Assembly: GCA_041658885.1 (NCBI GenBank) | Contig: JBAZZJ010000001.1 | Coordinates: 14,779 to 78,778, forward strand | Length of the DNA: 64,000 nt | From: Minisyncoccota bacterium | GTDB lineage: Bacteria; Patescibacteriota; Minisyncoccia; Phycocordibacterales; 21-14-all-36-13 | Reading direction: 5' to 3' | In this document: positions 1 through 64,000 of the stretch, one piece after another | How the letters are laid out: every line of letters begins with the position of its first letter | How positions within the stretch are numbered: the stretch's first letter is position 1 | The notes under the pieces: generated by a model | Seen by the model: the letters and a program-made list of their open reading frames with translations, nothing else | Told to the model about the DNA's origin: nothing | The model's database searches: none | Program-made: the position numbers and the translations under genes

Positions 1-179
1 GCTTCACCTTTAATACTCAATGGGGAAGAAATTAAATCATTTGGTTGTGGATACTCAACTCTAATCAACGGGTTTATTTCTGACGGAAGAGGTTCGTTAT
101 TTGTTGGCGAAACAAATATAAAACAACCCAAAATAATTAGAACCCCGATAATAAGTATAATTTTAAGGTATTTTTTCAT
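1..179 (-). CDS. Partial CDS (N-terminal ~59 codons, continues past window start); signal-anchor protein MKKYLKIILIIGVLIILGCFIF...
   Basis: ATG at 179-177 on minus strand, open to the window edge; hydrophobic N-terminus. Confidence 0.45.
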   Translation of the reverse strand, partial: MKKYLKIILIIGVLIILGCFIFVSPTNNEPLPSEINPLIRVEYPQPNDLISSPLSIKGE

Positions 180-318
180 ATGATTTTAATTTTGCTTGGG
201 TGCTTGTATTGTAATATAAAAATGATATCATAGTATTAGATAAAGTTTTTTCTCCTTGGTTGGTTTATTACACACACAGCCATACCTCTTTCTTTTTCGG
301 TCGGCATCTCCTCTGGTT

Positions 319-357
319 GGAAGCGCGTTAAGTTCTTGGCGCGCTTCCTTTTATTTT
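319..357 (+). terminator. Orphan Rho-independent-type hairpin, GGAAGCGCG/CGCGCTTCC stem followed by a T-tract
   Basis: 9-bp GC-rich perfect stem 319-327/340-348, then TTTTATTTTATT; no + strand CDS upstream. Confidence 0.4.
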
Positions 358-400
358 ATTGTTGAAAAAAGATACTTATAAATGTAAACTTAATTTGTAT

Positions 401-471
401 TGCGGGATCGTCTAATGGTAGGACACATGCCTCTGGAGCATGTTATCTTGGTTCGAGTCCAGGTCCCGCAG
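401..471 (+). tRNA. tRNA-Gln(CUG)
   Basis: Hand-folded cloverleaf: acceptor TGCGGGA/TCCCGCA, anticodon stem CATGC/GCATG, loop CUCUGGA, T arm CTTGG-TTCGAGT-CCAGG; no encoded CCA. Confidence 0.8.
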
Positions 472-556
472 CAATTTTAGTTAGTGTTTGTATCTTTGCA
501 TTTTATGAATATATAACCTATTTATAGGTTTCTCAAACAAATCATTAAAAACCGTT

Positions 557-1669
557 ATGTATTTAATACTAGATAATTTAATACCAATTTCTTTATTTCA
601 GATTCTACTCGCTTTTTTTCTATTAAGAATTTCAGGTGAAATAGGAAAATTATCACTTCCATTTGGGTATGCTAGTTTGACCAGGATAGATGTTTCTGGG
701 AATATTTCATTTAATTTATTCTTTAGAATACTTTTTGTTCCAGTATCATTAGCGATTGTATCGATTTTACTTTATTGGCTGAATCTTGATTTCTTAATAA
801 AAAATATATGGATAGTATCAATTTGGTATTTTTTATTTCAATTCATTTATACCATAAGCAAAATTTCTTACGTTAATCTCTGGTTGTATTTTATTAGTGT
901 AATAAATTATGTACTAATTTCTTATTTCCTATACAAATATAGTCTTTCACAGGGGTTGGATGCAATTATTCCAAGTTTTAATGATATACGTACTGAAATG
1001 TGGATTATAGTTGCACTGTTTTTTTATGAACTATGTAAAAATTTTGATTTAAAACCTAAACGTGAAAATTTTAATAAAAAACTTGAAAATAAATACTTAC
1101 AATTAAATACCAAATACAAATATCTTTTAAATAAAATTTTTTTAGAAGAAAAAATTCTTAACGATATATTATTTTCAATAATGATTTTTGAGGATCTGAA
1201 TCGTCCAAAGTTGTTAAGAATTATTGAAAAATTACTTTTTAAAATAGGAATTATCAAAACCACAGGAATAATGCAAATTAAAAGTGGTAAATATTTAAAC
1301 GATGAAGAAAGTATAAAATTAGCTCAAGAAAAAATTACTAAATTTTTTAACAAAAACAAAATATTATATAAATCTGAGGTGGAGTATGAATTGGTGGGTA
1401 AAATTTTAGTTGATTATAACCCAGATGCTTACTATAGAGACGAAGTTAGATACCTGTATTTTCAAGTATCTAATGTTAGCAGATTTTTTGAAGAGGAAAG
1501 ATTTTCAAAATCCAATGAAATAGTTGATGATATTAAGGTGACTGATATAAATGAATTTAAATTTCGAATTAAAGAATTGATTACACAAATTAATATTATA
1601 AACAAAGAAACTAATTTACCATTTAAAATAATAATTAAAGAGAAAAAAGTAAAGAAAAAGAATAACTAA
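557..1669 (+). CDS. Hypothetical protein, polytopic membrane N-terminal half plus K/E-rich soluble C-terminal half
   Basis: 370-aa ORF, several hydrophobic segments; no recognised motif; very AT-rich. Confidence 0.5.
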   Translation: MYLILDNLIPISLFQILLAFFLLRISGEIGKLSLPFGYASLTRIDVSGNISFNLFFRILFVPVSLAIVSILLYWLNLDFLIKNIWIVSIWYFLFQFIYTISKISYVNLWLYFISVINYVLISYFLYKYSLSQGLDAIIPSFNDIRTEMWIIVALFFYELCKNFDLKPKRENFNKKLENKYLQLNTKYKYLLNKIFLEEKILNDILFSIMIFEDLNRPKLLRIIEKLLFKIGIIKTTGIMQIKSGKYLNDEESIKLAQEKITKFFNKNKILYKSEVEYELVGKILVDYNPDAYYRDEVRYLYFQVSNVSRFFEEERFSKSNEIVDDIKVTDINEFKFRIKELITQINIINKETNLPFKIIIKEKKVKKKNN

Positions 1670-1734
1670 TCATGTGTTAATTTTCAATAAATTTAAATCT
1701 TGATAATTTAATAAATTCGTGGTAATATTTACAG

Positions 1735-1968
1735 ATGAAGGCTAAGAAACATGATGATACGGCTGTAAATTTTATTGAAGTATCTCCATCTGAATTTGTT
1801 CAAGAATACAATAAAAATATTCCAGATGCTTTTCCGCACGTCTCTCTTAAGATATTAGAGAAATTCAAAAAAGCATATCCGGCACTTTTTAAAGATAATA
1901 GTGAATGGACGAACGACAGGCATCGTAAAAAATTAATGGACTGGCTTGTTTCCAATCACGAGGAGTAA
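1735..1968 (+). CDS. Hypothetical small protein (77 aa)
   Basis: ORF only; no motif recognised. Confidence 0.35.
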   Translation: MKAKKHDDTAVNFIEVSPSEFVQEYNKNIPDAFPHVSLKILEKFKKAYPALFKDNSEWTNDRHRKKLMDWLVSNHEE

Positions 1969-2029
1969 AAGGTTGAATTTTAGGGATTTTATAAAATAAA
2001 TATTGTTAATAATAAAAAACAAATAAATT

Positions 2030-2150
2030 ATGGATCCCGTTAGAAACCGCGGTCACGGTTTAAAAACGGGGATTATAATGATGAGAAACATAGTATTACA
2101 AATTTAATTAAGCAGAGTGCGGTTGACCGCGACCTGCTTCTAACGGGATG
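2030..2150 (+). repeat. Start-codon hairpin element (family A), arms ATCCCGTTAGAA / TTCTAACGGGAT
   Basis: 12-bp perfect inverted repeat 2034-2045 / 2138-2149, flanked by ATGGA (2030) and ATGGA (2148, the gene start); internal hairpins 2045-2060 and 2119-2130. Confidence 0.8.
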
Positions 2151-2765
2151 GAAAAATTTAATAGGGGTAGCAAATCTAATGGAGGGGATAGAAAATTTGA
2201 CGGAAGAAGCTCTGGCGGAAGAGGTTTTGGTGATAGAAATGAAAGAAGTGGCGGAAGCAGAGGTTTTAATAAAGATAGATCGGACAAACCAGCAATGACT
2301 AAGGCGATATGTTCTGAATGTGGGAATGCATGTGAACTGCCATTTAAACCAACAGGAGATAAACCTGTTTTTTGCAGTGATTGTTTTAGAAACAAAGGCG
2401 GAAATTCAAATTCAAGTCAAGGTAGATTTGGTGGAAGGGATTCTGGCAGGTCTAAATTTGGAGAAAAAAGAATGTACCCAGCAGTATGTTCAGCTTGTGG
2501 AGAAAAGTGTGAGGTTCCATTTCAACCATCAAGCGACAAACCAATATATTGCAATAATTGTTTTGAAAAAAATGCTGATACCAAAAACAAAAATACAGAC
2601 CAATTTCAAAAACAATTTGAAATACTTAATGTTAAATTGGATAAAATTTTAAAAAGTTTATCGTTAGAAATTTCAAAAGAAGTTGTTGATACAAAAAAAT
2701 TAGTTAAAAAAACAGAAATATCTAAGATAAAAAAACCAGTAAAAAAGGTTTCAAAAAAGAAATAA
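2148..2765 (+). CDS. RGG-rich protein with two CxxC...PFxPxxDKPxxCxxCF zinc-ribbon-like modules and a K-rich tail; putative nucleic-acid binder
   Basis: Duplicated Cys motif (CSECGNACELPFKPTGDKPVFCSDCF and CSACGEKCEVPFQPSSDKPIYCNNCF), R/G-rich N-terminus. Confidence 0.65.
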   Translation: MEKFNRGSKSNGGDRKFDGRSSGGRGFGDRNERSGGSRGFNKDRSDKPAMTKAICSECGNACELPFKPTGDKPVFCSDCFRNKGGNSNSSQGRFGGRDSGRSKFGEKRMYPAVCSACGEKCEVPFQPSSDKPIYCNNCFEKNADTKNKNTDQFQKQFEILNVKLDKILKSLSLEISKEVVDTKKLVKKTEISKIKKPVKKVSKKK

Positions 2766-2878
2766 TACGGTTAATAAATAAAAAATACAAGGTTGTATAA
2801 AATTGCCAGTTTTTAAACTGGTGATTTTTGTTTGAATGCAAAATGTTAGTAGAATATACAAAATGTTATAATTAAATT

Positions 2879-3310
2879 ATGGATCACGTGGCAATAATGA
2901 AAAAATCTTGGGGTTTTATCCCCAAAATACTATCTGGAGAAAAGACAATAGAATCTCGCTGGTATAAAAATAAATTGGCTCCTTGGGGGAAAATTCAAAA
3001 AAGTGATGAAGTTTATTTTAAAAACTCTGGGGAGTTGGTTAGTACTCAGGCCGTGGTCTCGAATTATACTCAATATTCCGATTTAACTCCCAAAAAGGTG
3101 GAAAAAATTCTGGACGAACATTATAAAGAAATAGGCATATCAAAAGAAGAAAAAAAAGATTTTTTTATAAAAATCAAAAATAAAAAATATTGTATTTTAA
3201 TTTTTATAAAAAATCCACACGAAATAAAACCCTTTAATATAAATAAAAAGGGATTTGGTATGATGTCGGCGTGGATAAGCGTTGATAATATAGATAAACT
3301 TAAAAAGTAA
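2879..3310 (+). CDS. ASCH-domain protein
   Basis: N-terminal ILSGEKTIESRW motif typical of ASCH domains; TATAAT 2867-2872 lies 6 nt before the ATG. Confidence 0.6.
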   Translation: MDHVAIMKKSWGFIPKILSGEKTIESRWYKNKLAPWGKIQKSDEVYFKNSGELVSTQAVVSNYTQYSDLTPKKVEKILDEHYKEIGISKEEKKDFFIKIKNKKYCILIFIKNPHEIKPFNINKKGFGMMSAWISVDNIDKLKK

Positions 3311-3395
3311 TATTTTAAACACAAAAATTTTCCCATCTATAAAGTGGATAACAACATTAACAAATTTAGGTTAATTTTTGTTAGAATGTAGGTAT

Positions 3396-3650
3396 ATGGA
3401 AGACACAAAAAAAATCAGCGGTAATGTCCTAATTATGGTCGTTATTTCTTTAATAGTCGGCTTAGTTGCCGGTTATTTTATTGGTTATTCAAATGGAGTT
3501 GCTAAAGGTGAGTTAAACATTCTTGAAGAGCAAAAACTTGAACAAGAAAAAGCCCTAGGAGAAATTCAGAAAGAAGCAAACCCATTTGTAAATCTTGAAG
3601 AAAAAGCGAATCCATTTAAGGACACATATACAAATCCCTTCGCTCAATAA
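3396..3650 (+). CDS. Small single-pass membrane protein
   Basis: ATG at 3396 chosen over the TTG at 3378, which lies in the TAGAAT -10-like box; one TM segment. Confidence 0.45.
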   Translation: MEDTKKISGNVLIMVVISLIVGLVAGYFIGYSNGVAKGELNILEEQKLEQEKALGEIQKEANPFVNLEEKANPFKDTYTNPFAQ

Positions 3651-3712
3651 AAAGTTTTTTAATTATTAAAAAGTTTAATAAAAATGGCACAATTGTGTTG
3701 TTTTGAATTGCT

Positions 3713-5470
3713 ATGAACAAGACAAAATTTTTTTACACAACAATCTTCTTTATTTTTTTTATTTCACTATTCTTTGTTTTCAATAATGCAAACGCAGGCC
3801 CTCTTGATAATGTTTCGTATCCAATTCCAGAATTAGGTAATTGTGGCTCTGTTTCAGAGTGTATGACATTTTGTGATATTTCAGAAAACCAAATTGCTTG
3901 TATTGATTGGGCGGCAAGTAAAAAGATGGTTTCAGAAGGGGAAGCTAGAAAAGTCAGAGATATGAATAAAAAGGAAGAAGAATTTAAACCAGGACCGGGT
4001 GGTTGTATATCTCCGCGAGAATGTGATGCATATTGCAGAGTGGAAGAAAATCTTCGTGAATGTATGGATTATAGTGTAAGAAAGGGGTACATGCCTAAAG
4101 AAGAAGCCGATGGAATAATTGCTAAAACAGAAAAAGGCGGTCCTGGTGGATGTAAATCAAAAAGCGAATGTGAAAATTTTTGTAAAAATCCAGAAAATGC
4201 CGATGAATGTCTTTCTTTTGTAGTAGACGAAGGGAAAATAACAAAAGAAGAAGCTGAATTTATGAAAGAGAGAATGAAAGAAGGGTCAAAAAAACCAAAA
4301 CGACCAGCACCAGAAGAAGAAGGAATTGATACTGAAAAAGTCCAAACAATCTTGAAAGAACAAACCGGACCGGGCGGGTGTACAAATATGGGAGAATGTC
4401 AGAAATATTGTATGGATTTTAACAATGCACAAGAATGTATGGAATTTGCCGTTAAACACCAAATAACAAAAACACCACAGGACCTTGAAAGAATAAAAAA
4501 AATTTCACAAATAAAATCAGGCCCCGGAGGATGTACAGGTCCTAACGAGTGTGATGCATTTTGTAGTAAAGAAGAAAACAGAGACGAATGTTTTAGATTT
4601 ACAAAAGAAAATCAGTTGATGTCTGAAGAAGAAATCCAAAAGATGGAAAAGGAAATAGAAATAGTTAAAAAACTCAAAGGAGGAGAAATGGTTGGTCCCG
4701 GCGGATGCAAGGGTCCAGAAGAATGTAATGCATTTTGTAGCAATTCGTCAAACATAGAAGAATGTATTAATTTTAGTGGGCAACACGGAATGCTTAATAA
4801 AAACACGGTCCAACAAATGATGGGGAAAACACAAGAAGCAAGACAAAAATTAATGGAAGTTGAAGAATTTAAGAGATTTAAAGGAATGGAACAAAACGGT
4901 GAGTTTAAAAATGGAGTTCCTGGAGAATTTATGAAATTTGGTCCACCACCGGGTGGTTTTGAGAACAAAGAAATGATGCCACCTGAAGCAACACAGATGA
5001 TGAAACCAGATGGATTTGTTCCACGAAGAGAAATGATACCGCAAGGTAATATGATTTTTCCTCCCCAAGATTTTCAAAAATACATGCCAGACGGAAGACA
5101 AGGAACAATGCCACCGGAAGGATTTTCTCCTCCGGAAGGTTTTGAAAAATTTATGCAACAATATCAAATACCACAAGAAGGAAATCAACCTTATCCAACA
5201 ACACCTCCGAGTGGATCTTATCCACCCCCTCCTAGTGGAACATATCAAGCACCACCAAGTGGATCCTATTCACCTCCTCCTAGTGGAACATATCAAGCAC
5301 CACCAAGTGGATCTTATCCACCTCCTCCTAGTGGAACATATCAAGCACCACCAGAAGGTTCTTACCCAACTCCAACGAACACAACAGGACCTTCCAGTTT
5401 TAATTCAAAAACTCTCATGGGCACAGTTTTAGAGGCTTTTTCCAGTTTGTTAGATAAAATAAATAAGTAA
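3713..5470 (+). CDS. Secreted modular protein: six GPGGC-x-EC-x2-(F/Y)C-x-EC four-Cys modules plus a Pro-rich PPSGSY/PPSGTYQA C-terminal repeat
   Basis: Signal peptide; six repeated Cys modules readable in the translation; 48-bp tandem repeats near the 3' end. Confidence 0.7.
   Translation: MNKTKFFYTTIFFIFFISLFFVFNNANAGPLDNVSYPIPELGNCGSVSECMTFCDISENQIACIDWAASKKMVSEGEARKVRDMNKKEEEFKPGPGGCISPRECDAYCRVEENLRECMDYSVRKGYMPKEEADGIIAKTEKGGPGGCKSKSECENFCKNPENADECLSFVVDEGKITKEEAEFMKERMKEGSKKPKRPAPEEEGIDTEKVQTILKEQTGPGGCTNMGECQKYCMDFNNAQECMEFAVKHQITKTPQDLERIKKISQIKSGPGGCTGPNECDAFCSKEENRDECFRFTKENQLMSEEEIQKMEKEIEIVKKLKGGEMVGPGGCKGPEECNAFCSNSSNIEECINFSGQHGMLNKNTVQQMMGKTQEARQKLMEVEEFKRFKGMEQNGEFKNGVPGEFMKFGPPPGGFENKEMMPPEATQMMKPDGFVPRREMIPQGNMIFPPQDFQKYMPDGRQGTMPPEGFSPPEGFEKFMQQYQIPQEGNQPYPTTPPSGSYPPPPSGTYQAPPSGSYSPPPSGTYQAPPSGSYPPPPSGTYQAPPEGSYPTPTNTTGPSSFNSKTLMGTVLEAFSSLLDKINK
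5204..5350 (+). repeat. 48-bp in-frame tandem repeat x3 (PPSGSYPPPPSGTYQA)
   Basis: AGTGGATCYTATYC recurs at 5210, 5258 and 5306. Confidence 0.8.
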
Positions 5471-5546
5471 TTTAAAAAAATTTTACTAAAAAGTAAAGAC
5501 CCTTGTATTTAGTGCAAGAGTTTTACTTGTGGTAAAATGAGAATAT

Positions 5547-5679
5547 ATGAATCCCCACACTAATCTTAATTTCGTTTAAAAACGGGTTAGTTTATAAAAT
5601 AGAGTAAGTGGCGGATTTTAATGTAAATAAAGAAATAGACTAGGTCAATATTATTAAAATTAAGATTAGTGTAGGGATG
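5547..5679 (+). repeat. Start-codon hairpin element, arms ATCCCCACACTAATCTTAATT / AATTAAGATTAGTGTAGGGAT
   Basis: 20/21 inverted repeat 5551-5571 / 5658-5678, flanked by ATGAA (5547) and ATGAA (5677, the gene start); TGGTAAAAT box 8 nt before 5547. Confidence 0.8.
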
Positions 5680-6834
5680 AAGTTAAAAGACGCAATATTT
5701 ATAATTTTTAGTCTAAGTCTCGCGTTTGCGTTATTTTTTTTGACCGTTGGGAGTATTCACGCGCAAGAAATAAAACCAGAGTTAAATTTGGATTTTTTTT
5801 ATAGTGAAACTTGTCCACATTGTATAGCTGAAAATGCTTTCTTAAACAAAATAGATGGAAAATATGAAGGTCTTACAATAAACAGATTTTTGATATCAGA
5901 AGAGAAAAATATTTCTCTGATGTACAAAACACTCCAAGATGCAAATAAATCAGAATATTTTGGGGTCGTTCCTCTCACATTTGTAGGAAAAGAATTTTTT
6001 GCGGGCTTTGATTCTGAAGATAAAATGGGTGTGGAAATTGAAAAATCAATTCAAAATCAATTACAAAAAGTTGAAATCAAAGAACAGAGGGGAAAAAATT
6101 TAAATTTACCAATTTTGGGTGAAATTAATATTCAAAATTATTCTTTACCCGCCTTGGCCGTGGTGTTGGGGACATTAGATGGAGTAAATGTTTGTTCTCT
6201 TGGGGCCCTTGTTTTGATTTTGGGTTTAGTTTTAAAGCTTCGTTCAAGAAAGAAAATATTTTTATTTGGCGGAACATATTTAATAATAACAGCCCTTGTT
6301 TATGGTGTATTAATAATCCTATGGAATAAACTTTTTGTTTTTCTTGGAGCCTATTTAAAAACAATTGAATTAGTAATAGGAGGAATTGGACTTATTGGTG
6401 GGGTATACTTTATAAAAGAATTTTTAAGAATAAGAAAACAGGGATTAGTATGTGAATCGTCTAATTCAAAAATCATTTCTTCTGCATCTCAAAAAATAAA
6501 AAATATATTTGATAAAAAAGGGATTTTTGGAATGCTTTTTGGAATAATTGTTTTTTCAGGGCTCGTAACGATTATTGAATTTCCTTGTTCAGCAGTCGTA
6601 CCAGTATCTTTTGCAGGAATTTTGGCAGAAAAAGGAATATCAAATTTCTGGACTTTAATTTATATAGGAATGTTTATTTTATTTTATCTTTTAGATGAAA
6701 TAGTAGTATTTGCCATAGCGGTTTATAAAATGGACATCTGGTTAACTTCGCCCAAGTTTACAAAATGGGCATCTCTAATAGAGGGTATAATTTTAATTGC
6801 CCTTGGTCTTTATTATATTATTAATTTTATTTAA
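5677..6834 (+). CDS. Thioredoxin-fold (CPHC) domain fused to a DsbD/CcdA-like polytopic membrane domain
   Basis: Signal peptide, ETCPHCIAEN CxxC motif, then multiple TM segments with conserved Cys (NVCSLGAL, EFPCSAVVP). Confidence 0.6.
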   Translation: MKLKDAIFIIFSLSLAFALFFLTVGSIHAQEIKPELNLDFFYSETCPHCIAENAFLNKIDGKYEGLTINRFLISEEKNISLMYKTLQDANKSEYFGVVPLTFVGKEFFAGFDSEDKMGVEIEKSIQNQLQKVEIKEQRGKNLNLPILGEINIQNYSLPALAVVLGTLDGVNVCSLGALVLILGLVLKLRSRKKIFLFGGTYLIITALVYGVLIILWNKLFVFLGAYLKTIELVIGGIGLIGGVYFIKEFLRIRKQGLVCESSNSKIISSASQKIKNIFDKKGIFGMLFGIIVFSGLVTIIEFPCSAVVPVSFAGILAEKGISNFWTLIYIGMFILFYLLDEIVVFAIAVYKMDIWLTSPKFTKWASLIEGIILIALGLYYIINFI

Positions 6835-6873
6835 TCTGCGTAGATCTGCGTTTTTATTTGAGATAATCTGCGT
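6834..6873 (-). repeat. Cluster of three ATCTGCGT octamers (reverse complement of ACGCAGAT)
   Basis: Copies at 6834, 6844 and 6866; the first abuts the stop codon of the upstream CDS. Confidence 0.7.
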
Positions 6874-6879
6874 TTCAAT

Positions 6880-7302
6880 ATGGAAAACAAAAAAACACTC
6901 ATATTTTTTGTGATAGCGGTGGTTATAGTTTTGGGTTTAATAATTTTTTCAGATAAAAGTGATATTCCAGCACAAACCGGTGAAAAGGATATTCAAACAA
7001 ACATAATTCAAACCACAAATGGTGAAGAATTTATAGTAGAACTTGATTCCAATCCCTCAACCGGTTATACGTGGGTTTATGATTTTGATAAAGAATATGT
7101 AACATTTATAGAAAAACTTAATAAAAAAACTTTCCCACAACAAATTGAAGGTGCCGAAATTGTTAGTGCCCCAATACAAGAAGTTTTTAAATTTAAAGTC
7201 CTAAAAACAGGGGAGACAAAAATAAATTTTTACTATCTACGCGAATGGGAAATAGATGTTGCTCCAATAGATCAAAAGGCATTTGATGTAATAATTAAAT
7301 GA
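6880..7302 (+). CDS. Chagasin-family (I42) cysteine-peptidase inhibitor-like secreted protein
   Basis: NPSTGYTW motif characteristic of the chagasin/ICP family; N-terminal signal anchor. Confidence 0.6.
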   Translation: MENKKTLIFFVIAVVIVLGLIIFSDKSDIPAQTGEKDIQTNIIQTTNGEEFIVELDSNPSTGYTWVYDFDKEYVTFIEKLNKKTFPQQIEGAEIVSAPIQEVFKFKVLKTGETKINFYYLREWEIDVAPIDQKAFDVIIK

Positions 7303-7303
7303 A

Positions 7304-7325
7304 AAAGCAACCAAAGTTGCTTTTT
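7304..7325 (+). terminator. Rho-independent terminator
   Basis: AAAGCAAC/GTTGCTTT stem plus T-tract directly after the stop codon. Confidence 0.6.
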
Positions 7326-7355
7326 CATCCACAATATTTTGTTTTTTATTTAAAA

Positions 7356-7381
7356 AGCCACGATTAAAATCGTGGCTTTTT
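7356..7381 (+). terminator. Hairpin plus T-tract (second terminator, preceded by the ATCCACAATATTTT box)
   Basis: AGCCACGATT/AATCGTGGCT 10-bp stem followed by TTTT. Confidence 0.6.
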
Positions 7382-7408
7382 GATTTGTAAAAAAATGTTA
7401 TTATTATA

Positions 7409-9763
7409 ATGATGAATAACACGATTGAATCAATTAAAAAACACGTTAGAGCGGGAAATTATCTTTCAGTCGCTCAAATTTACTTGCAGGATAACTTTTT
7501 TTTAGAAAGAGAATTAAGGCCAGATGATATAAAACCACGATTGCTCGGGCATTGGGGGACTTGTCCAGGAATAAATTTTGTTTATGCAAATTTAAATGCG
7601 TTGGTTAAAAAATATTCCACAGATATTTTATTTATTGTGGGGACTGGTCACGGATTTCCAGCCGTTCAATCAAATCTTTTTATAGAAGGGACTTTAGGAA
7701 AATATTATTCACAAGCTGAACAAAATGAAAAAGGTCTCGCATATATTTCAAAAAATTTTTCTTGGCCTTATGGATTTCCAAGTCACAGCAATCCAGAGAC
7801 GCCAGGAGTAATTTTGGAGGGAGGAGAGTTGGGTTATGCTCTTTCAACAGCTTACGGTTCGGTTTTAGATAATCCAGATTTAATAACATGTGCTCTTATA
7901 GGTGATGGGGAAGCAGAAACAGGGCCAACTGCAACCGCTTGGCATTTAAATAAATTTATATCTCCGAAAACAAACGGAGTTGTTTTACCCATTCTTCATC
8001 TTAACGGATACAAAATTTCAGGACCGACGGTTTTTGGGAGAATGTCAGATGAAGACCTTTTAAATCTTTTTAATGGTTATGGTTATGAACCTTTTATTGT
8101 TGATGGGTGGAATGACGAAGATGGTGTTTATGAAAAAATGTATGAAACTCTTGAAAATTGTTATAAAAAAATAAAACAAATTCAAAATCAAGCAAGGGGA
8201 GAAAAAGAAATTATCTCTCCAAGATTTCCTATGATAATTTTAAAAACACTTAAAGGTTGGACAGGTATAAAGGAATTGTATGGTCAAAAAATAGAAGGGA
8301 ATTGTTTATCGCACCAAGTTGTTGGCCCAGATGCAAAAGAAAACCCAGAAACTCTTAAAACAATTGAAAATTGGTTGAGATCTTATAAATTCACTGAATT
8401 GTTTGATAAAAAGAATGGTTTTTGTAAAGAAATAAAAGAAATAATTCCAGATAAAAAATTAAGAATGGGGGATAGCAAATATTGTATGGGAGACGGGACA
8501 GAATACAAGGCATTAAAACTTCCAGATGTAGATAAGTTTAGTGAAGATTCTTCAACCCCGGGGACAATCGGGTCAAGTTCAATGAGAAGAGCCGGTTTGT
8601 ATTTAAATGAGGTCTTTAAATTAAATGAAAAAAATAAAAATTTTCGTTTATTCTCTCCAGATGAAACATATTCAAACAAACTTGATGAAGTTTTTAAAAC
8701 TACGGCAAGAGCTTTTGTCTGGCCAACGGAAAGTTGGGATAAAGATTTAAAACAAGATGGAAGAGTCATGGAAATGTTAAGTGAGCATTCTCTGCAGGGA
8801 TTAATGCAAGGATATGTTTTGACAAAAAGACATGGAATCTTTGCTTCATATGAAGCGTTTATACAAATTGTTTCAAGTATGGCTGACCAATATGCAAAGT
8901 TTTTGAAGATAGCGAGAAAAACGAAATGGCGTGGAGATGTTTCCTCATTTAACTACATTTTAACCTCTTCTGGTTGGAGACAGGAACATAATGGTTTTTC
9001 ACATCAAAACCCTGGATTTATAGATGATATGCTTCAAAGACAGGAGGACTTTGTAAATGTATATTTCCCACCAGACGGGAATAGCACACTCGCAGTTCTT
9101 GAAAAAATGATGTCTTCAAAAAATGAAATAAATATTTTAGTTGCTGGTAAAAAAGTTGAACCAAGATGGCTCACGCCAAAACTGGCAAAAAAGGAACTAG
9201 AAGACGGAATAATGATTTGGGATTTTGCGAGTGACGAAAATCCAGATATTGTTATTGCTTCAGTGGGGGACTATCTTACAACCGAAGCCCTTGCCTCTAT
9301 CTCAATAATCAAAAAAGAATTATCTGAAGCAAAAATAAAATTTGTAAATATTATAGCAATGTCACCAACTGGAATTGGACCAACAGGAAAAATAGTTTCT
9401 CTAGAAGAATTTAATAAATATTTTACAAAAGATAAACCAGTAATTATAAATTTTCATGGTTATCCTCAATCAATAAAACAAATTCTGTTTGACTACGGAG
9501 TTGATTCAGATAGATTTTTAATCAGAGGTTATATTGAAAATGGTTCAACAACAACCCCATTTGATATGCACGTTAGAAACAAAACAGACAGATATAATTT
9601 AGCAATTGATGCATTTAGAAAATTAAGTCAAAAAGGAAATGTAGAAAAAGGAAAAGCAAACGAACTTATTAAAAAATATGAAAATAAATTGTTAGAACAC
9701 ACAGAATATATAAAAAAACATGGAGTAGACACTGATGAAATAGAAAACTGGAAATGGGAGTAA
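7409..9763 (+). CDS. xfp: Xylulose-5-P/fructose-6-P phosphoketolase
   Basis: 784 aa; GHWGTCPG and EGGELGY signatures. Confidence 0.9.
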   Translation: MMNNTIESIKKHVRAGNYLSVAQIYLQDNFFLERELRPDDIKPRLLGHWGTCPGINFVYANLNALVKKYSTDILFIVGTGHGFPAVQSNLFIEGTLGKYYSQAEQNEKGLAYISKNFSWPYGFPSHSNPETPGVILEGGELGYALSTAYGSVLDNPDLITCALIGDGEAETGPTATAWHLNKFISPKTNGVVLPILHLNGYKISGPTVFGRMSDEDLLNLFNGYGYEPFIVDGWNDEDGVYEKMYETLENCYKKIKQIQNQARGEKEIISPRFPMIILKTLKGWTGIKELYGQKIEGNCLSHQVVGPDAKENPETLKTIENWLRSYKFTELFDKKNGFCKEIKEIIPDKKLRMGDSKYCMGDGTEYKALKLPDVDKFSEDSSTPGTIGSSSMRRAGLYLNEVFKLNEKNKNFRLFSPDETYSNKLDEVFKTTARAFVWPTESWDKDLKQDGRVMEMLSEHSLQGLMQGYVLTKRHGIFASYEAFIQIVSSMADQYAKFLKIARKTKWRGDVSSFNYILTSSGWRQEHNGFSHQNPGFIDDMLQRQEDFVNVYFPPDGNSTLAVLEKMMSSKNEINILVAGKKVEPRWLTPKLAKKELEDGIMIWDFASDENPDIVIASVGDYLTTEALASISIIKKELSEAKIKFVNIIAMSPTGIGPTGKIVSLEEFNKYFTKDKPVIINFHGYPQSIKQILFDYGVDSDRFLIRGYIENGSTTTPFDMHVRNKTDRYNLAIDAFRKLSQKGNVEKGKANELIKKYENKLLEHTEYIKKHGVDTDEIENWKWE

Positions 9764-9767
9764 AAAA

Positions 9768-10958
9768 ATGAACCAAGATAAAAAAACATTAATAATAAAT
9801 ACAGGAAGTGCTTCTAAAAGACACTCGCTTTATATTGGGGACAAAAAAGTTTCAAACTCTCATTTTGAAAAATGTTGTGATAATAAATTTAGTTTTTCTT
9901 TAACAATTGGAGAAGTAAAAGAAAAAAACGAAATAACTGAAAAAGATTTTTTTAATTCAACTGAATATTATTTGAATCTTTTGAAAGGGAAAAGTATTAT
10001 AGAAAATGAAAAGGAGATAGAAACAATAGGAATTAGAATTGTAGCTCCCGGGAAATATTTTCTTGAGGATAAGGTTATAAACGAAGAATATCTAAGTGAA
10101 TTAATAAGAGTTAAAGAGGGAGCGCCTCTTCATATAAATCCGGTAATTGAAGAAATAAAATATTTATATAAAAATTTCAATGCAACAATAGTTGGTATTT
10201 CTGATAGTAAATTTCATTTAAGTATTCAAGATAGATTCAGATATTACAGCATAAAAAAAGAAGACACTGAAAAATATGATATTCATAGATACGGCTATCA
10301 TGGTATATCGGTTAGTTCAATAATCAGAAAAATGAGAGAAAATGGAGAAAAAATTCCTGAAAATTTAATTGTTTGTCATCTTGGAAGTGGGTCCAGCATT
10401 ACAGCTGTAAAAAATGAGAAAAGTTTTAATACATCAATGGGTTTCACTCCACTAGAAGGACTCACGATGAGAACAAGAGTTGGGAATATAGATTCTGGGG
10501 CATTGATATATTTAGCAAAAAAGAAGGGTTTAAATTATGATGAATTAGAAAGTTATTTAAATAACGAATGCGGTTTATTTGGCCTAAGTAAGGAAGTAGA
10601 CACAAGAAAAATTGTAAAGTTGGCCGGAGAAGGAGACAAAGGAGCAATACTTGCTCTAGATATTTATTCGGATGACATAAAAGAATTTATAGGTTCATAT
10701 TTTGCCTTGCTCGGCGGTTTGGATATGTTAATCTTTTCCGGCGCTGTTGGTGAAGGGTCAAACATAATTCGTTCAAAGATATGTTCTAATATGGAACATT
10801 TAGGAATAAAAATTAACGAGGAAAAAAATAATAATACATTAGACATTGATGGATTTATAGACGATGAAACTCTGCCGGTCAAAGTGAGAGTGATAGTAAC
10901 CGACGAAACAGACGAAATTTTTAAAAATACAAAAGAGGTTTTAAATAATGGAAAATAA
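9768..10958 (+). CDS. ackA: Acetate kinase
   Basis: NTGSAS, HRYGYHGIS and CHLGSGSSITA motifs; adjacent to phosphoketolase. Confidence 0.85.
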   Translation: MNQDKKTLIINTGSASKRHSLYIGDKKVSNSHFEKCCDNKFSFSLTIGEVKEKNEITEKDFFNSTEYYLNLLKGKSIIENEKEIETIGIRIVAPGKYFLEDKVINEEYLSELIRVKEGAPLHINPVIEEIKYLYKNFNATIVGISDSKFHLSIQDRFRYYSIKKEDTEKYDIHRYGYHGISVSSIIRKMRENGEKIPENLIVCHLGSGSSITAVKNEKSFNTSMGFTPLEGLTMRTRVGNIDSGALIYLAKKKGLNYDELESYLNNECGLFGLSKEVDTRKIVKLAGEGDKGAILALDIYSDDIKEFIGSYFALLGGLDMLIFSGAVGEGSNIIRSKICSNMEHLGIKINEEKNNNTLDIDGFIDDETLPVKVRVIVTDETDEIFKNTKEVLNNGK

Positions 10959-11445
10959 CACAAATAACACAAATAACACAAATAACACAGCGTGGAGTAA
11001 TTTTTTTACCCTAATATTAGTTTTATTCATGATATTAAGTTTTATTGGACTTGTTGATACGACTTATCTAACAATACAACATTTGGAAAACGGTAGCGTT
11101 ATATGTTTGATAATTCAAGGGTGTGATTTAGTATTAACAAGTGAATATTCAAAAATATTTGGTATTCCACTAGCTCTTTTGGGTGCCCTTTATTACTTTT
11201 TGATTTTTTCTCTTTCTGTTTTTTGTTTTAAAAAAAGAAAAGAAAATACTTTTAAATTTTTGTCTTTTTTTACAACAATAGGATTTGTTATATCTGTTTG
11301 GCTTGTTTATCTACAACTTTTTGTAATTAAATCTATTTGTAGTTATTGTATGGTTTCAGCTTTCACGTCCATTTCTTTGTTTATTTTTGGACTTATATTT
11401 TTAATAAATTTGAGAAAAAAGAATGGCAACCTTAGAAAACTTTAG
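10948..11445 (+). CDS. VKOR (vitamin K epoxide reductase) family membrane protein
   Basis: Four TM segments, loop Cys pair (VICLIIQGCD), S-x-YS, and CSYC active-site CxxC. Confidence 0.65.
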   Translation: MENNTNNTNNTNNTAWSNFFTLILVLFMILSFIGLVDTTYLTIQHLENGSVICLIIQGCDLVLTSEYSKIFGIPLALLGALYYFLIFSLSVFCFKKRKENTFKFLSFFTTIGFVISVWLVYLQLFVIKSICSYCMVSAFTSISLFIFGLIFLINLRKKNGNLRKL

Positions 11446-12097
11446 AAAAAGAAAAAACAGAGTTATTACAATAGCCAGAACTCTAAATAAAATATTTCAC
11501 GACGGAAGAGGAACTTCTTTGGGCTATAAAAATAATTGGGAATTGTTGGTCTCGGTTATTTTGTCTGCCCAATGTACGGACGAGAGAGTAAATATGGTTA
11601 CCAAAAAATTGTTCAAGAAATATAAAAAATTAGATGATTATATTAATGCCAAGAAATCAAAATTTGAAAAAGATATAAAATCTACTGGATTTTACAAAAA
11701 CAAAACAAACAATATTTTATCGGCGGCAAAAATGGTAAAAAAAGAGTTCAAGAGCAAAATCCCTGATAAGATGGAAGACTTAATAAAAATTCCGGGTGTT
11801 GGAAGAAAAACTGCCAATGTAATATTGAGTAATGTTTTTAATAAAACTGAAGGGATAGTTGTAGACACTCATGTTAGGAGGTTATCAATTAAATTTGGTC
11901 TAACTAACAACAAAAGTCCAGAAAAAATTGAGAAAGATTTGATGAATATTTTACCAAAGAAATATTGGAAAGATTTTTCTTTTAAACTTGTAAGATATGG
12001 TCAAGAAATATGTGGGGCTAGAAAGCACGATTGTAAAAATCATCCTTTAACAAAGATATATACAAAAGCAAATAAAATTTGGCCAAGGGCAAAATGA
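11423..12097 (+). CDS. nth: Endonuclease III (DNA glycosylase/AP lyase)
   Basis: HhH-GPD motif IPGVGRKTANVIL, catalytic-region conservation, C-terminal Cys residues. Confidence 0.85.
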   Translation: MATLENFRKRKNRVITIARTLNKIFHDGRGTSLGYKNNWELLVSVILSAQCTDERVNMVTKKLFKKYKKLDDYINAKKSKFEKDIKSTGFYKNKTNNILSAAKMVKKEFKSKIPDKMEDLIKIPGVGRKTANVILSNVFNKTEGIVVDTHVRRLSIKFGLTNNKSPEKIEKDLMNILPKKYWKDFSFKLVRYGQEICGARKHDCKNHPLTKIYTKANKIWPRAK

Positions 12098-12159
12098 ACG
12101 CAGATTCACCCCGCCAAAGGCGGGGTAAACGCAGATAAAAATTGCAGATTAACGCAGAT
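12097..12159 (+). repeat. AACGCAGAT x3 cluster around the minimal hairpin TCACCCCGCC-AAA-GGCGGGGTA
   Basis: AACGCAGAT at 12097, 12128 and 12151; 7-bp GC stem 12109-12115/12119-12125; overlaps the nth stop codon. Confidence 0.75.
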
Positions 12160-12419
12160 GAAATAAGTGGATATTAGGTTTCTTGTTTTTTTGTTTTGGT
12201 GTAAACTATATAGGTAATCAAAATTGTATGAAGAAATTTATAACTGACAGACCTACAAGAATCGCGTTTTTATCGGGGTTCTTTAGCGTTGTTATAACCC
12301 TATTTAATATACTATTGAAAAAATAGTCTAATTTTAAGCAATTTTGTGCTTTTAATACCTATTTTTTGATAAAAATGCCTTTTAATTTAAAAAGGACTCT
12401 TGTGGTATAATTAAACATT

Positions 12420-13178
12420 ATGATTTATTTATTTATTTTAATATTTATTATAGGTCTACTTTTTCTTTTTATAAGACAGGTAAACCAATACGAAAGAGGT
12501 GTAATGTTTGTTCTTGGTAGGTATAAAGGCATAAAACAACCAGGATGGAAGCTTGTTGTTCCGATATTCCAGAAACTAATAAGGGTAGACATAAGGATAA
12601 AAGCAGTTGATGTCCCAGAACAAAAGGCAATAACCAAAGATAACATTCCAGTTGGGGTTAATGCAGTTATTTATTACAAAGTGTCAGATGTTTCAAAGGC
12701 TATTCTGGAGGTTGAAAATTTTTTTCATGCGGTGTCTCAATTAGCCCAAACTACAATGAGGAACGTTGTTGGGGAAGTTGAATTAGACGAACTTCTCGGT
12801 CAAAGAGAAAAAGTTTCTGAAAAAATAAAAAATATAGTTAGTAAGGCAAGTGATGCATGGGGAATAAGAGTTGATGATGTTGAATTGAAAGATGTTGTTT
12901 TGCCTCCAGATATGGAAAGAATAATAGGGAAACAAGCAGAAGCAGAAAGAGAAAAAAGAGCTGTAATAATAAAAGCTGAAGGAGAAGTTATGTCTGCAAA
13001 AAATATGTCAAAAGCCGCACGAATACTCTCTGAATCTGAAGGGGCTCTTCATTTACGAACATTACAATCTATAAATGACATAAGTTCTGATAAATCAAAC
13101 ACGGTTGTTTTTGCAGTTCCCTTAGAAGTATTGAGAGCCTTTGAAAAATTTAATAAATCTGAAAATAAGGAAAAGTAA
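12420..13178 (+). CDS. SPFH/band-7 (stomatin-like) membrane protein
   Basis: N-terminal TM plus conserved SPFH core (VDIRIKAVDVPEQKAITKDN...). Confidence 0.8.
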   Translation: MIYLFILIFIIGLLFLFIRQVNQYERGVMFVLGRYKGIKQPGWKLVVPIFQKLIRVDIRIKAVDVPEQKAITKDNIPVGVNAVIYYKVSDVSKAILEVENFFHAVSQLAQTTMRNVVGEVELDELLGQREKVSEKIKNIVSKASDAWGIRVDDVELKDVVLPPDMERIIGKQAEAEREKRAVIIKAEGEVMSAKNMSKAARILSESEGALHLRTLQSINDISSDKSNTVVFAVPLEVLRAFEKFNKSENKEK

Positions 13179-13180
13179 TT

Positions 13181-13837
13181 ATGAATGATGGAATAATACT
13201 AGGAAAAGATATTTTTGAATGGCTTTTAAGTTATGGTTATCCAATACTCATTTTTCTGTCAATAGTAGATACTACTTATGTTGGATTTTTTGCTGGAATA
13301 CTTTCTTCTTGGGGCGTTTTTAATCCATTTATAATATGGGGTATATTTATTGTTGTGAGATTAATAACCGACTCAATCTTTTTTTATCTCGCAAAATCCG
13401 GCTCGTCTTTTTTAAGAAGATTTAAACTTTTTAGAAAGGTTTTGAAAAGAATAAACGAAAAAAAGAATGAAGGAGAAATAGAATGGGCGCCACTTTTTAA
13501 AGAACATATTTTTAAAACCCTCTTAATAACAAAACTAATTCCAATTCCCGGTCTTCCAGAAGTTATCATAATTGTTGGGGGAATTTTAAAAGCAAAATAT
13601 AAAAAAGTTTTTTATGGAACAGTTATTGGGCAAGGAATATGGGCGGGGCTTGTTATTTTTCTTGGGTATGAATTCGGTGGAGTTATACAAAGCGCCAAAC
13701 ATTTAATAGACGTAATAGGATTTATAACGGTCCTAATAATTATCTTATTTATTTTATATTACAAATATGCTCGTTCTCGTATTAAAAACAGAGATTGGTT
13801 CAAAGAAATTTTTAATGGTACAAAATTGGAAAAATAA
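13181..13837 (+). CDS. DedA/VTT-like integral membrane protein
   Basis: Polytopic; weak resemblance to the DedA family layout. Confidence 0.4.
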   Translation: MNDGIILGKDIFEWLLSYGYPILIFLSIVDTTYVGFFAGILSSWGVFNPFIIWGIFIVVRLITDSIFFYLAKSGSSFLRRFKLFRKVLKRINEKKNEGEIEWAPLFKEHIFKTLLITKLIPIPGLPEVIIIVGGILKAKYKKVFYGTVIGQGIWAGLVIFLGYEFGGVIQSAKHLIDVIGFITVLIIILFILYYKYARSRIKNRDWFKEIFNGTKLEK

Positions 13838-13864
13838 ATTTGAGTTGAATGTTATAATATTCTT

Positions 13865-14332
13865 ATGCAAAAAATTTTTATAGGAACAGATCACGCAGGA
13901 TTTGAACTAAAAGAAAAACTAAAACCCTTTCTTGAAGAATTAGGATATAAAGTTGTTGATAAGGGAGCTTTTATTTATGACGAGAAAGATGATTACCCAA
14001 ATTTCATTTCTCTTGTTGCAGAAGAAGTATCAAAAGACCAAAAAAATTCTAAAGGAATAATTCTTGGTGGGTCTGGGCAAGGAGAAGCGATGATATCGGA
14101 TAGATTTAGTAATGTAAGAACAGCTGTTTATTATGGTGGAAATATTGAAGTAATAAAATTATCTCGTGAACATAATGATTCAAATATTTTGTCTTTAGGA
14201 GCTAGATTTATTACAGAAGAACAAGCAAAAACAGCTGTAAAATTATGGTTAGACACAGAATTTTCTAAAGAGGAAAGGCATATTCGTAGAATAAAGGAGA
14301 TAGATTCACTTGGAAACTCGGTTTCCAAGTAA
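13865..14332 (+). CDS. rpiB: Ribose-5-phosphate isomerase B
   Basis: GTDHAGFELKE and GGSGQGEAM motifs, ~150 aa. Confidence 0.85.
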   Translation: MQKIFIGTDHAGFELKEKLKPFLEELGYKVVDKGAFIYDEKDDYPNFISLVAEEVSKDQKNSKGIILGGSGQGEAMISDRFSNVRTAVYYGGNIEVIKLSREHNDSNILSLGARFITEEQAKTAVKLWLDTEFSKEERHIRRIKEIDSLGNSVSK

Positions 14333-14354
14333 AAGTTATATTGTTAAATAAAAA

Positions 14355-15056
14355 ATGGAACCCCAAATAATTCCAGCAATAATTCCGGAAAGTTTTGAAC
14401 ACCTAAAAACAGAATTAGGGCTTGTTAAAAATTTTGTCCCGCTAGTTCAAGTTGATATCACAGATGGAATTTTTGCACCAACGATAACGTGGCCCTTCGA
14501 CTCCGCTCAGGACAAGCCTCTTTTAGACGAGCATTTTGGAAAAATGGTCAGACAAGAAGAAGGGATGCCTTTTTGGCAAGATTTAAATTTTGAAATGGAT
14601 TTAATGATACAAAATCCAGAAGAGATGATTGATAAATGGATAAACATAGGCGCAAGTGCTTTGATTATTCATATAGAAAGCACAAACGAAATAGAAAAAA
14701 TAATACAAAAAATAAAAGATATGAATATAGAGGTCGGGGTTTCTTTAAATCCAAGTACTCCAAATAGCAAACTGGATTTAATTTTAGATAAAATAAATTT
14801 TGTTCAATTTATGGGTAACGACAGAATCGGTTATCATGGAGTTGAGTTAGACGAAAGAGTGTATAAAAAAATAAAAGAATTAAGAAATAAAAATTCTCAA
14901 ATGCCAATAGCTATAGATATAGGCGTTAATGAGGAGACGGTTACACCACTTGTTAAAGCCGGAGTAACAAAACTTATTTCAGGGTCAACAATTTTAAATT
15001 CGGATAATATTAAAGAAAAAATAGATGAATTGAAAAATCTATCTTTAAATATTTAA
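14355..15056 (+). CDS. rpe: Ribulose-phosphate 3-epimerase-like TIM-barrel protein
   Basis: IIPAI...VQVDITDGIFAP resembles the Rpe N-terminal motifs; pentose-phosphate context; divergent loop carrying a GC-rich patch. Confidence 0.55.
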   Translation: MEPQIIPAIIPESFEHLKTELGLVKNFVPLVQVDITDGIFAPTITWPFDSAQDKPLLDEHFGKMVRQEEGMPFWQDLNFEMDLMIQNPEEMIDKWINIGASALIIHIESTNEIEKIIQKIKDMNIEVGVSLNPSTPNSKLDLILDKINFVQFMGNDRIGYHGVELDERVYKKIKELRNKNSQMPIAIDIGVNEETVTPLVKAGVTKLISGSTILNSDNIKEKIDELKNLSLNI

Positions 15057-15059
15057 ATT

Positions 15060-15190
15060 ATGGATCCCGTTAGAAATAAAAAGAGATAGTATATAGAAAA
15101 TAACCATCAAATATAAAAAGGTCAACAAATTAAAAATTAATTAAATAAATCGCGGAAATGCCTTCGGCAATCCCGATTTCTAACGGGATG
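15060..15190 (+). repeat. Start-codon hairpin element (family A), arms ATCCCGTTAGAAAT / ATTTCTAACGGGAT
   Basis: 14/14 inverted repeat 15064-15077 / 15176-15189, flanked by ATGGA (15060) and ATGGA (15188, the tkt start). Confidence 0.85.
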
Positions 15191-16030
15191 GAATTAAATG
15201 AGAAAAAAATATTTGAATTAAAAAAAATCGCGAAAGAGGTTCGTAAAACAATTATAAAATCTCTCGTTTCAGCTGGTTCTGGACATACTGGAGGGCCACT
15301 TGGTATGGCTGATATATTTACTGCGTTTTATTTTTATATATTAAAACATAACCCAAAGGAACCACTTTGGTCCGAAAGAGATATATTAATTTTATCAAAT
15401 GGGCACATTGTTCCTGCGAGGTATTCAGCAATGGCGCACGCTGGTTATTTTTCAGTTGAGGAGTTTGAAAATGGGTTAAGAAAATTTGGAACGGTTTTTC
15501 AAGGTCATCCAGATAGAAAATTTTTACCATCGATGGAAACTACGTCTGGTCCTTTAGGTTGTGGCCTTGGGCAGGCAAGTGGAATTGCGCTTGGAGCAAA
15601 AATGGATGGAAAAAGTTTTTATACTTATTGCATAATGTCTGACGGAGAACATCAAGAAGGAAACCTCTGGGAATCGGTTATGTTTGCCGGAAAATATAAA
15701 ATAGATAATCTAACGGGAATTATAGACAGAAATAATATTCAAATAACTGGTAACACAGAAAATATAATGCCCTTGGAATCGTTGAGAAGTAAATATGAAG
15801 CATTTAATTGGAATGTGATTGAAGTTGACGGACACGATTTTGTAAAATTTATTGAGGCAATTGAAATGGCAAAAGTTTCTCGTGGCAAACCAACAGTAAT
15901 TATTGCCCACACAATTCCGGGAAAGGGAGTAAAAGAAATTGAAAACGATTACAAATGGCACGGAATTGCACCGAATAGAGAGCAAGGTGAGAGGTTTTTA
16001 AAAGAATTAGAAGAAACCCCAGTTAAATAA
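15188..16030 (+). CDS. Transketolase, N-terminal (TPP-binding) subunit
   Basis: GHTGGPLGMADI and SDGEHQEGNLWE motifs; start moved to 15188 (MELNEKK) because the upstream 10 codons translate the repeat arm. Confidence 0.85.
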   Translation: MELNEKKIFELKKIAKEVRKTIIKSLVSAGSGHTGGPLGMADIFTAFYFYILKHNPKEPLWSERDILILSNGHIVPARYSAMAHAGYFSVEEFENGLRKFGTVFQGHPDRKFLPSMETTSGPLGCGLGQASGIALGAKMDGKSFYTYCIMSDGEHQEGNLWESVMFAGKYKIDNLTGIIDRNNIQITGNTENIMPLESLRSKYEAFNWNVIEVDGHDFVKFIEAIEMAKVSRGKPTVIIAHTIPGKGVKEIENDYKWHGIAPNREQGERFLKELEETPVK

Positions 16031-16157
16031 TTTTAAATAAAAAAGATTAGAATGTTGTATATTTGTATAAAAATGGAAATAAAAAAGATTTATATTAATA
16101 ATAAGATAATTTAAAATTAAAATTTGAGAAATACTCAAATTTTATTTAACAGGGTAA

Positions 16158-17159
16158 ATGTTAAATAAGACAAAAAAATTGAATTTAAAACTTTTTGACG
16201 CGGATGTAGAAAAAAAACCTATCCGTGATGGATTTGGTCAAGGCCTTGTTGAAGTTGGAGCAAGAAACAGAAAAGTTGTAGTACTATCTGCCGATTTATC
16301 CGAATCACTCAGAATGAATTCATTTAAAGAAAAATTTCCAGACAGATATTTTGAAGTTGGGGTTGCAGAACAAAGTTTAGCGACGATTGGTTCCGGACTT
16401 GCTTATTATGGAAAGATTCCTTTTATAGGGTCTTTTGCGACGTTTAGCCCCGGAAGAAATTGGGAACAAATAAGAACGACAATTGCTCTTAATAATGTTC
16501 CTGTAAAAATAATTGGTTCTCACGCTGGAGTTGCTGTTGGTGAAGATGGAGCAACGCATCAATCACTTGAAGACATTGCTCTCACGCGAGTTTTACCAAA
16601 CATGACAATCATAGCTCCTTGTGATTATGAAGAAGCAAGAAAAGCCGTGTATGAAATTGTCACACACGAGAAACCCGTTTATATGAGATTTGATAGAAGC
16701 AAAGTTCCGGCCATTACTACAGAAAGCTCTCCTTTTAAAATAGGAAAGGCTGAAATTTTATGGGAATCAAATAATCCAAAAGTTGTAATCATTGCTATTG
16801 GTTATTTAGTTCACAACGCTCTTCTTTGTGCTAAAGAATTAGAAAAAGAGGGAATAGAGGTTTTAGTTGTTAATAATCATACAATTAAACCAATGGATGA
16901 GGAATTAATTTTGGGGGTCGTAAAAAGAACCGAAGCAGTTGTCACGGTTGAAGATCATCAGATTGCAGGAGGTATGGGCTCTGCAGTTGCAGAATTTTTG
17001 GCAAAAACATATCCAGTACCAATTGAATTTATTGGAATAAATAATAAATTTGGACAATCAGGCACTCCGGCTGAATTAATTAAACACTATGGGCTTGATG
17101 TTGAATCAATAAAAAAAGCAGTTACAAAAGTAATTAAGAGGAATAAAAATTGTCGTTAG
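16158..17159 (+). CDS. Transketolase, C-terminal (pyrimidine-binding) subunit
   Basis: FEVGVAEQSLATIGSGLA motif; follows the N-terminal subunit. Confidence 0.85.
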   Translation: MLNKTKKLNLKLFDADVEKKPIRDGFGQGLVEVGARNRKVVVLSADLSESLRMNSFKEKFPDRYFEVGVAEQSLATIGSGLAYYGKIPFIGSFATFSPGRNWEQIRTTIALNNVPVKIIGSHAGVAVGEDGATHQSLEDIALTRVLPNMTIIAPCDYEEARKAVYEIVTHEKPVYMRFDRSKVPAITTESSPFKIGKAEILWESNNPKVVIIAIGYLVHNALLCAKELEKEGIEVLVVNNHTIKPMDEELILGVVKRTEAVVTVEDHQIAGGMGSAVAEFLAKTYPVPIEFIGINNKFGQSGTPAELIKHYGLDVESIKKAVTKVIKRNKNCR

Positions 17160-17203
17160 TGATAATTTTTATCCACAATATTTTTATTTATAAAAAAGAA
17201 AGA

Positions 17204-17234
17204 AGCTCAATCGATAAAATCGATTGAGCTTTTT
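17204..17234 (+). terminator. Rho-independent terminator after the tkt genes
   Basis: AGCTCAATCGAT/ATCGATTGAGCT 12-bp stem plus TTTT; preceded by the ATCCACAATATTTT box at 17171. Confidence 0.7.
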
Positions 17235-17482
17235 CATAAAGTGGGGGAAAAAAATTTTTAAGATTATGACCGTTTTTTTGGTGGGTGTAAGTATCTCTTA
17301 CTCCGCAATTTGGCTGGTGTCATAATCTAAACTTCTATTATGAGTATAGCATACTCATAATTTTTGTCAACCCCGCGACTAATTTTATAAGTATTGGATT
17401 AAGAGTATTTTTAAGGATGTCAAAATGTGGCTAAGTAAAGCCATATTTATAAACTTTTTACTGAGAGGCTGAGCCTCTAAGT

Positions 17483-17520
17483 AAAAAACTGTTCAAACGA
17501 CACCTAGGTGTCGTTTGAAC
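17483..17520 (-). terminator. Terminator for the minus-strand kinase gene
   Basis: 30-bp perfect palindrome GTTCAAACGACACCTAGGTGTCGTTTGAAC, followed on the minus strand by a T-tract. Confidence 0.7.
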
Positions 17521-18516
17521 TTATATTATTTTAGTAGGTTTGTAATATTCTGGGGCTTGTTTCAAATACTTCTCTAATTGTTCGCGGTTTAAAAGTCCGT
17601 TTCTTACACCTTCGAATTGAACTTCTGACATTGAGTTTATGGGTCCCCACATTAGAGCTTCTTGAATTGTTTTGCCAAGTGCGATTGCAGAAGTAAATGT
17701 TGCAGAAAATGCATCACCAGCACCGGTTCTATCAACGGGAGGTTTTGGGTCCGGGTACATAGGAATACTCCAACCCTCATTTCCATCATAAACATATGCA
17801 CCATTCACGGCATCTGTTATTACAACAATCTTCGGTCCTAGCGTGTGCATCATCTTTAATAAATAAACAATGTTATCATTTTCAGTATTTAAAATTCTTT
17901 TTACTTCAGTTTTATTACAGAAAAATAACTTACTCAATTTATAAATTCTTTTTAGCGGCTCATAGCCGATTTTAATTTGAAACGTTCCAGGTTGAAAGAC
18001 AAGATTTATCTGTGGATGTTTTTCAACATAATCTGCAATTTGATTATGATAATCTAAAGTATTTTCTCCAAGAGAACTAAAATAAACGAATCTCGGAGAT
18101 CCTATGTCTGGAAGTTTATAATCATATTCTCTGTGTTTTGAAAGTATGGTTCTTTCTTCCTCATATAAAATTAAATAATTATAATTTGTTTCTCTCCCCT
18201 TTTGAATTTTTATAAAATTAGTATCAACTCCTTCCTTTTTTAACGTTTCTATACAAGCTCTCCCATTATCATCATCTCCAACATTTGACACAAGAGATGA
18301 ATTCAAACCCAACCTGTGAGCACATACGGATGCATTTGATGCATTGCCAGCGGCTCTAACAACTGACACTGATTCGTATGGAATTTTTTCAGCAAAACCT
18401 AAACATATTTTATTTTTTTTATTTTTTGAATCAGAAATAATCTCAGCTTCTTTGACACGAATAAAAGCGTCGTTTGTAATATCTCCAATTCCTATAAAAT
18501 CAAAATTTTTATTCAT
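17521..18516 (-). CDS. PfkB-family carbohydrate kinase (ribokinase-like)
   Basis: DRTGAGDAFSATF motif near the C-terminus, 331 aa. Confidence 0.8.
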   Translation of the reverse strand: MNKNFDFIGIGDITNDAFIRVKEAEIISDSKNKKNKICLGFAEKIPYESVSVVRAAGNASNASVCAHRLGLNSSLVSNVGDDDNGRACIETLKKEGVDTNFIKIQKGRETNYNYLILYEEERTILSKHREYDYKLPDIGSPRFVYFSSLGENTLDYHNQIADYVEKHPQINLVFQPGTFQIKIGYEPLKRIYKLSKLFFCNKTEVKRILNTENDNIVYLLKMMHTLGPKIVVITDAVNGAYVYDGNEGWSIPMYPDPKPPVDRTGAGDAFSATFTSAIALGKTIQEALMWGPINSMSEVQFEGVRNGLLNREQLEKYLKQAPEYYKPTKII

Positions 18517-18554
18517 ATAAATTATTTTAACATACTTTATGCTAAAATATTGTC

Positions 18555-19439
18555 ATGAAATCTTTAAGAGAAATAATAGAAGAAGCAGAAAAAAGAGGCG
18601 TAGCAATCGGACATTTTAATATCTCAAATATTGAGGGGCTACACGCTGTTTTTAACGCATCTAAAAAACTTAACTCGCCGGTAATAATTGGAGTTTCAGA
18701 AGGTGAAAGAGATTTTATTGGTATAAAACAAGTCGTAGCACTTGTAAAAAGTTTGAGAGAGGAAAATGATTATCCTATTTTTTTGAATGCCGACCACACA
18801 TATTCATTTGAAAGAGCTAAAGAAGTAGTAGATGCAGGTTTTGATTCCGTGATTTTTGATGGAGCAAAATTAAGTACTGAAGAAAATATAAAAATAACAA
18901 AACAATGTGTTGAATATGCTAAAAAAATTAATCCAGAAATTTTAGTTGAAGCAGAGCTCGGATTTATAGGTTCATCATCAAAAATTTTAGATAAAATACC
19001 AGAAAATGTAAATTTAGACAAAGACTCACTCACCAAGCCGGAAGAAGCGAAAGAATTTGTCAAACAAACAGGAATTGATTTGTTTGCTCCAGCAGTTGGA
19101 AATATTCATGGAATGTTAGGACTTGGGAAAGACCCATCTTTAAATATAGAACTTATAAAAAAAATAAGAAAAGAAGCGGGAGTACCACTGGTTCTTCATG
19201 GTGGTTCTGGAACAAGCGACGAAGATTTTAAAAAGGCAATAAAAGCAGGAATTTCAATAATTCATATAAATACAGAATTAAGAGTTGCTTATAAAAACGC
19301 GGTTCAATTATCACTTCAAGAAAACCCAGACGAAATAGCCCCATATAAAATAATGAAGGGCGTTGTGTTGGCAATGGAAAAAGTTGTTGAGGAAAAACTC
19401 AAACTATTTAACTTTCAAGACACAAATGAACGCAGATAA
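18555..19439 (+). CDS. fba: Class II fructose-bisphosphate aldolase
   Basis: NADH(T)... and VLHGGSGTSDEDF motifs; last codons and the stop lie inside repeat 19429-19521. Confidence 0.85.
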   Translation: MKSLREIIEEAEKRGVAIGHFNISNIEGLHAVFNASKKLNSPVIIGVSEGERDFIGIKQVVALVKSLREENDYPIFLNADHTYSFERAKEVVDAGFDSVIFDGAKLSTEENIKITKQCVEYAKKINPEILVEAELGFIGSSSKILDKIPENVNLDKDSLTKPEEAKEFVKQTGIDLFAPAVGNIHGMLGLGKDPSLNIELIKKIRKEAGVPLVLHGGSGTSDEDFKKAIKAGISIIHINTELRVAYKNAVQLSLQENPDEIAPYKIMKGVVLAMEKVVEEKLKLFNFQDTNERR

Positions 19440-19521
19440 AAAATCGCAGATTCACCCCGTTAAATCCTGCGAAGCAGGAATTTTGCCAAAGGCAAAATTA
19501 TTTAACAGGGTAAACGCAGAT
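19429..19521 (+). repeat. 93-nt three-stem palindromic element (family B)
   Basis: 92/93 identical to 26731-26823. Outer stem TTCACCCCGTTAAAT/ATTTAACAGGGTAAA, hairpins CCTGC-GAA-GCAGG and TTTTGCC-AAA-GGCAAAA, flanked by AACGCAGAT. Confidence 0.9.
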
Positions 19522-19549
19522 GCGATTTTTAATAATATTTTTTATTTTA

Positions 19550-19592
19550 AGAAACACTTTCTAATTCGCGCGAATTAGAAAGTGTTTCTTTA
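19550..19592 (+). terminator. Strong hairpin terminator
   Basis: 40-nt perfect palindrome AGAAACACTTTCTAATTCGC|GCGAATTAGAAAGTGTTTCT, then T-rich sequence. Confidence 0.7.
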
Positions 19593-19657
19593 TCCTTTGC
19601 TTCCTTATTTTATTGTTTTATTGCTTTCTTGATTATTTTCTGTATAATTTTGCAGAC

Positions 19658-20311
19658 ATGAAAACGTTAGAAGTTAAAAAAAGAGAGGGAAATAAAATAG
19701 AGCAAATAAAAAAGGATGGGAATATCCTTGCTGTTTATTATGGTAAAAAAACGGAATCAACCCCCATCTCAATTTCTATGGTTGAATTTAAGAAAATGTG
19801 GAAAGAAGTTGGAGAATCTGGAGTTTTTAATATAAAAGATGGAAATAAAGAAATGCAGGCTCTTATACATAATGTTCAATTACATCCAGTTTCGGACGAA
19901 CCAATACATGTAGATTTTTATATAATAGAAAAAGGGCAAACCGTAGAAGTTTCAATTCCAATAGAATTTTTTGGGGAATCACCAGCCGTGAAAAATCTTG
20001 GAGGAGTTTTGGTTAAAGTTTTGCATGAGATAGGGGTTGAAGCAGAACCAAAAGATTTACCACACGAAATTAAAGTAGATATATCAAGCTTGATTGATTT
20101 TGAATCAAGAATAACAATAAAAGATTTAAAATTTCCTGAAGGAGTTAAAAGCACTGAAGAACCCGATGAGGTTATAGCACTAGTATCTGAAGCAAAAGAA
20201 GAGGTAGAACCGGTAGTAGAGGTTGATTTATCATCAATAGAAGTTGAAAAGAAAGGTAAGGAAGAAAAAGAAGGAGAGGAAGTCGAGACCAAAGAGACAA
20301 AGAAAGAATAA
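19658..20311 (+). CDS. rplY: Ribosomal protein L25/Ctc
   Basis: MKTLEVKKREGNK start and Ctc-type length with an acidic tail; ATG 19658 lies 9 nt after TATAAT. Confidence 0.8.
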   Translation: MKTLEVKKREGNKIEQIKKDGNILAVYYGKKTESTPISISMVEFKKMWKEVGESGVFNIKDGNKEMQALIHNVQLHPVSDEPIHVDFYIIEKGQTVEVSIPIEFFGESPAVKNLGGVLVKVLHEIGVEAEPKDLPHEIKVDISSLIDFESRITIKDLKFPEGVKSTEEPDEVIALVSEAKEEVEPVVEVDLSSIEVEKKGKEEKEGEEVETKETKKE

Positions 20312-20330
20312 AATATAATTAATTAAAAAA

Positions 20331-20356
20331 GAGAGGCAAAGCCGCCTCTCTTTTAA
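20331..20356. terminator. Bidirectional terminator between convergent genes
   Basis: GAGAGGC/GCCTCTC stem flanked by A- and T-tracts. Confidence 0.55.
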
Positions 20357-20358
20357 TT

Positions 20359-20775
20359 TTATAACACCCTTTCTTTAAATTTTTCTAAGAACGAATCTCT
20401 AACTAACACAAAGGCCATATAAATTAGATAAAATGCCGTTGCTCCCAATATCATTAAATGAAGAACTTTGTCATTATTTTTTAATGGGAATTCACCTAAT
20501 ATTGTTACGATATTTAATGTAAGAATGGAAAGAATTAAAACAAGAGACCAAAGTATTTTAGATTCAAGGTCATATTGTAAAAAAACACTGAAACAAATAA
20601 CATTAAATAAAAACACGAATGTGAACAATATTGGATTATTCACAAAATTTCCTTCCGCAAGGGCTGAACTTTCCATACTAATACCAAGTAAACATACAGA
20701 GAATAAAAGTGCATTTAGAAATAACAATATGTAAAACATTGTTTTCACATCACCTCCAATTTGTTTAAAGAACAC
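20359..20775 (-). CDS. Hypothetical polytopic membrane protein
   Basis: 138-aa ORF with four hydrophobic segments; start uncertain (alternative Met at 20739). Confidence 0.5.
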   Translation of the reverse strand: MFFKQIGGDVKTMFYILLFLNALLFSVCLLGISMESSALAEGNFVNNPILFTFVFLFNVICFSVFLQYDLESKILWSLVLILSILTLNIVTILGEFPLKNNDKVLHLMILGATAFYLIYMAFVLVRDSFLEKFKERVL

Positions 20776-20861
20776 TCATTTAAATTTAGACATAATATAG
20801 CACATATAAAAAATATTTAAAGTTTTCTTTTTATACTCTAAATTTAGTATAATTAACTGAT

Positions 20862-22166
20862 ATGCGGAAATATTATTTTTCTTCATTTTTTATTTTGACG
20901 CTTTCTGTGTCTTTCTTTTTGAGTATACAAATGATTTTTGCTCAAACAGCTGAAGAACAAGTTGTTTCTCGTAGATATCAGCTTGAAACAGAATTATCAA
21001 AACTTGAAAAAGAAATACAAATTCAACAACAAATTTTGGATACAAAAAAGAAAGACTCACAAACACTGGAAAGAGATATAGCTATTTTTGACGCCGATAT
21101 AAAAAAATCCGAATTGAATATAAAAGCCAGAGAAATTGCCATATCAAAATTATCTGATGATATACGAGGAAAAGAAATAAAAATAATTTCCTTGGACGAA
21201 AAAATATTAAAAGAAAAAAGGTCTCTTGCGCAACTAATAAGAAAAAGGGATGAAATAGATTCTTTTTCTATGGTGGAAGTTATATTAAGTAATCAAAATC
21301 TTTCAGATTTTTTTGAGGACATAGATATGTTTTCATCAATAGAATCAGCGCTCTCGGATTCTTTTTCACAAATAGAACAAACAAAAAATGTAACAAATAT
21401 TCAAAAAGAATCATTGATAGATAAAAGACAACAGGAAATAGAACTTAAAGAGATACAATTACTTGAAAAAAAGAAAATTGAATCACAAAAAGCAGAAAAG
21501 AAACAAATTCTTGATATAAGTAAGGGGCAAGAAGCTGTCTATCAAAAAATACTAAAGGATAAACAAAAATCAGTAGCCGAAATTCGTTCGGAACTCTTCA
21601 CATTAAGAGGCTCAACGGCTATTTCTTTTGAAAAAGCTTATGGATATGCAACTTTAGCTGGCAAAAAAACAGGTGTAAGGCCCGCATTGATTTTAGGAGT
21701 TATAGCCGAGGAATCAAATCTTGGACAAAATGTTGGAACGGGAAATTGGAAAACGGATATGCACCCAACAAGAGACAGGCCAGTTTTTGAGCAAATTTGT
21801 AAAAGACTTGGATGTAATCCGGATACAATGCCAGTCTCAAAAAAACCTTGGTATGGTTGGGGTGGCGCAATGGGACCGGCTCAATTTATTCCTTCAACAT
21901 GGATTTTGTACGAAGACAGAATTTCAAGATTAACTGGGCACACTCCTCCGAATCCGTGGGATCCTTTTGACGCGTTTGTAGCTTCTGCGATGTTGTTATC
22001 TGACAACGGGGCTTCAAAGGGAACAAGAACAGCTGAAAGACTTTCCGCGTTAAGATATTTTGCTGGTTGGACCAACGCGACAAAATCGGCTTATTCCTTT
22101 TATGGAGATGAAGTTATGGATTTGGCTGATATGTATCAGAAACAAATTGATATTTTGAATCAGTAA
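20862..22166 (+). CDS. Secreted coiled-coil protein with a C-terminal lytic-transglycosylase-like domain
   Basis: Signal peptide, long heptad-like region, C-terminal LILGVIAEESNLG (catalytic-Glu-type motif). Confidence 0.6.
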   Translation: MRKYYFSSFFILTLSVSFFLSIQMIFAQTAEEQVVSRRYQLETELSKLEKEIQIQQQILDTKKKDSQTLERDIAIFDADIKKSELNIKAREIAISKLSDDIRGKEIKIISLDEKILKEKRSLAQLIRKRDEIDSFSMVEVILSNQNLSDFFEDIDMFSSIESALSDSFSQIEQTKNVTNIQKESLIDKRQQEIELKEIQLLEKKKIESQKAEKKQILDISKGQEAVYQKILKDKQKSVAEIRSELFTLRGSTAISFEKAYGYATLAGKKTGVRPALILGVIAEESNLGQNVGTGNWKTDMHPTRDRPVFEQICKRLGCNPDTMPVSKKPWYGWGGAMGPAQFIPSTWILYEDRISRLTGHTPPNPWDPFDAFVASAMLLSDNGASKGTRTAERLSALRYFAGWTNATKSAYSFYGDEVMDLADMYQKQIDILNQ

Positions 22167-22210
22167 TCTGTTTTTGCTTTTTTTATTCTTTATGATATCC
22201 TAATTTGGTC

Positions 22211-22504
22211 ATGAAAAAGGATATTCATCCAAAATATTACCCAAAAGCAAAAGTCACTTGTGCTTGCGGAAATAAGTTTGAGATAGGCTCCACACTAGAA
22301 AAAATAGATGTGGAGATTTGTAGTGCCTGCCATCCTTTTTATACTGGTAATGAAAAGATCGTTGATACTGCAGGAAGAGTTGAAAAATTCAAAGCAAGAA
22401 TGGCAAAAGCTGATACAAAGAAAAAAGTCGGCCTTAGGCCGATCGTCCTTGGGACGAAAATTAAAAAACCAACCGTTAAGAAAACTCCAAAAAATAAGAA
22501 ATAA
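22211..22504 (+). CDS. rpmE: Ribosomal protein L31 (Zn-ribbon type) with a K-rich C-terminal extension
   Basis: [10 protein letters not shown] start, CxC...CxxC motif. Confidence 0.85.
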
Positions 22505-22515
22505 GTATTAAACAA

Positions 22516-22549
22516 AAAGCGTATCTGTTTTCAAAACGGAACGCTTTTT
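22516..22549 (+). terminator. Rho-independent terminator after rpmE
   Basis: AAAGCGT...ACGCTTT extended stem followed by TTTT. Confidence 0.6.
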
Positions 22550-22567
22550 ATGTTATATAATATAAAT

Positions 22568-22697
22568 ATGGATCCCGTTAGAAATAAAACACGGGACAAG
22601 CAGATAAAAACAAATAGAATGTGAACGATAGTATCAAACAAAAATTATAAATTAACTCACGGAAATGCTTTTGGCAATTCCGATTTCTAACGGGATG
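22568..22697 (+). repeat. Start-codon hairpin element (family A), arms ATCCCGTTAGAAAT / ATTTCTAACGGGAT
   Basis: 14/14 inverted repeat 22572-22585 / 22683-22696; ATGGA at 22568 (6 nt after TATAAT 22556-22561) and ATGAA at 22695 (the prfA start). Confidence 0.85.
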
Positions 22698-23654
22698 AAT
22701 AATATTGAAGAATTAAAAAAGAATCCGAAAACAAGTTTTCTTGTTAAAGAATATGAACGCCTACAAAAAGAAGAAGGCAGTCTTTCAGATATGATTAAAA
22801 AGGATTCAAATTTAAAGGAACTTGCTGAAAATGAAATTCAATCAATAAAAATTCAAAAAGATGGGATAGAAAAACAAGTTGAAGAAATTTTGAAAACAGA
22901 AATTGAAGAAGAAGAGTTTCCTAATGAAATAATTATGGAGATTCGAGCCGGCGCTGGTGGGGACGAAGCATCTATTTTTGCTGAGAATTTAGCAAATATG
23001 TATGAAAAATTTTCTGTACTAAATGGATGGAGTTTTAAAAAAATAGACGAATCAAAGAGTGCATCCGGTGGTTATAAAGAAGTGTCTTTTGAAATAAAAG
23101 GTAAAGATGTTTATAAAAAAATGCGTTTTGAAACAGGAGTACACAGAGTACAAAGAATTCCAGTTACAGAAAAGTCGGGGAGAATACACACATCAACAGC
23201 TTCCGTTGCAGTATTGCCAATTGGAAAAAAGAAAACGATTGAAATCAATCCTTCAGATATTGAAATGGAATTTTCTCGCTCTGGAGGCGCTGGTGGACAA
23301 AATGTAAACAAAGTTGAAACGGCGGTTCGTCTTATACATAAACCAACGGGTATTGCAGTTAGGTGCACAGAGGAAAGAAGTCAGTTAAAAAATAGAGAAA
23401 AGGCAATGAGTATTTTACAAGCAAAACTTGAAGTGCTTCACGAGGAAGAAGAAGCAAAAAAGCTATCTTCTGAAAGAAAATCACAGATAGGGACGGCCGA
23501 CAGGTCTGAAAAAATAAGAACATATAATTATTTACAAGACAGAATTACGGACCATAGAATTAAAAAATCGTGGCATAACATAGAAAGCATAATGGCTGGT
23601 TATATAGAAGATATGATAAGTGAATTTGAAAATTTAGAAACAAAAATAGAGTAA
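22695..23654 (+). CDS. prfA: Peptide chain release factor 1
   Basis: GGQ motif ([16 protein letters not shown]) and PVT tripeptide region; start set at MNNIEELKK. Confidence 0.9.
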
Positions 23655-23656
23655 TT

Positions 23657-23761
23657 ATCCCTCCCTACTTTTGTTCCTGATTTTAAACACATTTTTAACC
23701 AGGCAAACTTTCCTGTCATTTGGTATTGAATTGTAGATTAGTTACAAAAGTAGAGAGGGAT
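23657..23761 (+). repeat. 105-nt hairpin element, arms ATCCCTCCCTACTTTTGT / ACAAAAGTAGAGAGGGAT
   Basis: 17/18 inverted repeat 23657-23674 / 23744-23761, starting 3 nt after the prfA stop. Confidence 0.75.
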
Positions 23762-23861
23762 TCTCAAAAAATATAGTCACTTCGTTCCTTATTTTTTGGG
23801 AAAACCATCTTGCAAAATAAGAATTATTTTGGTAAACTTCTGCGGTATATAAATTTAAAAA

Positions 23862-24569
23862 ATGGAAAATAAGGTAGAAAAAATAGGAGAAAATGATCTT
23901 ATAAAACAGATGTTTAAATCTGGGGCCCATTACGCTTATTCAAAATCAAAAAGACACCCATCAGCCAAAAAATATATATTTGGTGCAAAGAACAAGGTGG
24001 AAATTTTTGACTTAGAAAAAACTGAAAAAATGCTTGAAGAAGCAAAAGAATTTATTAAATCTGTTGTTAATAGCGGGAAACAGGTTCTTTTTATTTCAGG
24101 CAAAAGCGAGGTTAAAAACATTCTTCAATATTCTGCAGATTTAGTATCACAACCGTACGTTATTAGGAGATGGATAGGCGGAACACTCACAAACTTTTCA
24201 GAAGTAAGAAAAAGAGTAAAAAAACTTGTTGATATGAAAACAAAAAAAGAGAAAGGGGAATATGTGAAATATACAAAAAAGGAAAGATTGCTTTTTGATA
24301 GAGAAATCAAAAAGTTAGAAGAAAATTTTGGTGGAATTATATCAATGGAAAGTCTCCCAGGTGCTATTTTTGTTATAGATTCAAAAAGAGAAAAAAGCGC
24401 AGTGAGCGAAGCAATAATGAAAAAAATTCCTATAATAAGTCTTTCAAATTCAGATTGTGATTTTGATGTAATAAATTATCCAATTCCAGCGAATGATGCA
24501 TCTATATCAAGTATTACTTTTTTTGTAAATCAAATTATAGAAGTTTGTAAAGTATCTCAAACCAAGTAA
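23862..24569 (+). CDS. rpsB: Ribosomal protein S2
   Basis: GAHYAYSKSKRHPSAKKYIFG...IFDLEKT conserved N-terminal region. Confidence 0.9.
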   Translation: MENKVEKIGENDLIKQMFKSGAHYAYSKSKRHPSAKKYIFGAKNKVEIFDLEKTEKMLEEAKEFIKSVVNSGKQVLFISGKSEVKNILQYSADLVSQPYVIRRWIGGTLTNFSEVRKRVKKLVDMKTKKEKGEYVKYTKKERLLFDREIKKLEENFGGIISMESLPGAIFVIDSKREKSAVSEAIMKKIPIISLSNSDCDFDVINYPIPANDASISSITFFVNQIIEVCKVSQTK

Positions 24570-24612
24570 AACTTTTTAATAAAGAACCTCATTTGTATTT
24601 AATTTTTAAAAT

Positions 24613-25197
24613 ATGATTACTACAGAACTCATAAAAGAACTACGCGATAAAACTGGCGTTTCTATAATGCAGTGCAAAAAGGCGTTGGAAAGTGTTGGCG
24701 GAGACATTGAAAAAGCAATAGTTGTTTTAAAAAAGAAGGGAAGTGAAACAGCTTCAAAAAAGTCAGATAGAAAAATAGGCGCTGGAGTGATATCAACATA
24801 TGTTCATATGGATACAATAGGAACTATGGTTGAATTAGTTTGTGAGACTGATTTTGTTGCAAGAAATAAAGAATTTAAGGATTTAGCATATAATATAGCA
24901 ATGCAGGTTGCAGCAATGAACCCAACCTTTATAAAGATGGAAGAAATAACAGAAAAAGACAAAAAAACCGCATCAGAAGTCTTTGAAAATGAAATAAAGG
25001 ATAAACCAAAAGAACTTCAGGAGAAAATTTTGGGGGGTAAATTGCTTTCTTATTTTAAAGATAAGGTTTTACTTGAACAGAGTTTTATAAAAGATCCTGA
25101 TAATACAATAAAAAATCTTATAGAATCAGCAACACAAAAATTCGGAGAAAAAATAGAAATAACAAGATTTGTTCGTTTTTCACTTCTAGATAAATAA
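24613..25197 (+). CDS. tsf: Elongation factor Ts (short form)
   Basis: UBA-like N-terminus ELIKELRDKTGVSIMQCKKAL; follows rpsB. Confidence 0.85.
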   Translation: MITTELIKELRDKTGVSIMQCKKALESVGGDIEKAIVVLKKKGSETASKKSDRKIGAGVISTYVHMDTIGTMVELVCETDFVARNKEFKDLAYNIAMQVAAMNPTFIKMEEITEKDKKTASEVFENEIKDKPKELQEKILGGKLLSYFKDKVLLEQSFIKDPDNTIKNLIESATQKFGEKIEITRFVRFSLLDK

Positions 25198-25203
25198 TTT
25201 TTT

Positions 25204-25632
25204 ATGACAAGTTATATATTATTTATAATATCTTTGTTGGGTATATCTATTTTGTTTTCTATTAAGATTCTTGAAACGGAAAAGGGGAGAGTTGTTATTT
25301 CAGAAGATATAAAAAATCATTTAGAAAAAAAGACAAGAAAACATCTTTCAATTTTATATATATTTGCCTCACATTTTAATAAGAGAACAATGTTAAGAGT
25401 TTCTAAATTAGTTTATGAGGAGTTAAAATATTTTTTGTTTAAAATTTATGATGATTTAATAAAAAGAGTAAAAAATAGTGATTTAAAAATAATAAAAATA
25501 ATCAGAGGAGAAAAGACACTAACAAAGAAAGGAAGCATATCGCCATTTCTTAGCAACATAGCCGAATTTAAAAAGGAAAATAATTTAGGCGAAAATAAAG
25601 ACAACGAGGATTTAAGTAAGTTTGAAAATTAG
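25204..25632 (+). CDS. Hypothetical N-terminally anchored protein
   Basis: ORF with one TM segment; no motif recognised. Confidence 0.4.
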   Translation: MTSYILFIISLLGISILFSIKILETEKGRVVISEDIKNHLEKKTRKHLSILYIFASHFNKRTMLRVSKLVYEELKYFLFKIYDDLIKRVKNSDLKIIKIIRGEKTLTKKGSISPFLSNIAEFKKENNLGENKDNEDLSKFEN

Positions 25633-25713
25633 ATTGAAACGTAACAAGTTAAAAATAAAAGCTTTACTCGCTTTATTAGAATCTGTTATCATGCCAAAAT
25701 AAATTTATATTTT

Positions 25714-25948
25714 GCCGGCATAGCTCAGTTGGCAGAGCGCCACTTTTGCTCGCCCCGTTAGAACTTTTTGTGATATTGTTTTCAAGTAAGTAGGGATTTG
25801 TTTATTTTTTGCCACTTTAGCTCAGTTGGTAGAGCAACGGTTTTGTAAACCGTAGGTCGTCGGTCCGAATCCGACAAGTGGCTCCAAAATTTAAAAGTTC
25901 TAACGGAGTAAATGGATGTCCGGGGTTCGAATCCTCGTGCCGGCTCCA
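25714..25948 (+). tRNA. Interrupted tRNA gene: 5' half ~25714-25751, 3' half ~25911-25948 with CCA. Apparent anticodon UGC, identity uncertain
   Basis: Acceptor GCCGGCA/TGCCGGC 7/7, D arm GCTC-AGTTGGCA-GAGC, T arm CGGGG-TTCGAAT-CCTCG. Anticodon loop split by a ~160-nt insert closed by CCGTTAGAAC/GTTCTAACGG. Confidence 0.6.
25811..25886 (+). tRNA. tRNA-Thr(UGU), nested inside the insert of the interrupted tRNA
   Basis: Acceptor GCCACTT/AAGTGGC, anticodon arm ACGGT-TTTGTAA-ACCGT, T arm GTCGG-TCCGAAT-CCGAC, encoded CCA. Confidence 0.85.
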
Positions 25949-25984
25949 AAAGTTTTGAATAGATGTTGAGTATTTTATATTAAA

Positions 25985-26014
25985 TTCACATATACGCCAT
26001 GGCGTATATGTGAA
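25985..26014. promoter_or_regulatory. 30-bp perfect palindrome TTCACATATACGCCATGGCGTATATGTGAA just upstream of TATAAT 26021-26026
   Basis: Self-complementary by inspection; shares the 20-bp core ATATACGCCATGGCGTATAT with 26416-26445. Confidence 0.7.
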
Positions 26015-26033
26015 TTTTGGTATAATAACCGTA

Positions 26034-26408
26034 ATGAATAATTCAAAACGGTTAAAATATAAAGGATTAAGGGTAAATATGATTGGATTACCTGTTTCTG
26101 ATAATTACATAAAGGATAAAAAAGAAAAAAAGTATATCAGGAGAGAATATCTTTCCTCGTTTATTTCTGAATCAAAAGGAAATGATCCGAAAAGTCTTCT
26201 TCTCATATATGATATTCCACATACCATGAAAAGGGAAAGAGACTGGCTTCGTCGTCAGTTGCTAACTCTTAATTTTATTTTGATACAAAAAAGTGTTTGG
26301 GTAGGACCATTTCCGTTACCAAAATACTTTACTGATTACCTAAAAGAAATTGGTTTGAAAGATAAGTTTAAAATATTAAAGTTAGACAAACCATACGAAG
26401 AAAATTAA
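26034..26408 (+). CDS. Small protein with a Cas2-like/PaaX-middle-domain-like ferredoxin-fold motif
   Basis: LLLIYDIPHTMKRERDWLRRQLLTLNFILIQKSVWVG resembles the Cas2 YDI...R..L...GF...Q.SVF pattern; ATG lies 7 nt after TATAAT. Confidence 0.5.
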   Translation: MNNSKRLKYKGLRVNMIGLPVSDNYIKDKKEKKYIRREYLSSFISESKGNDPKSLLLIYDIPHTMKRERDWLRRQLLTLNFILIQKSVWVGPFPLPKYFTDYLKEIGLKDKFKILKLDKPYEEN

Positions 26409-26415
26409 ATTAACA

Positions 26416-26445
26416 TTTCAATATACGCCATGGCGTATATTGAAA
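26416..26445. repeat. 30-bp perfect palindrome TTTCAATATACGCCATGGCGTATATTGAAA (terminator and/or second operator)
   Basis: Self-complementary; 8 nt after the stop codon. Confidence 0.7.
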
Positions 26446-26517
26446 TGAATAAAATAATTATAAATTATAGATTGTTTATTTTGAAAACGACCAAATTTAA
26501 TATAAAATTATAATGTA

Positions 26518-27405
26518 ATGGCAGAACAAGATAAAAACAAAGAAAAAGGACATTATCATCCTATCACAATAACAATGTTTAAAATCGGCAAGATTTTTGA
26601 CGATTTAGGTTTTGAAATTGCAGATGGACCACATATAGAGGATGAATATCATAATTTTGATGCACTTAATATTCCCGCGGACCATCCGGCACGAGATATG
26701 TGGGATACCTTTTGGTTAAAGACGCAAATTAACGCAGATAAAAAACCGCAGATTCACCCCGTTAAATCCTGCGAAGCAGGAATTTTGCCAAAGGCAAAAT
26801 TATTTAACAGGGTAAACGCAGATAAAAATACCAACACAAGTCCGCGTGAATTTCCGCGTGAGTCTGCGATGTTATTAAGAACACACACTTCTCCGGTACA
26901 GATTAGATATATGGAAAATAATAAACCACCTATAAAAATTATTGTCCCTGGGAAGATTTTTAGATATGAAGCAACAGATGCAACACACGAGGCACAATTT
27001 TATCAATTGGAAGGACTTATGATTACTCCAAATACTTCACTTGCAACTCTTAAGGGGGTTTTAAAAGATTTTTTAGAAAAATTTTTTGAAGAAAAAATTG
27101 ATATCCGTTTTCGCCCGAGTTATTTTCCATTCGTTGAGCCAGGCCTGGAAGTTGATGCAACCTGTTTTAAATGTTCAGAAAAAATAAATCCAAGTTGTCC
27201 GATATGTAAAGGAACTGGGTGGATAGAAATAATGGGTGCGGGGATGGTTCATCCAAAAGTTTTAGAGAATTGTGGTATTAATCCACAAGAGTGGCAGGGT
27301 TTTGCCTTTGGTGTCGGGATAGATCGTCTAGTTATGCTCAAATACGAAATTCCAGATATAAGAATGCTTTATTCTGGGGATTTGAGATTGATAAATCAAT
27401 TTTAA
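26518..27405 (+). CDS. pheS: Phenylalanine--tRNA ligase alpha subunit, carrying an in-frame repeat insertion
   Basis: HPARDMWDTFW, LLRTHTSPVQ and FRPSYFPFVEPG motifs. Confidence 0.9.
   Translation: MAEQDKNKEKGHYHPITITMFKIGKIFDDLGFEIADGPHIEDEYHNFDALNIPADHPARDMWDTFWLKTQINADKKPQIHPVKSCEAGILPKAKLFNRVNADKNTNTSPREFPRESAMLLRTHTSPVQIRYMENNKPPIKIIVPGKIFRYEATDATHEAQFYQLEGLMITPNTSLATLKGVLKDFLEKFFEEKIDIRFRPSYFPFVEPGLEVDATCFKCSEKINPSCPICKGTGWIEIMGAGMVHPKVLENCGINPQEWQGFAFGVGIDRLVMLKYEIPDIRMLYSGDLRLINQF
26731..26823 (+). repeat. 93-nt family B element in frame within pheS (31 codons)
   Basis: 92/93 identical to 19429-19521; read through as NADKKPQIHPVKSCEAGILPKAKLFNRVNAD. Confidence 0.9.
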
Positions 27406-27414
27406 AAAACAATC

Positions 27415-29817
27415 ATGCTTATTTCATATAAATGGCTTCAAGAATATTTTGATAAGCCTGCCCGCCAATTGGCAGGCGGGAAATTTCCAAAACCGGAAGA
27501 AATTAAAAATGCACTTACAATGCACTCTTATGAAGTTTCTGAAATTTTAAAAGACAAAGATGATTTTATTTTTGATGTAGATATTTTACCAAACAGAGCT
27601 CACGACTCACTTTCTTATTTTGGGATTGCGCGAGAAATTGGAATGCTTTTTGATTTAAAAACAAAATTTCCAGACTTAGATAAATTACAAGCAGACAAAA
27701 GTTTAAAATCATCAGATTTTTTAACTTTAAAAATTGAAAATCCAAATGAATGCAGACGAGCAACAAAACGACTTGTTGTCGATGTCAGAGTAAAAGAATC
27801 ACCAGATTGGCTTAAGGAAAAATTATCAAAATTTGGACAAAAATCTATAAATAACATTGTTGATGCAACAAATTTTGTAATGATGGAAACGGGGCAACCT
27901 GTTCATGCTTTTGATTTTGATAAATTAGCAACTGGGAAGAATGACAAAAAAAATATTTCAATAAAATTAGCAGAAAAAGCAGAACAAATAACAACACTTG
28001 ATGAAAATCATTATGTTCTAGATGAAAATGTCTTAGTAATTCACGATGGAGAAAAACCGCTTGATATAGCTGGAATAAAAGGAGGAATAGACACTGGAAT
28101 AGATGAAAAGACAAAAAAAATTGTTTTATCAGTTTGTAGTTTTAATCCTAAGAGCATAAGAAGAACTTCTAAAAAATTAGGATTACAAACAGAAGCATCA
28201 AAAAGATTTGAAGCAGATGTAAGTTCTGAATTGGTTTACACAGCTATGCAAAGATTATCCCAACTTGTTTCAGAATTGTCTGGTGGAAAAGTGAGCGAAG
28301 AAATTTTGGACGAATATCCAAGAAAATCAAATCCATACAAAATAGGAATTTCAATTGATGAGGTTAATAAAATTTTAGGGACCGAGATAAGAGAAAAAGA
28401 ATTTGAAAAAATTTTAGACAAACTCGGATTTGAATATAAAAAAATAAAACCACTTAATGAAATTAAAAAATTAATTTCACAAGTTGAAGGCAAGCCTTAC
28501 AAATTTGGTTCAAGTGTAAGTTTTGATGCACCAAATTATTTTGATTGCTCGTCCTTAACCGCGTATTTGTTTGCACAGGCTGGGATTCAAATTCCAAGAG
28601 TTTCAGTTGACCAATACGTTTTTGGAAAAGAAATTTCTGAAAATGAAGCAAAATTTGGTGACATAGTATTTTTAAATACGAGGAATGGAAAAATTCATTA
28701 TGAAACGGTAGATTTTATAAAAGGAACAAAAGTTAAGGAGGGGGTTGACCATTGCGGTTTATGTTTAGGTGATGGAAAGGTTTTGCATACATCAAGATTT
28801 AATGGAAATAAGGTTGATATTCAAAACATAGAAAATAATCTATCTTTTAAAACAATTGTTGGTTATAGAAGATTTACAGACAATGAAGAAAGATATGTTT
28901 TAACAATCCCTTATTACAGAAATGACTTAAGAATTAAAGAAGATTTAGTTGAAGAAATTGGAAGAATTTTTGGTTATGAAAATGTTTCTTACGATTTACC
29001 AAAAAAGGATTCTGAAGCAAAAAAAGATAAAATATTTTATTATTCAAATTTAATAAAGAACTTTTTTGTAAGCGAAGGATTTTCAGAGGTCTACAATTAC
29101 GCGTTTGTTAACGAAGGAGAAATTGAGTTATTAAATCCTTTGGCAAGCGATAAAAAATATTTGAGAGATACTACAAAAAAACAATTAAGAAATAGTATAT
29201 TTTTTAATTATAAGCATTCTGACATTCTGGCTCTTAATGAGATTAAAATTTTTGAAATTGATAAAATTTATAAGAGAGAAAAAGAAACTCTCTGTTTATC
29301 TTTCGGTATAAAATTCAAAAAAGAAAACCTAAAGGAATATTTGTTCAATATTAAAGAAAAGTTGAGAAAAATACTGAATAAAGAAGAATTTGATCATACG
29401 GAGTATGGTGAATTTTATGATGAAGTAATTTTCGAAATTGATATAGATAAATTAATTGAAAAACTTCCAGAAGTTAATTCATACGAAAAATTATTTAAAG
29501 AATTTTCTGAAAATTATAAAGACACAAATAAGAAGTATAAAAACATTTCTCAATACCCATTTGTCTTGAGAGACATTGCAGTTTGGGTTCCTATAAAAAC
29601 AGAAAGTGGGGAAGTGTTAGCGTTAATAAAACAAAATTCTGGTGAATTGCTTATGCAAAGTAAATTATTTGATGAATATAAAAAAGATAACAAGGTTTCA
29701 TACGCGTTTCGGTTGGTTTTTCAATCACAGGACAAGACCTTAACAGACGATGAGGTAAATGAAGTGATGAAAAAAATAGAAAACAAAATAATTAAAAAGG
29801 GGTGGGAAGTTAGGTAA
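27415..29817 (+). CDS. pheT: Phenylalanine--tRNA ligase beta subunit with an inserted NlpC/P60-like domain
   Basis: B3/4 motif DATNFVMMETGQPVHAFD, B5, RNDLRIKEDLVEEIGRIFGYENV and the FDX-ACB C-terminus; insertion ~28450-28885. Confidence 0.9.
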   Translation: MLISYKWLQEYFDKPARQLAGGKFPKPEEIKNALTMHSYEVSEILKDKDDFIFDVDILPNRAHDSLSYFGIAREIGMLFDLKTKFPDLDKLQADKSLKSSDFLTLKIENPNECRRATKRLVVDVRVKESPDWLKEKLSKFGQKSINNIVDATNFVMMETGQPVHAFDFDKLATGKNDKKNISIKLAEKAEQITTLDENHYVLDENVLVIHDGEKPLDIAGIKGGIDTGIDEKTKKIVLSVCSFNPKSIRRTSKKLGLQTEASKRFEADVSSELVYTAMQRLSQLVSELSGGKVSEEILDEYPRKSNPYKIGISIDEVNKILGTEIREKEFEKILDKLGFEYKKIKPLNEIKKLISQVEGKPYKFGSSVSFDAPNYFDCSSLTAYLFAQAGIQIPRVSVDQYVFGKEISENEAKFGDIVFLNTRNGKIHYETVDFIKGTKVKEGVDHCGLCLGDGKVLHTSRFNGNKVDIQNIENNLSFKTIVGYRRFTDNEERYVLTIPYYRNDLRIKEDLVEEIGRIFGYENVSYDLPKKDSEAKKDKIFYYSNLIKNFFVSEGFSEVYNYAFVNEGEIELLNPLASDKKYLRDTTKKQLRNSIFFNYKHSDILALNEIKIFEIDKIYKREKETLCLSFGIKFKKENLKEYLFNIKEKLRKILNKEEFDHTEYGEFYDEVIFEIDIDKLIEKLPEVNSYEKLFKEFSENYKDTNKKYKNISQYPFVLRDIAVWVPIKTESGEVLALIKQNSGELLMQSKLFDEYKKDNKVSYAFRLVFQSQDKTLTDDEVNEVMKKIENKIIKKGWEVR

Positions 29818-29892
29818 AAATAATAAGGCAAAAAATAAGTATATTTTGGATTCAAATGCTCCGCTAGAGCATAAAAAAAGAAAAATTACTTG

Positions 29893-29956
29893 TCCCGTTA
29901 AATGCGAAGCATATTTAACTGGGATGGATTTAAATGCCCCAGTGGGGCATTTAAAT
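29893..29956 (+). repeat. Two adjacent hairpins upstream of gyrB (family B-like TCCCGTTAAAT... arm, then a perfect 13-bp stem)
   Basis: 29893-29924 bulged hairpin with a GCGAAGC tip; 29928-29956 ATTTAAATGCCCC-AGT-GGGGCATTTAAAT. Confidence 0.65.
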
Positions 29957-30025
29957 TTATGCACACAAATAGCAAAAACCCCTTTATTTTGAAAGGAATT
30001 TTTGCTATAATACACATGTCGCTGA

Positions 30026-32158
<2,133 letters not shown>

Positions 32159-32162
32159 TTTA

Positions 32163-32193
32163 TTTCAAATCTAAAATCTAATATCTCAAATTT
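32163..32193 (+). repeat. Short dispersed repeat TCAAATCTAAAATCTAATATCTCAAAT
   Basis: 27-nt identity with the reverse complement of 52890-52922; related permuted copy at 46738-46765. Confidence 0.7.
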
Positions 32194-32199
32194 ATAAAA

Positions 32200-32634
32200 A
32201 TGATTACTACAAATTCAAAACAAATAAACTTGTTATTTATATGTAAATACAACAGATTTAGAAGTAAGATAGCTGAAGGTTATTTTAAAAAAATAAACAA
32301 AAATAAAAAAATAAAAGTAAAATCAGCCGGTTTAATAAAAGGAACCTCACTTAGCCCAGAAAAAATAAAAATAGCCAAAGAACTTGGTGTCTCAATGAAA
32401 GGGAAACCAAATGGGCTGAGCATCGAACTTCTCATTCAACAAAACATAATTGTAATAGTTGCAGATGATGTACCTAAAAAAATTTTTAACAATTTTGGAT
32501 TAAACAGACAAATTATTCAATGGAATATTAAAGATGTTAAAAAGAATAATCCAAAAGAAATAACGGATATAATTAAAAAGATAAAACTAAAAATAGATAT
32601 TCTTGTCGAAAAGTTAAAAACGACAAACAAATAA
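32200..32634 (+). CDS. Low-molecular-weight phosphatase / ArsC-type family protein
   Basis: N-terminal CKYNRFRS (C-x5-R-S) P-loop. Confidence 0.6.
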   Translation: MITTNSKQINLLFICKYNRFRSKIAEGYFKKINKNKKIKVKSAGLIKGTSLSPEKIKIAKELGVSMKGKPNGLSIELLIQQNIIVIVADDVPKKIFNNFGLNRQIIQWNIKDVKKNNPKEITDIIKKIKLKIDILVEKLKTTNK

Positions 32635-32726
32635 ATTCTACTTTAAATAATATGAAAGAATTTTTTATTAAAAATTTAATGAAAATGCAATTAAAAAAAT
32701 TGCCACAAGATCAAATATGGAAAATG

Positions 32727-32799
32727 TTTACCCTATTAAATCCTGTCTCGCCCGTACGGGCAAAGCAGGAATTTGCCGTCGGCAAATTATTTAACAGGG
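32727..32799 (+). repeat. Family B three-stem element (variant with nested GCCCGTACGGGC hairpin)
   Basis: TTTACCCTATTAAAT...ATTTAACAGGG outer arms; GGAAAAT present on both flanks. Confidence 0.75.
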
Positions 32800-32847
32800 C
32801 AGGAAAATACGAAAAAGAACTAAAGGGCATAAAATAATTGTTATTTT

Positions 32848-34119
32848 ATGATTAAAAAAACTCATTCAAACGTAACCGATAATACTTTTGACGTTATTGT
32901 CGTTGGTGGTGGGCCGTCTGGGATGATGGCTTCCGGTTTTTCTGCTAGACGAGGACTTCGCGTGTTACTTATAGAAAAAAATGAACATCTTGGTGATAAA
33001 TTAAAAGCGACCGGTGGAGGTCGTTGTAATATTACGAACGCAGAAGAAGACAGAGAAACTTTTATTAGACATTATGGTTCGGCTAAAGATTTTTTATATT
33101 CAGCTTTTGCAAAATTTGGAGTTAAAGATACATTTAATTTTTTTGAGGAACGTGGACTACCACTTGTGATTGAAGCTAGAAAAAGAGTTTTTCCAGTGAG
33201 CCAGAAAGCTGAAGATGTTTTTCGTGTTTTAGAAAAATTTATGAAAAAAAATGGAGTGATTGTTAAAACAAATCAAAAAACTTCAAAAATTTTAACAAAC
33301 GAAAATAAAATAGTTGGAGTAATGGCTGGAAAAGAAAAATATTATTGCAATTCTTTAATATTGGCGACAGGTGGTTTTTCACATCCAGAATTAGGAGCGA
33401 CCGGTGATGGTTTCACTTGGCTCAAATCTCTTGGACACAAGGTTAAAGAAGCGTCGCCCGATATTGTACCTTTTTCAGTACGAGAAAAATGGGTTAAAGA
33501 TTTGTCTGGTGTGACTCTATCATTTATGAAAATTACTTTCTTTCTTGATGGAGTAAAGAAGTTTAGCAAAATGGGAAAAATTCTTTTTACTCATTTTGGT
33601 TTGTCCGGACCTCTTATTTTAAATAGCTCTAGACAAGTTAAAGATTTATTAAAAGCTGGAGTTGTTACTGCAACAATTGATACTTATCCTCACACTGATC
33701 TTGGGGCACTTGAAAAAGAAATTGTAAAAACTTTTAATAAAAACAAAAATAAAACTCTTAAAAATGTTTTACCAGAAATTACACCACACGGATTATTTCC
33801 AGCTCTTGAATTATTACTTCCTAAATTAGATTTGGATCTTGGGAAAAAAGTTCATAGTATAGAAAAAGAAGAACGTAAAAAAATTGTTGATTTACTCAAG
33901 GCCATGCCACTCACGGTTTCTGGCCTAATGGGTTTTGATAGGGCGGTTGTGTCAGATGGGGGAGTAATGTTAAACGAAATTGATACACGAACAATGCGCT
34001 CGCGTATTCATCCAAATCTTTTTATCACAGGAGACTTACTCAACATCAATCGTCCATCAGGTGGTTTTTCTCTCCAACTTTGTTGGACCACTGGTTATGT
34101 CGCAGGGATGAATGTATAA
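32848..34119 (+). CDS. HI0933/BaiN-family FAD-dependent oxidoreductase
   Basis: DVIVVGGGPSGMMAS dinucleotide fold and the GGGRCNITN family signature. Confidence 0.8.
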   Translation: MIKKTHSNVTDNTFDVIVVGGGPSGMMASGFSARRGLRVLLIEKNEHLGDKLKATGGGRCNITNAEEDRETFIRHYGSAKDFLYSAFAKFGVKDTFNFFEERGLPLVIEARKRVFPVSQKAEDVFRVLEKFMKKNGVIVKTNQKTSKILTNENKIVGVMAGKEKYYCNSLILATGGFSHPELGATGDGFTWLKSLGHKVKEASPDIVPFSVREKWVKDLSGVTLSFMKITFFLDGVKKFSKMGKILFTHFGLSGPLILNSSRQVKDLLKAGVVTATIDTYPHTDLGALEKEIVKTFNKNKNKTLKNVLPEITPHGLFPALELLLPKLDLDLGKKVHSIEKEERKKIVDLLKAMPLTVSGLMGFDRAVVSDGGVMLNEIDTRTMRSRIHPNLFITGDLLNINRPSGGFSLQLCWTTGYVAGMNV

Positions 34120-34172
34120 AAAAATAATTATTCAAACTTTTTAAAAAATCAAAAAATATTTTTATCTTTTCC

Positions 34173-34195
34173 CATTCTCTAATTCAATTGAATAG
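34173..34195 (+). promoter_or_regulatory. Shortened copy of the 31-nt repeat, directly upstream of a TGTATGAT -10-like box for the ArsR gene
   Basis: CATTCTCTAATT..ATTGAATAG shares both ends of the 34578/35747 repeat unit. Confidence 0.45.
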
Positions 34196-34262
34196 TTGTA
34201 TGATGGATTTTTAAGAGATATAATATATTTTTGAAATATTAGAAATTAAAAATATCAAAAAC

Positions 34263-34541
34263 ATGATTGAGGCAAAACAATTTAAAAAAGTAGAAACATC
34301 AATAAAAGCGATAGCAAATTATCGTAGATTAGCAATTGTTTCGTTGTTAAAAAAGAACGGAGAAATGTCGGTAGGTGATATAGCCGAAGAATTGAAGATT
34401 TCTATACAGGCCATCTCGAAACATCTCAAACTTTTAGAAAGAGCAGATATATTATCTTCAGACCAGAGAGGTTTATTGGTTTATTATTTTTTAAATAAAC
34501 CATTACCAAATTTTGTTTCGAATATTGTTTCAACACTTTAA
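34263..34541 (+). CDS. ArsR/SmtB-family winged-helix regulator
   Basis: RRLAIVSLLKKNGEMSVGDIAEELKISIQAISKHLKLLERADIL. Confidence 0.75.
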   Translation: MIEAKQFKKVETSIKAIANYRRLAIVSLLKKNGEMSVGDIAEELKISIQAISKHLKLLERADILSSDQRGLLVYYFLNKPLPNFVSNIVSTL

Positions 34542-34577
34542 TTTTTATTTTGATATTTTTCATGCCCCACAGGAAAC

Positions 34578-34714
34578 TATTTTCTAATTTAATTAAATAG
34601 TTGAATAGTGAAGTTTAGCGATTAAAAATGTATTTTCTAATTTAATTAAATAGTTGAATAGTGAAGTTTAGCGATGAAAAATGTATTTTCTAATTTAATT
34701 AAATGGTTGAATAG
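34578..34714 (+). repeat. Three direct 31-nt repeats TATTTTCTAATTTAATTAAAT(A/G)GTTGAATAG at 53-bp period
   Basis: Units 34578-34608, 34631-34661 and 34684-34714; intervening 22-mers nearly identical; core ATTTAATTAAAT is palindromic. Confidence 0.85.
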
Positions 34715-34833
34715 TTTTGGTATATAAAGAGATTATTGAATTTATAGAAAATTTGGTGTATTTTAAACTATGTAAGGTATAGAAAAACTTTATGAAAAAA
34801 GAAACTGATTCATAAATCTTTATATTTAAAATT

Positions 34834-35676
34834 ATGGCGCCAGATAAATACAAATCTATATGGGTATCACATTCTTCCATTGGAGATTTCTTAAAATGTC
34901 CACGGGCTTATTATCTGCATAATGTTTATAAAGACACCAAAACGGGAAGAAAAATAAATATTGTTAATCCTGCGCTTTCTCTTGGCCAAGCGGTGCATAC
35001 AATCCTTGAGTCATTAAAAAATGTTCCAGTTGAAGAAAGAATGAAACGAGATTTATTAGCTGATTTTGAAGTTGCTTGGTTACAAGTGTCTGGGAGAAAA
35101 GGTGGATTTAAAAATAGCGACGAAGAAGCCAAGATTAAAAAACGAGGCATTGAGATGATAAAACGAGTTATAAAAAATCCGGGACCGATTGCAAATAAAA
35201 CCATTAAAATAAAGCAAGGACATAATAATATGCCACCAAATTTTTACCTTTCTGAAGATGAAAATATAATACTTTGTGGGCTTGTTGATTGGTTGGAATA
35301 TATTGAAGAAGATGACAGCGTTCGTATTCTTGATTTTAAAACTGGCAAAAACGACGAAGCTGAAGATTCACTTCAACTCCCAATTTATCTCTTGCTTCTA
35401 AGTGCATTACAAAAACGAAAAATTTCTGGGGCGTCATATTGGTATCTTAATAAAGATGATAAACCAACAGAGATGACATTGCCCGATATTAATGAAGCTA
35501 AAGAAAAAGTACTCACGGTTGCTTTGAAAGTTAAAGAAGCCAGAGAAAAAGAAACTTTTAATTGTTCGCGCGGAGATAAAGGATGTTTTGCTTGTAAATC
35601 ATACGAATCTATTTTGAAAGGTGAGGCGGAATATATTGGTATTGGTGGCTATGGACAGGACATGTATTTTTTATAG
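34834..35676 (+). CDS. PD-(D/E)XK nuclease, Cas4/AddB-like with a four-Cys cluster
   Basis: N-terminal CPRAYYL, LVDW, ILDFKTG (D-x-K), QLPIY and C-terminal C-x6-C-x2-C. Confidence 0.75.
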   Translation: MAPDKYKSIWVSHSSIGDFLKCPRAYYLHNVYKDTKTGRKINIVNPALSLGQAVHTILESLKNVPVEERMKRDLLADFEVAWLQVSGRKGGFKNSDEEAKIKKRGIEMIKRVIKNPGPIANKTIKIKQGHNNMPPNFYLSEDENIILCGLVDWLEYIEEDDSVRILDFKTGKNDEAEDSLQLPIYLLLLSALQKRKISGASYWYLNKDDKPTEMTLPDINEAKEKVLTVALKVKEAREKETFNCSRGDKGCFACKSYESILKGEAEYIGIGGYGQDMYFL

Positions 35677-35746
35677 AAAATATTATTAATTTAAGCCATA
35701 TACCGTGTCCAAAACGTGCGTGACTTAACTATTCTCTCCAGGAAAC

Positions 35747-35876
35747 CATTCTCTAATTTAATTAAATAGTTGAATAGTGAAGTTTAGCGACGAAAAATGT
35801 ATTTTCTAATTTAATTAAATAGTTGAATAGTTTCATTTCCATATGTATTTTCTAATTTAATTAAATGGTTGAATAG
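35747..35876 (+). repeat. Second block of three copies of the same 31-nt repeat
   Basis: Units 35747-35777, 35800-35830 and 35846-35876; first spacer matches the upstream block; upstream CAGGAAAC homology also shared. Confidence 0.85.
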
Positions 35877-36006
35877 TTCAATATAAAACAAATAGTGTTT
35901 TTAGGGAATTTTGAGAATTTGGAGGATTATTCAAATTTTTTCAAAAAATTTTTAAAAAGTTTTCTAAAATGGTAGAATATAAATAGAGGTTTAGCTAAAT
36001 AAAGAT

Positions 36007-38259
36007 ATGAATAAAAAAACATCAAATAAAATATTTACCACTGAACGAGAAGGTCAACTTCATTTCTTTCATAATTTTGGAATCAATCTTGATGAGAATG
36101 ATGTTTTAATTGCAAATACTGATGGCGTATATAAAGGTAATATTTTCGAATTTAAACCAAATATTAACAACACTCAACAAGTACTTTTTCAAGCTATTAA
36201 ATATTGTTCAAGATTGAGAATTACTGGTCATCCAGTACCAAAAAATATTTTACTTGTTTCGTTAAATCAAAGTAAAATGTACATTTTTGACAGTGGAGAT
36301 TATTTTGGTGAAATTCATGAAATTTATTATGGTGGGGCTAGTAAGAATAATGATGGTTTTGCAATTAAAAATCAGCCTATTGAAATTGATTACTCAATGA
36401 GTATAGGTGCAGATAAAGTTTTGAAGTTATTAAAAGAAAATAATTTTACAAAGATTAAAATTAATGAGGACTGTATTGTTGGATGGGCAGAAAAATTTTA
36501 CCGAGAAAACCCAACTGCGAAGAAAGGTGATTTTCTTGATGATAGAGATGGTGGAGAAATCCGTAAGCCAATAAAGTTTAGAGATTATATTTTGCCGTTT
36601 AAAGAAAAAACAAATATCAAATTTAAGTATTTGATGGACAAGTTGAATGATAATTTGATAAAGAAAGAACTCGGTGCGTTTTTTACACCACCTGCTTATG
36701 CAAAAAAATCTGTAGAACTTGTCCGTGAGGCAATTAAACTTGTTCCAAAGGGTAACGACTATATTATTTTAGATCGCTGTGCGGGGACTGGGAGTCTAGA
36801 GTCAGAACTTTCTGATGAAGAATTAGAACACACTATAGTTAGCACCTATGAATACTACGAATATAAGGTTTTGTTAGAGCGTTTTAATGGACGAGTCCGT
36901 CACATTATTCCACCAACTGATGATAATGTAGAATTTTCTGCTGGTTTTGTAGTAAATGCAGATGCGTTAAGTGAAGATTTTATAAATAATGAAATTATTA
37001 AACAACATATTGATAATCCAAAATGTACTGTAATTTTGTTTGAAAACCCACCGTATGCAGAAGCCGGAGCTATTCAAACAAATGAGGCGAGAACAGAAAG
37101 AGGTGCTATTTGGAAAAAAAGTTTTATAGCAGAAGAAATGAAGAAGGAGATTAAAGGTGTAGCAAGAAATGATCTAGCCAATTTATTTATTTGGTCTGGT
37201 ATTAAAAAATATTTAAGATCTGAAACAGATAGTTACATTTTATTTTCTCCAGTCAAATATTTTAAATCACAAAATTTAGTTAATAAAAATTTTCAGAAAG
37301 GTTTTATTTTTAATAGAAAATTTTTCCATGCAACCGCTTCGGCCATATCGTGTGTGTGGTGGAAAAATTTAAATAAGAAACAAGACGTTTTTGATATGGA
37401 GATTTATGATTTAGACGATAAAAATACTTTAGATACCCTAGATGATGAAGCAAAATTTTTACAAAAAATTAAGTTAAAAAAAGTTAATAAGTTATTGTCT
37501 GATTTATATGATAAAAGACCATTTACTGACGATAAAAAAGGGATTACTGTTGGATATGATGGAAAAGAAAGTAAAGATGTAAAAATCAGAATCTCTCCAT
37601 TGTTTAACAAAAACATTATTGGTTATTTAGTAGCACAATCTTTTTCTTTTGAAAACCCAAGAATGTTATCAAATTTATTTAGAACAGCTATTTATAATGG
37701 TAATGGTTTTTATTTACGCTCTGATAATTTTCTTGAAAAACTTCCACTTTTTGCTGTTGGTAAATATCCAATCGAAGAAAAATGGTATGAAAATGGTACT
37801 ATTTTTAAGTCCTCAGATAGTGGTGAAAAATATACAAAAGATAAAGATTTCTTAAAATCATGTTTTATCTTCACATGTCTGTCTCGATATAATAAATGCA
37901 TCTCTTTCACAGGGAGTGATAAACGATTCTATAAAAATGAGCTATGTTTCAATAATGACACATTAGCAAGTGAACAGCTTGGAAAATTTAAATTAAATAG
38001 TGACGAAAAAGAATTGATTAAGATTTGGGAAGGTGTTTTGGTTGAAGCAAGAAAGACGGAAAATTATAATAAAAAATTAGCATATGGTCCTTACCAAATT
38101 GAAATAGAATTAAATACATCAGAGAAGGATGAAAATGAAAAAACAGTTCATGATTACCCGACGCTTAATGGTGAATTAGAAAATCTCAAGAAAAAATTGA
38201 AAGTATATTATGCAAAATATATTACACCAAAATTATTCGAATATGAACTACTGAAATAA
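36007..38259 (+). CDS. Type IIG/IIL-like fused restriction-modification enzyme (N-terminal PD-ExK nuclease plus gamma-class N6-adenine methyltransferase plus specificity region)
   Basis: TDGVYKGNIFEFK (D-x9-E-x-K), FFTPPAYA, ILDRCAGTGS (motif I), FENPPYAE (motif IV). Confidence 0.7.
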   Translation: MNKKTSNKIFTTEREGQLHFFHNFGINLDENDVLIANTDGVYKGNIFEFKPNINNTQQVLFQAIKYCSRLRITGHPVPKNILLVSLNQSKMYIFDSGDYFGEIHEIYYGGASKNNDGFAIKNQPIEIDYSMSIGADKVLKLLKENNFTKIKINEDCIVGWAEKFYRENPTAKKGDFLDDRDGGEIRKPIKFRDYILPFKEKTNIKFKYLMDKLNDNLIKKELGAFFTPPAYAKKSVELVREAIKLVPKGNDYIILDRCAGTGSLESELSDEELEHTIVSTYEYYEYKVLLERFNGRVRHIIPPTDDNVEFSAGFVVNADALSEDFINNEIIKQHIDNPKCTVILFENPPYAEAGAIQTNEARTERGAIWKKSFIAEEMKKEIKGVARNDLANLFIWSGIKKYLRSETDSYILFSPVKYFKSQNLVNKNFQKGFIFNRKFFHATASAISCVWWKNLNKKQDVFDMEIYDLDDKNTLDTLDDEAKFLQKIKLKKVNKLLSDLYDKRPFTDDKKGITVGYDGKESKDVKIRISPLFNKNIIGYLVAQSFSFENPRMLSNLFRTAIYNGNGFYLRSDNFLEKLPLFAVGKYPIEEKWYENGTIFKSSDSGEKYTKDKDFLKSCFIFTCLSRYNKCISFTGSDKRFYKNELCFNNDTLASEQLGKFKLNSDEKELIKIWEGVLVEARKTENYNKKLAYGPYQIEIELNTSEKDENEKTVHDYPTLNGELENLKKKLKVYYAKYITPKLFEYELLK

Positions 38260-38468
38260 TTTTATGAAAATTCTTCCAATAATTTTACAAAAGAAATTAT
38301 GAAAAGAGAAACAAAGGAAAATTAATCTATAAAATGGACAAAGACAAGATAAAATTTTTTCTGGAGTCGTCCATTACAAGAAAAACAATTTAGAGCAGAT
38401 TGGTGGCCAGAAACACTCTATGTATTTCTAATATTGAGTGTTTTAATGTTTAGTTTATTTATATTATT

Positions 38469-39161
38469 ATGAAAACCACTTATCAAACCAAAAAAACATG
38501 GAAGGAACTTTATAAAATAGAAGCATCAAAAAAATCAGAGAATGATTTTTCTAGTTTTTGTAAGAAAAATAATATTTTTTGTCAAAAATTAGATTTGGTA
38601 GAAAATGAGTCATTGAGAATCAAATATCTCATAAATTCAAAAGGAAATTGTCCAGATTTTTTGATTAAAAAAGAAAAACTTTTTTGTTTTGTTGAAGTGA
38701 AAACGCTTACTAATTTTACGAATGCAAAACGAGAGAAAGAAATAGATACGAGGAGAGAAGCCCTGCAAAAAAAACATCAAAGTGGGATTATTATAAATGA
38801 CACCATAGATTTTTATACCGAGTTGTGGGGGCCATTCAAGACCTTCATACAGAGCTGTAGTAAAAAGTTTAAAAATATAAAGGATAAATATAAATATCCA
38901 CGCCTACTTCTTGTTGGTGGATCTAATGTAGATCAGATTCGGATGTCGGCACTTTTCCATGGCTCATATTTAAGCTATGACATAAGATTAGAAAAGTGGA
39001 TTGGTTTTCAAAAAAAGAAAATTGGGCTTTTTGATAAGATGGGGTCAAACATAAGTGCAGTTATCTACTGGAATAAAGATTTCAATAGATACTTCTGCCT
39101 AGAGAATCCTAGATTTAAGGTTAAATTTTCTGAAACTGATTTTAAACATTTTTTCTCCTAA
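38469..39161 (+). CDS. Hypothetical PD-(D/E)XK-like nuclease-fold protein
   Basis: CPDFLIKKEKLFCFVEVK fits the PD...(D/E)xK pattern. Confidence 0.45.
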   Translation: MKTTYQTKKTWKELYKIEASKKSENDFSSFCKKNNIFCQKLDLVENESLRIKYLINSKGNCPDFLIKKEKLFCFVEVKTLTNFTNAKREKEIDTRREALQKKHQSGIIINDTIDFYTELWGPFKTFIQSCSKKFKNIKDKYKYPRLLLVGGSNVDQIRMSALFHGSYLSYDIRLEKWIGFQKKKIGLFDKMGSNISAVIYWNKDFNRYFCLENPRFKVKFSETDFKHFFS

Positions 39162-39184
39162 TTTATGAAATTGTAAACAAAAAA

Positions 39185-39802
39185 ATGGAAAAATTTAGAT
39201 TAGTTAAGGATTTGAAAGTTGTTTTAAAGGATTTTGAGCTAATGGTGAAAAATCCTAAATGGCTTTGGAATGGTAGGAAATTAAATAATTTCAATTTATT
39301 ACCAAGGGAAGTGTGGGGAAACTGGTTGGTGTCTGTTGTTTTATGTAAATTATATGGCAGGGACATAACTTTTGCTGATAGTGTTGAAGGAGACGGGTTT
39401 ATAGTAGATATAGTAAATGGAAGTATAAAAGGAATTTTCCCAACAGAACATGTTTCTGCATTAGATATTCCGAAAGGTAAAAAATTACCCAATGGAGAGC
39501 AACGAATTATTGATGCAATAAATTTAAAGATTTCAAGGGGTTCTAGTTATGCACAAGGGAAACTGCTTATTGTATTTTTTGACGGAGCTGGTAAATTTTT
39601 TAGAAAACAAATACGAGAAAGTATTTTTAGACGACATAATTTTGAAGCTGTTTTTTGTGTTGGTCTTTTAAATTCTTGCAAAGATGGATATTCTTATATT
39701 GTGACAGAGTTCAGAGATTCTTTTGGAATTCAATCAATAACACACAAGATTGAAATAAATGAAAATTTTACTGATTGGAAGATTTCTAAAATAATGCAAT
39801 GA
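39185..39802 (+). CDS. Hypothetical protein
   Basis: 205-aa ORF, 24 nt after the previous gene; no motif recognised. Confidence 0.45.
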   Translation: MEKFRLVKDLKVVLKDFELMVKNPKWLWNGRKLNNFNLLPREVWGNWLVSVVLCKLYGRDITFADSVEGDGFIVDIVNGSIKGIFPTEHVSALDIPKGKKLPNGEQRIIDAINLKISRGSSYAQGKLLIVFFDGAGKFFRKQIRESIFRRHNFEAVFCVGLLNSCKDGYSYIVTEFRDSFGIQSITHKIEINENFTDWKISKIMQ

Positions 39803-40149
39803 AAACTGACTGGCTAACAAAAAAAATAACAGTAAATGAAACAAAAATAGAAAAATTTGCAAATAGATGGTTTTTTATTTTAGAATGGCTCATAATTTTG
39901 GGGTTGCTTATGTATTTACAAGTCACAAATAAAAGTTGGTATCTTTATCCTATAACTTTTTTATCATACGCGGTGTTTTCTCTTTATATTCACTCTTTGT
40001 TTTATTCGTCATCACTATATAAATATTTAATAAAAAAACTTAATATAAGTAGTGTTTTAGGATCACTAGTAATTATTTTAGTGTCAATTTTAATTGGTGT
40101 ATTGGTAGGTATTATTACTTCGGATATAGCTATCAGTTATATAAAATAA
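39799..40149 (+). CDS. Small three-TM membrane protein
   Basis: ATGA overlap with the upstream ORF; three hydrophobic segments. Confidence 0.5.
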   Translation: MKTDWLTKKITVNETKIEKFANRWFFILEWLIILGLLMYLQVTNKSWYLYPITFLSYAVFSLYIHSLFYSSSLYKYLIKKLNISSVLGSLVIILVSILIGVLVGIITSDIAISYIK

Positions 40150-40200
40150 TGTTATAAAAAATAATTATCAAATTCAAAGAAAATTTGGTATATTTTAGAA

Positions 40201-41298
40201 ATGAATATTAGTATAGGAATTGTTGGTTTACCAAACGTTGGGAAATCTACGCTATTTAATGCGCTGACGAAAAAATCCGTTCCGGCGGAGAATTATCCTT
40301 TCTGCACAATTGACCCATCCGTGGGTATTGTTCCCGTACCCGACGAACGAATGGAAATATTAAATAAATTTTCAAATTCAAAAAAGAAAATTCCAGCGGT
40401 TGTGGAATTTGTTGATATTGCAGGTCTTGTAAAAGGAGCGTCTGAAGGTGAAGGGCTTGGAAATCAATTTTTAGCAAACATAAGGGAAACCGATGCAATC
40501 GCAGAAGTTGTGAGAATATTCGAAGACAAGAATATAACACACGTTCATAATGAAATAGACCCGCTCAAAGATATTGAAATAATAAATTTGGAATTAATAA
40601 TGTCTGATTTTCAAGCAGTTTCAAAAAGAATAAATAGTTTGGCAAAGGATGTTAAGAAGGGAGATAAGAAAGCAATTTTTGAAGAGGGGGTTTTAAAAAA
40701 GATGTATAAGATTTTGAATGAAGGAAAACTCGCGTCTATACTTGATTTAAATAAAGAAGAAAAAGAAGTTTTGAAAAATTTAAATCTTCTTACATCAAAA
40801 AAAATAATATATGTTTTAAATAAGAAAAGTGGTTGCAAGGATGTGTGTGAAATAAAAGACGAAAGATATGAAAAATTGATGAATTTTTTTAAAGACACCG
40901 GTTCGGAGTTTGTTATTGTTGACGCTGGGATTGAAAATGAGTTAAAGGACTTAAGTGTTGAGGACGCAAAAGAATTTAGAAAGGAATTAAATATTTTTGA
41001 TGATGGAACAAATGAACTTATAAAAAAGGGTTACTTGGCTTTGGACTTGATAACATTTTTGACGACTGGCGAAGATGAAACAAGAGCATGGACCATAAAA
41101 AGAAATTCAAGCGCGCCGGAGGCAGGGATGGCGATTCACACTGATTTTAAAGATAAATTTATTCGTGCAGAAATTATAAATTGGAAAGATTTAGTTGATT
41201 CTGGTTCGTATGCAAACGCGAGAGCAAGGGGATTGGTTAGAACGGAAGGGAAGGAATATGTTGTGAAAGATGGGGACGTGGTTGAATTCAAAATCTGA
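40201..41298 (+). CDS. ychF: Ribosome-binding ATPase YchF
   Basis: GIVGLPNVGKSTLFNALT P-loop, TGS-like C-terminus. Confidence 0.9.
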   Translation: MNISIGIVGLPNVGKSTLFNALTKKSVPAENYPFCTIDPSVGIVPVPDERMEILNKFSNSKKKIPAVVEFVDIAGLVKGASEGEGLGNQFLANIRETDAIAEVVRIFEDKNITHVHNEIDPLKDIEIINLELIMSDFQAVSKRINSLAKDVKKGDKKAIFEEGVLKKMYKILNEGKLASILDLNKEEKEVLKNLNLLTSKKIIYVLNKKSGCKDVCEIKDERYEKLMNFFKDTGSEFVIVDAGIENELKDLSVEDAKEFRKELNIFDDGTNELIKKGYLALDLITFLTTGEDETRAWTIKRNSSAPEAGMAIHTDFKDKFIRAEIINWKDLVDSGSYANARARGLVRTEGKEYVVKDGDVVEFKI

Positions 41299-41385
41299 TG
41301 ATTTTGAATTCAATAATTTTTAATTTCTAATTACTAATTACTAATGAAATGTTAAATTTTAAAAAAATGTTATAATATACACATT

Positions 41386-42402
41386 ATGGAATCAAATAAA
41401 CCAAAATTAAGTGTAGGGTTTTTCTTTTTGTGTTTGGGGATATTAATAACATTAATAACTTCAGTCACATCATTTCTCAATCTCGTTTTTGAAACACTTA
41501 ACAAACGCTTTCCAGATGTTTTGAATGCAAGTTATCAATATGGGTACTCAACTTATGAATATGAAGGAATTCGCATGGCACTCGCGACTCTCATTATATT
41601 TTTCCCAGTCTTTATTGTCGTTTCTTATTTTTGGAGAAAATATGCGAAAGGAGTTATGGGCCATGTAGATGAAGTTATAAGAAAATGGGTGATATACATT
41701 ATTTTATTTCTTTCCACAATCACAATAATGGTGGACTTGGTTACTCTTATTAAATATTTTATTTCAGGCGAAATAACCACACGATTTATTTTAAAAGTAA
41801 TAATTACACTCATAGTTGCCGGCTTGGTTGGTACTTATTATATATTTTTACTTAGAGAAAAAAATTCTTTATCTAAAAAGGGTTTAATTTTTACAATAGT
41901 TGGTGCAGTTCTTGCCGTCGGAGCGATTGTTTTCAGTTTTATGATTATGGGAAGTCCCGCAAAGCAAAGACAACTTAGGTTAGACGATAGACGAATAGGT
42001 GACCTTCAAAGTATTCAATATCAAGTTATTTATCATTGGCAATCAAAAGAAAAATTGCCTGAAAAACTTTCTGACCTGTCCAATCCAATATCTGGGTATT
42101 CGTTGCCAGTTGACCCAGAATTTGAAAAAGGAAATACTTATGAATATTTTGTAAAAGACAAACTTAAATTTGAACTTTGTGCGACATTTGCATTACCCAT
42201 TCCGCAGGGCTGGGTGGAATATTCTAATGGAGGAGGAATTATGCCAATGATAAATTATTATGGTGGGAAAGACATAGCGGTTTCATCTCGTCCTTATCTT
42301 GGTGGAGGAATAAATGAATCTTGGGACCACAAAGAGGGCAGAACTTGTTTTGAAAGGACGATAGATAAAGATTTGTATCCACCATACCCTAAACCACTAT
42401 AA
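41386..42402 (+). CDS. Membrane protein (N-terminal multi-TM domain of the DUF5671 type common in CPR) with an extracytoplasmic C-terminal domain
   Basis: Five or six TM segments then a soluble tail; family assignment from memory only. Confidence 0.5.
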   Translation: MESNKPKLSVGFFFLCLGILITLITSVTSFLNLVFETLNKRFPDVLNASYQYGYSTYEYEGIRMALATLIIFFPVFIVVSYFWRKYAKGVMGHVDEVIRKWVIYIILFLSTITIMVDLVTLIKYFISGEITTRFILKVIITLIVAGLVGTYYIFLLREKNSLSKKGLIFTIVGAVLAVGAIVFSFMIMGSPAKQRQLRLDDRRIGDLQSIQYQVIYHWQSKEKLPEKLSDLSNPISGYSLPVDPEFEKGNTYEYFVKDKLKFELCATFALPIPQGWVEYSNGGGIMPMINYYGGKDIAVSSRPYLGGGINESWDHKEGRTCFERTIDKDLYPPYPKPL

Positions 42403-42990
42403 TTTTTAAAAAAATCTATCCCGTTAAATAAAAGAGCCGGGGGTTCAGAGTACCCCGGCTTGTTAAATAATCTCTATGTTGAGGTGAGTTATTTAACTGA
42501 CAAACTCATAATAAATACATTCATAAAAAATCTCCCTTTGCCGATCTTTACCTGTGGGGATATGGAGCATGTACCTCACTGAGTTATAGTACTATGTCCA
42601 CAAATAATAATATCATAAATCAAGGAAAATAAAAAAAAGCGCAGATTACGTCTGCGCTTTTGCTTCTTCATCGTATGAATCTCTCTCCAATTAAAAACTG
42701 GGAGATGTTCAGCTCTTTTTATCTTAAATGAACTCCCGTTAGGGTTATTTATAATTTAGCATGTCTTTTTAAAAAAGCAATAAAAGGGGACAACTTTTGA
42801 TTGTCCCCTTAAAAAGATGCCTAAGAAGAGGTTACTTGTTCCTACAACAAGCCCTCGTTTTCGCTTTAGCAAATTTTTCATTTAGTTCCTCCAATTTTTA
42901 AGAAAAGGAACTTTTACTGGTTCTCTAAAGAACCAATGTTATTCTAATATAAAATATTTTTTTTTGCAATAAATTTATTGTATAATTCAT

Positions 42991-43045
42991 CCTGTGGAAT
43001 ATGATGCTTTAGCATCATAAAACCTAAAGGTTTTTATTTCACGGG
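42991..43045 (+). repeat. 55-nt three-stem element immediately 5' of leuS (homolog of 50284-50341)
   Basis: Outer stem CCTGTGGAAT/ATTTCACGGG (two G-U), hairpins ATGATGC-TTT-AGCATCAT and AAAACC-TAA-AGGTTTT; TATAAT 42981-42986 just upstream. Confidence 0.75.
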
Positions 43046-43055
43046 ATAAAATATA

Positions 43056-45563
43056 ATGAAAAAGTACGACCATTCCAAAATAGAGAGTAAGTGGCCCCGA
43101 AAGAAACTTTCTGTGTCTAAAGACACAGGTTTCTTACGGGGTAAACAGAAAAACTATGATCACAAAAAGATAGAGAGTAAATGGTCTAAGGTGTGGGAAG
43201 AAGGTAAAATCTACAATACAAAAGAAGACAAAAATAAACAGAAATTTTATGTCCTAATCGAATTCCCATATGCCTCAGGAGAAGGATTACATGTAGGGCA
43301 CGTGAGAAGTTATACTGCGCTTGATATTGTTGCGCGAAAAAAGAGAATGGAGGGATTTAATGTTTTATATCCAATAGGGTGGGATGCTTTTGGTTTGCCA
43401 ACAGAAAATTATGCGATTAAAACTGGAATAAATCCAAAAATAATAACTAAAAAAAATACTGACAATTTTAGAAAGCAATTAAAGGCACTTGGCTTTTCTT
43501 TTGATTGGTCTCGCGAAATTAATACATCATCTCCCGAATATTACAAATGGACCCAATGGATTTTTTTACAATTTTTTAAACATGGGCTTGCATACAAAAA
43601 AAGAATGCCAATCAATTGGTGTTTGAGTTGTAAAATTGGTCTAGCAAATGAAGAAGTTGTTAATAGTGTGTGTGAAAGATGTGGAGGACAGGTTGAGAAA
43701 AGAGAAAAGGAACAATGGATGTTAGCAATAACAAAATATGCCGACAGACTTTATGATGATTTGGACAAAACGGAATTTTTGGAAAAAATAAAAATTCAAC
43801 AGAGAAATTGGATAGGCAAGAGTCACGGAACAGAAATAGATTTTAAAATAGAAAACTCGGATAAGATAATTTCTGTTTTTACAACTCGTGTAGATACAAT
43901 TTTTTCAGGGACATTTCTTGTGATAGCACCAGAACATGATTTGGTAGAAAAAATTACAAAAGAAGAATACAGAGAAAAAGTATTTGAATATAGAAAAAAT
44001 GCATCAAAAATTTCACAAATAGATAGAATGTCAGAAGAAAGAGAAAAAACGGGTGTCTTTACTGGTTCATATGCGATAAATCCAGCAACTGATGAAAAAA
44101 TGCCAATATGGATTGCAGATTTTGTTTTAGTTGACTACGGAACGGGTGTCGTTTTTGCTGATGCTCATGATGAAAGAGATTTTGAAATGGCTAAAAAGTT
44201 CGGTATACCATTAAAAGTTTCTTTAAGACCTAATGACGATAAATTATGGGAAGAAGTAAAAAATTTAAGAAAATGTTTTACAGAAGAAGGAACTCTTATA
44301 AATTCTGCCCAATTTGATGGAATGTCTTCAGCAGAAGCTCGTCCAAAAATTACGGAATGGTTAGGGGGAAAAGGTGTAGCTCGTTTTAAAACAACCTATA
44401 AATTACGCGATTGGATTTTTTCAAGACAAAGATATTGGGGAGAACCTATTCCACTTGTTTTCTGTGAAAAATGTGCTTGGGTTCCTATTCCAGAAGACCA
44501 ACTTCCTGTTGAGCTTCCAGATGTTAAAAAATATGAACCGACTGATTCTGGAGAATCACCACTTGCCTCGCTTGAAAAATGGGTAAATGTTAAATGTCCA
44601 AAATGTGGTGGTTCAGCAAAAAGAGAGACAGACACAATGCCGAATTGGGCTGGCTCCTCTTGGTATTGGTTAAGATACACCGACCCCAAAAATGATAAGG
44701 TTTTTGCAGATAAAAAGAAATTGAAATATTGGACTCCAGTAGATTGGTATAACGGAGGAATGGAACACACGACTCTTCATTTACTTTACTCTCGTTTTTG
44801 GCATAAGTTTTTATTTGATATTGGTTTGGTTCCAACTGACGAGCCTTATGTAAAAAGAACATCACATGGAATGATTCTTGGCGATGGAGGAGAGAAGATG
44901 TCAAAGTCCAGAGGAAATGTAATTAATCCCGATGACATAATTGAAAGATTTGGAGCAGATTCGTTTAGATTGTATGAAATGTTTTTAGGTCCATTTGATC
45001 AACAAACAAGTTGGAATTCTGACGGAGTTGTCGGAACGAGAAGATTTATTGAAAAAGTTTGGGGATTATCTGAAAAAATAAATGAAAAAGGTGATGCTAA
45101 CAAAGAAATAGATAATTTTTTAAACAAGACAATTAAAAAAGTTGGTGAAGATATTGAAAATATTAAATTTAATACGGCAGTGAGCTCTATGATGATGTTT
45201 TTAAATTTTGTTTATGATAAAAATACAATTTCAAAAGATTCTTATAAAAAGTTTTTGAAAATTCTTTCGCCTTTTGCTCCGCATATTACGGAAGAGCTTT
45301 GGCAAGAAATTGGAGAAAAAAAATCTGTTCATTTTGAAGCATGGCCTTCTATTGGAGAAATATTTGAAGATGAAAATGTAAACATAATAGTTCAAATCAA
45401 TGGGAAAATGAGAGCCTCTTTTGAAATTAAAAATTTTTCAACAGAAGAAGAGATAAAAGAAAAAGCAGTCTCTCTTGAATCTGTATCAAAATGGATTAAC
45501 GGGGAAAAAATCAAAAAAATCATATATATAAAGGGGAAATTAGTTAACATTGTAACCATTTGA
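43056..45563 (+). CDS. leuS: Leucine--tRNA ligase (N-terminus carries an in-frame hairpin plus a duplicated motif)
   Basis: HVGH (HIGH) and KMSKS motifs, CP1 editing domain, 835 aa. Confidence 0.9.
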   Translation: MKKYDHSKIESKWPRKKLSVSKDTGFLRGKQKNYDHKKIESKWSKVWEEGKIYNTKEDKNKQKFYVLIEFPYASGEGLHVGHVRSYTALDIVARKKRMEGFNVLYPIGWDAFGLPTENYAIKTGINPKIITKKNTDNFRKQLKALGFSFDWSREINTSSPEYYKWTQWIFLQFFKHGLAYKKRMPINWCLSCKIGLANEEVVNSVCERCGGQVEKREKEQWMLAITKYADRLYDDLDKTEFLEKIKIQQRNWIGKSHGTEIDFKIENSDKIISVFTTRVDTIFSGTFLVIAPEHDLVEKITKEEYREKVFEYRKNASKISQIDRMSEEREKTGVFTGSYAINPATDEKMPIWIADFVLVDYGTGVVFADAHDERDFEMAKKFGIPLKVSLRPNDDKLWEEVKNLRKCFTEEGTLINSAQFDGMSSAEARPKITEWLGGKGVARFKTTYKLRDWIFSRQRYWGEPIPLVFCEKCAWVPIPEDQLPVELPDVKKYEPTDSGESPLASLEKWVNVKCPKCGGSAKRETDTMPNWAGSSWYWLRYTDPKNDKVFADKKKLKYWTPVDWYNGGMEHTTLHLLYSRFWHKFLFDIGLVPTDEPYVKRTSHGMILGDGGEKMSKSRGNVINPDDIIERFGADSFRLYEMFLGPFDQQTSWNSDGVVGTRRFIEKVWGLSEKINEKGDANKEIDNFLNKTIKKVGEDIENIKFNTAVSSMMMFLNFVYDKNTISKDSYKKFLKILSPFAPHITEELWQEIGEKKSVHFEAWPSIGEIFEDENVNIIVQINGKMRASFEIKNFSTEEEIKEKAVSLESVSKWINGEKIKKIIYIKGKLVNIVTI
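43095..43146 (+). repeat. Hairpin element CCCCGAAAGAAAC...GTTTCTTACGGGG-TAAAC inside the leuS coding sequence
   Basis: 12/13 outer stem, inner CTGTGTCT-AAA-GACACAG; ends in the GGGGTAAAC tail shared with family B. Confidence 0.75.
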
Positions 45564-45706
45564 CAATAGGTTTAAAAAGGTGTATTATAATAATATAAAT
45601 ATCCAATAGGTTATATATACCCATTGCTTATTTTTTGACAGCATGGTATTTTTATGATATCCTTGAAAATAAGGATAAATTAGGAGATAAATAAAATTTA
45701 TAGTTT

Positions 45707-46738
45707 ATGAATACATTACAAACAAAACCAAAACAAGTTACAAAAAAACTTATAGAAATATTGCCGGAAAGAGCTTATACGGTGGTTGTTAGTCGTTACG
45801 GACTTGGATCTGATCCAAAGAAAATGACCCTTGAATCAATCGGTCAGAATTATGGGATCACAAGAGAGAGAGTAAGACAGATAGAAAATTATGCTATAGA
45901 TAAAATTAAACAGTCTGGTTTGATGACAAAGGAAAGGAAAATATTTGATGAACTTTTGTCCTCAATAGATTCTCTTGGTGGGATAGTTCAAGAAGATCAA
46001 CTTTTTAATCGTCTTTCAACAAAGGAAGATGAAAAAAACCATATACATCTTTTGCTTGTTTTGGGTGATGAATTCACTAAAGAAAAAGAAGACGACAGAT
46101 TCAATCCAAGATGGTATATAGACAAATATCTTGCTGATAAAGTTCACACGGCTCTATTAAAACTTCATGATGAAATTTCTGAAAATGATTTAATTTCTGA
46201 AGATGAAATTTTAAGAAAGTTTTCAAAACTTATTGTAGACGCACCAAAGAAACACGTTTCTGACAGAGAAATATTAAAAGGTTGGTTGCTACTTTCAAAG
46301 AAAATAGGAAGCAATTCTCTCGGAGAATGGGGACTTTCCTCATCTTCAAGTATTAATGCTAAGGGAATGAGAGATTATGCTTATTTAATAATTAGACAAC
46401 ACGGCTCACCAATGCACTTTGTAGAAGTTACAAAGAAAATAGAAGAGGTGTTTGGTAAAAAGGCACACATAGCTACATGCCACAATGAATTGATAAAAGA
46501 TCCAAGATTTGTTTTAGTTGGCAGAGGATTATATGCACTTAAAGAATGGGGGTATATGGTTGGAGTTGTAAAAGACGTTGTAAAGCAAATTTTGAAACAA
46601 AATGGACCAATGACGAAAGAGGAGATTATAAAAGCTGTTTTGAAAGAAAGATATGTTAAAGACAACACAATACTTGTAAACTTACAGGATTCAAAAACAT
46701 TTAAGAAAACAAAAGACGGGAAATATGCGTTGATTTAA
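45707..46738 (+). CDS. Sigma-70 region-4-like HTH protein with a C-terminal HARE-HTH-like domain
   Basis: TLESIGQNYGITRERVRQIENYAIDKIK (region 4.2-like); C-terminal HFVEV...HIATCHNELIKDPRFVLVGRGLYALKEW. Confidence 0.6.
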   Translation: MNTLQTKPKQVTKKLIEILPERAYTVVVSRYGLGSDPKKMTLESIGQNYGITRERVRQIENYAIDKIKQSGLMTKERKIFDELLSSIDSLGGIVQEDQLFNRLSTKEDEKNHIHLLLVLGDEFTKEKEDDRFNPRWYIDKYLADKVHTALLKLHDEISENDLISEDEILRKFSKLIVDAPKKHVSDREILKGWLLLSKKIGSNSLGEWGLSSSSSINAKGMRDYAYLIIRQHGSPMHFVEVTKKIEEVFGKKAHIATCHNELIKDPRFVLVGRGLYALKEWGYMVGVVKDVVKQILKQNGPMTKEEIIKAVLKERYVKDNTILVNLQDSKTFKKTKDGKYALI

Positions 46739-46765
46739 TATCTCAAATCTAATATCTAAAATCTT
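46738..46765 (+). repeat. Permuted copy of the ATCTCAAATCTAA(T/A)ATCTAAAATCT short repeat
   Basis: Similarity to 32163-32193, directly after a stop codon. Confidence 0.5.
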
Positions 46766-46862
46766 AAAACAATAAATAAAATTTCAAGAAATACTCTTGA
46801 AATTTTATTTTTGTATACACAACAATCTATCACAACATGTTTTTTTGTTGTATCATATTACT

Positions 46863-48083
46863 ATGATATCTTTTGCAATAGAGCAAATTTTTTCACGACT
46901 TTTCCCAGAAGCTATAAATATTTTAATAGTAACATCTCCACTTTGGGGTTTATTTTTCCTTATAAAAATTTTTTATACACTCTGGTTAACTTATGTGAGA
47001 ACGATGTTTCTTTCTCAACAAGAATATAGATTGTTAGAGATAGAGTTACCAAAAGAACAATATAAATCTCCGTTGGCGATGGAATTGGTATTAAATACAC
47101 TAAACCAAACCGGTGGAGATGGAAATTTAATTGACAAATATTTAAAGGGCAAGGTTAGACCATGGTTTTCTTTGGAATTAGTTTCAATAGAAGGTAATGT
47201 TCACTTTTTTATATGGAGTAGAAAAAATTTTATAGATTTAATTGAATCACAAATATATTCTCAATATCCTAGTTCAAGAATTGTAGAAGTTGAAGATTAT
47301 ACAAATTTTTTAAGATATAGTAAACACACATTTTCTCTCTGGGGATGTGAATTTAAATTAACAAAAGCTGACCCATATCCAATAAAGACATACGTTGATT
47401 ATGGTTTAGACAAAGACCCAAAGGAGGAACAAAAAATTGACCCAATAACTCCGACAATAGAATTTCTAGGTTCGATTGGTCCAAAAGAATATATATGGAT
47501 TCAAATATTAATAAGGGCAAACAAAAAAGAAAAAAACAAAAAAGGGGCGTGGTTTAAAAAAACAGATTGGAGAGAAGAAGGAGAAGAATTAATAAATAAA
47601 TTAATGAAAAGAGATACGGAAAAAATTTCCGAGGAGCACGCTAATTTGAATAAAGAGGAACAAGATATAATTTCTGCAATACAACACGGATTATCAAAAC
47701 CAGGATTTGATTGTGGTATAAGAGGAATTTATTTAGCGGAATCTGATAAATTTAGGTCAATAAATATAACCGGCTTAACTGGAACATTTAAACAATATGG
47801 CTCCGCCTCATTGAATGGTTTTGCTCCAACAGGAGGTCTTACTATTTTTGATTATCCATGGCAGGATTTTAGACAAATAAGACAAAATAAAGTTAGAAGA
47901 GAACTTTTTGATGCTTACAAGAGAAGGTCTTATTTTCACTCGCCATATAAGAAAGAAGCTTTTGTTTTAAGTTCAGAAGAATTAGCAACAATATTTCACT
48001 TTCCTGGAAGTGTTGTACAAACACCAACATTTAAGAGGATAGAATCAAATAGAGCGGAACCGCCATCTAATTTACCTGTTTAA
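46863..48083 (+). CDS. Conserved-hypothetical-type protein with an N-terminal TM anchor
   Basis: ATG at 46863 preferred over the TTG at 46797; no motif recognised. Confidence 0.5.
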   Translation: MISFAIEQIFSRLFPEAINILIVTSPLWGLFFLIKIFYTLWLTYVRTMFLSQQEYRLLEIELPKEQYKSPLAMELVLNTLNQTGGDGNLIDKYLKGKVRPWFSLELVSIEGNVHFFIWSRKNFIDLIESQIYSQYPSSRIVEVEDYTNFLRYSKHTFSLWGCEFKLTKADPYPIKTYVDYGLDKDPKEEQKIDPITPTIEFLGSIGPKEYIWIQILIRANKKEKNKKGAWFKKTDWREEGEELINKLMKRDTEKISEEHANLNKEEQDIISAIQHGLSKPGFDCGIRGIYLAESDKFRSINITGLTGTFKQYGSASLNGFAPTGGLTIFDYPWQDFRQIRQNKVRRELFDAYKRRSYFHSPYKKEAFVLSSEELATIFHFPGSVVQTPTFKRIESNRAEPPSNLPV

Positions 48084-48085
48084 TT

Positions 48086-49141
48086 ATGGAAGAAAAAGAA
48101 AATTTTATAAAAAACCCATTAGACAAATTTCACCCTGTTAAATCCTGCAAAGCAGGAATTTTGTCTATAACAAAATTATTTAACGGGGCAAGCAAAAAGG
48201 ATTACGAAATTATAAGCACAATTGCAAGTGTGATTTTACTTCTTTGTGCTTTTTATTTTTTCTTTTTCTCAGCGCCATTTAATTTCCCGGTCGGGTCAGT
48301 TATTCGTATAGATAGAGGGTTGTCTTTAGATGAAATATCAAAACTTTTATATAAAGAAAATGTCATAAAATCACCTTTCTGGTTTAAGGCCATTATCACC
48401 GTTATTGACGGACAAGGCGGGGCAGATGCAGGAGATTATTTTTTTAGTAAAAAAAGAGGTTTAATAAATGTATCAACAAGAATATCAAATAGTGAATATG
48501 GTTTGATACCAATATCAATAACAATTCCAGAGGGAGCTACAAGTTTTGAGATATCTGAAATTTTAAGAAAAAATATTAGCAACTTTGATTCGGAAAAGTT
48601 TTTAAAAATAGCAGTTCCTCTTGAAGGATATCTTTTTCCTGATACATACTTTTTTTTACCAAACATAACCCCTGAAAATGTTATAGAGACAATAAAAAAT
48701 AATTTTGTTAAAAAAATCTCAACTATATATGGTGAAATAGAAAAATTTGATAAACCACTTGAAGACATAATAATAATGGCTTCAATAATTGAAGAAGAAG
48801 CTAGAAATTTTGAGACCAGAAAAATTGTTTCTGGGATTTTATGGGAGAGAATAAAAATAGACATGCCACTTCAAGTAGATGCAGTCTTCCCATATATAAT
48901 TGGTAAAAATACATACGAGCTGACTTTAAATGATTTATCTCATGATTCTCCATACAATACATATAAATATAAAGGGCTTCCATTTGGTCCTATATCGAAT
49001 CCAGGTCTTGATTCTATAAAAGCAACCATAAGTCCAACGAAGACAAATTATCTTTATTATCTATCTGATAGGGGTGGAAACATGCACTACGCTAAGACCT
49101 TTTCTGAACATAAAATAAACAAATTAAAATACATAAATTAA
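48086..49141 (+). CDS. mltG: Endolytic murein transglycosylase MltG (YceG-like), family B element in the N-terminal tail
   Basis: ASIIEEEA, LQVDAV and YNTYKYKGLPFGPISNPG motifs. Confidence 0.85.
   Translation: MEEKENFIKNPLDKFHPVKSCKAGILSITKLFNGASKKDYEIISTIASVILLLCAFYFFFFSAPFNFPVGSVIRIDRGLSLDEISKLLYKENVIKSPFWFKAIITVIDGQGGADAGDYFFSKKRGLINVSTRISNSEYGLIPISITIPEGATSFEISEILRKNISNFDSEKFLKIAVPLEGYLFPDTYFFLPNITPENVIETIKNNFVKKISTIYGEIEKFDKPLEDIIIMASIIEEEARNFETRKIVSGILWERIKIDMPLQVDAVFPYIIGKNTYELTLNDLSHDSPYNTYKYKGLPFGPISNPGLDSIKATISPTKTNYLYYLSDRGGNMHYAKTFSEHKINKLKYIN
48128..48188 (+). repeat. Family B three-stem element in frame in the mltG 5' coding region
   Basis: TTTCACCCTGTTAAAT / ATTTAACGGGG arms; CCTGC-AAA-GCAGG; AATTTTGT-CTATA-ACAAAATT; translated as HPVKSCKAGILSITKLFNG. 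Confidence 0.8.
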
Positions 49142-49144
49142 TTC

Positions 49145-49248
49145 ATCCCCCACTTTTTATATTTTATTCTTATAATGGCATCCTATTTATCACTCTTAAA
49201 TCTGATTTTAATGATTATTTATAGATATTTTTTGCAAAAGTGGGGGAT
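49145..49248 (+). repeat. 104-nt hairpin element, arms ATCCCCCACTTTT / AAAAGTGGGGGAT
   Basis: 13/13 inverted repeat 49145-49157 / 49236-49248, starting 4 nt after the mltG stop. Confidence 0.8.
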
Positions 49249-49285
49249 AAAAAACCCTTGAAAAATAGGGTCTTTTTTGATATAA

Positions 49286-49347
49286 TTTACCCTGTTAAAT
49301 AATTTGTTGAAGACAAATTCCTGCGAAGCAGGATTTAACAGGGTAAA
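49286..49347 (-). repeat. Family B element, opposite orientation, perfect 15-bp outer stem
   Basis: TTTACCCTGTTAAAT / ATTTAACAGGGTAAA 15/15; AATTTGT-TGAAG-ACAAATT; CCTGC-GAA-GCAGG; overlaps TATAAT 49281-49286. Confidence 0.85.
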
Positions 49348-49382
49348 CCCCTAACTCTTGTTTTTTTGTTTTCTTGAATACA

Positions 49383-50012
49383 ATGATTATTACATATCAA
49401 GGTTTAGAATTTTTTAAAATACAATTTGGCGACATAGTCGTTGCCTTTAACCCTCCTTCAAAAGAATCAAAATTAAAGTCGTCCAGATTTGGAGCAGATA
49501 TAGTTTTAATTTCCTTAAAACACGAAGACTTCAATGGTTCCGATACTTTGTCCTATGGTGATAAGATGCCTTTTGTAATTAGTGGGCCTGGGGAATATGA
49601 AATAAAAAATATTTTTATAAAAGGATTTTCCTCCGCATCTTCTTACAAAGATAAAAAAATTAATACTATTTATTTTTTAAAACTTGAGTCAATGAATATT
49701 TGTTTTCTTGGAGCTCTTGGTTCGGCTGACTTGTCTCAGGAAATAAAAGAAAACATGGATGATATAGATGTATTATTTGTTCCTATAGGAAACAAAGAAG
49801 TTTTGGACCCAACGGATGCATATAAACTTGCAGTAAAACTTCGACCCAAAATAATAATCCCAATGCATTATACAGACGATAAAGACTCTTGTTTAAAAAC
49901 ATTTCTTAGTGAAGAAGGAATAAAAAACTTTGAGCCATTAGAAAAACTCACATTAAAACAAAAAGATCTGGTGAACAAAGACGGCGAAATAATTGTCTTA
50001 TCACAAAAATGA
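49383..50012 (+). CDS. MBL-fold (metallo-beta-lactamase-like) hydrolase
   Basis: ~210 aa; layout resembles UPF0173/UlaG-like MBL proteins; weak call. Confidence 0.45.
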   Translation: MIITYQGLEFFKIQFGDIVVAFNPPSKESKLKSSRFGADIVLISLKHEDFNGSDTLSYGDKMPFVISGPGEYEIKNIFIKGFSSASSYKDKKINTIYFLKLESMNICFLGALGSADLSQEIKENMDDIDVLFVPIGNKEVLDPTDAYKLAVKLRPKIIIPMHYTDDKDSCLKTFLSEEGIKNFEPLEKLTLKQKDLVNKDGEIIVLSQK

Positions 50013-50013
50013 T

Positions 50014-50283
50014 ATGATTTTGAAAGGTATAAAAAAACTTCAGCAAAAATCACCACAGACTAGGAAAAAAACGTCCTTTTTTATTTCTTTAGTTGTGACA
50101 GTTTTAATTTTTCTTGTTTGGTTATCGGTTTTTAATTTGGGTTCGGGAAAGAAGATTGTTGCGGAAGAAAGCAAAAAAAATAATAGTGAACAAAATTTAG
50201 CAACGCCATTTTCAAAAATAAAGGGCGACCTTGATAAAATTTTTGAGAGTGTACCAGAGAAAATAAACGAATTAAAAAATTAA
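50014..50283 (+). CDS. Small N-terminally anchored protein
   Basis: ATG at 50014, 1 nt after the upstream stop; one TM segment. Confidence 0.4.
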   Translation: MILKGIKKLQQKSPQTRKKTSFFISLVVTVLIFLVWLSVFNLGSGKKIVAEESKKNNSEQNLATPFSKIKGDLDKIFESVPEKINELKN

Positions 50284-50341
50284 CCCCGTGGAACATGGTG
50301 CTTTAGCATCATAAAATCCAAAAGATTTTTATTCCACAGGG
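50284..50341 (+). repeat. 58-nt three-stem element immediately 5' of gyrA (homolog of 42991-43045)
   Basis: CCCCGTGGAA/TTCCACAGGG outer stem, ATGGTGC-TTT-AGCATCAT (G-U), AAAATC-CAAAA-GATTTT; ends 8 nt before the ATG. Confidence 0.75.
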
Positions 50342-50349
50342 TAAAACTT

Positions 50350-52806
50350 ATGGCAAAAGAAAAACCAGAAAAAAGCATACCAATAGATAAAAATATAATA
50401 AATCAGGATATAACTTCTGAAATGAAAACTTCGTATTTGGATTATGCAATGTCTGTTATAACCAGTAGGGCATTACCAGATGTAAGAGACGGTCTAAAAC
50501 CCGTCCACAGAAGAATTTTGTATGCTATGCAAGATATGGGTTTAACCTCAAGTGCTAAGACGAGAAAGTCCGCGGCAATAATAGGAGAAGTTTTAGGAAA
50601 ATATCACCCACATGGAGATGCCTCGGTATATGAAGCAATGGTAAAACTTGCACAAGATTTTTCAATGAGATATCCACTTGTAATAGGACAAGGGAACTTT
50701 GGAAGCATAGACGGAGATCCTGCGGCAGCTCAAAGATACACAGAAGCTAAAATGAGTAAATTAGCTGGAGAGATGATAAAAGATTTGGAAAAGGAAACCG
50801 TTGACTTCAAACCAAACTACGAAAATACAAGAAAGGAACCAACAATACTTCCTTCAGCGATACCAAACTTAATTTTAAATGGAACTCTTGGAATCGCGGT
50901 TGGTATGGCTACAAATATTCCACCTCACAACATAAAAGAAATTATTGACGCGACAACACATTTAATTGACCACAAAAATGCGACAACGGAAGAATTAGCA
51001 GGATTTGTAAAAGGACCAGATTTTCCAACGGGAGGAATAATTTTTGGGAAAAACGACATACTACATGCATACGTAAATGGACGTGGCGGGATTTTAGTAA
51101 GAGGAGAGGGGGAAATAATTGAAGAAAAAGCGGGACAATCTCAAATAATAATCTCATCGCTACCATATAGAGTTAATAAAGCCGAATTGATAGAAAAAAT
51201 AGCCGATTTAGTTAAGAATAAAAAAATAGAGGGTATAAAAGGAATTAGAGACGAATCAACAAAAGATATAAGAATTGTCATTGATATAAAATCAGGGGCT
51301 CTTCCAAACAAAATTTTAAATTCAATTTACAAACATACCCAACTTGAAGACACATTTCATGTAAACATGGTTGGTCTTGTTGATGGGGTTCCACAAACTC
51401 TTTCTTTGAAAACAATCTTAGAGGAATTTATTTCTCACAGAGTAATTGTAATAAAAAGAAGAACTGAATTTGATTTAAAAAAAGCAGAGGCGAGGGAGCA
51501 TATTTTAATAGGGCTCAAAAAGGCTCTTGATCATATTGATAAAATAATAAAAATTATAAAGGCGTCAAAAGACACACAAACCGCACATATCAATTTGGTT
51601 AAAGAATTTAAATTTTCTTCTCTACAAGCAACTGCAATTCTTGAAATGAAACTTCAGAAGTTGGCTGGTCTTGAAAGGAAAAAAATTGATGATGAATTGG
51701 AGGAAAAAAGAAATCTTATAAAAGAACTAAAATCAATTCTTGCGTCCCCACAAAAAATACTCTCAATCATTAAAGATGAAATGAAAGAGATAAAAGATAA
51801 ATATGGAGACGAAAGAAAGACAAAAGTTTTTGCAAATAGAATAAAGGATATATCTGTTGAAGATATGATTCCTAATAAAGAAGAAGTTTTAGTTTATACA
51901 GCTGGTGGATATATTAAAAGAACAGATCCAACCGAATTTAAAACTCAAAAAAGAGGAGGTGTTGGTGTTGTTGATATAGACACAAAAGAGGAAGATTTTG
52001 TAACAAAATTTTTAACAGCATCTACTCACAGCGATTTGTTATTTTTTACTGACAAAGGAAAGGTTTACCAAATGAAAATGTACGATTTACCAGAGGGCAG
52101 AAGAGCAACGAGAGGAAAATCTATAATGAATTACATTTCACTTACTGAAGGAGAAAAAATAACATCTATCTTACCAATGTCCAGTGATTTTAAAAAAGAC
52201 GAAGTTTCTCTTTTGATGATTACAAAACAGGGAGTTGCAAAGAAAACTTTAGCAAAAAACTTTTCTGATGTAAGAAGAAGTGGGATAATAGCAATAAATC
52301 TTTCAAAGGACGATGAGTTGGTTTATGCTTCGTTTGTTGAAAAAGGAAATACGGCAGTTGTTGTTACAAAAAAAGGTCAATCTATACATTTTAAAGAATC
52401 TGACATAAGACCAATGGGAAGAACCGCCACGGGCGTTCGTGCTATAAAATTAGGAAAAGGGGACGAGGTTGTCGGGATAGACATCACTTCAAAAGAATCA
52501 AAGGACCTTGAATTGCTTGTAATAATGAAAAATGGATATGGTAAGAAGACACCTCTTAAAGAATATAAAGTACAAAAAAGAGGTGGAAGTGGAATAAAAA
52601 CGGCAAAAATAACACCAAAAACAGGTGAATTGATGGCCTCAAAGCTTGTTTCCGACGAAGAAAAAGAGATTATTTCAATGTCAAAAAAAGGGCAGGTCAT
52701 AAGGATAGAAATTGAAGAAATACCGACTCTTGGAAGACAAACTCAAGGGGTTAGAATAATGAAATTGAGAGAGGGAGATAGTATTGTTTCTTTAATTTGT
52801 TTGTAA
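50350..52806 (+). CDS. gyrA: DNA gyrase subunit A
   Basis: [26 protein letters not shown] and YHPHGD motifs; C-terminal beta-pinwheel repeats. Confidence 0.95.
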
Positions 52807-52889
52807 TTTTCCCCACTTTTCAAACTATATCAGAATTTTTGTTATATAATTTAAGTTCACCCTATTAAATAATTTTAAGAATAATTTTT

Positions 52890-52922
52890 CAGATTTGAGA
52901 TATTAGATTTTAGATTTGAGAT
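52890..52922 (-). repeat. Short dispersed repeat (reverse orientation) ATCTCAAATCTAAAATCTAATATCTCAAATCTG
   Basis: Reverse complement matches 32163-32193 over 27 nt. Confidence 0.7.
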
Positions 52923-52931
52923 TAATTTAAA

Positions 52932-53459
52932 ATGTTTCTAGATCCACAAAAAAATGTTAGACAATTAAATTTAGACCCTGGAATGATAGTTGCCGACATA
53001 GGTGCCGGGACTGGTTTCTATACCTTTGAAGCGTCAAAAGAAGTTGGAGAAACAGGCAAGGTGTATGCAATAGATATTCAAAAAGATATTCTTTCTAAAA
53101 TAAAAAATGAAGCAAACGAAAGAAACCTAAAAAATGTGGAAATAATTTGGGGAGATGCCGAAAAAGAAAATGGAACGGGGTTAAAAAATGAATCGGTTGA
53201 TGTAGTCATAGTGTCAAATATATTTTTTCAAGTGGAGGATAAAAAGGCCTTTCTAAAAGAAATACTTAGAATATTAAAGACTAAAGGTAAACTTTTATTT
53301 ATAGACTGGAAGGAGACTTCAAAAAATATAACTTTTGTTGAAAATGCAATATCTTCTCCAGAAGAAATAAAAAACTTTTTAGGTGGTTTTGGTTTTTCAT
53401 TTGAAAAGGAGATACCAACTGGAGAATATCATTACGGATTTGTTTTTAAGAAAACATAA
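52932..53459 (+). CDS. Class I SAM-dependent methyltransferase
   Basis: VADIGAGTGFYT motif I. Confidence 0.7.
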   Translation: MFLDPQKNVRQLNLDPGMIVADIGAGTGFYTFEASKEVGETGKVYAIDIQKDILSKIKNEANERNLKNVEIIWGDAEKENGTGLKNESVDVVIVSNIFFQVEDKKAFLKEILRILKTKGKLLFIDWKETSKNITFVENAISSPEEIKNFLGGFGFSFEKEIPTGEYHYGFVFKKT

Positions 53460-53460
53460 T

Positions 53461-54747
53461 ATGAACAAAAATTTTCAAACAATAGCACTCTTCATATTTG
53501 GGTTTTTCCTAGTTGTAGGAGTCGTAGTTTTTGCTCTTCAAAAGGCCAACGATTCTAATTTAATAGCGGACATAACAGTTTGGGGCACAATTGATAGCAC
53601 AATATTTGAACAAAAAATGAATGAAATTGGAAATAATACAGAAAGCCCGTTCAGAATAAAATATAAACAGTTTAGAGAAGATAATTTTGATAGCGCATTA
53701 TTAGAAGCCCTTGCTTCAGGCGCTGGTCCTGATGTAATTGTTCTTTCTCAAGATAGAATATTGAAATATCAAAATAAAGTGTTGGAAGTCCCATTCTCAA
53801 GTTTTTCAGAAAGAAGATTTAGAGATGATTATATAGAGGGTGCTGAAATTTTTCTCACACAAAATGGAATTTTGGCATTTCCAATAATGATAGACCCGCT
53901 TGTTATGTATTGGAACAGGGACATACTTTCAAACGCCGGAATTACAAAACCGCCCGTTTATTGGGATGAAATTTATTCAATTGTTAAAAAGGTAACTGAC
54001 AAAGATAATCAAAAAAATCTAAAAAAGGAAACGATAGCCTTTGGAGAATTTATAAACGTAAATAATGCTAAAGAAATAATATCTGCCTTAATAATGCAGA
54101 CTGGTAATCAAATAACTAAGAGAAATGATACCGGGGTTGAAGTAGTATTAGGAAATTCTACAAGTTCTCTTATACCAGAAACAGAATCTGCAATAAGATT
54201 TTATACCGAATTTTCAAACCCATCTAAAGATATGTATACATGGAATAGGTCATTAAATAATTCTTTGCAGGAATTTTTATCAGGCAATTTAGCTTTTTAT
54301 ATTGGATTTACAAGTGAGGTAAAAGGATTGAGAGAAAAAAATCCAAATTTAAATTTTGATGTTGCAAAATTACCACAAATAAGAGGCAGTAAAACGAACA
54401 AAACATTTGCAAATATGAATGCAATAGCAATTATGAAAAGTTCTCCTAACGCCAATAACATACTTCAGGTAATAGGTTATATTATAAGCAACGATACAAT
54501 TTCTATTTTAAGTAATTCATTTAATATTCCGCCAATAAAAAGGGAACTTTTGATGGAAAAACAACAAGATGCATACAAGAGTATTTTTTATGATTCTGCT
54601 ATAATTGGCAGAGCGTGGCTTGACCCGAATCCCAATGAAACGACCACAATATTTAAAGATATGATTGAAAATGTGACATCTGGAAAGTTAAGAATAAATC
54701 AATCGGTTAGTCGTGCCGACACGGAAATCCAAAATCTTCTTAAGTAG
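53461..54747 (+). CDS. Extracellular solute-binding protein (ABC family-1-like), membrane anchored
   Basis: N-terminal TM anchor; overall SBP-like pattern; start at ATG 53461. Confidence 0.55.
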   Translation: MNKNFQTIALFIFGFFLVVGVVVFALQKANDSNLIADITVWGTIDSTIFEQKMNEIGNNTESPFRIKYKQFREDNFDSALLEALASGAGPDVIVLSQDRILKYQNKVLEVPFSSFSERRFRDDYIEGAEIFLTQNGILAFPIMIDPLVMYWNRDILSNAGITKPPVYWDEIYSIVKKVTDKDNQKNLKKETIAFGEFINVNNAKEIISALIMQTGNQITKRNDTGVEVVLGNSTSSLIPETESAIRFYTEFSNPSKDMYTWNRSLNNSLQEFLSGNLAFYIGFTSEVKGLREKNPNLNFDVAKLPQIRGSKTNKTFANMNAIAIMKSSPNANNILQVIGYIISNDTISILSNSFNIPPIKRELLMEKQQDAYKSIFYDSAIIGRAWLDPNPNETTTIFKDMIENVTSGKLRINQSVSRADTEIQNLLK

Positions 54748-54765
54748 GTTTTAATCCATAATTAG

Positions 54766-55185
54766 ATGATTAAAAATAATAAAAGTGAATATTTATTTAA
54801 AATTATAACAATATCTATTTTTGTATTGTTTTTGTTTAACGTGTCTGTTGTATATGGTGCGGGGCTTGTTCCATGTGGCGGAGGTGGTGCTGAGCCCGCT
54901 TGTGATTTTAATCAGTTTATAGTTATGGCACAGACTATAATAAACTTTATACTCGGTTTATCTGTTACAGTTGCTGTAATTATGTTTACGTACGCAGGAA
55001 TTTTGTATTTAACAGCATCTGGGGCACAAGATCAAATAAAAAAAGCTCATAAAATTTTTACGAATGTTTTAATAGGTTTTATTGTTATAATATCTGCGTG
55101 GCTTGTCATAAACACAATTGCAAACGCGCTTTTGGATAAAACAAATTTTGATACTTATTTAAATCAAACAGGTCAAACAAATTAA
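54766..55185 (+). CDS. T4SS pilin-like (TrbC/VirB2-type) small membrane protein, paralog 1
   Basis: Signal peptide, LVPCGG...C motif, two TM helices. Confidence 0.6.
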   Translation: MIKNNKSEYLFKIITISIFVLFLFNVSVVYGAGLVPCGGGGAEPACDFNQFIVMAQTIINFILGLSVTVAVIMFTYAGILYLTASGAQDQIKKAHKIFTNVLIGFIVIISAWLVINTIANALLDKTNFDTYLNQTGQTN

Positions 55186-55204
55186 GAGTTAAAAATAAAA
55201 ACAT

Positions 55205-55552
55205 ATGAATATCAAAAGATTTAATAATATATTTTGGGGAGTATTGGTTTCTGTTCTTATTCCGCTTAGTATAAATGCTGAAGTAGTCACTCTTAAAAAC
55301 CCGCTCGGTAATACAAATACACTTCCAGATTTGATACAAAAAATTTTAAAAGACATAGTAAACCCAATAGGAGCAGTTGTTATAGTATTTTTTATAATTT
55401 ATACGGGTTTTTTGTTCGTTAAGGCACAAGGAAAACCAGAAGAAATAACCAAGGTAAAAGAAATACTACTCTATGTAATTATTGGGGCAGCTATTATTTT
55501 GGGAGCGAACTTAATAGCTCTAGCTATCAAAGGAACCATTAATGCTCTTTAG
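55205..55552 (+). CDS. T4SS pilin-like small membrane protein, paralog 2
   Basis: Signal peptide plus two TM helices, same layout as its neighbours. Confidence 0.55.
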   Translation: MNIKRFNNIFWGVLVSVLIPLSINAEVVTLKNPLGNTNTLPDLIQKILKDIVNPIGAVVIVFFIIYTGFLFVKAQGKPEEITKVKEILLYVIIGAAIILGANLIALAIKGTINAL

Positions 55553-55560
55553 TCTTATAT

Positions 55561-55688
55561 ATGAACCCCGTTAGATATCAAATAGAATAATTGAGGATAA
55601 ATAACAACAAAACTAATTTAAAAATAAAATGTCAAAAATTATTAAAAAAATCAACGAGAGCCCAAGACCCCCTATCTCTAACGGGGTG
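55561..55688 (+). repeat. Start-codon hairpin element (family A variant), arms CCCCGTTAGATA / TATCTCTAACGGGG
   Basis: Inverted repeat 55566-55577 / 55673-55686 (2-nt bulge), flanked by ATGAA (55561) and GTGAA (55686). Confidence 0.75.
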
Positions 55689-56009
55689 AAAATTTTTAGA
55701 AAAATACAATTATTAATTTTATTCCTCATTATCCCACTGGTCAGTAGTGCGGCCACAATAGGAGGCGGAACATTTAAAGAAATAATTTATAGTTTGGTTG
55801 TATTTATAAACAAATTTATTATTCCAACATTAGTCGGTCTTGCTCTGCTAGTATTTTTCTGGGGCGTAGCCAATTTTATTCGTTCGGCAGGGAATCCCGA
55901 AGCCATAGAAGAAGGTAAGAAAAAAATGTTGTATGGAATATTAGGGTTATTTGTAATTGTAGGTGTTTGGGGTTTAATTGGTATTTTGAGAAATACTTTT
56001 GACATCTAA
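55686..56009 (+). CDS. T4SS pilin-like small membrane protein, paralog 3 (GTG start proposed)
   Basis: From GTG 55686 the N-terminus (V/M)KIFRKIQLLILFLIIPLVSSAAT matches the paralog signal peptides; the upstream 19 codons translate the repeat. Confidence 0.55.
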   Translation: MKIFRKIQLLILFLIIPLVSSAATIGGGTFKEIIYSLVVFINKFIIPTLVGLALLVFFWGVANFIRSAGNPEAIEEGKKKMLYGILGLFVIVGVWGLIGILRNTFDI

Positions 56010-56145
56010 CTTTGGTGCACTTTACAATCCACAAAAAACTTGATTAGATTCATATAATTTATTATTATTAGTTAAGAGGTCGTTTTAACAAAAATTATTA
56101 AAGGTCGTGAAATTAATGCGTTATTTAACGCAAAAACACTTTATT

Positions 56146-56502
56146 ATGAAAAAAATATCAACAATTTTAGCAGGTCTATCATTTATGTTTCCAATGGTTT
56201 CTCTTGCCGCTACTGGAGGAACTGACTTAACGAGTCTTATTTTAAAGGTTTCTGATTGGATTCAATTATTGACACCTATCGTAATTGCATTGGCACTTTT
56301 GTATTTCTTCTACGGCTTGGCAAGATATATTTTGAATGCTGGCAACGAAGAAAAGAAAGCGGAAGGTAAAAACATAATGATATATGGCATTATCGCCTTG
56401 TTTGTTATGGTTTCAGTTTGGGGTCTTGTAAGTATATTGGTTACTACGCTTGGTATAACAACAGGAGGAACAGAAAATTTGCCATTCGTAACAACGCCAT
56501 AG
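56146..56502 (+). CDS. T4SS pilin-like small membrane protein, paralog 4
   Basis: MKKISTILAGLSFMFPMVSLAAT signal peptide; LYFFYGLARYILNAGNEEK...GIIALFVMVSVWGL shared motif. Confidence 0.6.
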   Translation: MKKISTILAGLSFMFPMVSLAATGGTDLTSLILKVSDWIQLLTPIVIALALLYFFYGLARYILNAGNEEKKAEGKNIMIYGIIALFVMVSVWGLVSILVTTLGITTGGTENLPFVTTP

Positions 56503-56511
56503 TAATTTATT

Positions 56512-56748
56512 ATGAATGTTCTATTGGGTAAAATAAATGACCAGATAGTAAATCCAGCAATACTTCTTTTATTTGTGTTGGCTCTTTTATATTTTATTTG
56601 GGGAGTAACCCAATATGTTATAAAAGCAGATAGTGACGAAATAAGAACGCAAGGGAAACAACACATGGTATGGGGAATAGTTGGGATGTTTATTATGGTC
56701 GCTGTTTATGGAATTATAGCCATAATCGAAAACACAATAGGAGCATAA
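56512..56748 (+). CDS. T4SS pilin-like small membrane protein, paralog 5 (no obvious signal peptide)
   Basis: LYFIWGVTQYVIKADSDE...GIVGMFIMVAVYGI shares the paralog core. Confidence 0.5.
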   Translation: MNVLLGKINDQIVNPAILLLFVLALLYFIWGVTQYVIKADSDEIRTQGKQHMVWGIVGMFIMVAVYGIIAIIENTIGA

Positions 56749-56862
56749 TAAAATCAGCGGTTTCACCGCTGGAAGACAATAATTGAGAATTTAAATTCAG
56801 AATTTAAAAAATAATCTCTCTCTGTTGTTAAAAGACAAGGAGGGGTTATTTTTGTGTGTGAG

Positions 56863-56897
56863 CTAAGACATATAGCGTTTGCCAATGTTAATAAAAA
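56863..56897 (-). repeat. Copy 1 of the 35-nt repeat CTAAGACATATAGCGTTTGCCAATNTTAATAAAAA
   Basis: Near-identical to 56952-56986 and 63073-63107. Confidence 0.85.
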
Positions 56898-56951
56898 AAT
56901 ATTATATCAAAAAATCTTACATTTATAATATACATATAATATATATTATAC

Positions 56952-56986
56952 CTAAGACATATAGCGTTTGCCAATGCTAATAAAAA
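56952..56986 (-). promoter_or_regulatory. Copy 2 of the 35-nt repeat; on the minus strand reads TTGGCA-N17-(G)TATAAT
   Basis: Minus strand: TTGGCAAACGCTATATGTCTTAGGTATAAT. Confidence 0.5.
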
Positions 56987-57403
56987 CGAAAAATAAAAAT
57001 TTGTCAGCAAAATCGCTCCATATTCTTAATTCCGAACAAGTTACTACTGGTGCTCTAATCATACACTTTGCACGAACCTTTTTGAGCGGAAATTGAACGA
57101 AAACGAATGAATCAGTCCCGCCACCGCCTCGCAGAGCCTCGGCGGACACCAAAGAAAAATGTTCCTTGCTTTTCGGATTTGCGCGCGCAGGATTTTTTCT
57201 TCTAAAAGGAAAAGAATATTTTTCTGCGGGTCTCTGCCCTAAATACTTCGGGCAGTGCGTGGGGCTTCAATGCGGACTCGGCTGATTTCCCGCCCGCTCT
57301 AATTCTCACATACTGGGTCTGGGGGGGGGAATGCGGGCGGGGTTCGCTTTGTTTTTTTCGGCGGGGTTTGCATTAAGTTATTAGAATATGCTAATATCTA
57401 CAT

Positions 57404-57700
57404 ATGACAGATTTATGCAGAGAAATGGAAAGGTTTGGTAAGGGTATCGGGAGCGTGCCGCGCTATCGCATTGTGGAAGCGCTTTTCTCAGGATCTAAAA
57501 CAGTAAGTGAGCTTGCCGGGAAAACAAAACTGTCTCAACCCCTCGTATCTCAACACCTGCGCGTTCTTAAAGAAACTGGCTTGGTGCAAGATGAACGACA
57601 AGGGCAGGAAGTAAGGTATACGCTCAATACCGAACACACCATCCGCCTGCTCAAGCGTCTTGCCGAGGAGCTTAGACCAAAGAAAAAAGCCAAAAAGTAG
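57404..57700 (+). CDS. ArsR/SmtB-family transcriptional regulator
   Basis: RYRIVEALFSGSKTVSELAGKTKLSQPLVSQHLRVLKETGLV. Confidence 0.8.
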   Translation: MTDLCREMERFGKGIGSVPRYRIVEALFSGSKTVSELAGKTKLSQPLVSQHLRVLKETGLVQDERQGQEVRYTLNTEHTIRLLKRLAEELRPKKKAKK

Positions 57701-57735
57701 CCTGTGAGATTTATTAAATTAATTTATTACAACTT

Positions 57736-58326
57736 ATGAAAAACACTACATCACTCAACATCAAAGTAATAGCAGGTAGCACTCGCGAGGGCCGTTTTAG
57801 CAACAAGGCCGCCGCGTGGATCGCTGAAGAAATCAAGAAACAGGAAGGAGTCGCGGTTGAGGTGCTGGATTTGCGCGACTACGATATGCCGTTTTTCAAC
57901 GAGCCGATGAGCCCGTCATTCAAACAAGAACCTTACAAAAACGAAGCAGTCGCGCGTTTCACCAAAAAAATAGAGGAAGGAGAAGCCTTTGTGATTGTTA
58001 CGCCAGAATATAATCACGGCACTTCCGGCGTACTCAAAAACGCGCTTGATTGGGTATATCCGGAATGGAATAACAAGCCAGTTGCTTTCGTAAGTTATGG
58101 CGGTGTCGGTGGGGCGCGCGCCATAGAGCAACTGCGCCTTAACGCCATTGAGCTTCAGATGGCTCCGATCAGAAACTCTGTACACATTCCCGGCGAGCAG
58201 TATTTCCAAGTACTATTCGGCAAAATAGACGCTAAAGAACTTTTTGCCTCTGTCTCAAAGCAGGCCGAGGACATGATTACACAGCTTTTGTGGTGGACTC
58301 GCTCTTTGAAAAACGCCCGCGGCTAG
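57736..58326 (+). CDS. NAD(P)H-dependent FMN reductase family protein
   Basis: IKVIAGSTREGRFS...VTPEYNHGTSGVLKNALDW flavodoxin-like signature. Confidence 0.8.
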   Translation: MKNTTSLNIKVIAGSTREGRFSNKAAAWIAEEIKKQEGVAVEVLDLRDYDMPFFNEPMSPSFKQEPYKNEAVARFTKKIEEGEAFVIVTPEYNHGTSGVLKNALDWVYPEWNNKPVAFVSYGGVGGARAIEQLRLNAIELQMAPIRNSVHIPGEQYFQVLFGKIDAKELFASVSKQAEDMITQLLWWTRSLKNARG

Positions 58327-58370
58327 ATACAAAAATAAAATTCTCCACACGGTCTCCATTGCGGAGGATT

Positions 58371-58514
58371 TTATTTTTCCGCGTGAGCAATAATTTCTAA
58401 ATTACAGCTGTGATATTTAAGGCACCACGCCTCGCATTTTTCTGTCCATTCCTCGTTCTTATATTTTAAATGACACTCCGGGCATTCATAAAGTTTTTGT
58501 TCGTTTTCTTCCAT
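58371..58514 (-). CDS. Small Cys-rich (zinc-ribbon-like) protein, 47 aa
   Basis: Hand-translated MEENEQKLYECPECHLKYKNEEWTEKCEAWCLKYHSCNLEIIAHAEK; below the ORF-track cutoff. Confidence 0.4.
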   Translation of the reverse strand: MEENEQKLYECPECHLKYKNEEWTEKCEAWCLKYHSCNLEIIAHAEK

Positions 58515-58699
58515 GTGTATATTTTATAAAGGATTGTGCTAGGCACAAACAAATCTGTATGTGCTTGACCCACCCTTCCATTCGCACACAAACCCACGCC
58601 GTTTTTAGGAGATATTATAAAACGGCGTGGGTTGCTCCCAAATTAAGAAACGATTTCAAATTTTTAGCGACAAATTATTCTTAGCTTTCAAGGGAGTGT

Positions 58700-59770
58700 C
58701 TAGTCGCTCTCTTCTTCGTCACCAGCGTCAAGAAGTTGTTCCTCTGCTTTTTGAGTTGCTTCTTCGGCTTTTTCTCGTTCTTTCTCTAAACGCTCGGCAT
58801 CTTTTTCAGCTTCCTCTTTCACTTTTTCGTCTTGCTCCTCTTTTGCCTCTTGCTCTTTTTCTTCCTGCTCTTCCTTAAGTTCCTCCGCCTCCTCTTTCGC
58901 TTCTTCTAAATCTTCAATAGCGTCATCTACGACATCGAGATTTTTCTCGGCTTGTTTGGCCAACCGCTTTGCTTCTGGATAGTTACTGGCGACAAGGGCA
59001 GACTTTGCTTGGGCAAGCAAGCTGTCAAATTTACCGAATGCTTCGGCTGGCACTGCAATATCTTCTTCGGCGACTTCGTCTAATACTTCTTGTTTCTCTT
59101 TTTCAGCTTCCCGAATTGCTTTCTCTGCTTCTTCTTTTACTTCCATTTCTTCTTCAATACGTTCTTCTTCTTGTTCTAACGCTTCTTCCGCTTCCTCTTC
59201 TTTTAATTCAAGGAGTTCTTTTTGAGCTTTTATCTGTCCCAGCTGTTGAACCAATTTTTCAACTTGGGCGGTATCACCCGCTCGTCTTGCCTCAATGATT
59301 TTGCCCTTCAATTCTTTTTCTTGAACTTCAAGGGTGCGCTTTTCTGCTTTGAATGCTTGCTCAAGAGCTGTTTTCGGAGCATCAAACTCATCATCCAGTT
59401 CTTTTGCAAACTGGCTTACGTCCTTGCCTTTTGCTTTTTGGTCTACAACTATTGTTGCGGCATTGGCAAGATGCGCCTGAAGGCGGCCTTGCGCTACTTC
59501 AAGACCCTTGGCTTCTACACCCTTTGTTTCCAAGATGACTTTTATCTCGGCGATCCGTTCTGCGGCGAAAGTAATCTGGAGATGAGCTTTGCCTTCTGGA
59601 TTAAAAGTGAAAAACTCGCGCAGGGCTTCGCTAAATTTATCGAGAAAATAGAAATTGCTTTCGGGAGTTAGGCCAGCCGAAGGAAGTACAGCTTGTTGAC
59701 TCTGTGCGAACGCCACACCGGAGAACATAAACACTCCGAGCATAGCAACCACGATAATTTTTTTATTCAT
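58700..59770 (-). CDS. Secreted E/K-rich coiled-coil protein (DUF5667-like N-terminal region)
   Basis: Signal peptide, LTPESNFYFLDKFSEALREFFTFNPEGKA region, long charged helix. Confidence 0.65.
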   Translation of the reverse strand: MNKKIIVVAMLGVFMFSGVAFAQSQQAVLPSAGLTPESNFYFLDKFSEALREFFTFNPEGKAHLQITFAAERIAEIKVILETKGVEAKGLEVAQGRLQAHLANAATIVVDQKAKGKDVSQFAKELDDEFDAPKTALEQAFKAEKRTLEVQEKELKGKIIEARRAGDTAQVEKLVQQLGQIKAQKELLELKEEEAEEALEQEEERIEEEMEVKEEAEKAIREAEKEKQEVLDEVAEEDIAVPAEAFGKFDSLLAQAKSALVASNYPEAKRLAKQAEKNLDVVDDAIEDLEEAKEEAEELKEEQEEKEQEAKEEQDEKVKEEAEKDAERLEKEREKAEEATQKAEEQLLDAGDEEESD

Positions 59771-59861
59771 ATGGTCATTATATCATAATTTATTTTATGT
59801 GTGTTCCCCAATTCCGTAATGAGTTAGGACACTCTTGTAAAATAAGTAGAATAAGAATTCT

Positions 59862-60290
59862 ATGAAAAACAAAGGAGATTTAACTCGCGTAGAGCGATTT
59901 GAGATTAGAATATTATTAGATAAGGGATATACAATAAGGTCGATAGCTAAATCAATGGATAGAGGCAAAAGTACTATATCGTATGAAATAAAACACAATA
60001 GTGTTAAAGAAGTATATGACCCAATAAAAGCACACAATAAAGCAAGATTAAGAAAGAGAATGAGGAGACTTCAATATTCTAAGATAGAATATTATCCGAG
60101 TCTAAAGAAGTTTATTATTGAAAAATTAAGAAAAGGATGGAGTCCTGATGAAATAGCTGGATACCTGAGACCGCGTAAGAGAGAATGTGGTTGGTTTGTA
60201 TCCAAAACTGCAATATATGATTGGTTAAGAACTTCAAGAGGAGAAAGATATTGCAAGTACTTATATAATAATTCAAGCGTCATTGGGTGA
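59862..60290 (+). pseudogene. IS30-family transposase N-terminal fragment (HTH regions only; DDE catalytic domain absent)
   Basis: LTRVERFEIRILLDKGYTIRSIAKSMDRGKSTISYEIKHN and WSPDEIAGYL match the IS30 N-terminus; ORF stops after 142 aa. Confidence 0.65.
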
Positions 60291-60330
60291 GGTGTAAAAA
60301 CACCTCGCTTTTGGCGAAATTCGGGCGGGC

Positions 60331-60900
60331 TCATTTCTTAACATAGACAAACAACGTTTCAAAATCCGGAGTCTTAGAAATTTTCGGATAGGTAATAATT
60401 TTCTCAACCGGTTGCCAATCTTGAAAATGTGATGTATTTGTTATAATCACTGCGTCTTGTTTTAGTTCTTTTTGCAATTTCTTTTCGAGAATTGGCATTA
60501 AATCGTACCACAAATAGGTGTATACCACATCGGCATTATGAAAATCAGTTTTGAAAATATCTCTTGTTTGAAAATGCACTTTGCGCCTCAAAATTTTACT
60601 TTTTAGTTTGGCAGAGAAAATCCGCACGGCGCTGTTATCTATGCCATAAATATCAAGGCGCGGCAAAATCTTTTTTAATCTTAATGACAAGGTGCCGCGA
60701 GCACAGCCCAAATCGTAAAAAGTTTTAGCATCTGACTTATATTTTTGTATTGTTGTTGCCAATGCTCTCGTTGCTCGTCTACTTGTAGGCAAGTCGTGTC
60801 CTCTAATCAAAGAGTCGATTGCAAAAATAAGAAATAGCGGCATTGCTATTACAAGAAAACCTAAAATGAGAAAAAGCAAAATGTAAGTTAAAAAAATCAT
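60331..60900 (-). CDS. Membrane-anchored class I SAM-dependent methyltransferase
   Basis: N-terminal TM; FYDLGCARGTLSL motif I. Confidence 0.6.
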   Translation of the reverse strand: MIFLTYILLFLILGFLVIAMPLFLIFAIDSLIRGHDLPTSRRATRALATTIQKYKSDAKTFYDLGCARGTLSLRLKKILPRLDIYGIDNSAVRIFSAKLKSKILRRKVHFQTRDIFKTDFHNADVVYTYLWYDLMPILEKKLQKELKQDAVIITNTSHFQDWQPVEKIITYPKISKTPDFETLFVYVKK

Positions 60901-62087
60901 AGATAGTATTTAAAAAATAAATCAACAAGAGCATTTGCGACATTTTGCGGCGCACCAGATGATGGGAAATGGTGCATTTCAATACAGGGAGCGCTGTTTA
61001 ATTCCAATACGGCACAGGTCTGATTTTTCCAAGAACGAGAAATGTCTGGCACAAGAAAATCTATGCCGACCAAACGAATATCAAAAAATTTTGCGGTGTT
61101 TTTAAATAATTGGATATTATCCGGATGAACCTTTTCGGTTACCTCAACAAGATCGCCGCCTAATTTAAGAAATGGATTTTTCTGTAAATATACAACCTCA
61201 TCTTTTTCTAGGACTGTTTGTAAATTGTAATTCTTTTCCGCAAGGAGTTTCGTTGTTGTATCGTCTATGACAAGTTTATACAAAGTAAATTCTTTTTGGT
61301 GTGGCTCGCCTCTGCGCTTGTCGTCGTTTTTCTTTTCCACTAATCCACTAATTGTTGAATTGCCGTCGCCAACCACGTTTGTTGGTACTTGTTTCACCAC
61401 GGCGACATAATCAAAATCAACAACCGTAGCTCTATAGACAAAAGAATTTTCAACAAACCTTTCAACAACAAACGCCGGTGAATAAACGACTGCTTTATCA
61501 ATTGCTCGTTGCAAATCCTTTTTGCTTCGTATATTTGTCGTAACATGTCTTGCCACCGAACCGCCGCGCGGTTTTACAACTAACGGAAAGCCAAGTTCGT
61601 CAATTCCATATTTTAATACTCGTCCCTTCCGCCAAAACCAAAAAGATTTTCCTTCTACAATAGGAAAATTGCCCCTTTTGAGATGATTTTTTGTTCTTTC
61701 CTTACAATTTACAAATGAAGCATCGTATTTACTAACATGGTTGGCGACAGGTAAACTTTCAAAACGAATTTTCTGGCCGCCTATTTCAGCGCAAAAATGA
61801 TTAGTGTATCCAACTGGTCCCTTTGCGGCTTGAAATTTCACTCCTCGCTTTCTTGCCTCCTCAATAAAACAAGCCGAGCGCATTTGAATTTCAGATGACA
61901 AAAAATCATCTCTCATTTTTATTAGTCCAGTGGCTACAAAAGTTTTTTCAAGCAAGACATCAAAAAAAGATTCAATCTTTTTCGACAACCGCAATCGTGG
62001 CATTAACGTACTTATTATTTCATCAAGCCAAGTTTGAATGTGATGAGTGGCTGGCAAACCGCAATCTTTGCAATATTTTTTAAACAT
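60897..62087 (-). CDS. ATP-grasp enzyme resembling the N-terminal ATP-grasp module of cyanophycin synthetase
   Basis: FPLVVKPRGGSVARHV, NDDKRRGEPHQKEFT, GIDFLVPDI...VLELNSAPCIEMHHFP; 4-nt overlap with the methyltransferase gene. Confidence 0.6.
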   Translation of the reverse strand: MFKKYCKDCGLPATHHIQTWLDEIISTLMPRLRLSKKIESFFDVLLEKTFVATGLIKMRDDFLSSEIQMRSACFIEEARKRGVKFQAAKGPVGYTNHFCAEIGGQKIRFESLPVANHVSKYDASFVNCKERTKNHLKRGNFPIVEGKSFWFWRKGRVLKYGIDELGFPLVVKPRGGSVARHVTTNIRSKKDLQRAIDKAVVYSPAFVVERFVENSFVYRATVVDFDYVAVVKQVPTNVVGDGNSTISGLVEKKNDDKRRGEPHQKEFTLYKLVIDDTTTKLLAEKNYNLQTVLEKDEVVYLQKNPFLKLGGDLVEVTEKVHPDNIQLFKNTAKFFDIRLVGIDFLVPDISRSWKNQTCAVLELNSAPCIEMHHFPSSGAPQNVANALVDLFFKYYL

Positions 62088-62092
62088 GGTTA

Positions 62093-62281
62093 TTATTTCA
62101 TTAAATCATCAACGCTAACACCCAAACCCGTAGCAATTTTCATAACCGTTTGGATTGATGGCTTTGTTATGACATTTGATTCAATCTTGGTAAGTGTTGT
62201 ATAGGGAATATCGCACTTTCTTGCAAGAGCGTCCTGTGTCAGTCCTTGCTCTGCTCGAAAGACTTTTATTTTATCCCCAAT
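62093..62281 (-). CDS. XRE-family HTH protein; 5' end abuts a tRNA gene and no ATG/GTG/TTG start is available
   Basis: GLTQDALARKCDIPYTTLTKIESN HTH; the track ORF N-terminus (to 62368) is the translated tRNA-Leu. Confidence 0.5.
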   Translation of the reverse strand: MGDKIKVFRAEQGLTQDALARKCDIPYTTLTKIESNVITKPSIQTVMKIATGLGVSVDDLMK

Positions 62282-62289
62282 TTCCTTAC

Positions 62290-62374
62290 TGGTGCCGGGG
62301 AGAGGACTTGAACCCCCACCTCTTTCGAGACTACGTCCTAAGCGTAGCGCGTCTACCAATTTCGCCACCCCGGC
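62290..62374 (-). tRNA. tRNA-Leu(UAG), CCA encoded
   Basis: Acceptor GCCGGGG/CCCCGGC, anticodon arm CTACG-CTTAGGA-CGTAG, long variable arm, T loop TTCAAGT. Confidence 0.8.
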
Positions 62375-62395
62375 ATCTTTAAAATATTTGAATAT

Positions 62396-63028
62396 TCATT
62401 TATATAAAAATTCTTTGCCAATTTTATATTTTCTTTCCAAATATTCATAATCACCATTATAATACATGAAATTTAATAATTTAATAGAGTCTTTCTTTGC
62501 ATAATTGAGAACAAAAACTGACTTATCATCAGAAATCCATCCACCAGTTGTCTTTATGTGTTTATAAATTTCGTTATCCACCCATTCAAGAAAATTTAAA
62601 CTTCCGGAGGCCAACCTTATTTTTAATTGTGGTTGATTACTTTCTGGATGATAACTTATGCTTATATTTCCATCACCGTCTATACATCCTCTCAAAAAGT
62701 CTGCAAAATATTTTTTTGGGATGTTTATTTTAGATAAAATTTTGGATTTTGCCGGTGTTAACCCTATAGACATTAAAAAATTATAAAAATTAATGTCTCC
62801 GAATTGTACAACAAAATATTTCTTTTCTTTACTATATTCTCGTGTTTTTTTGCCTATCTTATTTTTTATACCAAGACATTTTTTAAAAGATATTATTAAT
62901 TTTTTATCTTTTGAAGTCATATTCAAATGTCTATTATCTGGAGATAAATTGCCATCAGTTGTAATCAAACCGATAGCATAAGCAAAATTTGGACTCCATT
63001 TTATTTTTACCTTATTTAATCTTCTCAT
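62396..63028 (-). CDS. Free-standing double-motif LAGLIDADG homing endonuclease
   Basis: Two LAGLIDADG-type motifs: YAIGLITTDGNLS and FLRGCIDGDGNIS. Confidence 0.8.
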   Translation of the reverse strand: MRRLNKVKIKWSPNFAYAIGLITTDGNLSPDNRHLNMTSKDKKLIISFKKCLGIKNKIGKKTREYSKEKKYFVVQFGDINFYNFLMSIGLTPAKSKILSKINIPKKYFADFLRGCIDGDGNISISYHPESNQPQLKIRLASGSLNFLEWVDNEIYKHIKTTGGWISDDKSVFVLNYAKKDSIKLLNFMYYNGDYEYLERKYKIGKEFLYK

Positions 63029-63072
63029 AAGATTATAAAAAATTATTTTTATTTATATTCTTATATTATATA

Positions 63073-63107
63073 CTAAGACATATAGCGTTTGCCAATATTA
63101 ATAAAAA
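63073..63107 (-). promoter_or_regulatory. Copy 3 of the 35-nt repeat, promoter-like, upstream of the LAGLIDADG gene
   Basis: Minus strand: TTGGCAAACGCTATATGTCTTAGTATATAAT, ~45 nt before the ATG at 63028. Confidence 0.5.
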
Positions 63108-63177
63108 ATATTTTAGAAATAAAATTTTAATTTAATAGCCAATCTATTTTTTCACATTTTTTCACACGCTCGTTTGT

Positions 63178-63250
63178 CCGCCCAGTAGGATTTGAACCTA
63201 CGACCGTTTGCTTAAGAGGCAACTGCTCTACCAGCTGAGCTATGGGCGGA
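63178..63250 (-). tRNA. tRNA-Lys(CUU)
   Basis: Acceptor CCGCCCA/TGGGCGG, anticodon loop CTCTTAA, T arm GTAGG-TTCAAAT-CCTAC. Confidence 0.8.
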
Positions 63251-63370
63251 TGTAAAAAATTTAAAATTGAAAAATCAAAATGCAAAATTAAGATCAAAAA
63301 TGCAAATAAATTTGCTTTCTCCCCAAAATCATTAAACTATTGATTATTAAATTGCTAACAATTTTCTTAC

Positions 63371-63732
63371 TGGTGCCCGGGGCGGGAATGTCGCAGTGCT
63401 CCCCCGTGATTTTTTTGTCTCACAAGCTCGACATAAAAAATCATTCGATTCCCGACGAAAGTAAATAAATTTACTTTCTCCCCAATCACTTTGTGCCCGG
63501 GGCGGGAATGTCGCAGTGCTCCCCCGTGATTTTTTTGTCTCACAAGCTCGACATAAAAAATCATTCGATTCCCGACGAAAGTAAATAAATTTACTTTCTC
63601 CCCAATCACTTTGTGCCCGGGGCGGGAATGTCGCAGTGCTCCCCCGTGATTTTTTGTCTCGCAAGCTCGACATAAAAAATCATTCGATTCCCGACGAAAG
63701 TAAATAAATTTACTTTCTCCCCAATCACTTTG
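63371..63732 (-). repeat. Three ~120-bp tandem units, each beginning with a 16-nt copy of the tRNA-Leu(UAA) 3' end
   Basis: TGCCCGGGGCGGGAAT at 63374, 63494 and 63614 (and 63733 in the gene); each unit contains the hairpin GAAAGTAAAT-TT-ATTTACTTTC. Confidence 0.9.
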
Positions 63733-63815
63733 TGCCCGGGGCGGGAATCGAACCCGCATGGCGTGAAGCCACAAAATTTTAAGTCTTGCGTGTATACCAG
63801 TTCCACCACCCGGGC
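63733..63815 (-). tRNA. tRNA-Leu(UAA), no encoded CCA
   Basis: Acceptor GCCCGGG/CCCGGGC, anticodon arm CAAGA-CTTAAAA-TTTTG, long variable arm, T arm GCGGG-TTCGATT-CCCGC. Confidence 0.85.
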
Positions 63816-63834
63816 AAATTTTCAAAATACCCTG

Positions 63835-63906
63835 AGGCCAGAAGGGGAATTGAACCCCTGTATAGCGGTTTTGCAGACCGCCGCGTTACCACTTCGCCAT
63901 CTGGCC
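63835..63906 (-). tRNA. tRNA-Cys(GCA)
   Basis: Acceptor GGCCAGA/TCTGGCC, anticodon arm GCGGT-CTGCAAA-ACCGC, T arm AGGGG-TTCAATT-CCCCT, U73. Confidence 0.85.
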
Positions 63907-64000
63907 ATTATTTGTATTTATTTTTCAAACTCTTATATTCTATATCTCATTTGAAATCTCATCAATCTTTTGTCTGTTTTTTTCTCCAAAATCTATTTTA

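Follow-up and report, generated by a model that had tools for sequence, protein, structure and literature searches.

The element at the tkt start codon

The window, by which we mean the whole 64-kb stretch of DNA that was analysed, is bacterial, has 32% G+C and carries a gene for the N-terminal half of transketolase (tkt) whose start codon coincides with the right-hand end of a hairpin element (Table 1); among named proteins, the one nearest to this Tkt comes from a "Patescibacteria group bacterium". Most genes of the window are leaderless in layout, with a TATAAT, a spacer of 6-9 nt, an ATG and no Shine-Dalgarno sequence.

The left arm of the tkt copy, ATCCCGTTAGAAAT (15064-15077), pairs at 14 of 14 positions with the right arm, ATTTCTAACGGGAT (15176-15189), whose last two bases in the stem, A and U, open the tkt AUG (15188-15190); both points had been made in the initial annotation of this stretch and were confirmed by an inverted-repeat search. 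The 141-nt RNA of this copy folds at -28.8 kcal/mol (z = -3.3), and the hairpin adjoining its right arm reads ATCG-C-GGA-AA-TGCC-TTC-GGCA-A-TCC-CGAT. The left ATG at 15060 is the original tkt start codon, and it now opens, as had been read before, a mini-ORF MDPVRNKKR* (15060-15089; ATG GAT CCC GTT AGA AAT AAA AAG AGA TAG), which stops after nine codons. The start codon of tkt has been rebuilt from the terminal A of the element and the duplicated TGGA (15189-15192).

Table 1. Features of the element at tkt and the other hairpin elements of the window (positions are those of the window).
Feature	Position	Strand	Basis or remark
Left copy of duplicated target (A + TGGA)	15060..15064	+	Empty sites of relatives
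Left terminal inverted repeat, T CCCGTTAGAAAT	15065..15077	+	14/14 pairing, covariance model R1 match
AT-rich variable core, GGTCAA motif at 15120-15125	15078..15148	+	
Hairpin adjoining right arm	15149..15177	+	Minimum-energy fold; counterpart of conserved hairpin P3
Right terminal inverted repeat, ATTTCTAACGGG A	15176..15188	+	Terminal base serves as A of the tkt AUG
tkt N-terminal-half gene	15188..16030	+	Pfam Transketolase_N, 7e-54
Family-A copy, zinc-finger protein gene start	2030..2152	+	Arms 2034-2045/2138-2149 (12/12), 64 bits
Like-layout element, membrane-protein gene start	5547..5681	+	Arms 5551-5572/5657-5678; weak model match, E 0.34
Family-A copy, release-factor gene start (prfA)	22568..22699	+	Arms 22572-22585/22683-22696 (14/14), 73 bits
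Family-A copy inside tRNA gene	25750..25908	+	Arms 25755-25768/25893-25906
Family-A copy, T4SS-pilin gene start	55561..55690	+	Arms 55565-55575/55677-55687 (11/11), 62 bits

Related copies in the window

An exact inverted-repeat search of the window found the same perfect arms, YCCCGTTAGA…TCTAACGGGR, in the copies at 2030, 15060, 22568 and 55561 (family A), between the flanks ATGRA…(A/G)TGRA, and at each of the four the right-hand triplet opens a gene with clear Pfam identity (zinc-finger protein, transketolase N-terminal half, release factor and T4SS pilin). A covariance model made from the copies of other genomes recovers all four at 62-73 bits (E 1e-9 to 1e-11), and CCCGTTAGA, allowing at most one mismatch, occurs 22 times in the window against 6.1 expected, a count that none of 100 shuffles reached.

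Copy 2030 has ATGGA on both flanks and belongs to the same subfamily as a copy at the fba gene of a relative (L128, see below). At copy 22568 a native TATAAT lies 6 nt 5′ of the left ATG, the difference between the left ATGGA and the right ATGAA amounts to one later change, and the last ~40 nt are common to it and the tkt copy, as had been noted earlier. The termini of copy 55561 are C...G, and the rebuilt start codon there is GTG (left ATGAA, right GTGAA). The initial annotation had counted a fifth locus, element 5547, into the same architecture: its layout does agree (ATGAA, T CCCC...GGG A, TGAA) and an internal motif, GTTTAAAAACGGG, is common to it and copy 2030, but its arms (CCCCACACTAATC..., 22 nt and 95% complementary) are unrelated to those of family A. 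The window total is thus five family-A copies (four on gene starts and one in a tRNA gene) besides element 5547.

Two ATCCC...GGGAT hairpins without a flanking repeat were also seen directly after stop codons (23657-23761 and 49145-49248), and related 66-nt elements in the pheS and yceG genes of the window are translated through in frame.

Filled and empty sites in close relatives

The empty-site comparison that had been proposed as a check was run on two relatives, whose Tkt proteins have 90% (L128) and 84% amino-acid identity to that of the window and whose contigs have the same gene order. The tkt site is filled in the window (...aaatt ATGGA|TCCCG...CGGG|ATGGAATTAAAT) and empty in L128 and L131 (ATGGAATTAAA), where the rpe stop codon is followed by 2 nt and ATGGAA(T/A)TAAA. 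At fba it is L128 that is filled (TGATATAAT-N7-ATGAA|T CCCG...CGGG G|TGAAATC; 57 bits with the covariance model), and the window and L131 are empty (ATGAAATC; window ATGAAATCTTTA, L131 ATGAAAATC). The flanking repeat is host sequence, for the empty sites have it as the second codon of both tkt and fba; these elements are mobile, and they insert with duplication of their target. The fba start codon of L128 is now GTG, and the rebuilt start codon therefore takes its first base from the element.

It had been suggested that removal of the element would restore a leaderless gene. This layout holds for most genes of the window, but not for the tkt target, in view of the rpe stop codon that lies 2 nt before the ATG in the relatives. 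Transcription-start bubbles as the insertion target were likewise rejected for the tkt copy, since the tkt start of the relatives is internal to an operon.

Copies in other genomes

A census of arms and flanks, also suggested beforehand, was made with the pattern CCCGTTAGA-N85-115-TCTAACGGG on one genome per GTDB species; at least 120 stretches matched, and 138 full-length copies were analysed, which with exact arms and a fixed spacing range are a sample and not a count. Hosts within the Patescibacteria include Saccharibacteria, Paceibacteria/Parcubacteria, Nomura-, Kaiser-, Wolfe-, Uhr-, Lloyd-, Azam-, Levyi- and Berkelbacteria and Kazan; among the matches listed there are also Omnitrophota, Planctomycetota, Deltaproteobacteria, Edwardsbacteria and Stahlbacteria. 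The arms are identical across Patescibacteria, Omnitrophota, Planctomycetota and Deltaproteobacteria, copies are 103-135 bp long, and their internal reading frames are short and variable. Three matches in viral contigs were chance-like, and none had the features of the family.

Among the matches listed, 93 of the 138 copies have a perfect 4-bp repeat outside Y...R, against 0 in a control shifted by 6 nt, and the end bases are Y:R complementary in 130 of 138 (T:A 77, C:G 53). R follows Y, and not the base to the left of the target, so that the duplication is 4 bp long and Y...R belongs to the element. The duplications of the 93 listed copies are TGAA (41), TAAA (14), TGGA (11), TGAG (10) and others (17); the other 45 of the 138 lack a perfect duplication, and some of these have a recurrent left flank, ACTTGY or GCTTGC.

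The elements occupy start sites. Of the 65 copies with a TGNN duplication among the matches listed, the base at -1 is A in 62, and 60 coincide exactly with the opening codon of an ORF that is 60 codons long or more (binomial p = 8e-23 against a reference rate of 34%, which is the window's ratio of start-codon ATGRA, at 27 gene starts, to intergenic ATGRA, at 53 sites). Interruption of a gene body was found in none of the listed sample copies. Downstream of the listed copies, 84 proteins match 106 Pfam families (for example topoisomerase, release factor, L17, SecDF, ClpP, PGK and aminoacyl-tRNA synthetase), and these form no common regulon. Tandem copies with ATGAAT between them (L035, L039) and nested copies (L016, L024) are as expected of repeated insertion. 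The prfA gene carries copies in two lineages (the window and L014), and the same is seen for the pairs L009/L031 and L072/L102; the copies of orthologous genes belong to different subfamilies, which argues for repeated insertion rather than inheritance.

A probable MITE-like transposon that repairs start codons

Our verdict on these data is a MITE-like family that is new, widespread and linked to sites of translation start, and we think it probable that the hairpins are copies of a non-autonomous, MITE-like DNA transposon of ~105-135 bp which repairs the start codon that it enters. One of the two options in the initial annotation, a MITE-like element with a 5-bp target duplication and a preference for leaderless start codons, therefore stands in its main parts (MITE-like nature, duplication and link to start codons, from the empty sites and from 93 of 138 and 60 of 65 copies among the matches listed) but not in its details: the duplication is of 4 bp (TGRA) with Y...R termini, and the target need not be leaderless.

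The ends are perfect terminal inverted repeats, Y CCCGTTAGA... and ...TCTAACGGG R, with a hairpin (P3) beside one arm, and insertion duplicates 4 bp at a preferred target R|TRRA. In CPR this target takes the form A|TGAA or A|TGGA, and in Omnitrophota, Planctomycetota and Deltaproteobacteria it is G/A|TAAA. ATGRA is the commonest start context in these AT-rich genomes, and the last base of the element (A or G), joined to the duplicated TG.., provides a new ATG or GTG ahead of an intact reading frame. Insertion at a start codon spares the gene and insertion within a gene destroys it, so that survivors concentrate on start codons; on this model target preference, self-repair and purifying selection jointly cause the pattern. 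Tolerance by itself does not explain scarcity at the many intergenic TGRA sites (167 in the window, versus 27 ATGRA gene starts), and the elements may be actively targeted to start regions or favoured there by positive selection.

As to an autonomous partner, no arm pair more than ~380 bp apart was found in 845 kb of loci, where the only partners of unpaired arms are diverged arms within 380 bp, the rest being accounted for by nested copies; transposase families, including Y1, had no match among 20 larger ORFs of the window.

Direction, conserved fold and the possibility of a regulatory cassette

Read in the direction of the gene, the start-codon end usually has the form (Y)AC-GGNNNNN-loop-NNNNNCC-TRYY-TCTAACGGG, and the elements are polar: hairpins of at least 7 bp adjoin the gene-side arm in 35 of 93 copies and the other arm in 10 of 93, P3 lies toward the gene in a ratio of 31:4 among classifiable TG-type copies, and interior motifs are strand-biased (CGGG 30 versus CCCG 5; GTCRA 24 versus 9). 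The gene-start copies of the window score 62-73 bits with the covariance model on the gene strand, versus 22-37 on the opposite strand, and all four are thus in the same orientation.

In an alignment of 22 copies, none of them from the window, RNAalifold gave an arm helix of 14 bp and the 7-bp hairpin P3, with double-sided compensatory changes in three inner arm pairs and five P3 pairs. In arms and P3 together 98.3% of the cells are paired, and double-sided changes number 51 where shuffles give 16 ± 3, although the copies were picked by eye for the motif, so that the P3 figures favour the fold; pairing falls to ~40% when partners are slid against each other, and the arm helix alone is 99.7% paired. 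P3 is conserved by structure and not by sequence, and on the opposite strand RYAGG (often GTAGG) precedes it. The core of the element is variable, and upstream of functionally related genes there is no conserved core of the kind that marks a riboswitch or leader.

Such a fold invites the reading that the element is a domesticated 5′ regulatory cassette, in which the stem hides the AUG until translation of the mini-ORF, or a competing fold, exposes it. We regard this as possible but rather doubtful; it would be compatible with a mobile origin. The A and U of the AUG do lie inside the stem, yet the mini-ORF from the left ATG is conserved neither in length nor in stop position, and reaches the TAA of the right arm in only 14 of 96 copies. 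Selection on a regulatory hairpin would fit the covariation of P3, the 31:4 orientation and the arm pairing that is still perfect in three copies whose left duplicate has decayed (L058, L081, L126), but the downstream genes have no common function. Similarly, the recurrence of copies on the same genes in different lineages (prfA and the two pairs above) is in keeping with a cassette, but those copies are of different subfamilies, and the tkt and fba genes of close relatives are without the element altogether. The other option of the initial annotation, a functional 5′ cassette, agrees with the constant orientation and the conserved hairpin; the mini-ORF proposed for it lacks a conserved length and stop. 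A uORF ending at the right-arm TAA (TC-TAA-CGGG-ATG) and acting by termination-reinitiation was also considered, and is not general, 43 of 96 copies having an ATG in that frame.

Start codons and expression of the downstream genes

To judge from the sequences, the junction codon is the start used in CPR copies. Outside CPR, copies lie on the spacer between ribosome-binding site and ATG (TAAA), as between the Shine-Dalgarno sequence and the ATG in L012 and L061, or in the first codons of a gene with an in-frame start of their own. In the planctomycetotal L018 the copy follows codon 6 and brings an in-frame AGAGGGGG-N10-ATG (Shine-Dalgarno and ATG); in L020 the in-frame ATG of the copy replaces eight lost codons; and in L040 a copy of 105 nt forms a translated, in-frame part of a lipoprotein signal peptide, and also has AAGGAG-N9-ATG. 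In L124 two identical copies separate the leader (M..KG) of type-IV-pilin-like genes from FTLIEL; they are not in frame with the old start, and the ATG that they bring reads MKSSITTKKYSKDGKLLTG|FTLIEL. Over all, 88 of 121 analysable listed copies have a start codon between -75 and +45 nt from a junction, in frame with an ORF that is 80 or more codons long and reads away from the element, a count that stands without a random control. Internal in-frame ATGs occur in 18 of 96 copies, in the window at 15158, 22665 and 55629.

We infer that the gene-facing end helps expression, from the 31:4 bias, the non-CPR copies with a Shine-Dalgarno sequence and an in-frame ATG, and the copy that carries a replacement tRNA. 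No internal -10 box was found at a fixed distance, -10-like hexamers being equally frequent on the two strands (62 versus 64 copies), and consensus promoter scans of two window copies were not above shuffles. On reading by hand, the right arm was rejected as the -10 box of a leaderless ATG at the junction, with no TAnnnT at the required distance. The likeliest routes to translation of the stem-embedded AUG in CPR would be transcription from within the element, which would leave the left arm out of the RNA, or a stem that is melted by upstream translation. Some -10-like hexamers of the core are strong.

One could turn the argument around and suppose that the element homes to translation-initiation regions, its stem folding 120 nt away so as to permit structural excision, or ribosome shunting between the duplicated AUGs. 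In leaderless CPR genes it would then home to the start codon, elsewhere to the Shine-Dalgarno-ATG spacer, and the base of the helix would juxtapose Shine-Dalgarno sequence and AUG, or 5′ end and AUG, leaving a translationally silent insert. We hold this to be unlikely; if true, it would make family A a portable start-of-gene module across phyla, with a promoter, start codon, leader peptide or tRNA as its cargo.

The polarity could also have come from movement as single-stranded DNA, through a hairpin-recognising HUH/Y1 enzyme of the IS200/IS605 or REP/RAYT kind that inserts the element in one orientation beside a specific pentanucleotide, with no staggered cut of the DDE type. Insertion is indeed polar relative to an asymmetric target, the target preference varies by lineage, and the structure-conserved hairpin near one end is preceded, on the opposite strand, by RYAGG, which may be likened to the GTAG of REP elements. 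IS200/IS605 elements, however, make no target duplication and have no terminal inverted repeats, whereas the flanking repeat of family A is host sequence at tkt and fba, a true duplication, and it ends in perfect inverted repeats that measure 10-14 bp or more; nor is there a Y1 gene among the 20 window ORFs. Such an enzyme is in our estimate an improbable agent of these insertions.

The copy inside a tRNA gene

The copy at 25750 interrupts a resident tRNA-Thr(UGU) gene (25714-25949) in its anticodon loop, between G35 and U36, and itself carries an intact, different tRNA-Thr(UGU) gene (25811-25886). The outer tRNA occurs uninterrupted 50 times in metagenomes by pattern search (GCCGGCATAGCTCAGTTGGTAGAGCGCCACTTTTGTAAAGTGGATGTCCGGGGTTCGAATCCTCGTGCCGGCTC, a tRNA-Thr(UGU)), and in the window the 3′ strand of its anticodon stem has lost one G (AGTGG to ATGG). 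The resident split gene looks dead, and the cargo tRNA looks like its replacement. Elsewhere the same arms surround a tRNA-Val (L097, 432-538) or run into the 5′ end of a tRNA-Leu (L041).

A seat in an anticodon loop, together with identical end pentamers that would permit a seamless junction, might suggest an intron-like element, cut from RNA by stem cleavage and ligation or by an endonuclease of the bulge-helix-bulge type, so that its place within a gene would not matter. Rfam searches, at gathering thresholds and at E up to 5, found tRNAs only, with no intron or ribozyme match, and neither ARAGORN with introns allowed nor 1,120 constructs in which the split tRNA was spliced artificially gave anything informative. 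Bulge-helix-bulge geometry misfits the conserved arm helix at the tRNA copy, the stems on reading by hand being perfect and free of 3-nt bulges. The split tRNA is short of an anticodon-stem base and has an intact tRNA of the same anticodon inside the element, and the first-codon copies examined use their own in-frame start or in-frame read-through; we therefore consider an intron very improbable, and the removal at the RNA level that the initial annotation had offered as a variant of its second option is contradicted by the decayed split tRNA and by the in-frame starts of intragenic copies.

It is scarcely credible that the hairpins are native structural signals that arose in place (processing stems or attC-like sites), even with arms around tRNA genes in two unrelated genomes (window 25755-25906, L097 432-538) and a similarity of GTTAGAA and TTCTAAC to integron core sites: orthologous sites occur both filled and empty, with target duplication, and nested and tandem copies (L016, L024, L035, L039) are typical of insertion. 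The analogy to integrons was rejected on direct reading as well, the order of the core-like motifs being the mirror image of the attC layout.

Comparison with known elements

Returning to a MITE-like family as the preferred explanation, several known systems have a bearing on it. In translational bypass (the gap of phage T4 gene 60; mitochondrial 'byps') a hairpin insert in the mRNA is flanked by identical codons, and the gaps are of 27-55 nt inside coding sequence. Family A is similar in having matching ATGRA on both sides and a hairpin, but its frame-shifted copies use start codons of their own, and the sequences have no sign of bypassing. The ends of piggyBac or IS1380-type elements begin CCC, contain TAGA and GATA words and adjoin a 4-bp T..A duplication; the likeness of piggyBac CCCTAGAAAGATA to family A CCCGTTAGAGATA is short, could be due to chance and is a lead only. 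IS200/IS605 and REP-RAYT units are matched by family A in the end hairpin only, target duplication and terminal repeats being present here.

Bacterial MITEs, for example the Correia/NEMIS elements of Neisseria, ERIC, RUP and Nezha (reviewed in PMC3184786), are the closest in kind: they are small and non-coding, have terminal inverted repeats that give a long RNA stem-loop, duplicate their target, occur in many copies and are polymorphic between filled and empty sites, and some are known to fuse with the 5′ ends of genes (PMC3184786). Family A likewise has a length below ~400 bp without a transposase gene, inverted repeats, a target duplication, copy number and empty sites. It differs in its 4-bp R|TRRA target, in its exact seat on the start codon (60 of 65 among the matches listed) and the terminal base that rebuilds that codon, and in its fixed orientation to the gene, covarying end hairpin and identical arms in several phyla. 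No parent insertion sequence with family-A ends was found in the 845 kb of loci or among the 20 window ORFs, and a literature search by arm sequence and topic returned no description of these arms or of a CPR MITE.

Among the other repeats compared (Neisseria REP2 and the Borrelia IR repeats; PMC3184786), REP2 is like family A in supplying translation starts, but it is without terminal inverted repeats or evidence of target duplication (PMC3184786), both of which family A has. The start signal of family A is at the junction (CPR) or inside the element (L018, L020, L040, L124), and any promoter is only putative. Rickettsia palindromic elements (Ogata et al. 2000, cited in PMC3184786) are palindromic, mobile and tolerated within genes by preservation of the reading frame. 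In-frame translation of that sort is seen in L040 and in the 66-nt pheS and yceG elements, whereas most family-A copies are untranslated and lie on or just before the start codon, and the host range is wholly different.

Implications for CPR genomes

A terminal base that completes the start codon suggests how mobile DNA could persist in tiny, gene-dense genomes with scant intergenic space; substitutes for a lost N-terminus or a lost tRNA are further cargo of this family. Leaderless-type genes apparently work with their AUG in a stem of 12-14 bp, 120 nt downstream, which bears on leaderless initiation, and the identity of the arms across phyla points to a candidate enzyme that is widely shared or moves horizontally. 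For the annotation of CPR genomes, such inserts make gene callers extend or misplace starts, as with tkt itself: the database protein starts MPSAIPISNG, within the element, and the N-terminus of the window Tkt, MELNEKK, agrees with the MEINEEK and MELNTEK of the relatives.

Tandem insertions and tRNA-associated copies of family A

At locus L035, from another genome, three elements lie in tandem (5899-6278) with ATGAAT between each, and the arms of the middle element differ from those of its neighbours (CCCGTAGT...ACTACGGG). This ATGAAT-spaced arrangement demonstrates that insertion into the duplicated target has happened repeatedly, and the divergent middle arms show that additional arm variants exist.

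Family-A copies are also found around tRNA genes. In the window, one family-A element interrupts the anticodon loop of a resident tRNA-Thr(UGU) gene (25714-25949) and has as its cargo a second, intact tRNA-Thr(UGU) gene (25811-25886); the anticodon stem of the outer gene is missing one base. In L097, a locus from a further genome, a tRNA-Val is bracketed by the same arms (432-538).

A shorter palindromic family

We found a related family of short palindromes, 62-66 nt in length, with arms YCCC(C/T)GTTAAAT...ATTTAAC(G/A)GGGR and two inner hairpins between them; copies occur in the window and in L128, a contig of the close relative whose transketolase is 90% identical. Both pheS and yceG hold an in-frame copy, coding for HPVKSCxAGIL...KLFN, which closely resembles the Rickettsia palindromic elements. 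Several occurrences of a further short motif, ATCTGCG(T), lie 5′ of genes and adjoining these elements, and they could form a binding-site array.

Short palindromic copies and ATCTGCG(T) sites
Feature	Sequence	Position	Context
Short palindrome	window	19450-19515	
Short palindrome	window	26752-26817	
Short palindrome	window	48128-48193	
Short palindrome	window	49285-49348	
Short palindrome	window	29888-29929	
Short palindrome	window	42414-42480	
Short palindrome	L128	15227-15292	upstream of prfA
ATCTGCG(T)	window	6835-6879	
ATCTGCG(T)	window	flanks of 19450 and 26752	
ATCTGCG(T)	L128	15290-15336	

Other repeats and gene content

Two hairpins of ~100 nt, with termini ATCCC...GGGAT, stand immediately 3′ of stop codons (23657-23761 and 49145-49248); they have no repeat at their flanks and no likeness to the family-A core. 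Upstream of leuS and gyrA lies a common sequence of ~45 nt, AGCATCATAAAAYCYAAAGRTTTTTATTYCACRGGRTAAAA (within 42985-43055 and 50300-50349), ending a few bases short of the ATG, which may be a further repeated 5′ element or a common leader. Inverted-repeat clusters of the AATTTAATTAAAT type (34574-34717 and 35742-35878) bracket a PD-(D/E)XK / Cas4-like nuclease gene (34834-35676), and gene and repeats together may represent an additional mobile unit. Adjoining tRNA-Leu(UAA) are three tandem units of ~120 nt each (63444-63752), every one of them containing the palindrome GAAAGTAAATAAATTTACTTTC and a tRNA-3′-like word, TTCGATTCCCG.

The ORF for the PheRS beta subunit (27415-29817) encodes an NlpC/P60 peptidase domain at residues 359-486, between the B3_4 and B5 domains, an unusual insertion. 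Several L128 intergenic spacers exceed their window counterparts in length, and L128 carries a GIY-YIG endonuclease ORF (4740-5033), absent from the window, between a VTT-domain gene and rpiB.

Follow-up and report, generated by a model that had tools for sequence, protein, structure and literature searches.

A hairpin-ended element with a tRNA-Thr passenger as the probable replacement of a resident tRNA-Thr(UGU) gene in a member of the Patescibacteria

When a tRNA gene is split in its anticodon loop by an insert that itself contains a complete tRNA gene, is the insert removed from the RNA so that the outer tRNA can work, or has the outer gene been lost? This question is raised by a locus in a 64,000-nt stretch of DNA from a Minisyncoccota bacterium (hereafter the window). 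The original prediction proposed that the insert is removed and the two halves are ligated, and gave as an alternative that a MITE carrying a passenger had destroyed a tRNA gene. An empty site, the copies of an element family and a defect of the outer gene favour this alternative, refined to a like-for-like replacement: with a probability of roughly 0.8, a hairpin-ended element with a tRNA-Thr passenger disrupted the resident tRNA-Thr(UGU) gene and replaced it, and no intron is involved. The window has a G+C content of 32%, and bacterial housekeeping genes surround the locus (L31, RF1, S2, EF-Ts, PheS/T, GyrB). Among the GTDB species representatives, the nearest matches of EF-Ts are Patescibacteria of the Paceibacteria/Parcubacteria group, with at most 65% identity. 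The nested arrangement was found in five independent assemblies (two from ENA, one from JGI and two from Logan), i.e. the source contig and four more from other samples, with 99.7-100% identity. The samples are those behind ERZ27247322, ERZ27249422, JGI 3300028032, SRR8449812 and SRR8449827. The arrangement is therefore real, not an assembly artefact, and fixed in a natural population. In the sister strains L082 and L083, A25907G is the only difference from the window within the 448-nt spacer.

Table 1. Positions of the features at the split tRNA locus and of the related elements in the window
Feature	Positions	Strand	Basis or remark
Element E1, subfamily A, ATGGA-T-CCCGTTAGAA...TTCTAACGGG-ATGGA	2030..2152	+	Start codon of ORF 2148-2765
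Element E2, ATGGA-T-CCCGTTAGAA...TTCTAACGGG-ATGGA	15060..15192	+	Start codon, 3 nt past the stop of the upstream gene
Element E3, flanking repeats ATGGA / ATGAA	22568..22699	+	prfA start codon (prfA at 22695); empty site in L205
Promoter-like site before the outer tRNA (TTTACT, 18 nt, TG-n-TATCAT)	25663..25692	+	Consensus match only
Outer tRNA-Thr(UGU), 5' part, positions 1-35	25714..25748	+	First 35 nt identical to the uninterrupted L209 gene
Junction filler CTCG	25749..25752	+	Composite members L088, L089: ...GCTGCTCGC-CCCGTTAGAAC...
Left arm CCCCGTTAGAACTTTT	25753..25768	+	14-bp perfect repeat from 25755; 16 bp in L082/L083
Spacer inside the insert	25769..25810	+	Repeat comparison; BLAST matches starting upstream of the tRNA
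Inner intact tRNA-Thr(UGU), encoded CCA	25811..25886	+	ARAGORN; Rfam 72.9 bits
Right arm AAAAGTTCTAACGG(A/G)G	25893..25908	+	25907 is A in the window, G in L082/L083
Outer tRNA-Thr, 3' part	25909..25948	+	Compared with L209
Perfect palindrome (18+18 nt), 3' of the outer tRNA	25982..26017	+	Repeat search

The outer gene reads as originally described, with an acceptor stem that pairs 7/7 between its two parts and an encoded CCA. The 5' part comprises the acceptor strand GCCGGCA, the D arm, the 5' strand of the anticodon stem (CCACU) and the loop nucleotides UUUG. The 3' part, which starts at 25908/25909, begins with U36, A37, A38 and A39, has no G40, and continues with U41, G42 and G43, the variable loop, the T arm and the acceptor 3' strand, ending at U73 before the CCA. 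Of 80 related genomes, 75 have one tRNA-Thr(UGU) gene at this position, a few hundred nucleotides past tsf, its copy number being judged at these orthologous loci and within the 64-kb window. Because both halves fit this tsf-linked family (the closest GTDB tRNA is that of L051), we assign the outer gene to the resident tRNA-Thr(UGU) and not to a tRNA-Ala. The acceptor had already been described as Thr-like. The apparent alanine anticodon UGC is an artefact of reading through the junction; the anticodon has U34 and G35 on the 5' side of the insert and U36 on its 3' side.

A comparison of orthologous loci yielded an uninterrupted gene. A 142-aa protein encoded just upstream of the split tRNA has an 81%-identical homologue on Logan contig L209, where the tRNA-Thr reads GCCGGCATAGCTCAGTTGGCAGAGCGCCACTTTTGTAAAGTGGATGTCCG and the upstream flank is conserved (about 85% identical to that of the window, as estimated from the alignment). 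An intact gene of the outer type is also present on contig L205. This contig represents the empty site: it shows the outer gene to be the resident one, its C20 to be native to the lineage, and the insertion to lie between G35 and U36. The comparison also locates the loss of G40, L209 having GTAAAGTGGATGTCCG where the window has GTAAATGGATGTCCG; GTAAA-TGG thus stands in place of GTAAAGTGG, and the strains L081 to L083 all carry this deletion.

The missing G40 leaves the rejoined anticodon stem defective, as had been suspected from its mismatch. ARAGORN with intron models, a check proposed with the original prediction, called no outer tRNA at the locus. About 380 artificial joins of the outer halves were built to seek an intron placement. 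Among the joins listed, none had both a 5-bp stem with a loop of 7 nt and a purine as nucleotide 37, and those obtained had non-canonical or arbitrary isotypes, so that this placement was dropped. The earlier failure to place a junction with a purine at position 37 was borne out, all the 76-nt joins with a 7-nt loop that were inspected having U37 (among the joins listed and by reading the sequence). A tRNA with a 4-bp anticodon stem has been described (PMC13092985), and we considered it as a model for a product lacking G40, but only three contiguous pairs would remain here. Since G40 is missing and no junction gives a canonical anticodon arm, the outer gene is a pseudogene, dead even upon exact removal of the insert.

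The insert, about 160 nt long, splits the outer tRNA after G35 and holds no ORF, only a tRNA, which accounts for 76 nt of it. The closing helix of 10 bp that was initially reported is present but longer: it is a perfect 14-bp inverted repeat (25755-25768 / 25893-25906), and a perfect 16-bp one in L082 and L083, which have G and not A at 25907. These arms are terminal inverted repeats around a short element without a transposase gene, which we call E4. Its right junction is CGGG-GTAAA, typical of the family described below, with GTAAA corresponding to G35-A39 of the anticodon loop. On the left, G25748, the filler CTCG and C25753 form GCTCGC, which in composite members of the family stands just before the inner "cargo-slot" arm. 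The junction GCTCGC-CCCGTTAGAACTTTTT matches this arm in the subfamily-B composites L088 and L089, and the match of the E4 left end with it extends over about 22 nt. Only the right copy of the direct repeat is therefore GTAAA, the left side reading GCTCG.

A new type of tRNA intron or a split tRNA, in which the helix would mark the excision sites and the halves would be ligated or used as they are, has several points in its favour. The acceptor stem, D arm and T arm of the outer gene are intact, the arrangement is fixed in the population, and a predicted fold (z = -2.96) combines the paired acceptor strands with the arm helix and the inner cloverleaf. Moreover, exact removal of a related insert on contig L199 would yield a perfect tRNA. 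Against this stands, first, the absence of G40 in all the strains. Second, we found no match to a group I intron core in Rfam for the region 25650-26000, either with the gathering threshold or with a cut-off of E<=10, the only matches at the locus being the inner tRNA and chance ones. Third, a bulge-helix-bulge (BHB) motif was absent at the junctions when these were inspected: the arms form a continuous perfect duplex of 14-16 bp, without 3-nt bulges spaced 4 bp apart. The host is, in addition, a bacterium, and the outer gene is redundant because the same isoacceptor sits inside the insert.

The elements related to the insert bear on the same alternative. The original prediction had noticed that its arm recurs in the start-codon elements E1 to E3, which was confirmed: nine arm matches were found in the window vs. 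1.66 expected, and the paired-arm pattern occurs four times (E1 to E3 and E4) vs. 0 in shuffled sequences. We scanned metagenomes with the pattern CCCGTTAGAA, 86-146 nt, TTCTAACGGG. The family is present in at least 119 metagenome contigs, whose G+C content ranges from 30 to 61%. Its members are 100-160 nt long, in some cases nested within one another, and follow the layout N5-X-CCCGTTAGAA...TTCTAACGGG-N5, both N5 being direct repeats. Among the 142 elements listed, the two N5 match at 5/5 positions in 62 and at 4/5 in 34, i.e. at 4/5 or more in 96. N5 is mostly ATGAA, ATGGA or GTGAA, i.e. a duplicated start codon, or else GTAAA, which sits between the Shine-Dalgarno sequence and the ATG, and its sequence correlates with the internal subfamily. 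An empty site is available for E3 as well, L205 having an uninterrupted prfA start (...TATAATATAAATT|ATGGAAAAC). These copies, flanking repeats and empty sites suggest that the family is mobile.

Cargo-less members are placed at duplicated start codons, in RBS spacers or, in the queH gene of contig L193, in frame within a coding sequence. This last insertion lengthens the reading frame by 44 codons without a stop, and once it is taken out, the protein matches Pfam QueH over 1-175/175. A spanning-ORF test flagged 28 of the 142 elements as lying inside genes; by eye, the 11 flagged elements that were inspected included several at start codons or gene junctions, some ambiguous ones and one clear in-frame insertion. 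This test alone was too crude to be taken as proof of insertion within genes. Compensatory changes maintain the structure of subfamily A, which consists of a 12-bp helix, a 4-nt bulge and a 7-bp helix; the orientation of this subfamily relative to the downstream gene is fixed, and an internal TATGAW box is found. The pattern of sites fits insertions in the DNA that stay in the transcript, and not introns, because the sites are start codons, RBS spacers and in-frame positions, tRNA genes being occupied only by elements with a passenger. Cargo-less members are found only where no splicing would be needed, and one of them is translated through. We consider an intron or a split tRNA, with excision and ligation of the halves, as extremely improbable.

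No family arm was found at the 80 GTDB tsf loci, and the family is thus absent from those regions. In a viral collection, four contigs had a family match, none with tRNA cargo. Neither the arm pairs more than 300 nt apart nor the ORFs near 12 unpaired arms revealed anything resembling a transposase, integrase or recombinase; these ORFs look like ordinary cellular genes, as judged from their first 60 residues only. No Rfam family was found for the insert region. Our literature searches returned nothing relevant on the arm sequence, on MITEs at start codons or in Patescibacteria, or on MITEs or MICs with tRNA passengers. In cargo-less elements, ARAGORN at a low threshold made 15 calls vs. about 3 in shuffled sequences, but we did not accept these as degenerate tRNA remnants, because the surplus comes from subfamilies rich in hairpins and shows neither T-loop nor D-arm motifs. 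Models of integron attC sites, Tn3/TIME, IS200/IS605 and REPINs were rejected on topology: the order of core and inverse core is reversed, the ends are CCCC and not GGGG, and the elements have flanking repeats. The family is large and apparently undescribed.

The inner tRNA is complete, as originally read. It is identical at 74 of 76 positions (manual count) to the sole tRNA-Thr(UGU) of L059 at the orthologous locus, and the last 7-15 nt of the spacer before it resemble the native tRNA-Thr gene leader of other Paceibacteria. On the basis of this match to a type different from the resident one, and of the native-looking leader, we infer that it was imported and not copied from the outer gene. 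It would be a functional replacement copy of the same isoacceptor and a full substitute for the outer tRNA. The site at 25663..25692, whose flank is conserved in L209, is likely to be the promoter of the whole unit, including the inner tRNA, which is probably transcribed as part of the old unit and then freed by the ordinary processing of tRNAs. The palindrome at 25982..26017 may be the terminator of the unit; a terminator scan did not call it.

The nesting might also have arisen without any mobile element, by partial tandem duplications in place of the tRNA gene and its flanks, the inverted repeat being incidental. Partial tRNA copies flanking live tRNA genes are indeed common in related genomes, with 5' copies upstream and 3' copies downstream, often in tandem (L004, L007, L011, L047, L059 and L190). 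The tRNA-Leu(UAA) of the window itself has 3.1 copies of 120 nt, and the outer and inner tRNAs have leaders and trailers that look alike. The two tRNAs, however, have different acceptor stems, anticodon stems and T arms, and are thus no recent duplicates. Moreover, the insert is bounded exactly by arms that recur at three other sites of the window and in the metagenome contigs, and the close relative L209 has a plain uninterrupted gene. Such duplications are a very improbable origin of the locus, and we retain the insertion of an element with its passenger.

This insertion is not the only one of its kind. Among the family matches listed, three elements have tRNA cargo: the window insert and those of contigs L199 and L107. 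In L199, an element with the same arms and a tRNA(CAU) lies in the anticodon loop of another tRNA(CAU). Removal of the element and 6 nt restores a canonical 74-nt tRNA(CAU), the junctions showing a clean 6-nt repeat. The L199 contig encodes TilS, CdhD and a pterin-binding methyltransferase, from which its organism appears to be no close relative of that of the window. In L107, an element with tRNA-Pro cargo lies outside any tRNA. A further case has different arms: 18-bp inverted repeats at the GTDB locus L071 enclose an intact tRNA-Thr, and the whole interrupts a second tRNA-Thr that is heavily decayed and also has a 1-nt deletion after the loop. Among the matches listed, none of about 137 cargo-less elements is in a tRNA gene. 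Random insertion alone leaves unexplained why the cargo equals the host isoacceptor in three cases, which counts against the plainest form of our reading. The like-for-like pattern can stem from survivorship or preservation bias, or from true targeting.

True targeting would mean that tRNA-carrying elements home to the anticodon loop of the cognate resident gene, through a recombinase recognising the anticodon stem-loop or guided by homology between cargo and target, and that a selfish cassette thereby becomes indispensable. Two of the three cargo-bearing CCCGTTAGAA elements are in a tRNA with the same anticodon vs. 0 of about 137 cargo-less ones, among the matches listed, for which our own calculation, C(3,2)/C(140,2), gives about 3e-4. 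The L071 case, with its different arms, adds a third like-for-like pair, and the cases span unrelated bacteria. In addition, the joined arms with the flanking repeat resemble a tRNA anticodon arm: the inner tRNAs have CTCATACCCGTTAGG (L199) and GTAAACCGTAGG (window) vs. junctions (T/C)TCAT-CCCGTTAG and GTAAAC-CCCGTTAG. The repeat sequence tracks the subfamily, as expected if the element brings its own crossover sequence. However, preservation bias mimics the pattern, since a passenger can be recognised only where the resident copy has died, and an insertion in a tRNA gene survives only when compensated. The tRNA-Pro element of L107 is not inside a tRNA, the sample of three cargo-bearing elements among the matches listed is small, no enzyme was found near the 12 unpaired arms, and the likeness to an anticodon arm extends over 4-8 nt, which makes it a lead only. 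Homing is possible but doubtful. The broader idea that cargo-slot elements are tRNA-gene replacement cassettes homing to the cognate anticodon loop across phyla, with serial rounds explaining the tRNA fossils of Patescibacteria, is equally tentative; in that case, the joined ends mimicking an anticodon stem-loop may serve target recognition.

How does this family compare with known systems? MITEs and MICs are non-autonomous elements bounded by inverted repeats, some of them with passenger genes. The family resembles both in its short length, terminal inverted repeats, lack of a transposase, many copies, direct repeats, empty sites and nesting. As in the mobile insertion cassettes (MICs) mentioned in PMC5444012 and PMC6542083, one of its copies here carries a passenger gene. 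It differs from them in that the passenger, a tRNA gene, has the isoacceptor type of the gene it destroyed, that the flanking repeat correlates with the subfamily, and that most insertions are found at start codons and RBS spacers, where their orientation is fixed. We know of no parent IS or transposase of this family.

Rickettsia palindromic elements (RPEs) are about 100-150 nt long and occur in a reduced genome, in frame within coding genes, where they are translated. The in-frame palindromic element of L193 queH is like them, and so is a different hairpin element of 108 nt in the pheS gene of the window. The likeness drawn here is one of properties, and this in-frame tolerance does not apply to the tRNA copy. 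To our knowledge, no RPE has a tRNA passenger or targets start codons. The Correia elements (CREE) of Neisseria are inverted-repeat elements of about 100-160 nt upstream of genes, which can form long transcript hairpins and are proposed to provide promoters. Subfamily A is similar in its fixed orientation relative to the downstream gene and in its internal TATGAW box, a putative promoter, but differs in sequence, hosts and flanking repeat (5 nt here vs. TA).

Fragments of tRNA genes are known as products of integrated elements (PMC9897764). Like the tRNA-targeting elements with tyrosine integrases, E4 is inserted in an anticodon loop, would preserve the tRNA function through the tRNA sequence that it brings, and leaves fragments. 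Those elements are, however, kilobases long and encode an integrase, whereas E4 has about 160 nt and no integrase. They also carry only the displaced part of the tRNA and so form a hybrid gene at one junction, whereas E4 holds a whole separate tRNA internal to both junctions, and the resident gene is dead. Finally, group I introns, archaeal BHB introns and split tRNAs share with our locus a tRNA interrupted in the anticodon loop, but here there is neither a ribozyme core nor a BHB motif, our organism is a bacterium, and rejoining the exons cannot give a canonical tRNA.

The best explanation would then run as follows. An ancestor would have had a single tRNA-Thr(UGU) gene downstream of tsf, with its own promoter. 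A non-autonomous, hairpin-ended CCCGTTAGAA...TTCTAACGGG element would have entered its anticodon loop at the preferred GTAAA motif (G35-A39), this copy carrying a complete tRNA-Thr(UGU) whose type is that of other Paceibacteria, together with a short stretch of its native leader. The insertion would have been survivable, since the essential tRNA was still supplied by the passenger, and it became fixed. The inner tRNA would now be the working gene; its transcription most likely starts at the old promoter, with RNase P and 3' processing releasing it from the precursor. The outer gene is decaying as a pseudogene, with G40 lost and the left junction remodelled, and no ligation of halves would be needed. 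Of this history, the polarity of the insertion, the kinship of E4 with the family, the defect of the outer gene, the intactness of the inner one and the fixation are shown, whereas the mechanism of transposition or recombination, the source of the cargo and the expression are inferred. That E4 lacks the two-sided 5-nt repeat of the family counts against a simple insertion: because its left side reads GCTCG and not GTAAA, secondary deletions or a non-standard insertion are needed. For instance, a larger subfamily-B element with a tRNA in its slot could have inserted at GTAAA, a slippage deletion between two direct TTCTAACGGGG copies could have trimmed the right side, and an illegitimate deletion the left side.

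For annotation, the inner gene should be read as the real tRNA-Thr(UGU); the outer halves should carry a pseudogene label, and neither an intron nor a split tRNA should be annotated there. A mobile element would have swapped an essential tRNA of a reduced genome for a foreign copy of the same isoacceptor, and swaps of this kind would have taken place at least three independent times. We found no description in the literature of this route of tRNA gene turnover and horizontal replacement. The family, moreover, sits exactly on start codons and RBSs in Patescibacteria and other uncultured bacteria, where its insertions are expected to affect translation starts, leaderless mRNAs and gene calling. 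If the targeting of cognate tRNA genes is true, these elements would represent a new form of selfish "addiction" built on an essential tRNA.

The inner tRNA-Thr(UGU), the intact gene carried within the insert that splits the resident outer tRNA-Thr(UGU), has a T loop that reads UCCGAAU and places a C at position 55. This position is occupied almost universally by U (pseudouridine 55) in tRNAs. A C55 was also found in the tRNA-Thr of L059, a Paceibacteria locus whose sole tRNA-Thr(UGU) resembles the inner one. Two independent Logan contigs (L084 and L085) end at the same base within the inner tRNA, which is probably a break in the assembly graph because the inner and outer tRNAs share sequence.

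In several Paceibacteria, the live tRNA-Thr(UGU) is adjoined by conserved copies of a tRNA-like sequence composed of GCCACCTTAGCTCAGTTGGTGGAG, a hairpin and GTTTTGTA, some of which are called by ARAGORN as a 92-nt 'tRNA-Ser(act)'. These copies may be either fossils or a tRNA-like RNA with a function. At another locus (L190), the first 13 nt of tRNA-Arg(GCG) are repeated 115 nt upstream of the gene, and its last 18 nt are repeated 210 nt downstream together with 6 nt of trailer; these flanks resemble a footprint left by small elements that integrated at the two ends of the gene. In the window, each 120-nt unit of a tandem array has at its start the last 17 nt (3' end) of the adjoining tRNA-Leu(UAA) gene. 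Comparable arrays, made of a tRNA 3' end and a spacer, were identified in L004, with four units of 89 nt, and in L047, with a period of 96 nt; both loci come from related genomes.

The window also carries a 108-nt hairpin element (CCCCGTTAAAT...ATTTAACAGGG), distinct from the family that includes the start-codon elements and the tRNA insert, and bordered on both sides by direct repeats AACGCAGAT. Its second copy lies in frame within the pheS ORF, where it accounts for 36 codons, in the manner of the Rickettsia palindromic element.

Features and their coordinates (in the window unless a locus is named)
Feature	Coordinates	Remarks
Start-codon elements	2030-2152; 15060-15192; 22568-22699	
108-nt repeat	26716-26823; 19414-19521	two copies, 96% identical
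Tandem array	63373-63748	3.1 copies x 120 nt, 99% identity
tRNA-Leu(UAA)	63732-63815	minus strand; adjoins 120-nt array
T loop of inner tRNA-Thr	25864-25870	
Shared end of L084 and L085	25846	
prfA start region	22553-22570; L205 580-602	TATAAT box before ATG
tRNA-like copies beside tRNA-Thr(UGU)	L004 2285-2643; L007 5056-5290; L011 5095-5150, 5283-5374; L059 5048-5100	
tRNA-Arg(GCG)	L190 9505-9908	gene with its partial copies on both sides
Subfamily B elements	L088 102-286; L089 1946-2127; L096 6857-6975; L109; L145	

Within the start-codon and tRNA-insert family, subfamily B elements comprise several hairpins, in which the CCCGTTAGAA/TTCTAACGGG helix is used as many as three times, and a 23-bp helix bears a variable 'slot' at its tip. 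Subfamilies B and D have CGGGGCATTAAACCCCG and CCCCGCTGC..GCAGCGGGG in common as modules.

At prfA, whose E3 site is empty in the relative L205, the TATAAT box lies 6-7 nt upstream of the ATG, directly past the L31 terminator hairpin, and the ancestral form of the prfA mRNA looks leaderless. The element E3 introduces 127 nt between this promoter-proximal ATG and the real prfA start. Each of the three start-codon elements in the window has given rise to a second copy of the start codon (ATGGA...ATGGA or ATGAA). The result is a short upstream ORF beginning MDPVR, and the real AUG comes to lie at the base of a 12-bp helix. The orientation of this family relative to the downstream gene is fixed across metagenomes, and subfamily A elements contain an internal TATGAW box. 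The start-codon elements may be mobile promoters or leaders.

Follow-up and report, generated by a model that had tools for sequence, protein, structure and literature searches.

The pheS gene (26518..27405, + strand) lies in a 64,000-nt stretch of DNA, hereafter the window, and encodes a short Patescibacteria-type PheS alpha subunit of 295 aa, as indicated by its ORF, a match to PF01409, 8000 homologs and PDB matches. The next gene is pheT (27415-29817). Protein alignment and comparison with ortholog DNA delimited within pheS a composite insert of 150 nt (26722..26871, +; codons T69-M118, 50 aa), which stands where empty orthologs have 18 nt encoding six residues (PENSKL). In the protein alignment, the close orthologs P0007 and P0008 read K-PENSKL-LLRTHTS and the insert is absent; at the DNA level, the insert region measures 189 nt in the window and corresponds to a 57-nt segment in the empty orthologs L001 and L009. 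The insert-free orthologs showed protein identities of 84-88% over aligned positions and DNA identities of 81-84%. An earlier note on this DNA had stated that the motifs flanking the insert are close together in other PheS proteins, and they were indeed 0-2 residues apart in the solved structures from E. coli (3pco), P. aeruginosa (4p71) and S. haemolyticus (2rhq), in which residues ~69-116 of the window protein have no counterpart. AlphaFold2 assigned a pLDDT of ~30 to residues 73-116 versus ~90 for the core, and the insert is predicted to form a disordered surface loop of ~50 residues between the HPARDMWDTFW and LLRTHTS segments. The loop at this site ranged from 7 to 63 aa (mode 10) in the top 120 homologs, and the insert occupies a naturally length-variable position of PheS.

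The earlier note had taken 93 nt (26731-26823) as the inserted unit. Its match to 19429-19521 at 92 of 93 positions was reproduced, with no such match in 100 shuffles, and the segment is in the pheS frame, beginning 213 nt (71 codons) into the ORF and encoding NADKKPQIHPVKSCEAGILPKAKLFNRVNAD. The outer stem and two hairpins proposed for it were also predicted here (MFE -26.5 kcal/mol, z = -4.4, none of 200 shuffles as stable). A dispersed palindromic repeat does lie in frame in pheS, close orthologs P0007 and P0008 being without it. The limits of the unit had to be redrawn: the similarity continues 15 nt further upstream (19414-19521 against 26716-26823, 104/108 identical), and the insert resolves into a 60-nt element at 26754-26813, which we call tier 2, plus flanking CGCAGAT units of an older repeat, tier 1, that reaches 26871.

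Tier 1 is a long palindrome of CGCAGAT/ATCTGCG-type units. Its left arm (26722..26753, +) is composed of the units ACGCAAAT, AACGCAGAT and CCGCAGAT and matches exactly the tier-1-only allele of L008; reading both sequences showed identity from AAG 26719 to 26753 (38 nt). The remainder (26814..26871, +) comprises one AACGCAGAT unit, a spacer, a right arm whose units are inverse (TCCGCGTGAATT, TCCGCGTGAGTC, TCTGCG), and finally an ATG codon. The 12-nt tandem TCCGCGTGAATT/TCCGCGTGAGTC that had been pointed out at 26841-26864 is present and belongs to this right arm. The intact tier 1 of L008 folds into one extended hairpin (-18.7 kcal/mol, z = -4.85). On the + strand of the window, CGCAGAT is found 10 times versus 1.7 expected, and tier-1-type arrays were located at two further places: at the stop codon of an Nth-like gene (array 12092..12160, +; gene 11423-12097), where TCACCCCGCCAAAGGCGGGGT, a short hairpin, stands within the array at the same point, CGCAGAT^...^AAACGCAGAT, and right after the stop of ORF 5677-6834 (6834..6872, -; three ATCTGCG units). 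Tier 1 would be a lineage-specific long palindrome made from short CGC(A/G)GA(T/C) units. Given that the ancestral PENSKL codons are replaced, and not cleanly added to, its source may be an insertion, slippage expansion or allelic exchange.

Tier 2 (26754..26813, +) is nested in the left arm of tier 1. It reads TCACCCCGTTAAAT / CCTGC-GAA-GCAGG / AATTTTGCC-AAA-GGCAAAATT / ATTTAACAGGGT and encodes HPVKSCEAGILPKAKLFNRV; with its flanking bases the palindrome covers 26753-26816. The terminal inverted repeats, (T)TCACCCYGTTAAAT / ATTTAACRGGGTGA(A), form 14-15 pairs. The element measures 60-63 nt, and five copies, together with fragments, are present in the window. The second of them (19414..19521, +) holds tier 2 at 19452-19511, preceded by part of a tier-1 left arm and followed by one unit, and overlaps the last codons and the stop of a class II fructose-bisphosphate aldolase gene (18555-19439, ...FQDTNERR*). 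The aldolase Pfam match stops at aa 288 of 294, and the syntenic aldolase of L009 ends KLFNNL*, with the element absent. The pheS and aldolase copies differ by four mismatches, which are confined to the left flank of 37 nt; the 71 nt formed by tier 2 and the right unit match throughout (Fisher p = 0.012). Because the 108 nt of near-identity start and stop within tier-1 units, gene conversion fits at least as well as transposition. The event that looks recent is the copying or conversion between the two loci. A recent origin is not required for the pheS copy as such, as tier 2 stands at the same base in L005 and L063, whose pheS is 86% identical. The other copies are a diverged one in frame in the N-terminal tail (aa 15-36) of a YceG/MltG gene (copy 48130..48189, +; gene 48086-49141), an intergenic one at 49287..49346 (-), whose upstream terminator and TATAAT are found also in L152, there without the element, and an intergenic one at 32727..32801 (+), in whose P2 loop a further hairpin (GCCCGTACGGGC) is nested. 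In addition, a right end belonging to a tier-2-like element was located on its own at 52838..52876 (-).

Comparison of filled and empty sites defined the insertion to the base. Relative to the pheS alleles of L008 and L003, in which the element is absent (CCGCAGAT^AAAYGCAGAT), the window shows an exact gain of 60 nt; relative to the empty ortholog L152, the YceG site (ACAAACT^AAGTAAAA) has gained exactly 60 nt with zero duplication. Both comparisons (pheS vs L008, YceG vs L152) thus give 60 nt at T^AA and no target-site duplication. When the flanks of 54 tier-2 copies were scanned, direct repeats of 7-9 nt appeared only where the element lies within tandem-unit arrays, for which reason they were rejected as target duplications, and the empty sites show none. 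At the YceG site the element is present in lineages of 100%, 86% and 69% identity and absent from one of 85%, in discordance with phylogeny. In P0122 the YceG site has a diverged occupant of 20 aa, which may be either a decayed copy or another cassette. Three types of allele were found among pheS orthologs of 81-87% DNA identity (empty, tier-1-only and tier-1 plus tier-2), their lengths always differing by multiples of 3 and their frames containing no stops. L005 and L006 are identical across an alignment of 2146 columns except within the pheS insert. Among the loci examined, the search for empty sites returned only the pheS alleles and the pair L116/L081, which differ by a 39-nt hairpin beside a tier-2 end and, apart from this, by substitution upstream as well as within the P3 loop and by an indel of 27 nt. 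Tier 2 therefore inserts precisely and turns over at the strain level. It must be noted that these sequences are metagenome assemblies, in which repeats can be misjoined; misjoining is disfavoured since L009 is syntenic and L063 reproduces the L005 allele.

The tier-2 nhmmer profile revealed 172 distinct copies (87 distinct sequences) in the loci gathered for this analysis, almost all labelled Patescibacteria and belonging to several classes. A strict tier-2 pattern matched 57 loci in genome_contigs, ~52 of them real and the remainder chance matches, and 81 in metagenome_contigs; those carrying a label were nearly all Patescibacteria of several classes. In viral contigs the core pattern had 0 matches, which gives no indication of a phage vector. 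In a non-redundant set of 109 copies, 81 (~74%) were intergenic, often just past genes or beside tRNA genes, 10 extended over an ORF end and 18 (~17%) were inside ORFs, versus ~80% of the DNA examined being ORFs. Copies are stacked head to tail and nested in one another, and subfamilies with a private nested hairpin reach 9 or more copies within a single genome. The genic hosts are PheS, YceG, SMC, Obg, MiaB and HolB-like, RluA-like and NuoF/G-like proteins, all of them intact ORFs; these genes are unrelated and have no common function. Our search of the literature on palindromic, MITE, REP or RAYT elements in CPR/Patescibacteria found no description of these repeats, and the family appears to be undescribed so far.

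Pairing in the three-way junction is kept throughout the family, with 93.8% of cells paired (90.6% in helix 1) and nine pairs changing on both sides; pair 34-44, for instance, is UA in 18 and CG in 14. The covariation score was 0.136, versus 0.082 in shuffled alignments (0/500 reached the observed value) and 0.03-0.08 in slid controls. The sequences of P1 and P2 are nearly invariant across classes and P3 covaries; an unpaired conserved core is absent from the junction. One and the same pair shows T.G as well as C.A mismatches, so that neither strand is favoured. The conservation of tier-2 sequence across classes could reflect a cellular function and not selfishness. At the gathering score, Rfam identified only tRNAs in the whole window, and a permissive scan of 26650-26920 returned only chance miRNA and snoRNA matches (E >= 1.2).

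With respect to the reading frame, the 18 in-ORF copies were all in sense orientation and open in the frame of the host, versus 15 co-oriented and 11 opposite among intergenic copies between co-directional genes, where no strand bias is seen. When the six frames of the 63-nt consensus were read, one was open and five contained stops. As in-ORF copies were recognised by their spanning ORFs, the openness of the frame is partly circular, and the contrast in orientation with intergenic copies is the independent part of this result. Judged by these frame statistics, the pheS insert is probably translated with its host protein.

No gene was found that could account for the movement of tier 2. Pfam analysis of ~50 ORFs of the 64-kb window revealed no transposase and no Y1_Tnp; an IS30-type HTH fragment (59862-60290), a LAGLIDADG ORF and a PD-(D/E)XK/Cas4-like ORF were the only hints there. 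Clustering of the 228 ORFs within 400 nt of copies yielded orthologous housekeeping genes only, with no recurrent nuclease or transposase. A search for an autonomous parent with tier-2 ends, by means of distant pairs of terminal motifs in ~1 Mb of loci, gave only orphan ends and a 140-nt relative, and no kb-scale element. Since no transposase was found, the route of movement is one that we infer, and our preferred guess is a trans-acting enzyme of the IS200/IS605-RAYT type that would recognise hairpins in single-stranded DNA. The covarying hairpins and the exact insertion of 60 nt, which leaves no duplication, point to a mobilisation that recognises structure. Spread between existing arrays may be aided by homologous recombination or gene conversion.

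In attention to the above, the pheS insert probably combines two generations of palindromic repeat DNA, both non-autonomous. Tier 2, a Patescibacteria family folding as a perfect three-way junction, is nested in the left arm of tier 1 and inserts at T^AA without target duplication. It survives mostly in intergenic DNA and, inside genes, only when in sense orientation and with an open frame, where it would be transcribed and translated with the host protein. We regard as rather unlikely a broader joint reading, in which tier 2 and its relatives would be Patescibacteria-wide cassettes that target hairpins and insert and excise precisely, moved by a conserved enzyme encoded by the host and not by the element, with palindrome arms and loops as preferred landing sites. 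If such a system existed, it would generate strain-level hypervariability in surface loops of essential proteins such as PheS, SMC and Obg, and this variability may serve evasion of phage or host, or regulation, beyond being tolerated.

The alternative that deserves most weight is that the identity of 19414-19521 with 26716-26823 and the swapping of alleles result from homologous recombination or gene conversion between pre-existing CGCAGAT arrays and from allelic exchange via natural transformation, and not from ongoing transposition, and that the elements may be immobile today; we hold it to be possible, and clearly less probable than the repeat reading. In its favour, the common 108 nt are bounded by tier-1 units, no transposase was found, and tier 2 in the window and in L005/L063 is identical at 62 of 64 positions (P = 0.005 under the divergence of the gene) at the same base of a gene of 86% identity, which suggests homogenisation. 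Against it, the 60-nt element is also present at unique non-array sites (YceG, SMC, Obg, MiaB), where flanking homology is absent, subfamilies with private hairpins are multi-copy in one genome, and the mismatches between the two window copies are confined to the left flank. Tier 2 might otherwise be a structured nucleic-acid motif with a function, kept across Patescibacteria because it serves the cell, for example as a small RNA, as a site bound by a protein, or as a signal that stabilises or processes mRNA; its genic copies would then be incidental or regulatory. The near invariance of P1 and P2, the covarying P3, the mostly intergenic location after genes or beside tRNA genes and the lack of matches in viral contigs agree with such a role, which is nevertheless improbable: intergenic copies have no strand preference, the mismatches favour neither strand, orthologous sites show presence/absence and swapping, copies stack and nest, the hosts are unrelated in function and no Rfam family matches.

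Two further explanations are very improbable. The earlier note had offered a surface loop or removal from the mRNA as outcomes for the element; the latter, in which tier 2 would be spliced out of the pheS mRNA like an intron or skipped by the ribosome, is disfavoured by the filter of frame and orientation. The stability of the hairpin (-26 kcal/mol) and the bypassed palindromic inserts known in yeast mitochondria could be invoked for it; nevertheless, the length differences among all pheS alleles are multiples of 3, none of these alleles contains a stop, 18/18 in-ORF copies are sense and open though five of the six canonical frames have stops, no intron or ribozyme model matches and the junction lacks an unpaired conserved core. 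An intron or ribozyme was rejected on the absence of Rfam matches at the gathering score or below E = 1.2, and an intein because twenty residues are too few; translational bypass, for which an insert would need neither to be in frame nor to be stop-free, was rejected as well, on the indirect evidence that genic copies are confined to open sense frames. It is equally doubtful that the loop goes back to an ancestral, lineage-specific insertion which PheS has kept for its function, with a secondary likeness to other loci. Peptides resembling xAD...R(E/K)SA do occur at the same site in PheS proteins merely 59-66% identical. Against this, orthologs at 84-88% protein (81-84% DNA) identity have no insert, the inserts of distant orthologs remain palindromic in their DNA and consist of lineage-specific units (MFE -29 to -39 kcal/mol), the same units and hairpin are found in intergenic DNA, otherwise identical strains differ here and the loop is predicted to be disordered. 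The earlier note had named a homologous peptide without the DNA palindrome as the sign of an ancestral loop; since the distant orthologs with xAD...RESA peptides retain the palindrome, that sign was not seen. The insert-free close orthologs, the palindromic distant inserts and the strain differences largely refute the ancestral loop.

Patescibacteria are ultra-small and their genomes are among the most streamlined of bacteria, and to our knowledge almost no mobile-element biology has been described for them. If the two-generation reading is right, these streamlined genomes still bear conserved selfish hairpin repeats that add peptides to essential proteins. Peptides such as HPVKSCxAGI...KLFNRV, xADK...RESA and FTLLNPAxQEF in these proteomes would then have to be read as repeat-derived and not as domains. 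For binning and strain typing, it must be considered that the insert sites are hypervariable and prone to repeats.

Among known systems, REP/REPIN repeats (RAYT, IS200/IS605-type Y1) and the palindrome-associated elements derived from IS200/IS605 are short hairpin repeats that conserve structure over sequence. REP/REPIN-type repeats are mainly extragenic, cluster and stack, insert by a short target without duplication and are gained and lost precisely. Tier 2 resembles them in forming hairpins, in being mainly extragenic and stacked, and in its duplication-free insertion at the short target T^AA. Single-strand transposition of the IS200/IS605 type places elements with hairpin ends 3' of a short specific target, duplicates nothing and excises precisely; the recurrent ..T^AA.. 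junction, the missing duplication and the discordant presence/absence at the same base might be compatible with such a process. In contrast, no Y1/HUH gene was found in the 64-kb window (Pfam, ~50 ORFs), a GTAG-type guide motif is not evident in tier 2, and the 60 nt of tier 2 form a three-way junction bounded by terminal inverted repeats of 15 nt, not an imperfect palindrome of 20-40 nt with a conserved 5' tetranucleotide, of the kind typically paired as inverted doublets. The in-frame genic copies of tier 2 (~17% being genic) are also atypical of REPs. The small dispersed repeats of cyanobacteria, reportedly described by Elhai and co-workers in 2008, form hairpins, nest in each other and in other repeats and lie sometimes in genes. 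Tier 2 is similarly very small, hairpin-forming, nested and sometimes genic, while sequences, sizes and hosts differ.

Bacterial MITEs such as Correia, ERIC and Chunjie are multi-copy elements of <500 bp with terminal inverted repeats of 15-16 nt, mostly intergenic and with stable stem-loop transcripts (PMC10969869). Tier 2 is likewise short, non-coding, multi-copy, bounded by terminal inverted repeats and mostly intergenic; it differs in lacking a target-site duplication in two clean empty-site comparisons, and no parent IS with tier-2 ends was found in ~1 Mb of loci or in the neighbouring ORFs. Rickettsia palindromic elements (RPEs) are ~150 bp long and form ten families, with 44 copies in R. 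conorii, nearly half of them in ORFs (PMC10969869). Compared by description and not by sequence, tier 2 differs from RPEs in its host phylum (Patescibacteria versus Alphaproteobacteria), its length (60 versus ~150 nt), its architecture, a three-way junction with covarying hairpins nested in tandem-unit palindromes, and in having only ~17% of its copies in ORFs; homology in sequence would not be expected. Both are dispersed, non-coding palindromic repeats without a known transposase, and in both many copies have become in-frame parts of unrelated housekeeping genes, whose products tolerate the extra peptide. The analogy with RPEs drawn in the earlier note was the right one, and the in-frame palindromic repeat was found here in intact ORFs. 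Tier 2 is a familiar kind of selfish DNA and constitutes a new RPE-like family.

The ORF at 26518-27405 (+ strand) was assigned by homolog search to the short-form PheS alpha subunit (PF01409) of the Patescibacteria/Parcubacteria type. The earlier note had described within it a palindromic segment of 93 nt (26731-26823) with a near-copy at 19429-19521. These differ at one position, a match not expected in shuffled sequence; the segment begins 71 codons into the ORF and is open in its frame, and RNA folding reproduced exactly the outer stem and two hairpins that had been described (MFE -26.5 kcal/mol, z = -4.4). The 93 nt do not constitute a natural unit, and the limits of the match were drawn too narrowly: the similarity runs to 108 nt (19414-19521 = 26716-26823). 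Comparison of ortholog allele states identified the pheS insert as a 150-nt composite (26722-26871), coding for 50 residues where empty orthologs have 6, in which an older long palindrome of CGCAGAT/ATCTGCG-type units (tier 1) bears in its left arm a 60-nt three-way-junction palindromic element (tier 2; 26754-26813).

For the allele comparison, pheS DNA was retrieved from seven close relatives, in which the gene outside the insert shares 81-87% identity with the window. The DTFW-to-RTHTS segment measures 57 nt in the empty allele (loci L001 and L009; K-PENSKL-LLRTHTS), 126 nt with tier 1 only (L003 and L008), 138 nt in a further tier-1-type allele (L007), 165 nt where tier 1 carries a different hairpin of 39 nt at the same base as tier 2 (L006), 189 nt in the window, where the 60-nt element follows CCGCAGAT within tier 1, and 216 nt in L005, which has tier 1, extra units and tier 2, with the insertion base shared with the window. 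All of these lengths differ by multiples of three. Tier 1 of L008 reads ACGCAAAT-TA-ACGCAGAT-AAAAA-ACCGCAGAT-AA-ATGCAGAT ... ATCTGCGT-GAAA-ATCTGCGA-GA-ATCTGCG, with a left arm of four direct units and a right arm of three exact inverses, and folds as a single long hairpin (-18.7 kcal/mol, z = -4.85). The 12-nt tandem noted at 26841-26864 is present in the window and is the degenerate right arm of tier 1. Tier-1 arrays also lie on or just past stop codons at 6834, 12092, and 19429, and the core CGCAGA/TCTGCG recurs in GCGCAGATTACGTCTGCGC, a simple hairpin that resembles a terminator and precedes a T run (42634-42662). As to the surroundings of pheS, pheT follows after 9 nt in the window, and in L007 (1502-1777) and L008 (10872-11144) a small GIY-YIG-domain ORF of 90-91 aa, which may be a free-standing homing-endonuclease-like insertion, lies between both genes. 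Directly upstream of pheS, the palindrome ATATACGCCATGGCGTATAT (25990-26026 and 26404-26440) flanks a PaaX_M ORF (Cas2-like domain; 26010-26408).

The motifs bordering the insert are only 0-2 residues apart in PheS structures solved from E. coli, P. aeruginosa, and S. haemolyticus, and the window protein aligns to the solved chains as two stretches (residues 1-68/70 and 116/118-295). The AlphaFold2 pLDDT is ~30 at residues 73-116, between two short strands, and ~90 in the catalytic core. The loop is 7 to 63 residues long (mode 10) in the top 120 homologs and is occupied by several different classes of repeat-derived peptides. If it were an ancestral loop, distant orthologs would be expected to carry a homologous peptide without the palindrome; those with xAD...R(E/K)SA peptides retain DNA palindromes of lineage-specific units. 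In other lineages the loop has KSEIRN...SEIQNSK peptides; the single insert of this type that was read (L151) is a GC-rich hairpin amid A-rich tandem units, and similar units (ATCTAAAATCT / ATATCTCAAAT) are dispersed in the window in both orientations (32157-32199, 46730-46769, and 52885-52927). A second length-polymorphic site, the zinc-knuckle loop (e.g., extra LSTALKTG), was seen in the orthologs P0002, P0003, P0006, and P0058 (PheS alignment columns ~334-348); the window PheS, with the equivalent position near CFKCSEKINPSCPICKG, does not have the extra residues.

Tier 2 belongs to a dispersed family. Within the window, other copies are found at 48130-48189, within the N-terminal tail of YceG/MltG and in its frame, at 49287-49346 (minus strand, intergenic), and at 32727-32801, where the loop of the first inner hairpin (P2) contains a nested additional hairpin, besides a solo end at 52838-52876. 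A strict core pattern gave 57 loci in one-genome-per-species contigs, ~52 of them real copies and the others chance matches, and 81 metagenome loci, with no match in viral contigs. Nearly all real copies are labelled as Patescibacteria (Moranbacteria, Parcubacteria/Paceibacterota, Komeilibacteria, Doudnabacteria, Saccharibacteria, and Minisyncoccia), and we suspect that the few labelled as other phyla are binning errors. Two genomes have 11 or more and 20 or more loci, respectively. A profile search of the retrieved loci yielded 172 distinct copies with 87 distinct sequences and the consensus (T)TCACCCY GTTAAAT / CCTGC-NNN-GCAGG / AATTT-(variable stem-loop)-AAATT / ATTTAAC RGGGTGA(A). In 32 distinct 63-nt copies, 93.8% of cells are paired, both sides change at nine pairs, and pairs in the second inner hairpin (P3) alternate (UA 18 / CG 14; CG 18 / UA 13; GC 29 / AU 3); the covariation score exceeded 500 of 500 shuffles and every slid control. 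One and the same pair shows both T.G and C.A mismatches, and therefore neither strand is privileged. No Rfam family matched tier 2 when the window and the pheS insert region were searched. Nested hairpins also occur in the P2 and P3 loops, and a subfamily distinguished by a nested hairpin of its own is present in one genome in at least 9 copies.

Other repeats of the window resemble tier 2 at their ends. A second family, with ends ATGGATCCCGTTAGAAAT ... ATTTCTAACGGGATG related to those of tier 2 and a ~110-nt AT-rich interior (2015-2051, 15045-15190, and 22553-22697), is located just upstream of or across the ORF starts 2148, 15158, and 22665 (the last being RF-1/PCRF); at other loci, tier-2 copies adjoin its right end (..TCTAACGGGG), and the family yields ..PVRN...ISNGV-type peptides. 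A 140-nt element with tier-2-like ends ACCCCAGTTAAAT ... ATTTAACAGGGT and an AT-rich interior (16017-16157) bridges a split transketolase, overlapping the stop of the N-terminal half (15158-16030) and the start of the pyrimidine-binding and C-terminal half (16158-17159). Between pheT and gyrB there are a mini relative with the outer stem only (TCCCGTTAAAT-GCGAAGC-ATATTTAACTGGGA) and then the hairpin GGATTTAAATGCCCCAGTGGGGCATTTAAATTT (29893-29960).

Filled and empty sites were compared in two genes. In pheS, L008 reads ...CCGCAGAT^AAATGCAGAT... and the window ...CCGCAGAT(60 nt)AAACGCAGAT...; in YceG, the ortholog P0123, 85% identical and exactly 20 residues shorter in the homolog search, reads ...TTAGACAAACT^AAGTAAAAAAG... 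(L152, its DNA) and the window ...TTAGACAAATT(60 nt)AAGCAAAAAGG.... At both sites exactly 60 nt (TCACCC...GGGY) stand between T and AA, with zero duplication. In a scan of 54 copies, flanking direct repeats were restricted to copies inside tandem-unit arrays (CGCAGAT units in the window lineage, ATCAAT-type units in another genome); the target-site duplication that defines MITEs is therefore absent. Occupancy of the YceG site is discordant with phylogeny: it is filled in the window and, at the identical base, in the KR11 lineage (69% identity), holds a diverged 20-aa occupant in P0122 (86%), and is empty in P0123 (85%) and five others. Two lineages carry tier 2 at the pheS site; L006, identical to L005 across 2146 aligned columns save within the pheS insert, carries another hairpin there. 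In L116, compared with a near-identical contig, a 39-nt relative is set exactly beside an existing tier-2 end, the other differences being a substitution upstream and in the P3 loop and a 27-nt indel. The discordant occupancy, the L005/L006 swap, the L116 pair, and the nesting of hairpins indicate apparently site-precise gain and loss on a strain timescale. The L006 hairpin belongs to a third family, (T)AACCCCGATACCATAGAGCTATGCTCTGGCTACGGGGC, also seen after a tier-2 copy in a HolB-like gene (L011, ~1930-1990), with peptides NP(D/S)T(I/T)ELCSGYGAG. A contig labelled Gammaproteobacteria (L060; 6778-6853) has within an RluA-like gene a tier-2 copy that directly succeeds the native ...LLVHP codons. 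The first 15 nt of this copy (TTCACCCTGTTAAAT) recur behind it, as a solo end or through microhomology-guided insertion.

The second window copy (19414-19521) provides the final codons and stop of a class II aldolase gene (...FQDTNERR*), whose Pfam match stops at residue 288 of 294; the syntenic aldolase of L009 ends KLFNNL*, without the element. All four mismatches between the copies fall in the 37-nt left flank, and tier 2 with the unit after it (71 nt together) matches throughout (Fisher p = 0.012), a near-identity that reflects recent copying or gene conversion. The pheS insertion itself need not be recent. Between the window and L005, only 2 of 64 tier-2 positions differ in a gene that is 13.6% diverged (P = 0.005), so that the insertion either predates that split and was kept homogeneous or arrived independently at the same base.

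The canonical 63-nt element has, as read from its sequence, one open frame of six, coding for HPVKSCxAGIxxxxKLFNRV, and P3 length variants open a second sense frame (FTLLNPAxQEF...). Among 109 non-redundant copies, 81 are intergenic, 10 cross the end of an ORF, and 18 are internal to ORFs; given that ~80% of the DNA is ORF, in-gene copies are strongly depleted. All 18 of these are in sense orientation, whereas intergenic copies between co-directional genes are split into 15 co-oriented and 11 opposite, and tier 2 thus has no intrinsic orientation preference. The proteins that host the in-gene copies are housekeeping proteins unrelated to one another (SMC, Obg, a MiaB-MiaA fusion, HolB-like, RluA-like, NuoF/G-like, a pilin leader, and YceG). 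Translation of the insert, combined with loss of all disruptive insertions, would predict such a pattern; splicing out or ribosomal bypass would not. Of the alternatives raised in the earlier note, a tolerated loop agrees with sense-only, in-frame insertion and predicted disorder, and removal from the mRNA is disfavoured by frame and orientation.

Regarding mobility, no transposase was present among the ~50 window ORFs, no protein family recurs beside tier-2 copies, and no long element with tier-2 ends was found in the retrieved loci. The sole transposase-like remnant seen in the window is a 142-aa ORF (59862-60290) with an IS30-type HTH_38 domain alone, without catalytic domain. We hypothesize that tier 2 would move by single-strand, hairpin-recognising transposition of the IS200/IS605-RAYT type. 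This likeness is preferred over cut-and-paste by transposases with the Asp-Asp-Glu (DDE) catalytic triad because of the T^AA junction without target duplication, the apparent precise loss, the conserved structure, and the tendency towards sites within or next to other palindromes. A further contribution probably comes from homologous recombination between arrays and from allelic exchange between strains.

The window contains further repeats and other genes of note. Direct repeats of 53-93 nt (34172-34231, 34570-34715, and 35739-35877) lie on both sides of a PD-(D/E)XK / Cas4-like nuclease gene (34834-35676), kept at this syntenic location by L003 and L008. Just upstream of leuS (43056-45563) and gyrA (50350-52806) are two 77% identical copies of a 73-nt repeat with a CATGATGCTTTAGCATCATAA-like hairpin (42968-43040 and 50262-50334), which may be a shared leader or promoter element. 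Three tandem 120-nt repeats (63299-63731) lie amid four tRNA genes (62293-62374, 63177-63249, and 63733-63906), and a free-standing LAGLIDADG-domain ORF (62396-63028, minus strand) between two of them. A 585-aa ORF without Pfam match (3713-5470; repeats at 3992-4775 and 5202-5373) has four Cys-rich repeats of ~82 nt and a 24-nt tandem array coding for PPSGSY-like units, and four paralogous type IV secretion pilin genes (T4SS_pilin/TrbC) follow one another at 54766-56502.

We found no description of such elements in the literature on Patescibacteria. Tier 2 resembles MITEs in size, copy number, and inverted repeats but differs in target duplication, and its shape is different from that of REP/REPIN elements. 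The closest functional analogues are the Rickettsia palindromic elements, the precedent that had been suggested, which form in-frame fusions in many genes without a known transposase (PMC10969869). We therefore file tier 2 as a new family among the selfish palindromic repeats tolerated in frame, distinguished by its nested modular architecture and its clear strain-level dynamics.

What the first reader, a model, noticed from the sequence alone, without database searches (positions are those of the whole stretch)
43056..43183. leuS N-terminal motif encoded twice around an in-frame hairpin
Seen: codons 2-13 (KKYDHSKIESKW, 43059-43094) and codons 32-43 (KNYDHKKIESKW, 43148-43183) are 27/36 identical at the DNA level, and some of the differences are third-position synonymous changes. 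Between them lies the hairpin CCCCGAAAGAAAC-TTT-CTGTGTCT-AAA-GACACAG-G-TTTCTTACGGGG plus TAAAC (43095-43146). The whole extra segment is 90 nt and is in frame (PRKKLSVSKDTGFLRGKQ...). Removing the hairpin and one repeat gives MKKYDHSKIESKWSKVWEE, a normal-looking LeuS N-terminus. Inference: this is a larger version of the ATGRA duplication seen at family A elements. It could be a long target duplication, a recombination scar, or a site of RNA-level removal or ribosomal bypass.
Basis: partly seen in the sequence, partly recalled or inferred. Interest (0 to 1): 0.65.

Follow-up and report, generated by a model that had tools for sequence, protein, structure and literature searches.

The report
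Translated hairpin repeat inside leuS start
A small palindromic repeat sits in frame near the start of the leucyl-tRNA synthetase gene, between two copies of the gene's first twelve codons, and most likely just gives the enzyme a tolerated 30-residue extension; the same odd module recurs in other ultra-small bacteria.

Summary
The copies match at 27 of 36 bases, and an independent metagenome contig carries the same structure.

The hairpin belongs to a family of small tagged palindromes, with paired arms and a conserved five-base tail. The family is common in this genome, and a 31-nt relative occurs in about half of the sampled genomes of the class, mostly inside reading frames.

The copy-hairpin-copy module recurs in at least 14 other leuS genes across divergent LeuS lineages and is absent from same-genus sisters. 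It has two states. In 12 genes, including this one, it is fused in frame and the second copy has no start codon. In 3 genes it is a short upstream ORF ending next to a retained second start.

Best reading (0.7): translation starts at the upstream ATG and reads through, so LeuRS carries a floppy 30-residue extension. The module is a recombination product at a REP/MITE-like element and is gained and lost by recombination. Bypass or RNA excision is not supported, but no RNA or protein data exist to test it. This is a new variant of a known kind, the Rickettsia-like in-frame palindromes.

The parts
42979..42986 (+). Promoter-like extended -10 box, about 4 nt before the structured leader
   Evidence: Read. 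The same box and its flank stand upstream of leuS in the same-genus genome G002. Other copies of the leader in the genome are also preceded by a -10-like hexamer. Inferred; no promoter scan was run.
42991..43045 (+). Structured 5' leader ('family B' element): an outer stem closing two small hairpins, ending about 10 nt before the ATG
   Evidence: A 73-nt repeat shared with the gyrA upstream region at 50262-50334, 77% identical. About ten more copies lie in the genome, most just upstream of start codons. Depth in metagenome contigs jumps here, as expected for a multi-copy repeat.
43056..43058 (+). Start codon actually used for LeuRS (inferred)
   Evidence: It is the only in-frame ATG/GTG/TTG that opens the 835-aa frame with a conserved counterpart. 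Copy 2 is preceded by CAG, not a start codon.
43059..43094 (+). Copy 1 of codons 2-13: the native 5' end of leuS
   Evidence: Its codon choices and upstream promoter match the same-genus genomes G001-G003.
43095..43141 (+). 47-nt palindromic element: 13-nt arms with one mismatch, an inner 7-bp stem and a 4-nt loop
   Evidence: The arms resemble the consensus arm of the genome's hairpin families. The same arms with a different but still paired tip occur in leuS of G253.
43142..43148 (+). Five-base tail conserved at the 3' side of this hairpin superfamily, plus two bases; the last three bases read CAG where copy 1 has ATG
   Evidence: The same tail follows 12 hairpins in the genome and a one-to-two-base variant follows 18 more. 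The tail is kept in all leuS modules seen as DNA.
43149..43184 (+). Copy 2 of codons 2-13, contiguous with the rest of the enzyme
   Evidence: LeuS of relatives aligns from here on, at query residues 29-33. The Pfam class I synthetase domain starts at residue 43. The AlphaFold model puts the canonical first helix at residues 36-50.
43056..45563 (+). leuS open reading frame (835 aa) including the 30-residue extension
   Evidence: It is the only LeuS-grade match in the 674-kb genome; the other four hits have E of 5e-18 or weaker and look like other class I synthetases.

Best explanation
The hairpin is one copy of a family of small palindromic repeats of REP/MITE type. These have two paired arms, a variable tip and a conserved five-base unpaired tail. 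They litter this genome, and their relatives are spread through the class. In leuS the element lies inside the reading frame, right after codon 13, and is followed by a second, diverged copy of codons 2-13. The upstream copy is the gene's own start. Ribosomes start at the ATG at 43056 and read straight through copy 1, the hairpin and copy 2. The enzyme is therefore made with a 30-residue N-terminal extension: 12 duplicated residues plus an 18-residue linker encoded by the element. Copy 2 forms the normal first helix of the catalytic domain. Nothing is removed at the RNA level and no ribosome hop is needed. The module itself is a recombination product formed at the element. It is passed on or exchanged between leuS genes of these bacteria. 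It can expand by unequal crossing-over between the two copies, and I infer it can collapse back to a normal gene the same way. In some genomes the same module is read instead as a short upstream ORF whose stop lies at or just past a retained second start codon. Shown: the anatomy, family membership of the hairpin, recurrence, the two states and the absence from sister genomes. Inferred: which start codon is used, the read-through, how the module arose, and that the extension is harmless.
For: (1) Necessity. There is one leuS in a 97.8%-complete genome. Copy 2 has no start codon, and the only conserved in-frame start is at 43056.
(2) Frame. In all 5 of 5 genomes whose copy 2 lacks a start codon (G000, G253, G141, G035, G018), the inserted segment is stop-free and a multiple of three: 90, 96, 69, 69 and 72 nt. 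G018 carries a one-base-longer element, so its tail is read in a different frame, and the segment length is restored by extra bases.
(3) Stop avoidance. The arms here differ from the arm consensus of the genome's own hairpins at exactly the positions that would read TAG (left arm) and TAA (right arm) in this frame. One of the changes is compensated on the other arm.
(4) Family. The same tail follows 30 hairpins in this genome. A same-family hairpin lies in frame in a polA-like ORF.
(5) The related 31-nt element. Of the 80 metagenome loci listed, 50 are real-looking copies, and 34 of those 50 lie inside ORFs of at least 120 aa that read through them. Its 16-nt core occurs in 40 of 401 genomes of the order against 0 for the reversed control. 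The element is hit in 190 of 401 genomes of the class.
(6) Recurrence of the module. It is found in genomes G035, G018, G141, G253 and G670, in loci L056 and L115, and in 7 of the 16 proteins I fetched from the top phmmer hits.
(7) Gain and loss. The module is missing in same-genus sisters: G001-3, G371 versus G141, and G219 versus G035. A LeuS tree of 32 rows needs at least 4 changes for the 5 carriers. One protein carries a triple copy with two identical spacers.
(8) Decay. G035 has a weak hairpin (-8.6 kcal/mol), and G047 has a decayed first copy and hairpin yet is still in frame.
(9) Structure model. Residues 13-30 have pLDDT below 50, and copy 2 forms helix 36-50.
(10) Polarity. In rpmB the upstream fragment is identical to the sister genome's single native start.
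Against: There are no RNA or protein data at all, so read-through is inferred from frames only.
The seven protein-only examples were found as fused ORFs, so they cannot count as unbiased evidence for open frames.
A purely neutral extension does not explain three things. First, copy 1 keeps the conserved residues of the LeuS N-terminal motif in nearly all carriers, and copy 1 and copy 2 differ mostly at synonymous sites (5 of 7 codons here, 4 of 5 in L115; my reading). Second, pairing of the hairpin is kept by compensatory change: the tips differ between G000 and G253 but both pair, and one stem position of the 31-nt family shows all four Watson-Crick pairs. Third, the left junction, directly after the TGG of codon 13, is the same in every module.
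The 31-nt element is 90-100% identical across families of a whole class. That suggests either active spread or a function.
Two proteins (P0013, P0062) may carry an N-terminal duplication without any spacer, so the duplication need not depend on the hairpin.
The AlphaFold model is mediocre (mean pLDDT 71.7), and most rows of its alignment lack the extension.
Confidence: 0.7

Rival explanations
1. The hairpin is kept by the host as a cis-acting RNA (or DNA) structure that tunes leuS expression. Copy 1 would serve as a translation on-ramp, either fused to the enzyme or as a coupled upstream ORF. The hairpin, 40 nt into the message, would set ribosome flow or mRNA stability. The peptide it encodes would be a by-product.
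For: Pairing is maintained by compensatory changes. Copy 1 stays conserved even in the three modules where it is only an upstream ORF (L056, L115, G670). In those three the upstream ORF ends at or within a few bases after the second ATG, a layout that suits termination-reinitiation. Many genes of this genome carry structured elements abutting their start codons.
Against: Most leuS genes lack the module, including three genomes of the same genus. The hairpin is decayed in G035 and G047. The same elements sit at apparently arbitrary places inside many unrelated genes. No Rfam family matches.
Confidence: 0.17
2. Programmed ribosomal bypass or RNA excision. The ribosome takes off at the TGG that ends copy 1 and lands at the TGG that ends copy 2, or the 90 nt are cut out of the RNA. 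Either way a canonical LeuRS is made.
For: Take-off and landing codons match, and a stable hairpin starts right after the take-off codon. Removal of exactly 90 nt gives a normal N-terminus. No RNA or protein data exclude it.
Against: There is no stop codon after the putative take-off codon. The spacer is open and in frame in 5 of 5 genomes that need it, including a compensated frame shift. Arm changes remove potential stops. Decayed hairpins persist in frame. Modules that do contain stops have their own second ATG instead. The features of T4 gene 60 and of yeast mitochondrial bypass elements used for comparison are recalled, not taken from a call.
Confidence: 0.04
3. Copy 1 plus the hairpin is a separate leader, and LeuRS starts at an internal non-canonical or GTG start inside the spacer.
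For: An in-frame GTG lies inside the hairpin.
Against: The spacers of G253, G141, G035 and G018, as printed, show no conserved in-frame start. No purine-rich ribosome-binding stretch precedes the GTG, and it is buried in the stem.
Confidence: 0.03
4. Assembly artefact: two strain variants of the leuS 5' end were joined in tandem.
For: The genome is a 27-contig metagenome bin with 5.7% contamination.
Against: A contig from a different study carries the same copy-hairpin-copy stretch with 5 substitutions and no gaps. The same architecture occurs in at least 7 other assemblies.
Confidence: 0.01

Closest known systems
Rickettsia palindromic elements (RPEs)
   Same: A repeated palindromic DNA family that inserts into unrelated housekeeping genes in frame and is translated as an extra peptide compatible with the protein fold. 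RPE facts come from passages of PMC10969869.
   Different: RPEs are about 150 bp and belong to Rickettsia. Here the elements are 31-52 nt plus a five-base tail, in Patescibacteria. No sequence relation was tested. At leuS and rpmB the element is flanked by a duplicated 5' end of the gene, which I did not see mentioned for RPEs in the passages I read.
REP / REPIN elements mobilised by RAYT (Y1) transposases
   Same: These are 20-40-nt G+C-rich imperfect palindromes with an unpaired conserved tag at one end, present in many copies. Some REPs are known inside genes (abstract of PMC3733652). This genome has 5 Y1-transposase-like genes.
   Different: The tag here is neither GTAG nor CGTC. The five Y1 genes are flanked by other hairpins, not by this family. 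Most copies of the 31-nt relative are intragenic rather than extragenic. Mobilisation is not shown.
MITEs that make in-frame fusions (intragenic ERIC, BOX and others)
   Same: Short non-autonomous inverted-repeat elements that can extend host ORFs (PMC10969869).
   Different: A clear target-site duplication is not established here. Flank repeats of up to 6 nt lie 37 nt apart, which does not fit a frame-preserving insertion.
Translational bypass (phage T4 gene 60; mitochondrial bypass elements of Magnusiomyces)
   Same: A hairpin directly after a codon that recurs downstream.
   Different: There is no stop after the take-off codon, and the gap is an open, frame-kept coding stretch. The comparison rests on recalled knowledge.
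Upstream ORFs with overlapping stop and start (termination-reinitiation coupling)
   Same: In L056, L115 and G670 copy 1 plus the element forms a short ORF ending at or just after the second ATG. The rpmB case in this genome has an upstream ORF ending 14 nt before the real start.
   Different: In the window's leuS the second ATG is gone and the two parts are fused into one protein.

Membership tests
Rickettsia palindromic elements (in-frame selfish palindromes) | Multi-copy palindromic DNA family | tested here: met
   this genome; 31-nt relative.
Rickettsia palindromic elements (in-frame selfish palindromes) | Copies lie inside unrelated protein genes, in frame and without stops | tested here: met
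   leuS and a polA-like ORF. 34 of 50 copies of the 31-nt relative lie in ORFs of at least 120 aa.
Rickettsia palindromic elements (in-frame selfish palindromes) | About 100-150 bp units of the described RPE families, in Rickettsia | tested here: not met
   Units are 31-52 nt, and the host is a Patescibacteria genome.
REP/REPIN-RAYT | 20-40-nt imperfect palindrome with an unpaired conserved tag at one end | tested here: met
   A five-base tail is conserved after 30 hairpins in the genome and is invariant in 34 of 34 aligned copies of the 31-nt element. Part of that tail was fixed by the search pattern.
REP/REPIN-RAYT | Tag fits GTAG or CGTC | tested here: not met
   The tail, read on either strand, fits neither. 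The definition is from the abstract of PMC3733652.
REP/REPIN-RAYT | A Y1 transposase gene flanked by the same repeats | tested here: not met
   There are five PF01797 matches, each flanked by its own different hairpins.
MITE | Terminal inverted repeats | tested here: met
   13-nt arms. The outer stem is 93.5% paired across 27 distinct copies of the 31-nt element, with 0 of 500 shuffles as high.
MITE | Target-site duplication of fixed length | tested here: inconclusive
   Both flanks are A-rich. A 6-of-6 flank match occurs in 6 of 48 copies, but the 37-nt offset is incompatible with frame-preserving insertion. No clean filled/empty pair was found.
Programmed translational bypass (gene 60 type) | Matching take-off and landing codons with a hairpin at take-off | tested here: met
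   TGG at 43092-43094 and at 43182-43184, and the hairpin starts at 43095. This follows trivially from the duplication.
Programmed translational bypass (gene 60 type) | Stop codon right after the take-off codon, and a gap that is not constrained as coding | tested here: not met
   The next codon is a sense codon. The gap is open and a multiple of three in 5 of 5 genomes lacking a second start.
Programmed translational bypass (gene 60 type) | Protein lacking the gap-encoded residues | not testable with these tools
   No RNA or proteome data are available.
Leucyl-tRNA synthetase (host gene) | Class I catalytic core, LeuRS editing domain and anticodon-binding domain | tested here: met
   PF00133, PF13603 and PF08264, all above their cut-offs.

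The most novel reading that the evidence does not exclude
A very small tagged hairpin element, conserved at 90-100% identity across a whole class of ultra-small bacteria, colonises the reading frames of essential genes without breaking them. When it lands at a gene's start it drives capture or duplication of the gene's 5' end (leuS in many lineages, rpmB in this genus). This creates either an N-terminal extension or an upstream ORF with restart. That would be an undescribed way for a hairpin element to remodel translation starts, perhaps by one-ended joining of incoming DNA at the hairpin followed by homologous resolution. The host may have adopted the leuS copy for control of the synthetase.
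Probability: 0.3. Interest if true: 0.75.

Novelty: new variant of a known kind. Interest (0 to 1): 0.6.

Why it matters
If the reading holds, Patescibacteria carry their own analogue of the Rickettsia palindromic elements. These are tiny hairpin repeats living inside essential genes of some of the smallest known genomes, where every insertion might be expected to be purged. The leuS module gives a natural series of states: a normal gene, an upstream ORF with restart, an in-frame fusion, a triple copy and decayed remnants. That series shows how a gene start can be rebuilt around a mobile hairpin. It could mislead gene callers and start-site annotation in these genomes. The near-identity of the 31-nt element over a whole class raises a testable question: what moves or preserves it? 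In my searches I found no paper describing such elements in this phylum. Searches returned listings only, with no hit joining these bacteria to palindromic, REP or RAYT terms among the rows shown.

Tried and rejected
Rfam: nothing but tRNAs at gathering level in the window. Only sub-threshold noise appeared around leuS and around one copy of the 31-nt element.

Word-indexed protein search on residues 1-75 returned only 2 proteins, both covering 60% of the query, so it was uninformative.

A class-wide search with a 48-aa query at E 1e-9 found nothing, not even the window's own genome. It is an empty test and cost 401 genomes of the budget.

No RNA holder was listed for the stretch, so expression, junction reads and transcript ends could not be examined.

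I looked for a recombination tract downstream of copy 2 by sliding identity against the three same-genus genomes. The first 30 residues are the least conserved in every pair, so there is no usable signal.

A pairwise identity matrix of copy 1 and copy 2 across six modules was too noisy to decide between one origin and several.

Empty-site comparison for the in-frame hairpin in the polA-like gene: the relatives have a variable linker there, so there is no clean boundary.

Target-site duplication of the 31-nt element is unresolved.

A link between the five Y1 transposase genes and this hairpin family was not found.

My generic inverted-repeat and flank-repeat screen of the genome missed the leuS case itself because of its arm mismatch, so it says nothing about how many other genes carry such duplications.

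The LeuS tree is the quick tree, because the careful search did not finish in the time allowed. Rows shorter than 400 aa (G009, G036, G047) and G027 (no sequence recovered) were left out.

Intein, intron and diversity-generating retroelement readings were considered and dropped on anatomy alone: no splice-type residues, the segment is too small, and the differences between copies are not adenine-specific.

Supplementary files of papers were not consulted.
Full report
What is there. The window is part of contig C1 of a 674-kb, 27-contig genome. A homologue's source name and the record title of a same-order genome place it among the Patescibacteria, near Candidatus Paceibacter. An 835-aa frame runs 43056-45563. 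It is a complete leucyl-tRNA synthetase by Pfam and the only one in the genome. The copies agree at 27 of 36 bases. Of the seven differing codons, five differ synonymously. The palindrome folds stably (z = -3.5 for the region). The structure is not an assembly artefact: a contig of a run from a different study covers 43037-43184 with five substitutions and no gap, and no contig skips the segment.

What the hairpin is. The genome is full of palindromic elements whose 13-nt arms are close to those of the leuS hairpin. They range from 30-45-nt bare hairpins to 110-126-nt elements. A five-base tail directly after the 3' arm is shared. The leuS form follows 12 hairpins and a near-identical form follows 18 more. 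One bare hairpin of the family lies in frame inside a polA-like gene, in a linker that varies among relatives. The leuS arms differ from the family consensus at three positions. In this reading frame the consensus would give TAG in the left arm and TAA in the right arm. The changes remove both, and one is compensated across the stem. The genome also has five Y1 (IS200/RAYT-like) transposase genes, but each is flanked by its own hairpins and none by this family.

The module recurs. Among 41 relatives, LeuS alignments start at query residue 16 or later in 38. They start at residue 1-2 only in the own genome, G035 and G018. A scan of 401 genomes of the order gave 366 with a LeuS match, of which only the best 150 rows were listed. 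Fetching the suspicious ones added G141 and G253, plus a decayed form in G047. Four other fetched loci were ordinary. Each carrier has copy 1, a spacer that starts with a proline codon and ends with the conserved tail, and copy 2. G253 has the same arms as the window but a quite different, still self-pairing tip. G141, G035 and G018 have a shorter 31-32-nt hairpin. A profile-free search of 1.84 billion proteins with the first 80 residues listed 150 of 1822 hits. I fetched 16 whose match began early or was double, and 7 carry the module. One of these has three copies and two identical spacers, and its middle copy resembles the third at its start and the first at its end. That is the pattern expected from unequal crossing-over. 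Three further modules (metagenome loci L056 and L115, and genome G670) keep an ATG on copy 2. There, copy 1 plus the element form a short ORF that stops at or a few bases past that ATG.

The carriers belong to clearly different LeuS lineages. On a quick maximum-likelihood tree of 32 sequences, the five carriers need at least four gains or losses. Same-genus sisters without the module stand next to three of them.

A class-wide relative. I searched metagenome contigs with a pattern built from the short hairpins. It gave at least 118 stretches, of which 80 loci were listed. By their left arm, 50 of the 80 are real copies. 34 of those 50 lie inside ORFs of at least 120 aa that read through them: 24 in one phase, 8 in another and 2 on the opposite strand. 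The host genes include other parts of LeuS, gyrase, other synthetases, ligase, a formyltransferase start, pilin and signal peptides. The 16-nt core occurs in 40 of 401 genomes of the order (39 of 400 without the unpublished G250), with one to three copies each and none for the reversed control. The window's own genome has none. A DNA search with the L115 module hit 190 of 401 genomes of the class, almost always on the element alone at 90-100% identity, with up to 26 first-look candidates per genome. In 34 aligned copies the stem is 93.5% paired (0 of 500 shuffles as high), and one stem position shows all four Watson-Crick pairs. Part of each copy was fixed by my search pattern. Both flanks are A-rich. 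Six of 48 copies have a perfect 6-nt flank repeat, but the 37-nt offset cannot be a frame-preserving duplication, so the insertion chemistry stays open.

How it most likely works. In the window copy 2 has CAG where a start codon should be. No conserved start lies in the spacer, and the gene is single and essential. Translation must therefore begin at 43056 and pass through the hairpin. The same holds for all five genomes whose copy 2 lacks a start: their inserts are 90, 96, 69, 69 and 72 nt and stop-free. In G018 the element is one base longer, so the conserved tail falls in a different frame, and the total length is restored by extra bases. This frame-keeping, the stop-removing arm changes, and the survival of in-frame modules with decayed hairpins (G035, G047) all argue that the segment is decoded, not skipped. 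An AlphaFold model built from a 29-row alignment has a mean pLDDT of only 71.7. It shows the linker (residues 13-30) below 50 and copy 2 as the first helix. This agrees with a loose extension, but most rows of the alignment lack the extension.

Polarity and origin. Copy 1 and the promoter before it look native. The extended -10 box is shared with G002, and the codon choices are shared with G001 and G003. A second gene gives a cleaner picture. In G003 rpmB has a single start. In the window's genome and in G001 the same 23 bases are followed by a hairpin of this family, about 55 bases, and then a second, diverged start that opens the real L28 frame. So what was added is the hairpin plus a diverged 5' end of the same gene. 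This suggests recombination with incoming or misaligned DNA at the hairpin, not a staggered-cut duplication. Whether the leuS module arose once and spread, or many times, I could not decide. The constant junction after codon 13 speaks for one origin. The presence in divergent LeuS lineages, lineage-specific residues shared by both copies, and hairpin types that differ between carriers speak for exchange, conversion or recurrence. The mechanisms I name for this (homology-facilitated illegitimate recombination, one-ended joining by a hairpin transposase) are recalled from general knowledge and are not tested here.

What does not fit a purely neutral reading. Copy 1 keeps the conserved residues of the LeuS N-terminal motif in nearly all carriers, even where it is only an upstream ORF. 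Differences between the copies are mostly synonymous. Hairpin pairing is maintained. The 31-nt element is almost invariant over a class. Either these modules are young and keep being re-formed, or something selects on them. I give 0.17 to a regulatory role, 0.04 to bypass or excision, 0.03 to an internal start, and 0.01 to an artefact.

Comparison with what is known. The closest described things are the Rickettsia palindromic elements and intragenic REP or MITE copies (passages of PMC10969869; abstract of PMC3733652). They share the in-frame, translated, multi-copy palindrome. The differences here are the very small size, the tail that is neither of the two described REP tags, the host phylum, and the duplicated gene start. 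Three literature searches gave listings only and showed nothing on such elements in these bacteria among the rows listed. I therefore rate this a new variant of a known kind, with interest 0.6.

Noticed in passing
window 2034-2149, 15064-15189, 22572-22696: 'Family A' elements of 116-126 nt, with 14-nt terminal inverted repeats, sit exactly at start codons. The right end of the element supplies the first two bases of the downstream ATG. A second ATG with the same next two bases stands just before the left end and opens a short ORF that stops inside the element. At least ten more copies lie elsewhere in the genome.
   Followed up: partly
window 42991-43045 and 50285-50338; about ten more in the genome (for example G000 C2:17412, C3:5135, C4:22857, C5:37732): 'Family B': a roughly 55-nt three-stem element that starts about 4 nt after a -10-like hexamer and ends 5-10 nt before a start codon (leuS, gyrA and others). 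Differences between copies keep pairing if G-U pairs are allowed, so it looks like a conserved RNA leader. There is no Rfam match.
   Followed up: partly
G000 C6:31650-31960 (minus strand), outside the window; L170, L174, L176: rpmB (ribosomal protein L28) has its first 23 bases twice, around a 30-nt hairpin of the same family. The upstream copy equals the single start of sister genome G003. It now opens a 27-codon upstream ORF, and the downstream, diverged copy starts the real protein. G001 shares the arrangement.
   Followed up: yes
G000 C4:37692-37736 (L169): A 45-nt hairpin with the consensus arms and tail lies in frame in the linker between the 5'-nuclease and polymerase parts of a polA-like gene.
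   Followed up: partly
metagenome loci L051-L130; genomes of the class: A 31-nt hairpin-plus-tail element is nearly invariant in sequence. It is hit in 190 of 401 sampled genomes of the class and is mostly inside ORFs, where it encodes a 12-residue peptide. It also sits in signal-peptide and pilin leader regions rich in lysine codons.
   Followed up: partly
G000 C3:21554-22318, C4:4898-5599, C2:64039-64740, C6:11674-11898 (match, minus strand), C6:1468-2145: Five Y1 (IS200/RAYT-like) transposase genes sit in a 0.67-Mb genome, each bracketed by its own perfect hairpins.
   Followed up: partly
window about 12100-12160 (G000 C1:26899) and G000 C1:135700-135790: Arrays of a 24-nt mini-hairpin with the same tail, each unit flanked by the same 6-7-nt word. 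They look like REP clusters.
   Followed up: no
proteins P0013 and P0062: Two LeuS N-termini seem to carry a tandem duplication of about 19 residues of the first helix with no spacer between the copies.
   Followed up: no
L002, L004 versus window 43056-45563: LeuS of same-genus genomes G001 and G003 has open frames of 1024-1040 aa against 835 here. The editing-domain region aligns poorly, so large insertions or a replaced domain distinguish close relatives.
   Followed up: no
window 63373-63731; 34172-35877; 5202-5373: There are three tandem 120-nt units beside a tRNA cluster, 53-nt repeat units in two blocks 1.1 kb apart, and a 24-nt coding repeat.
   Followed up: no
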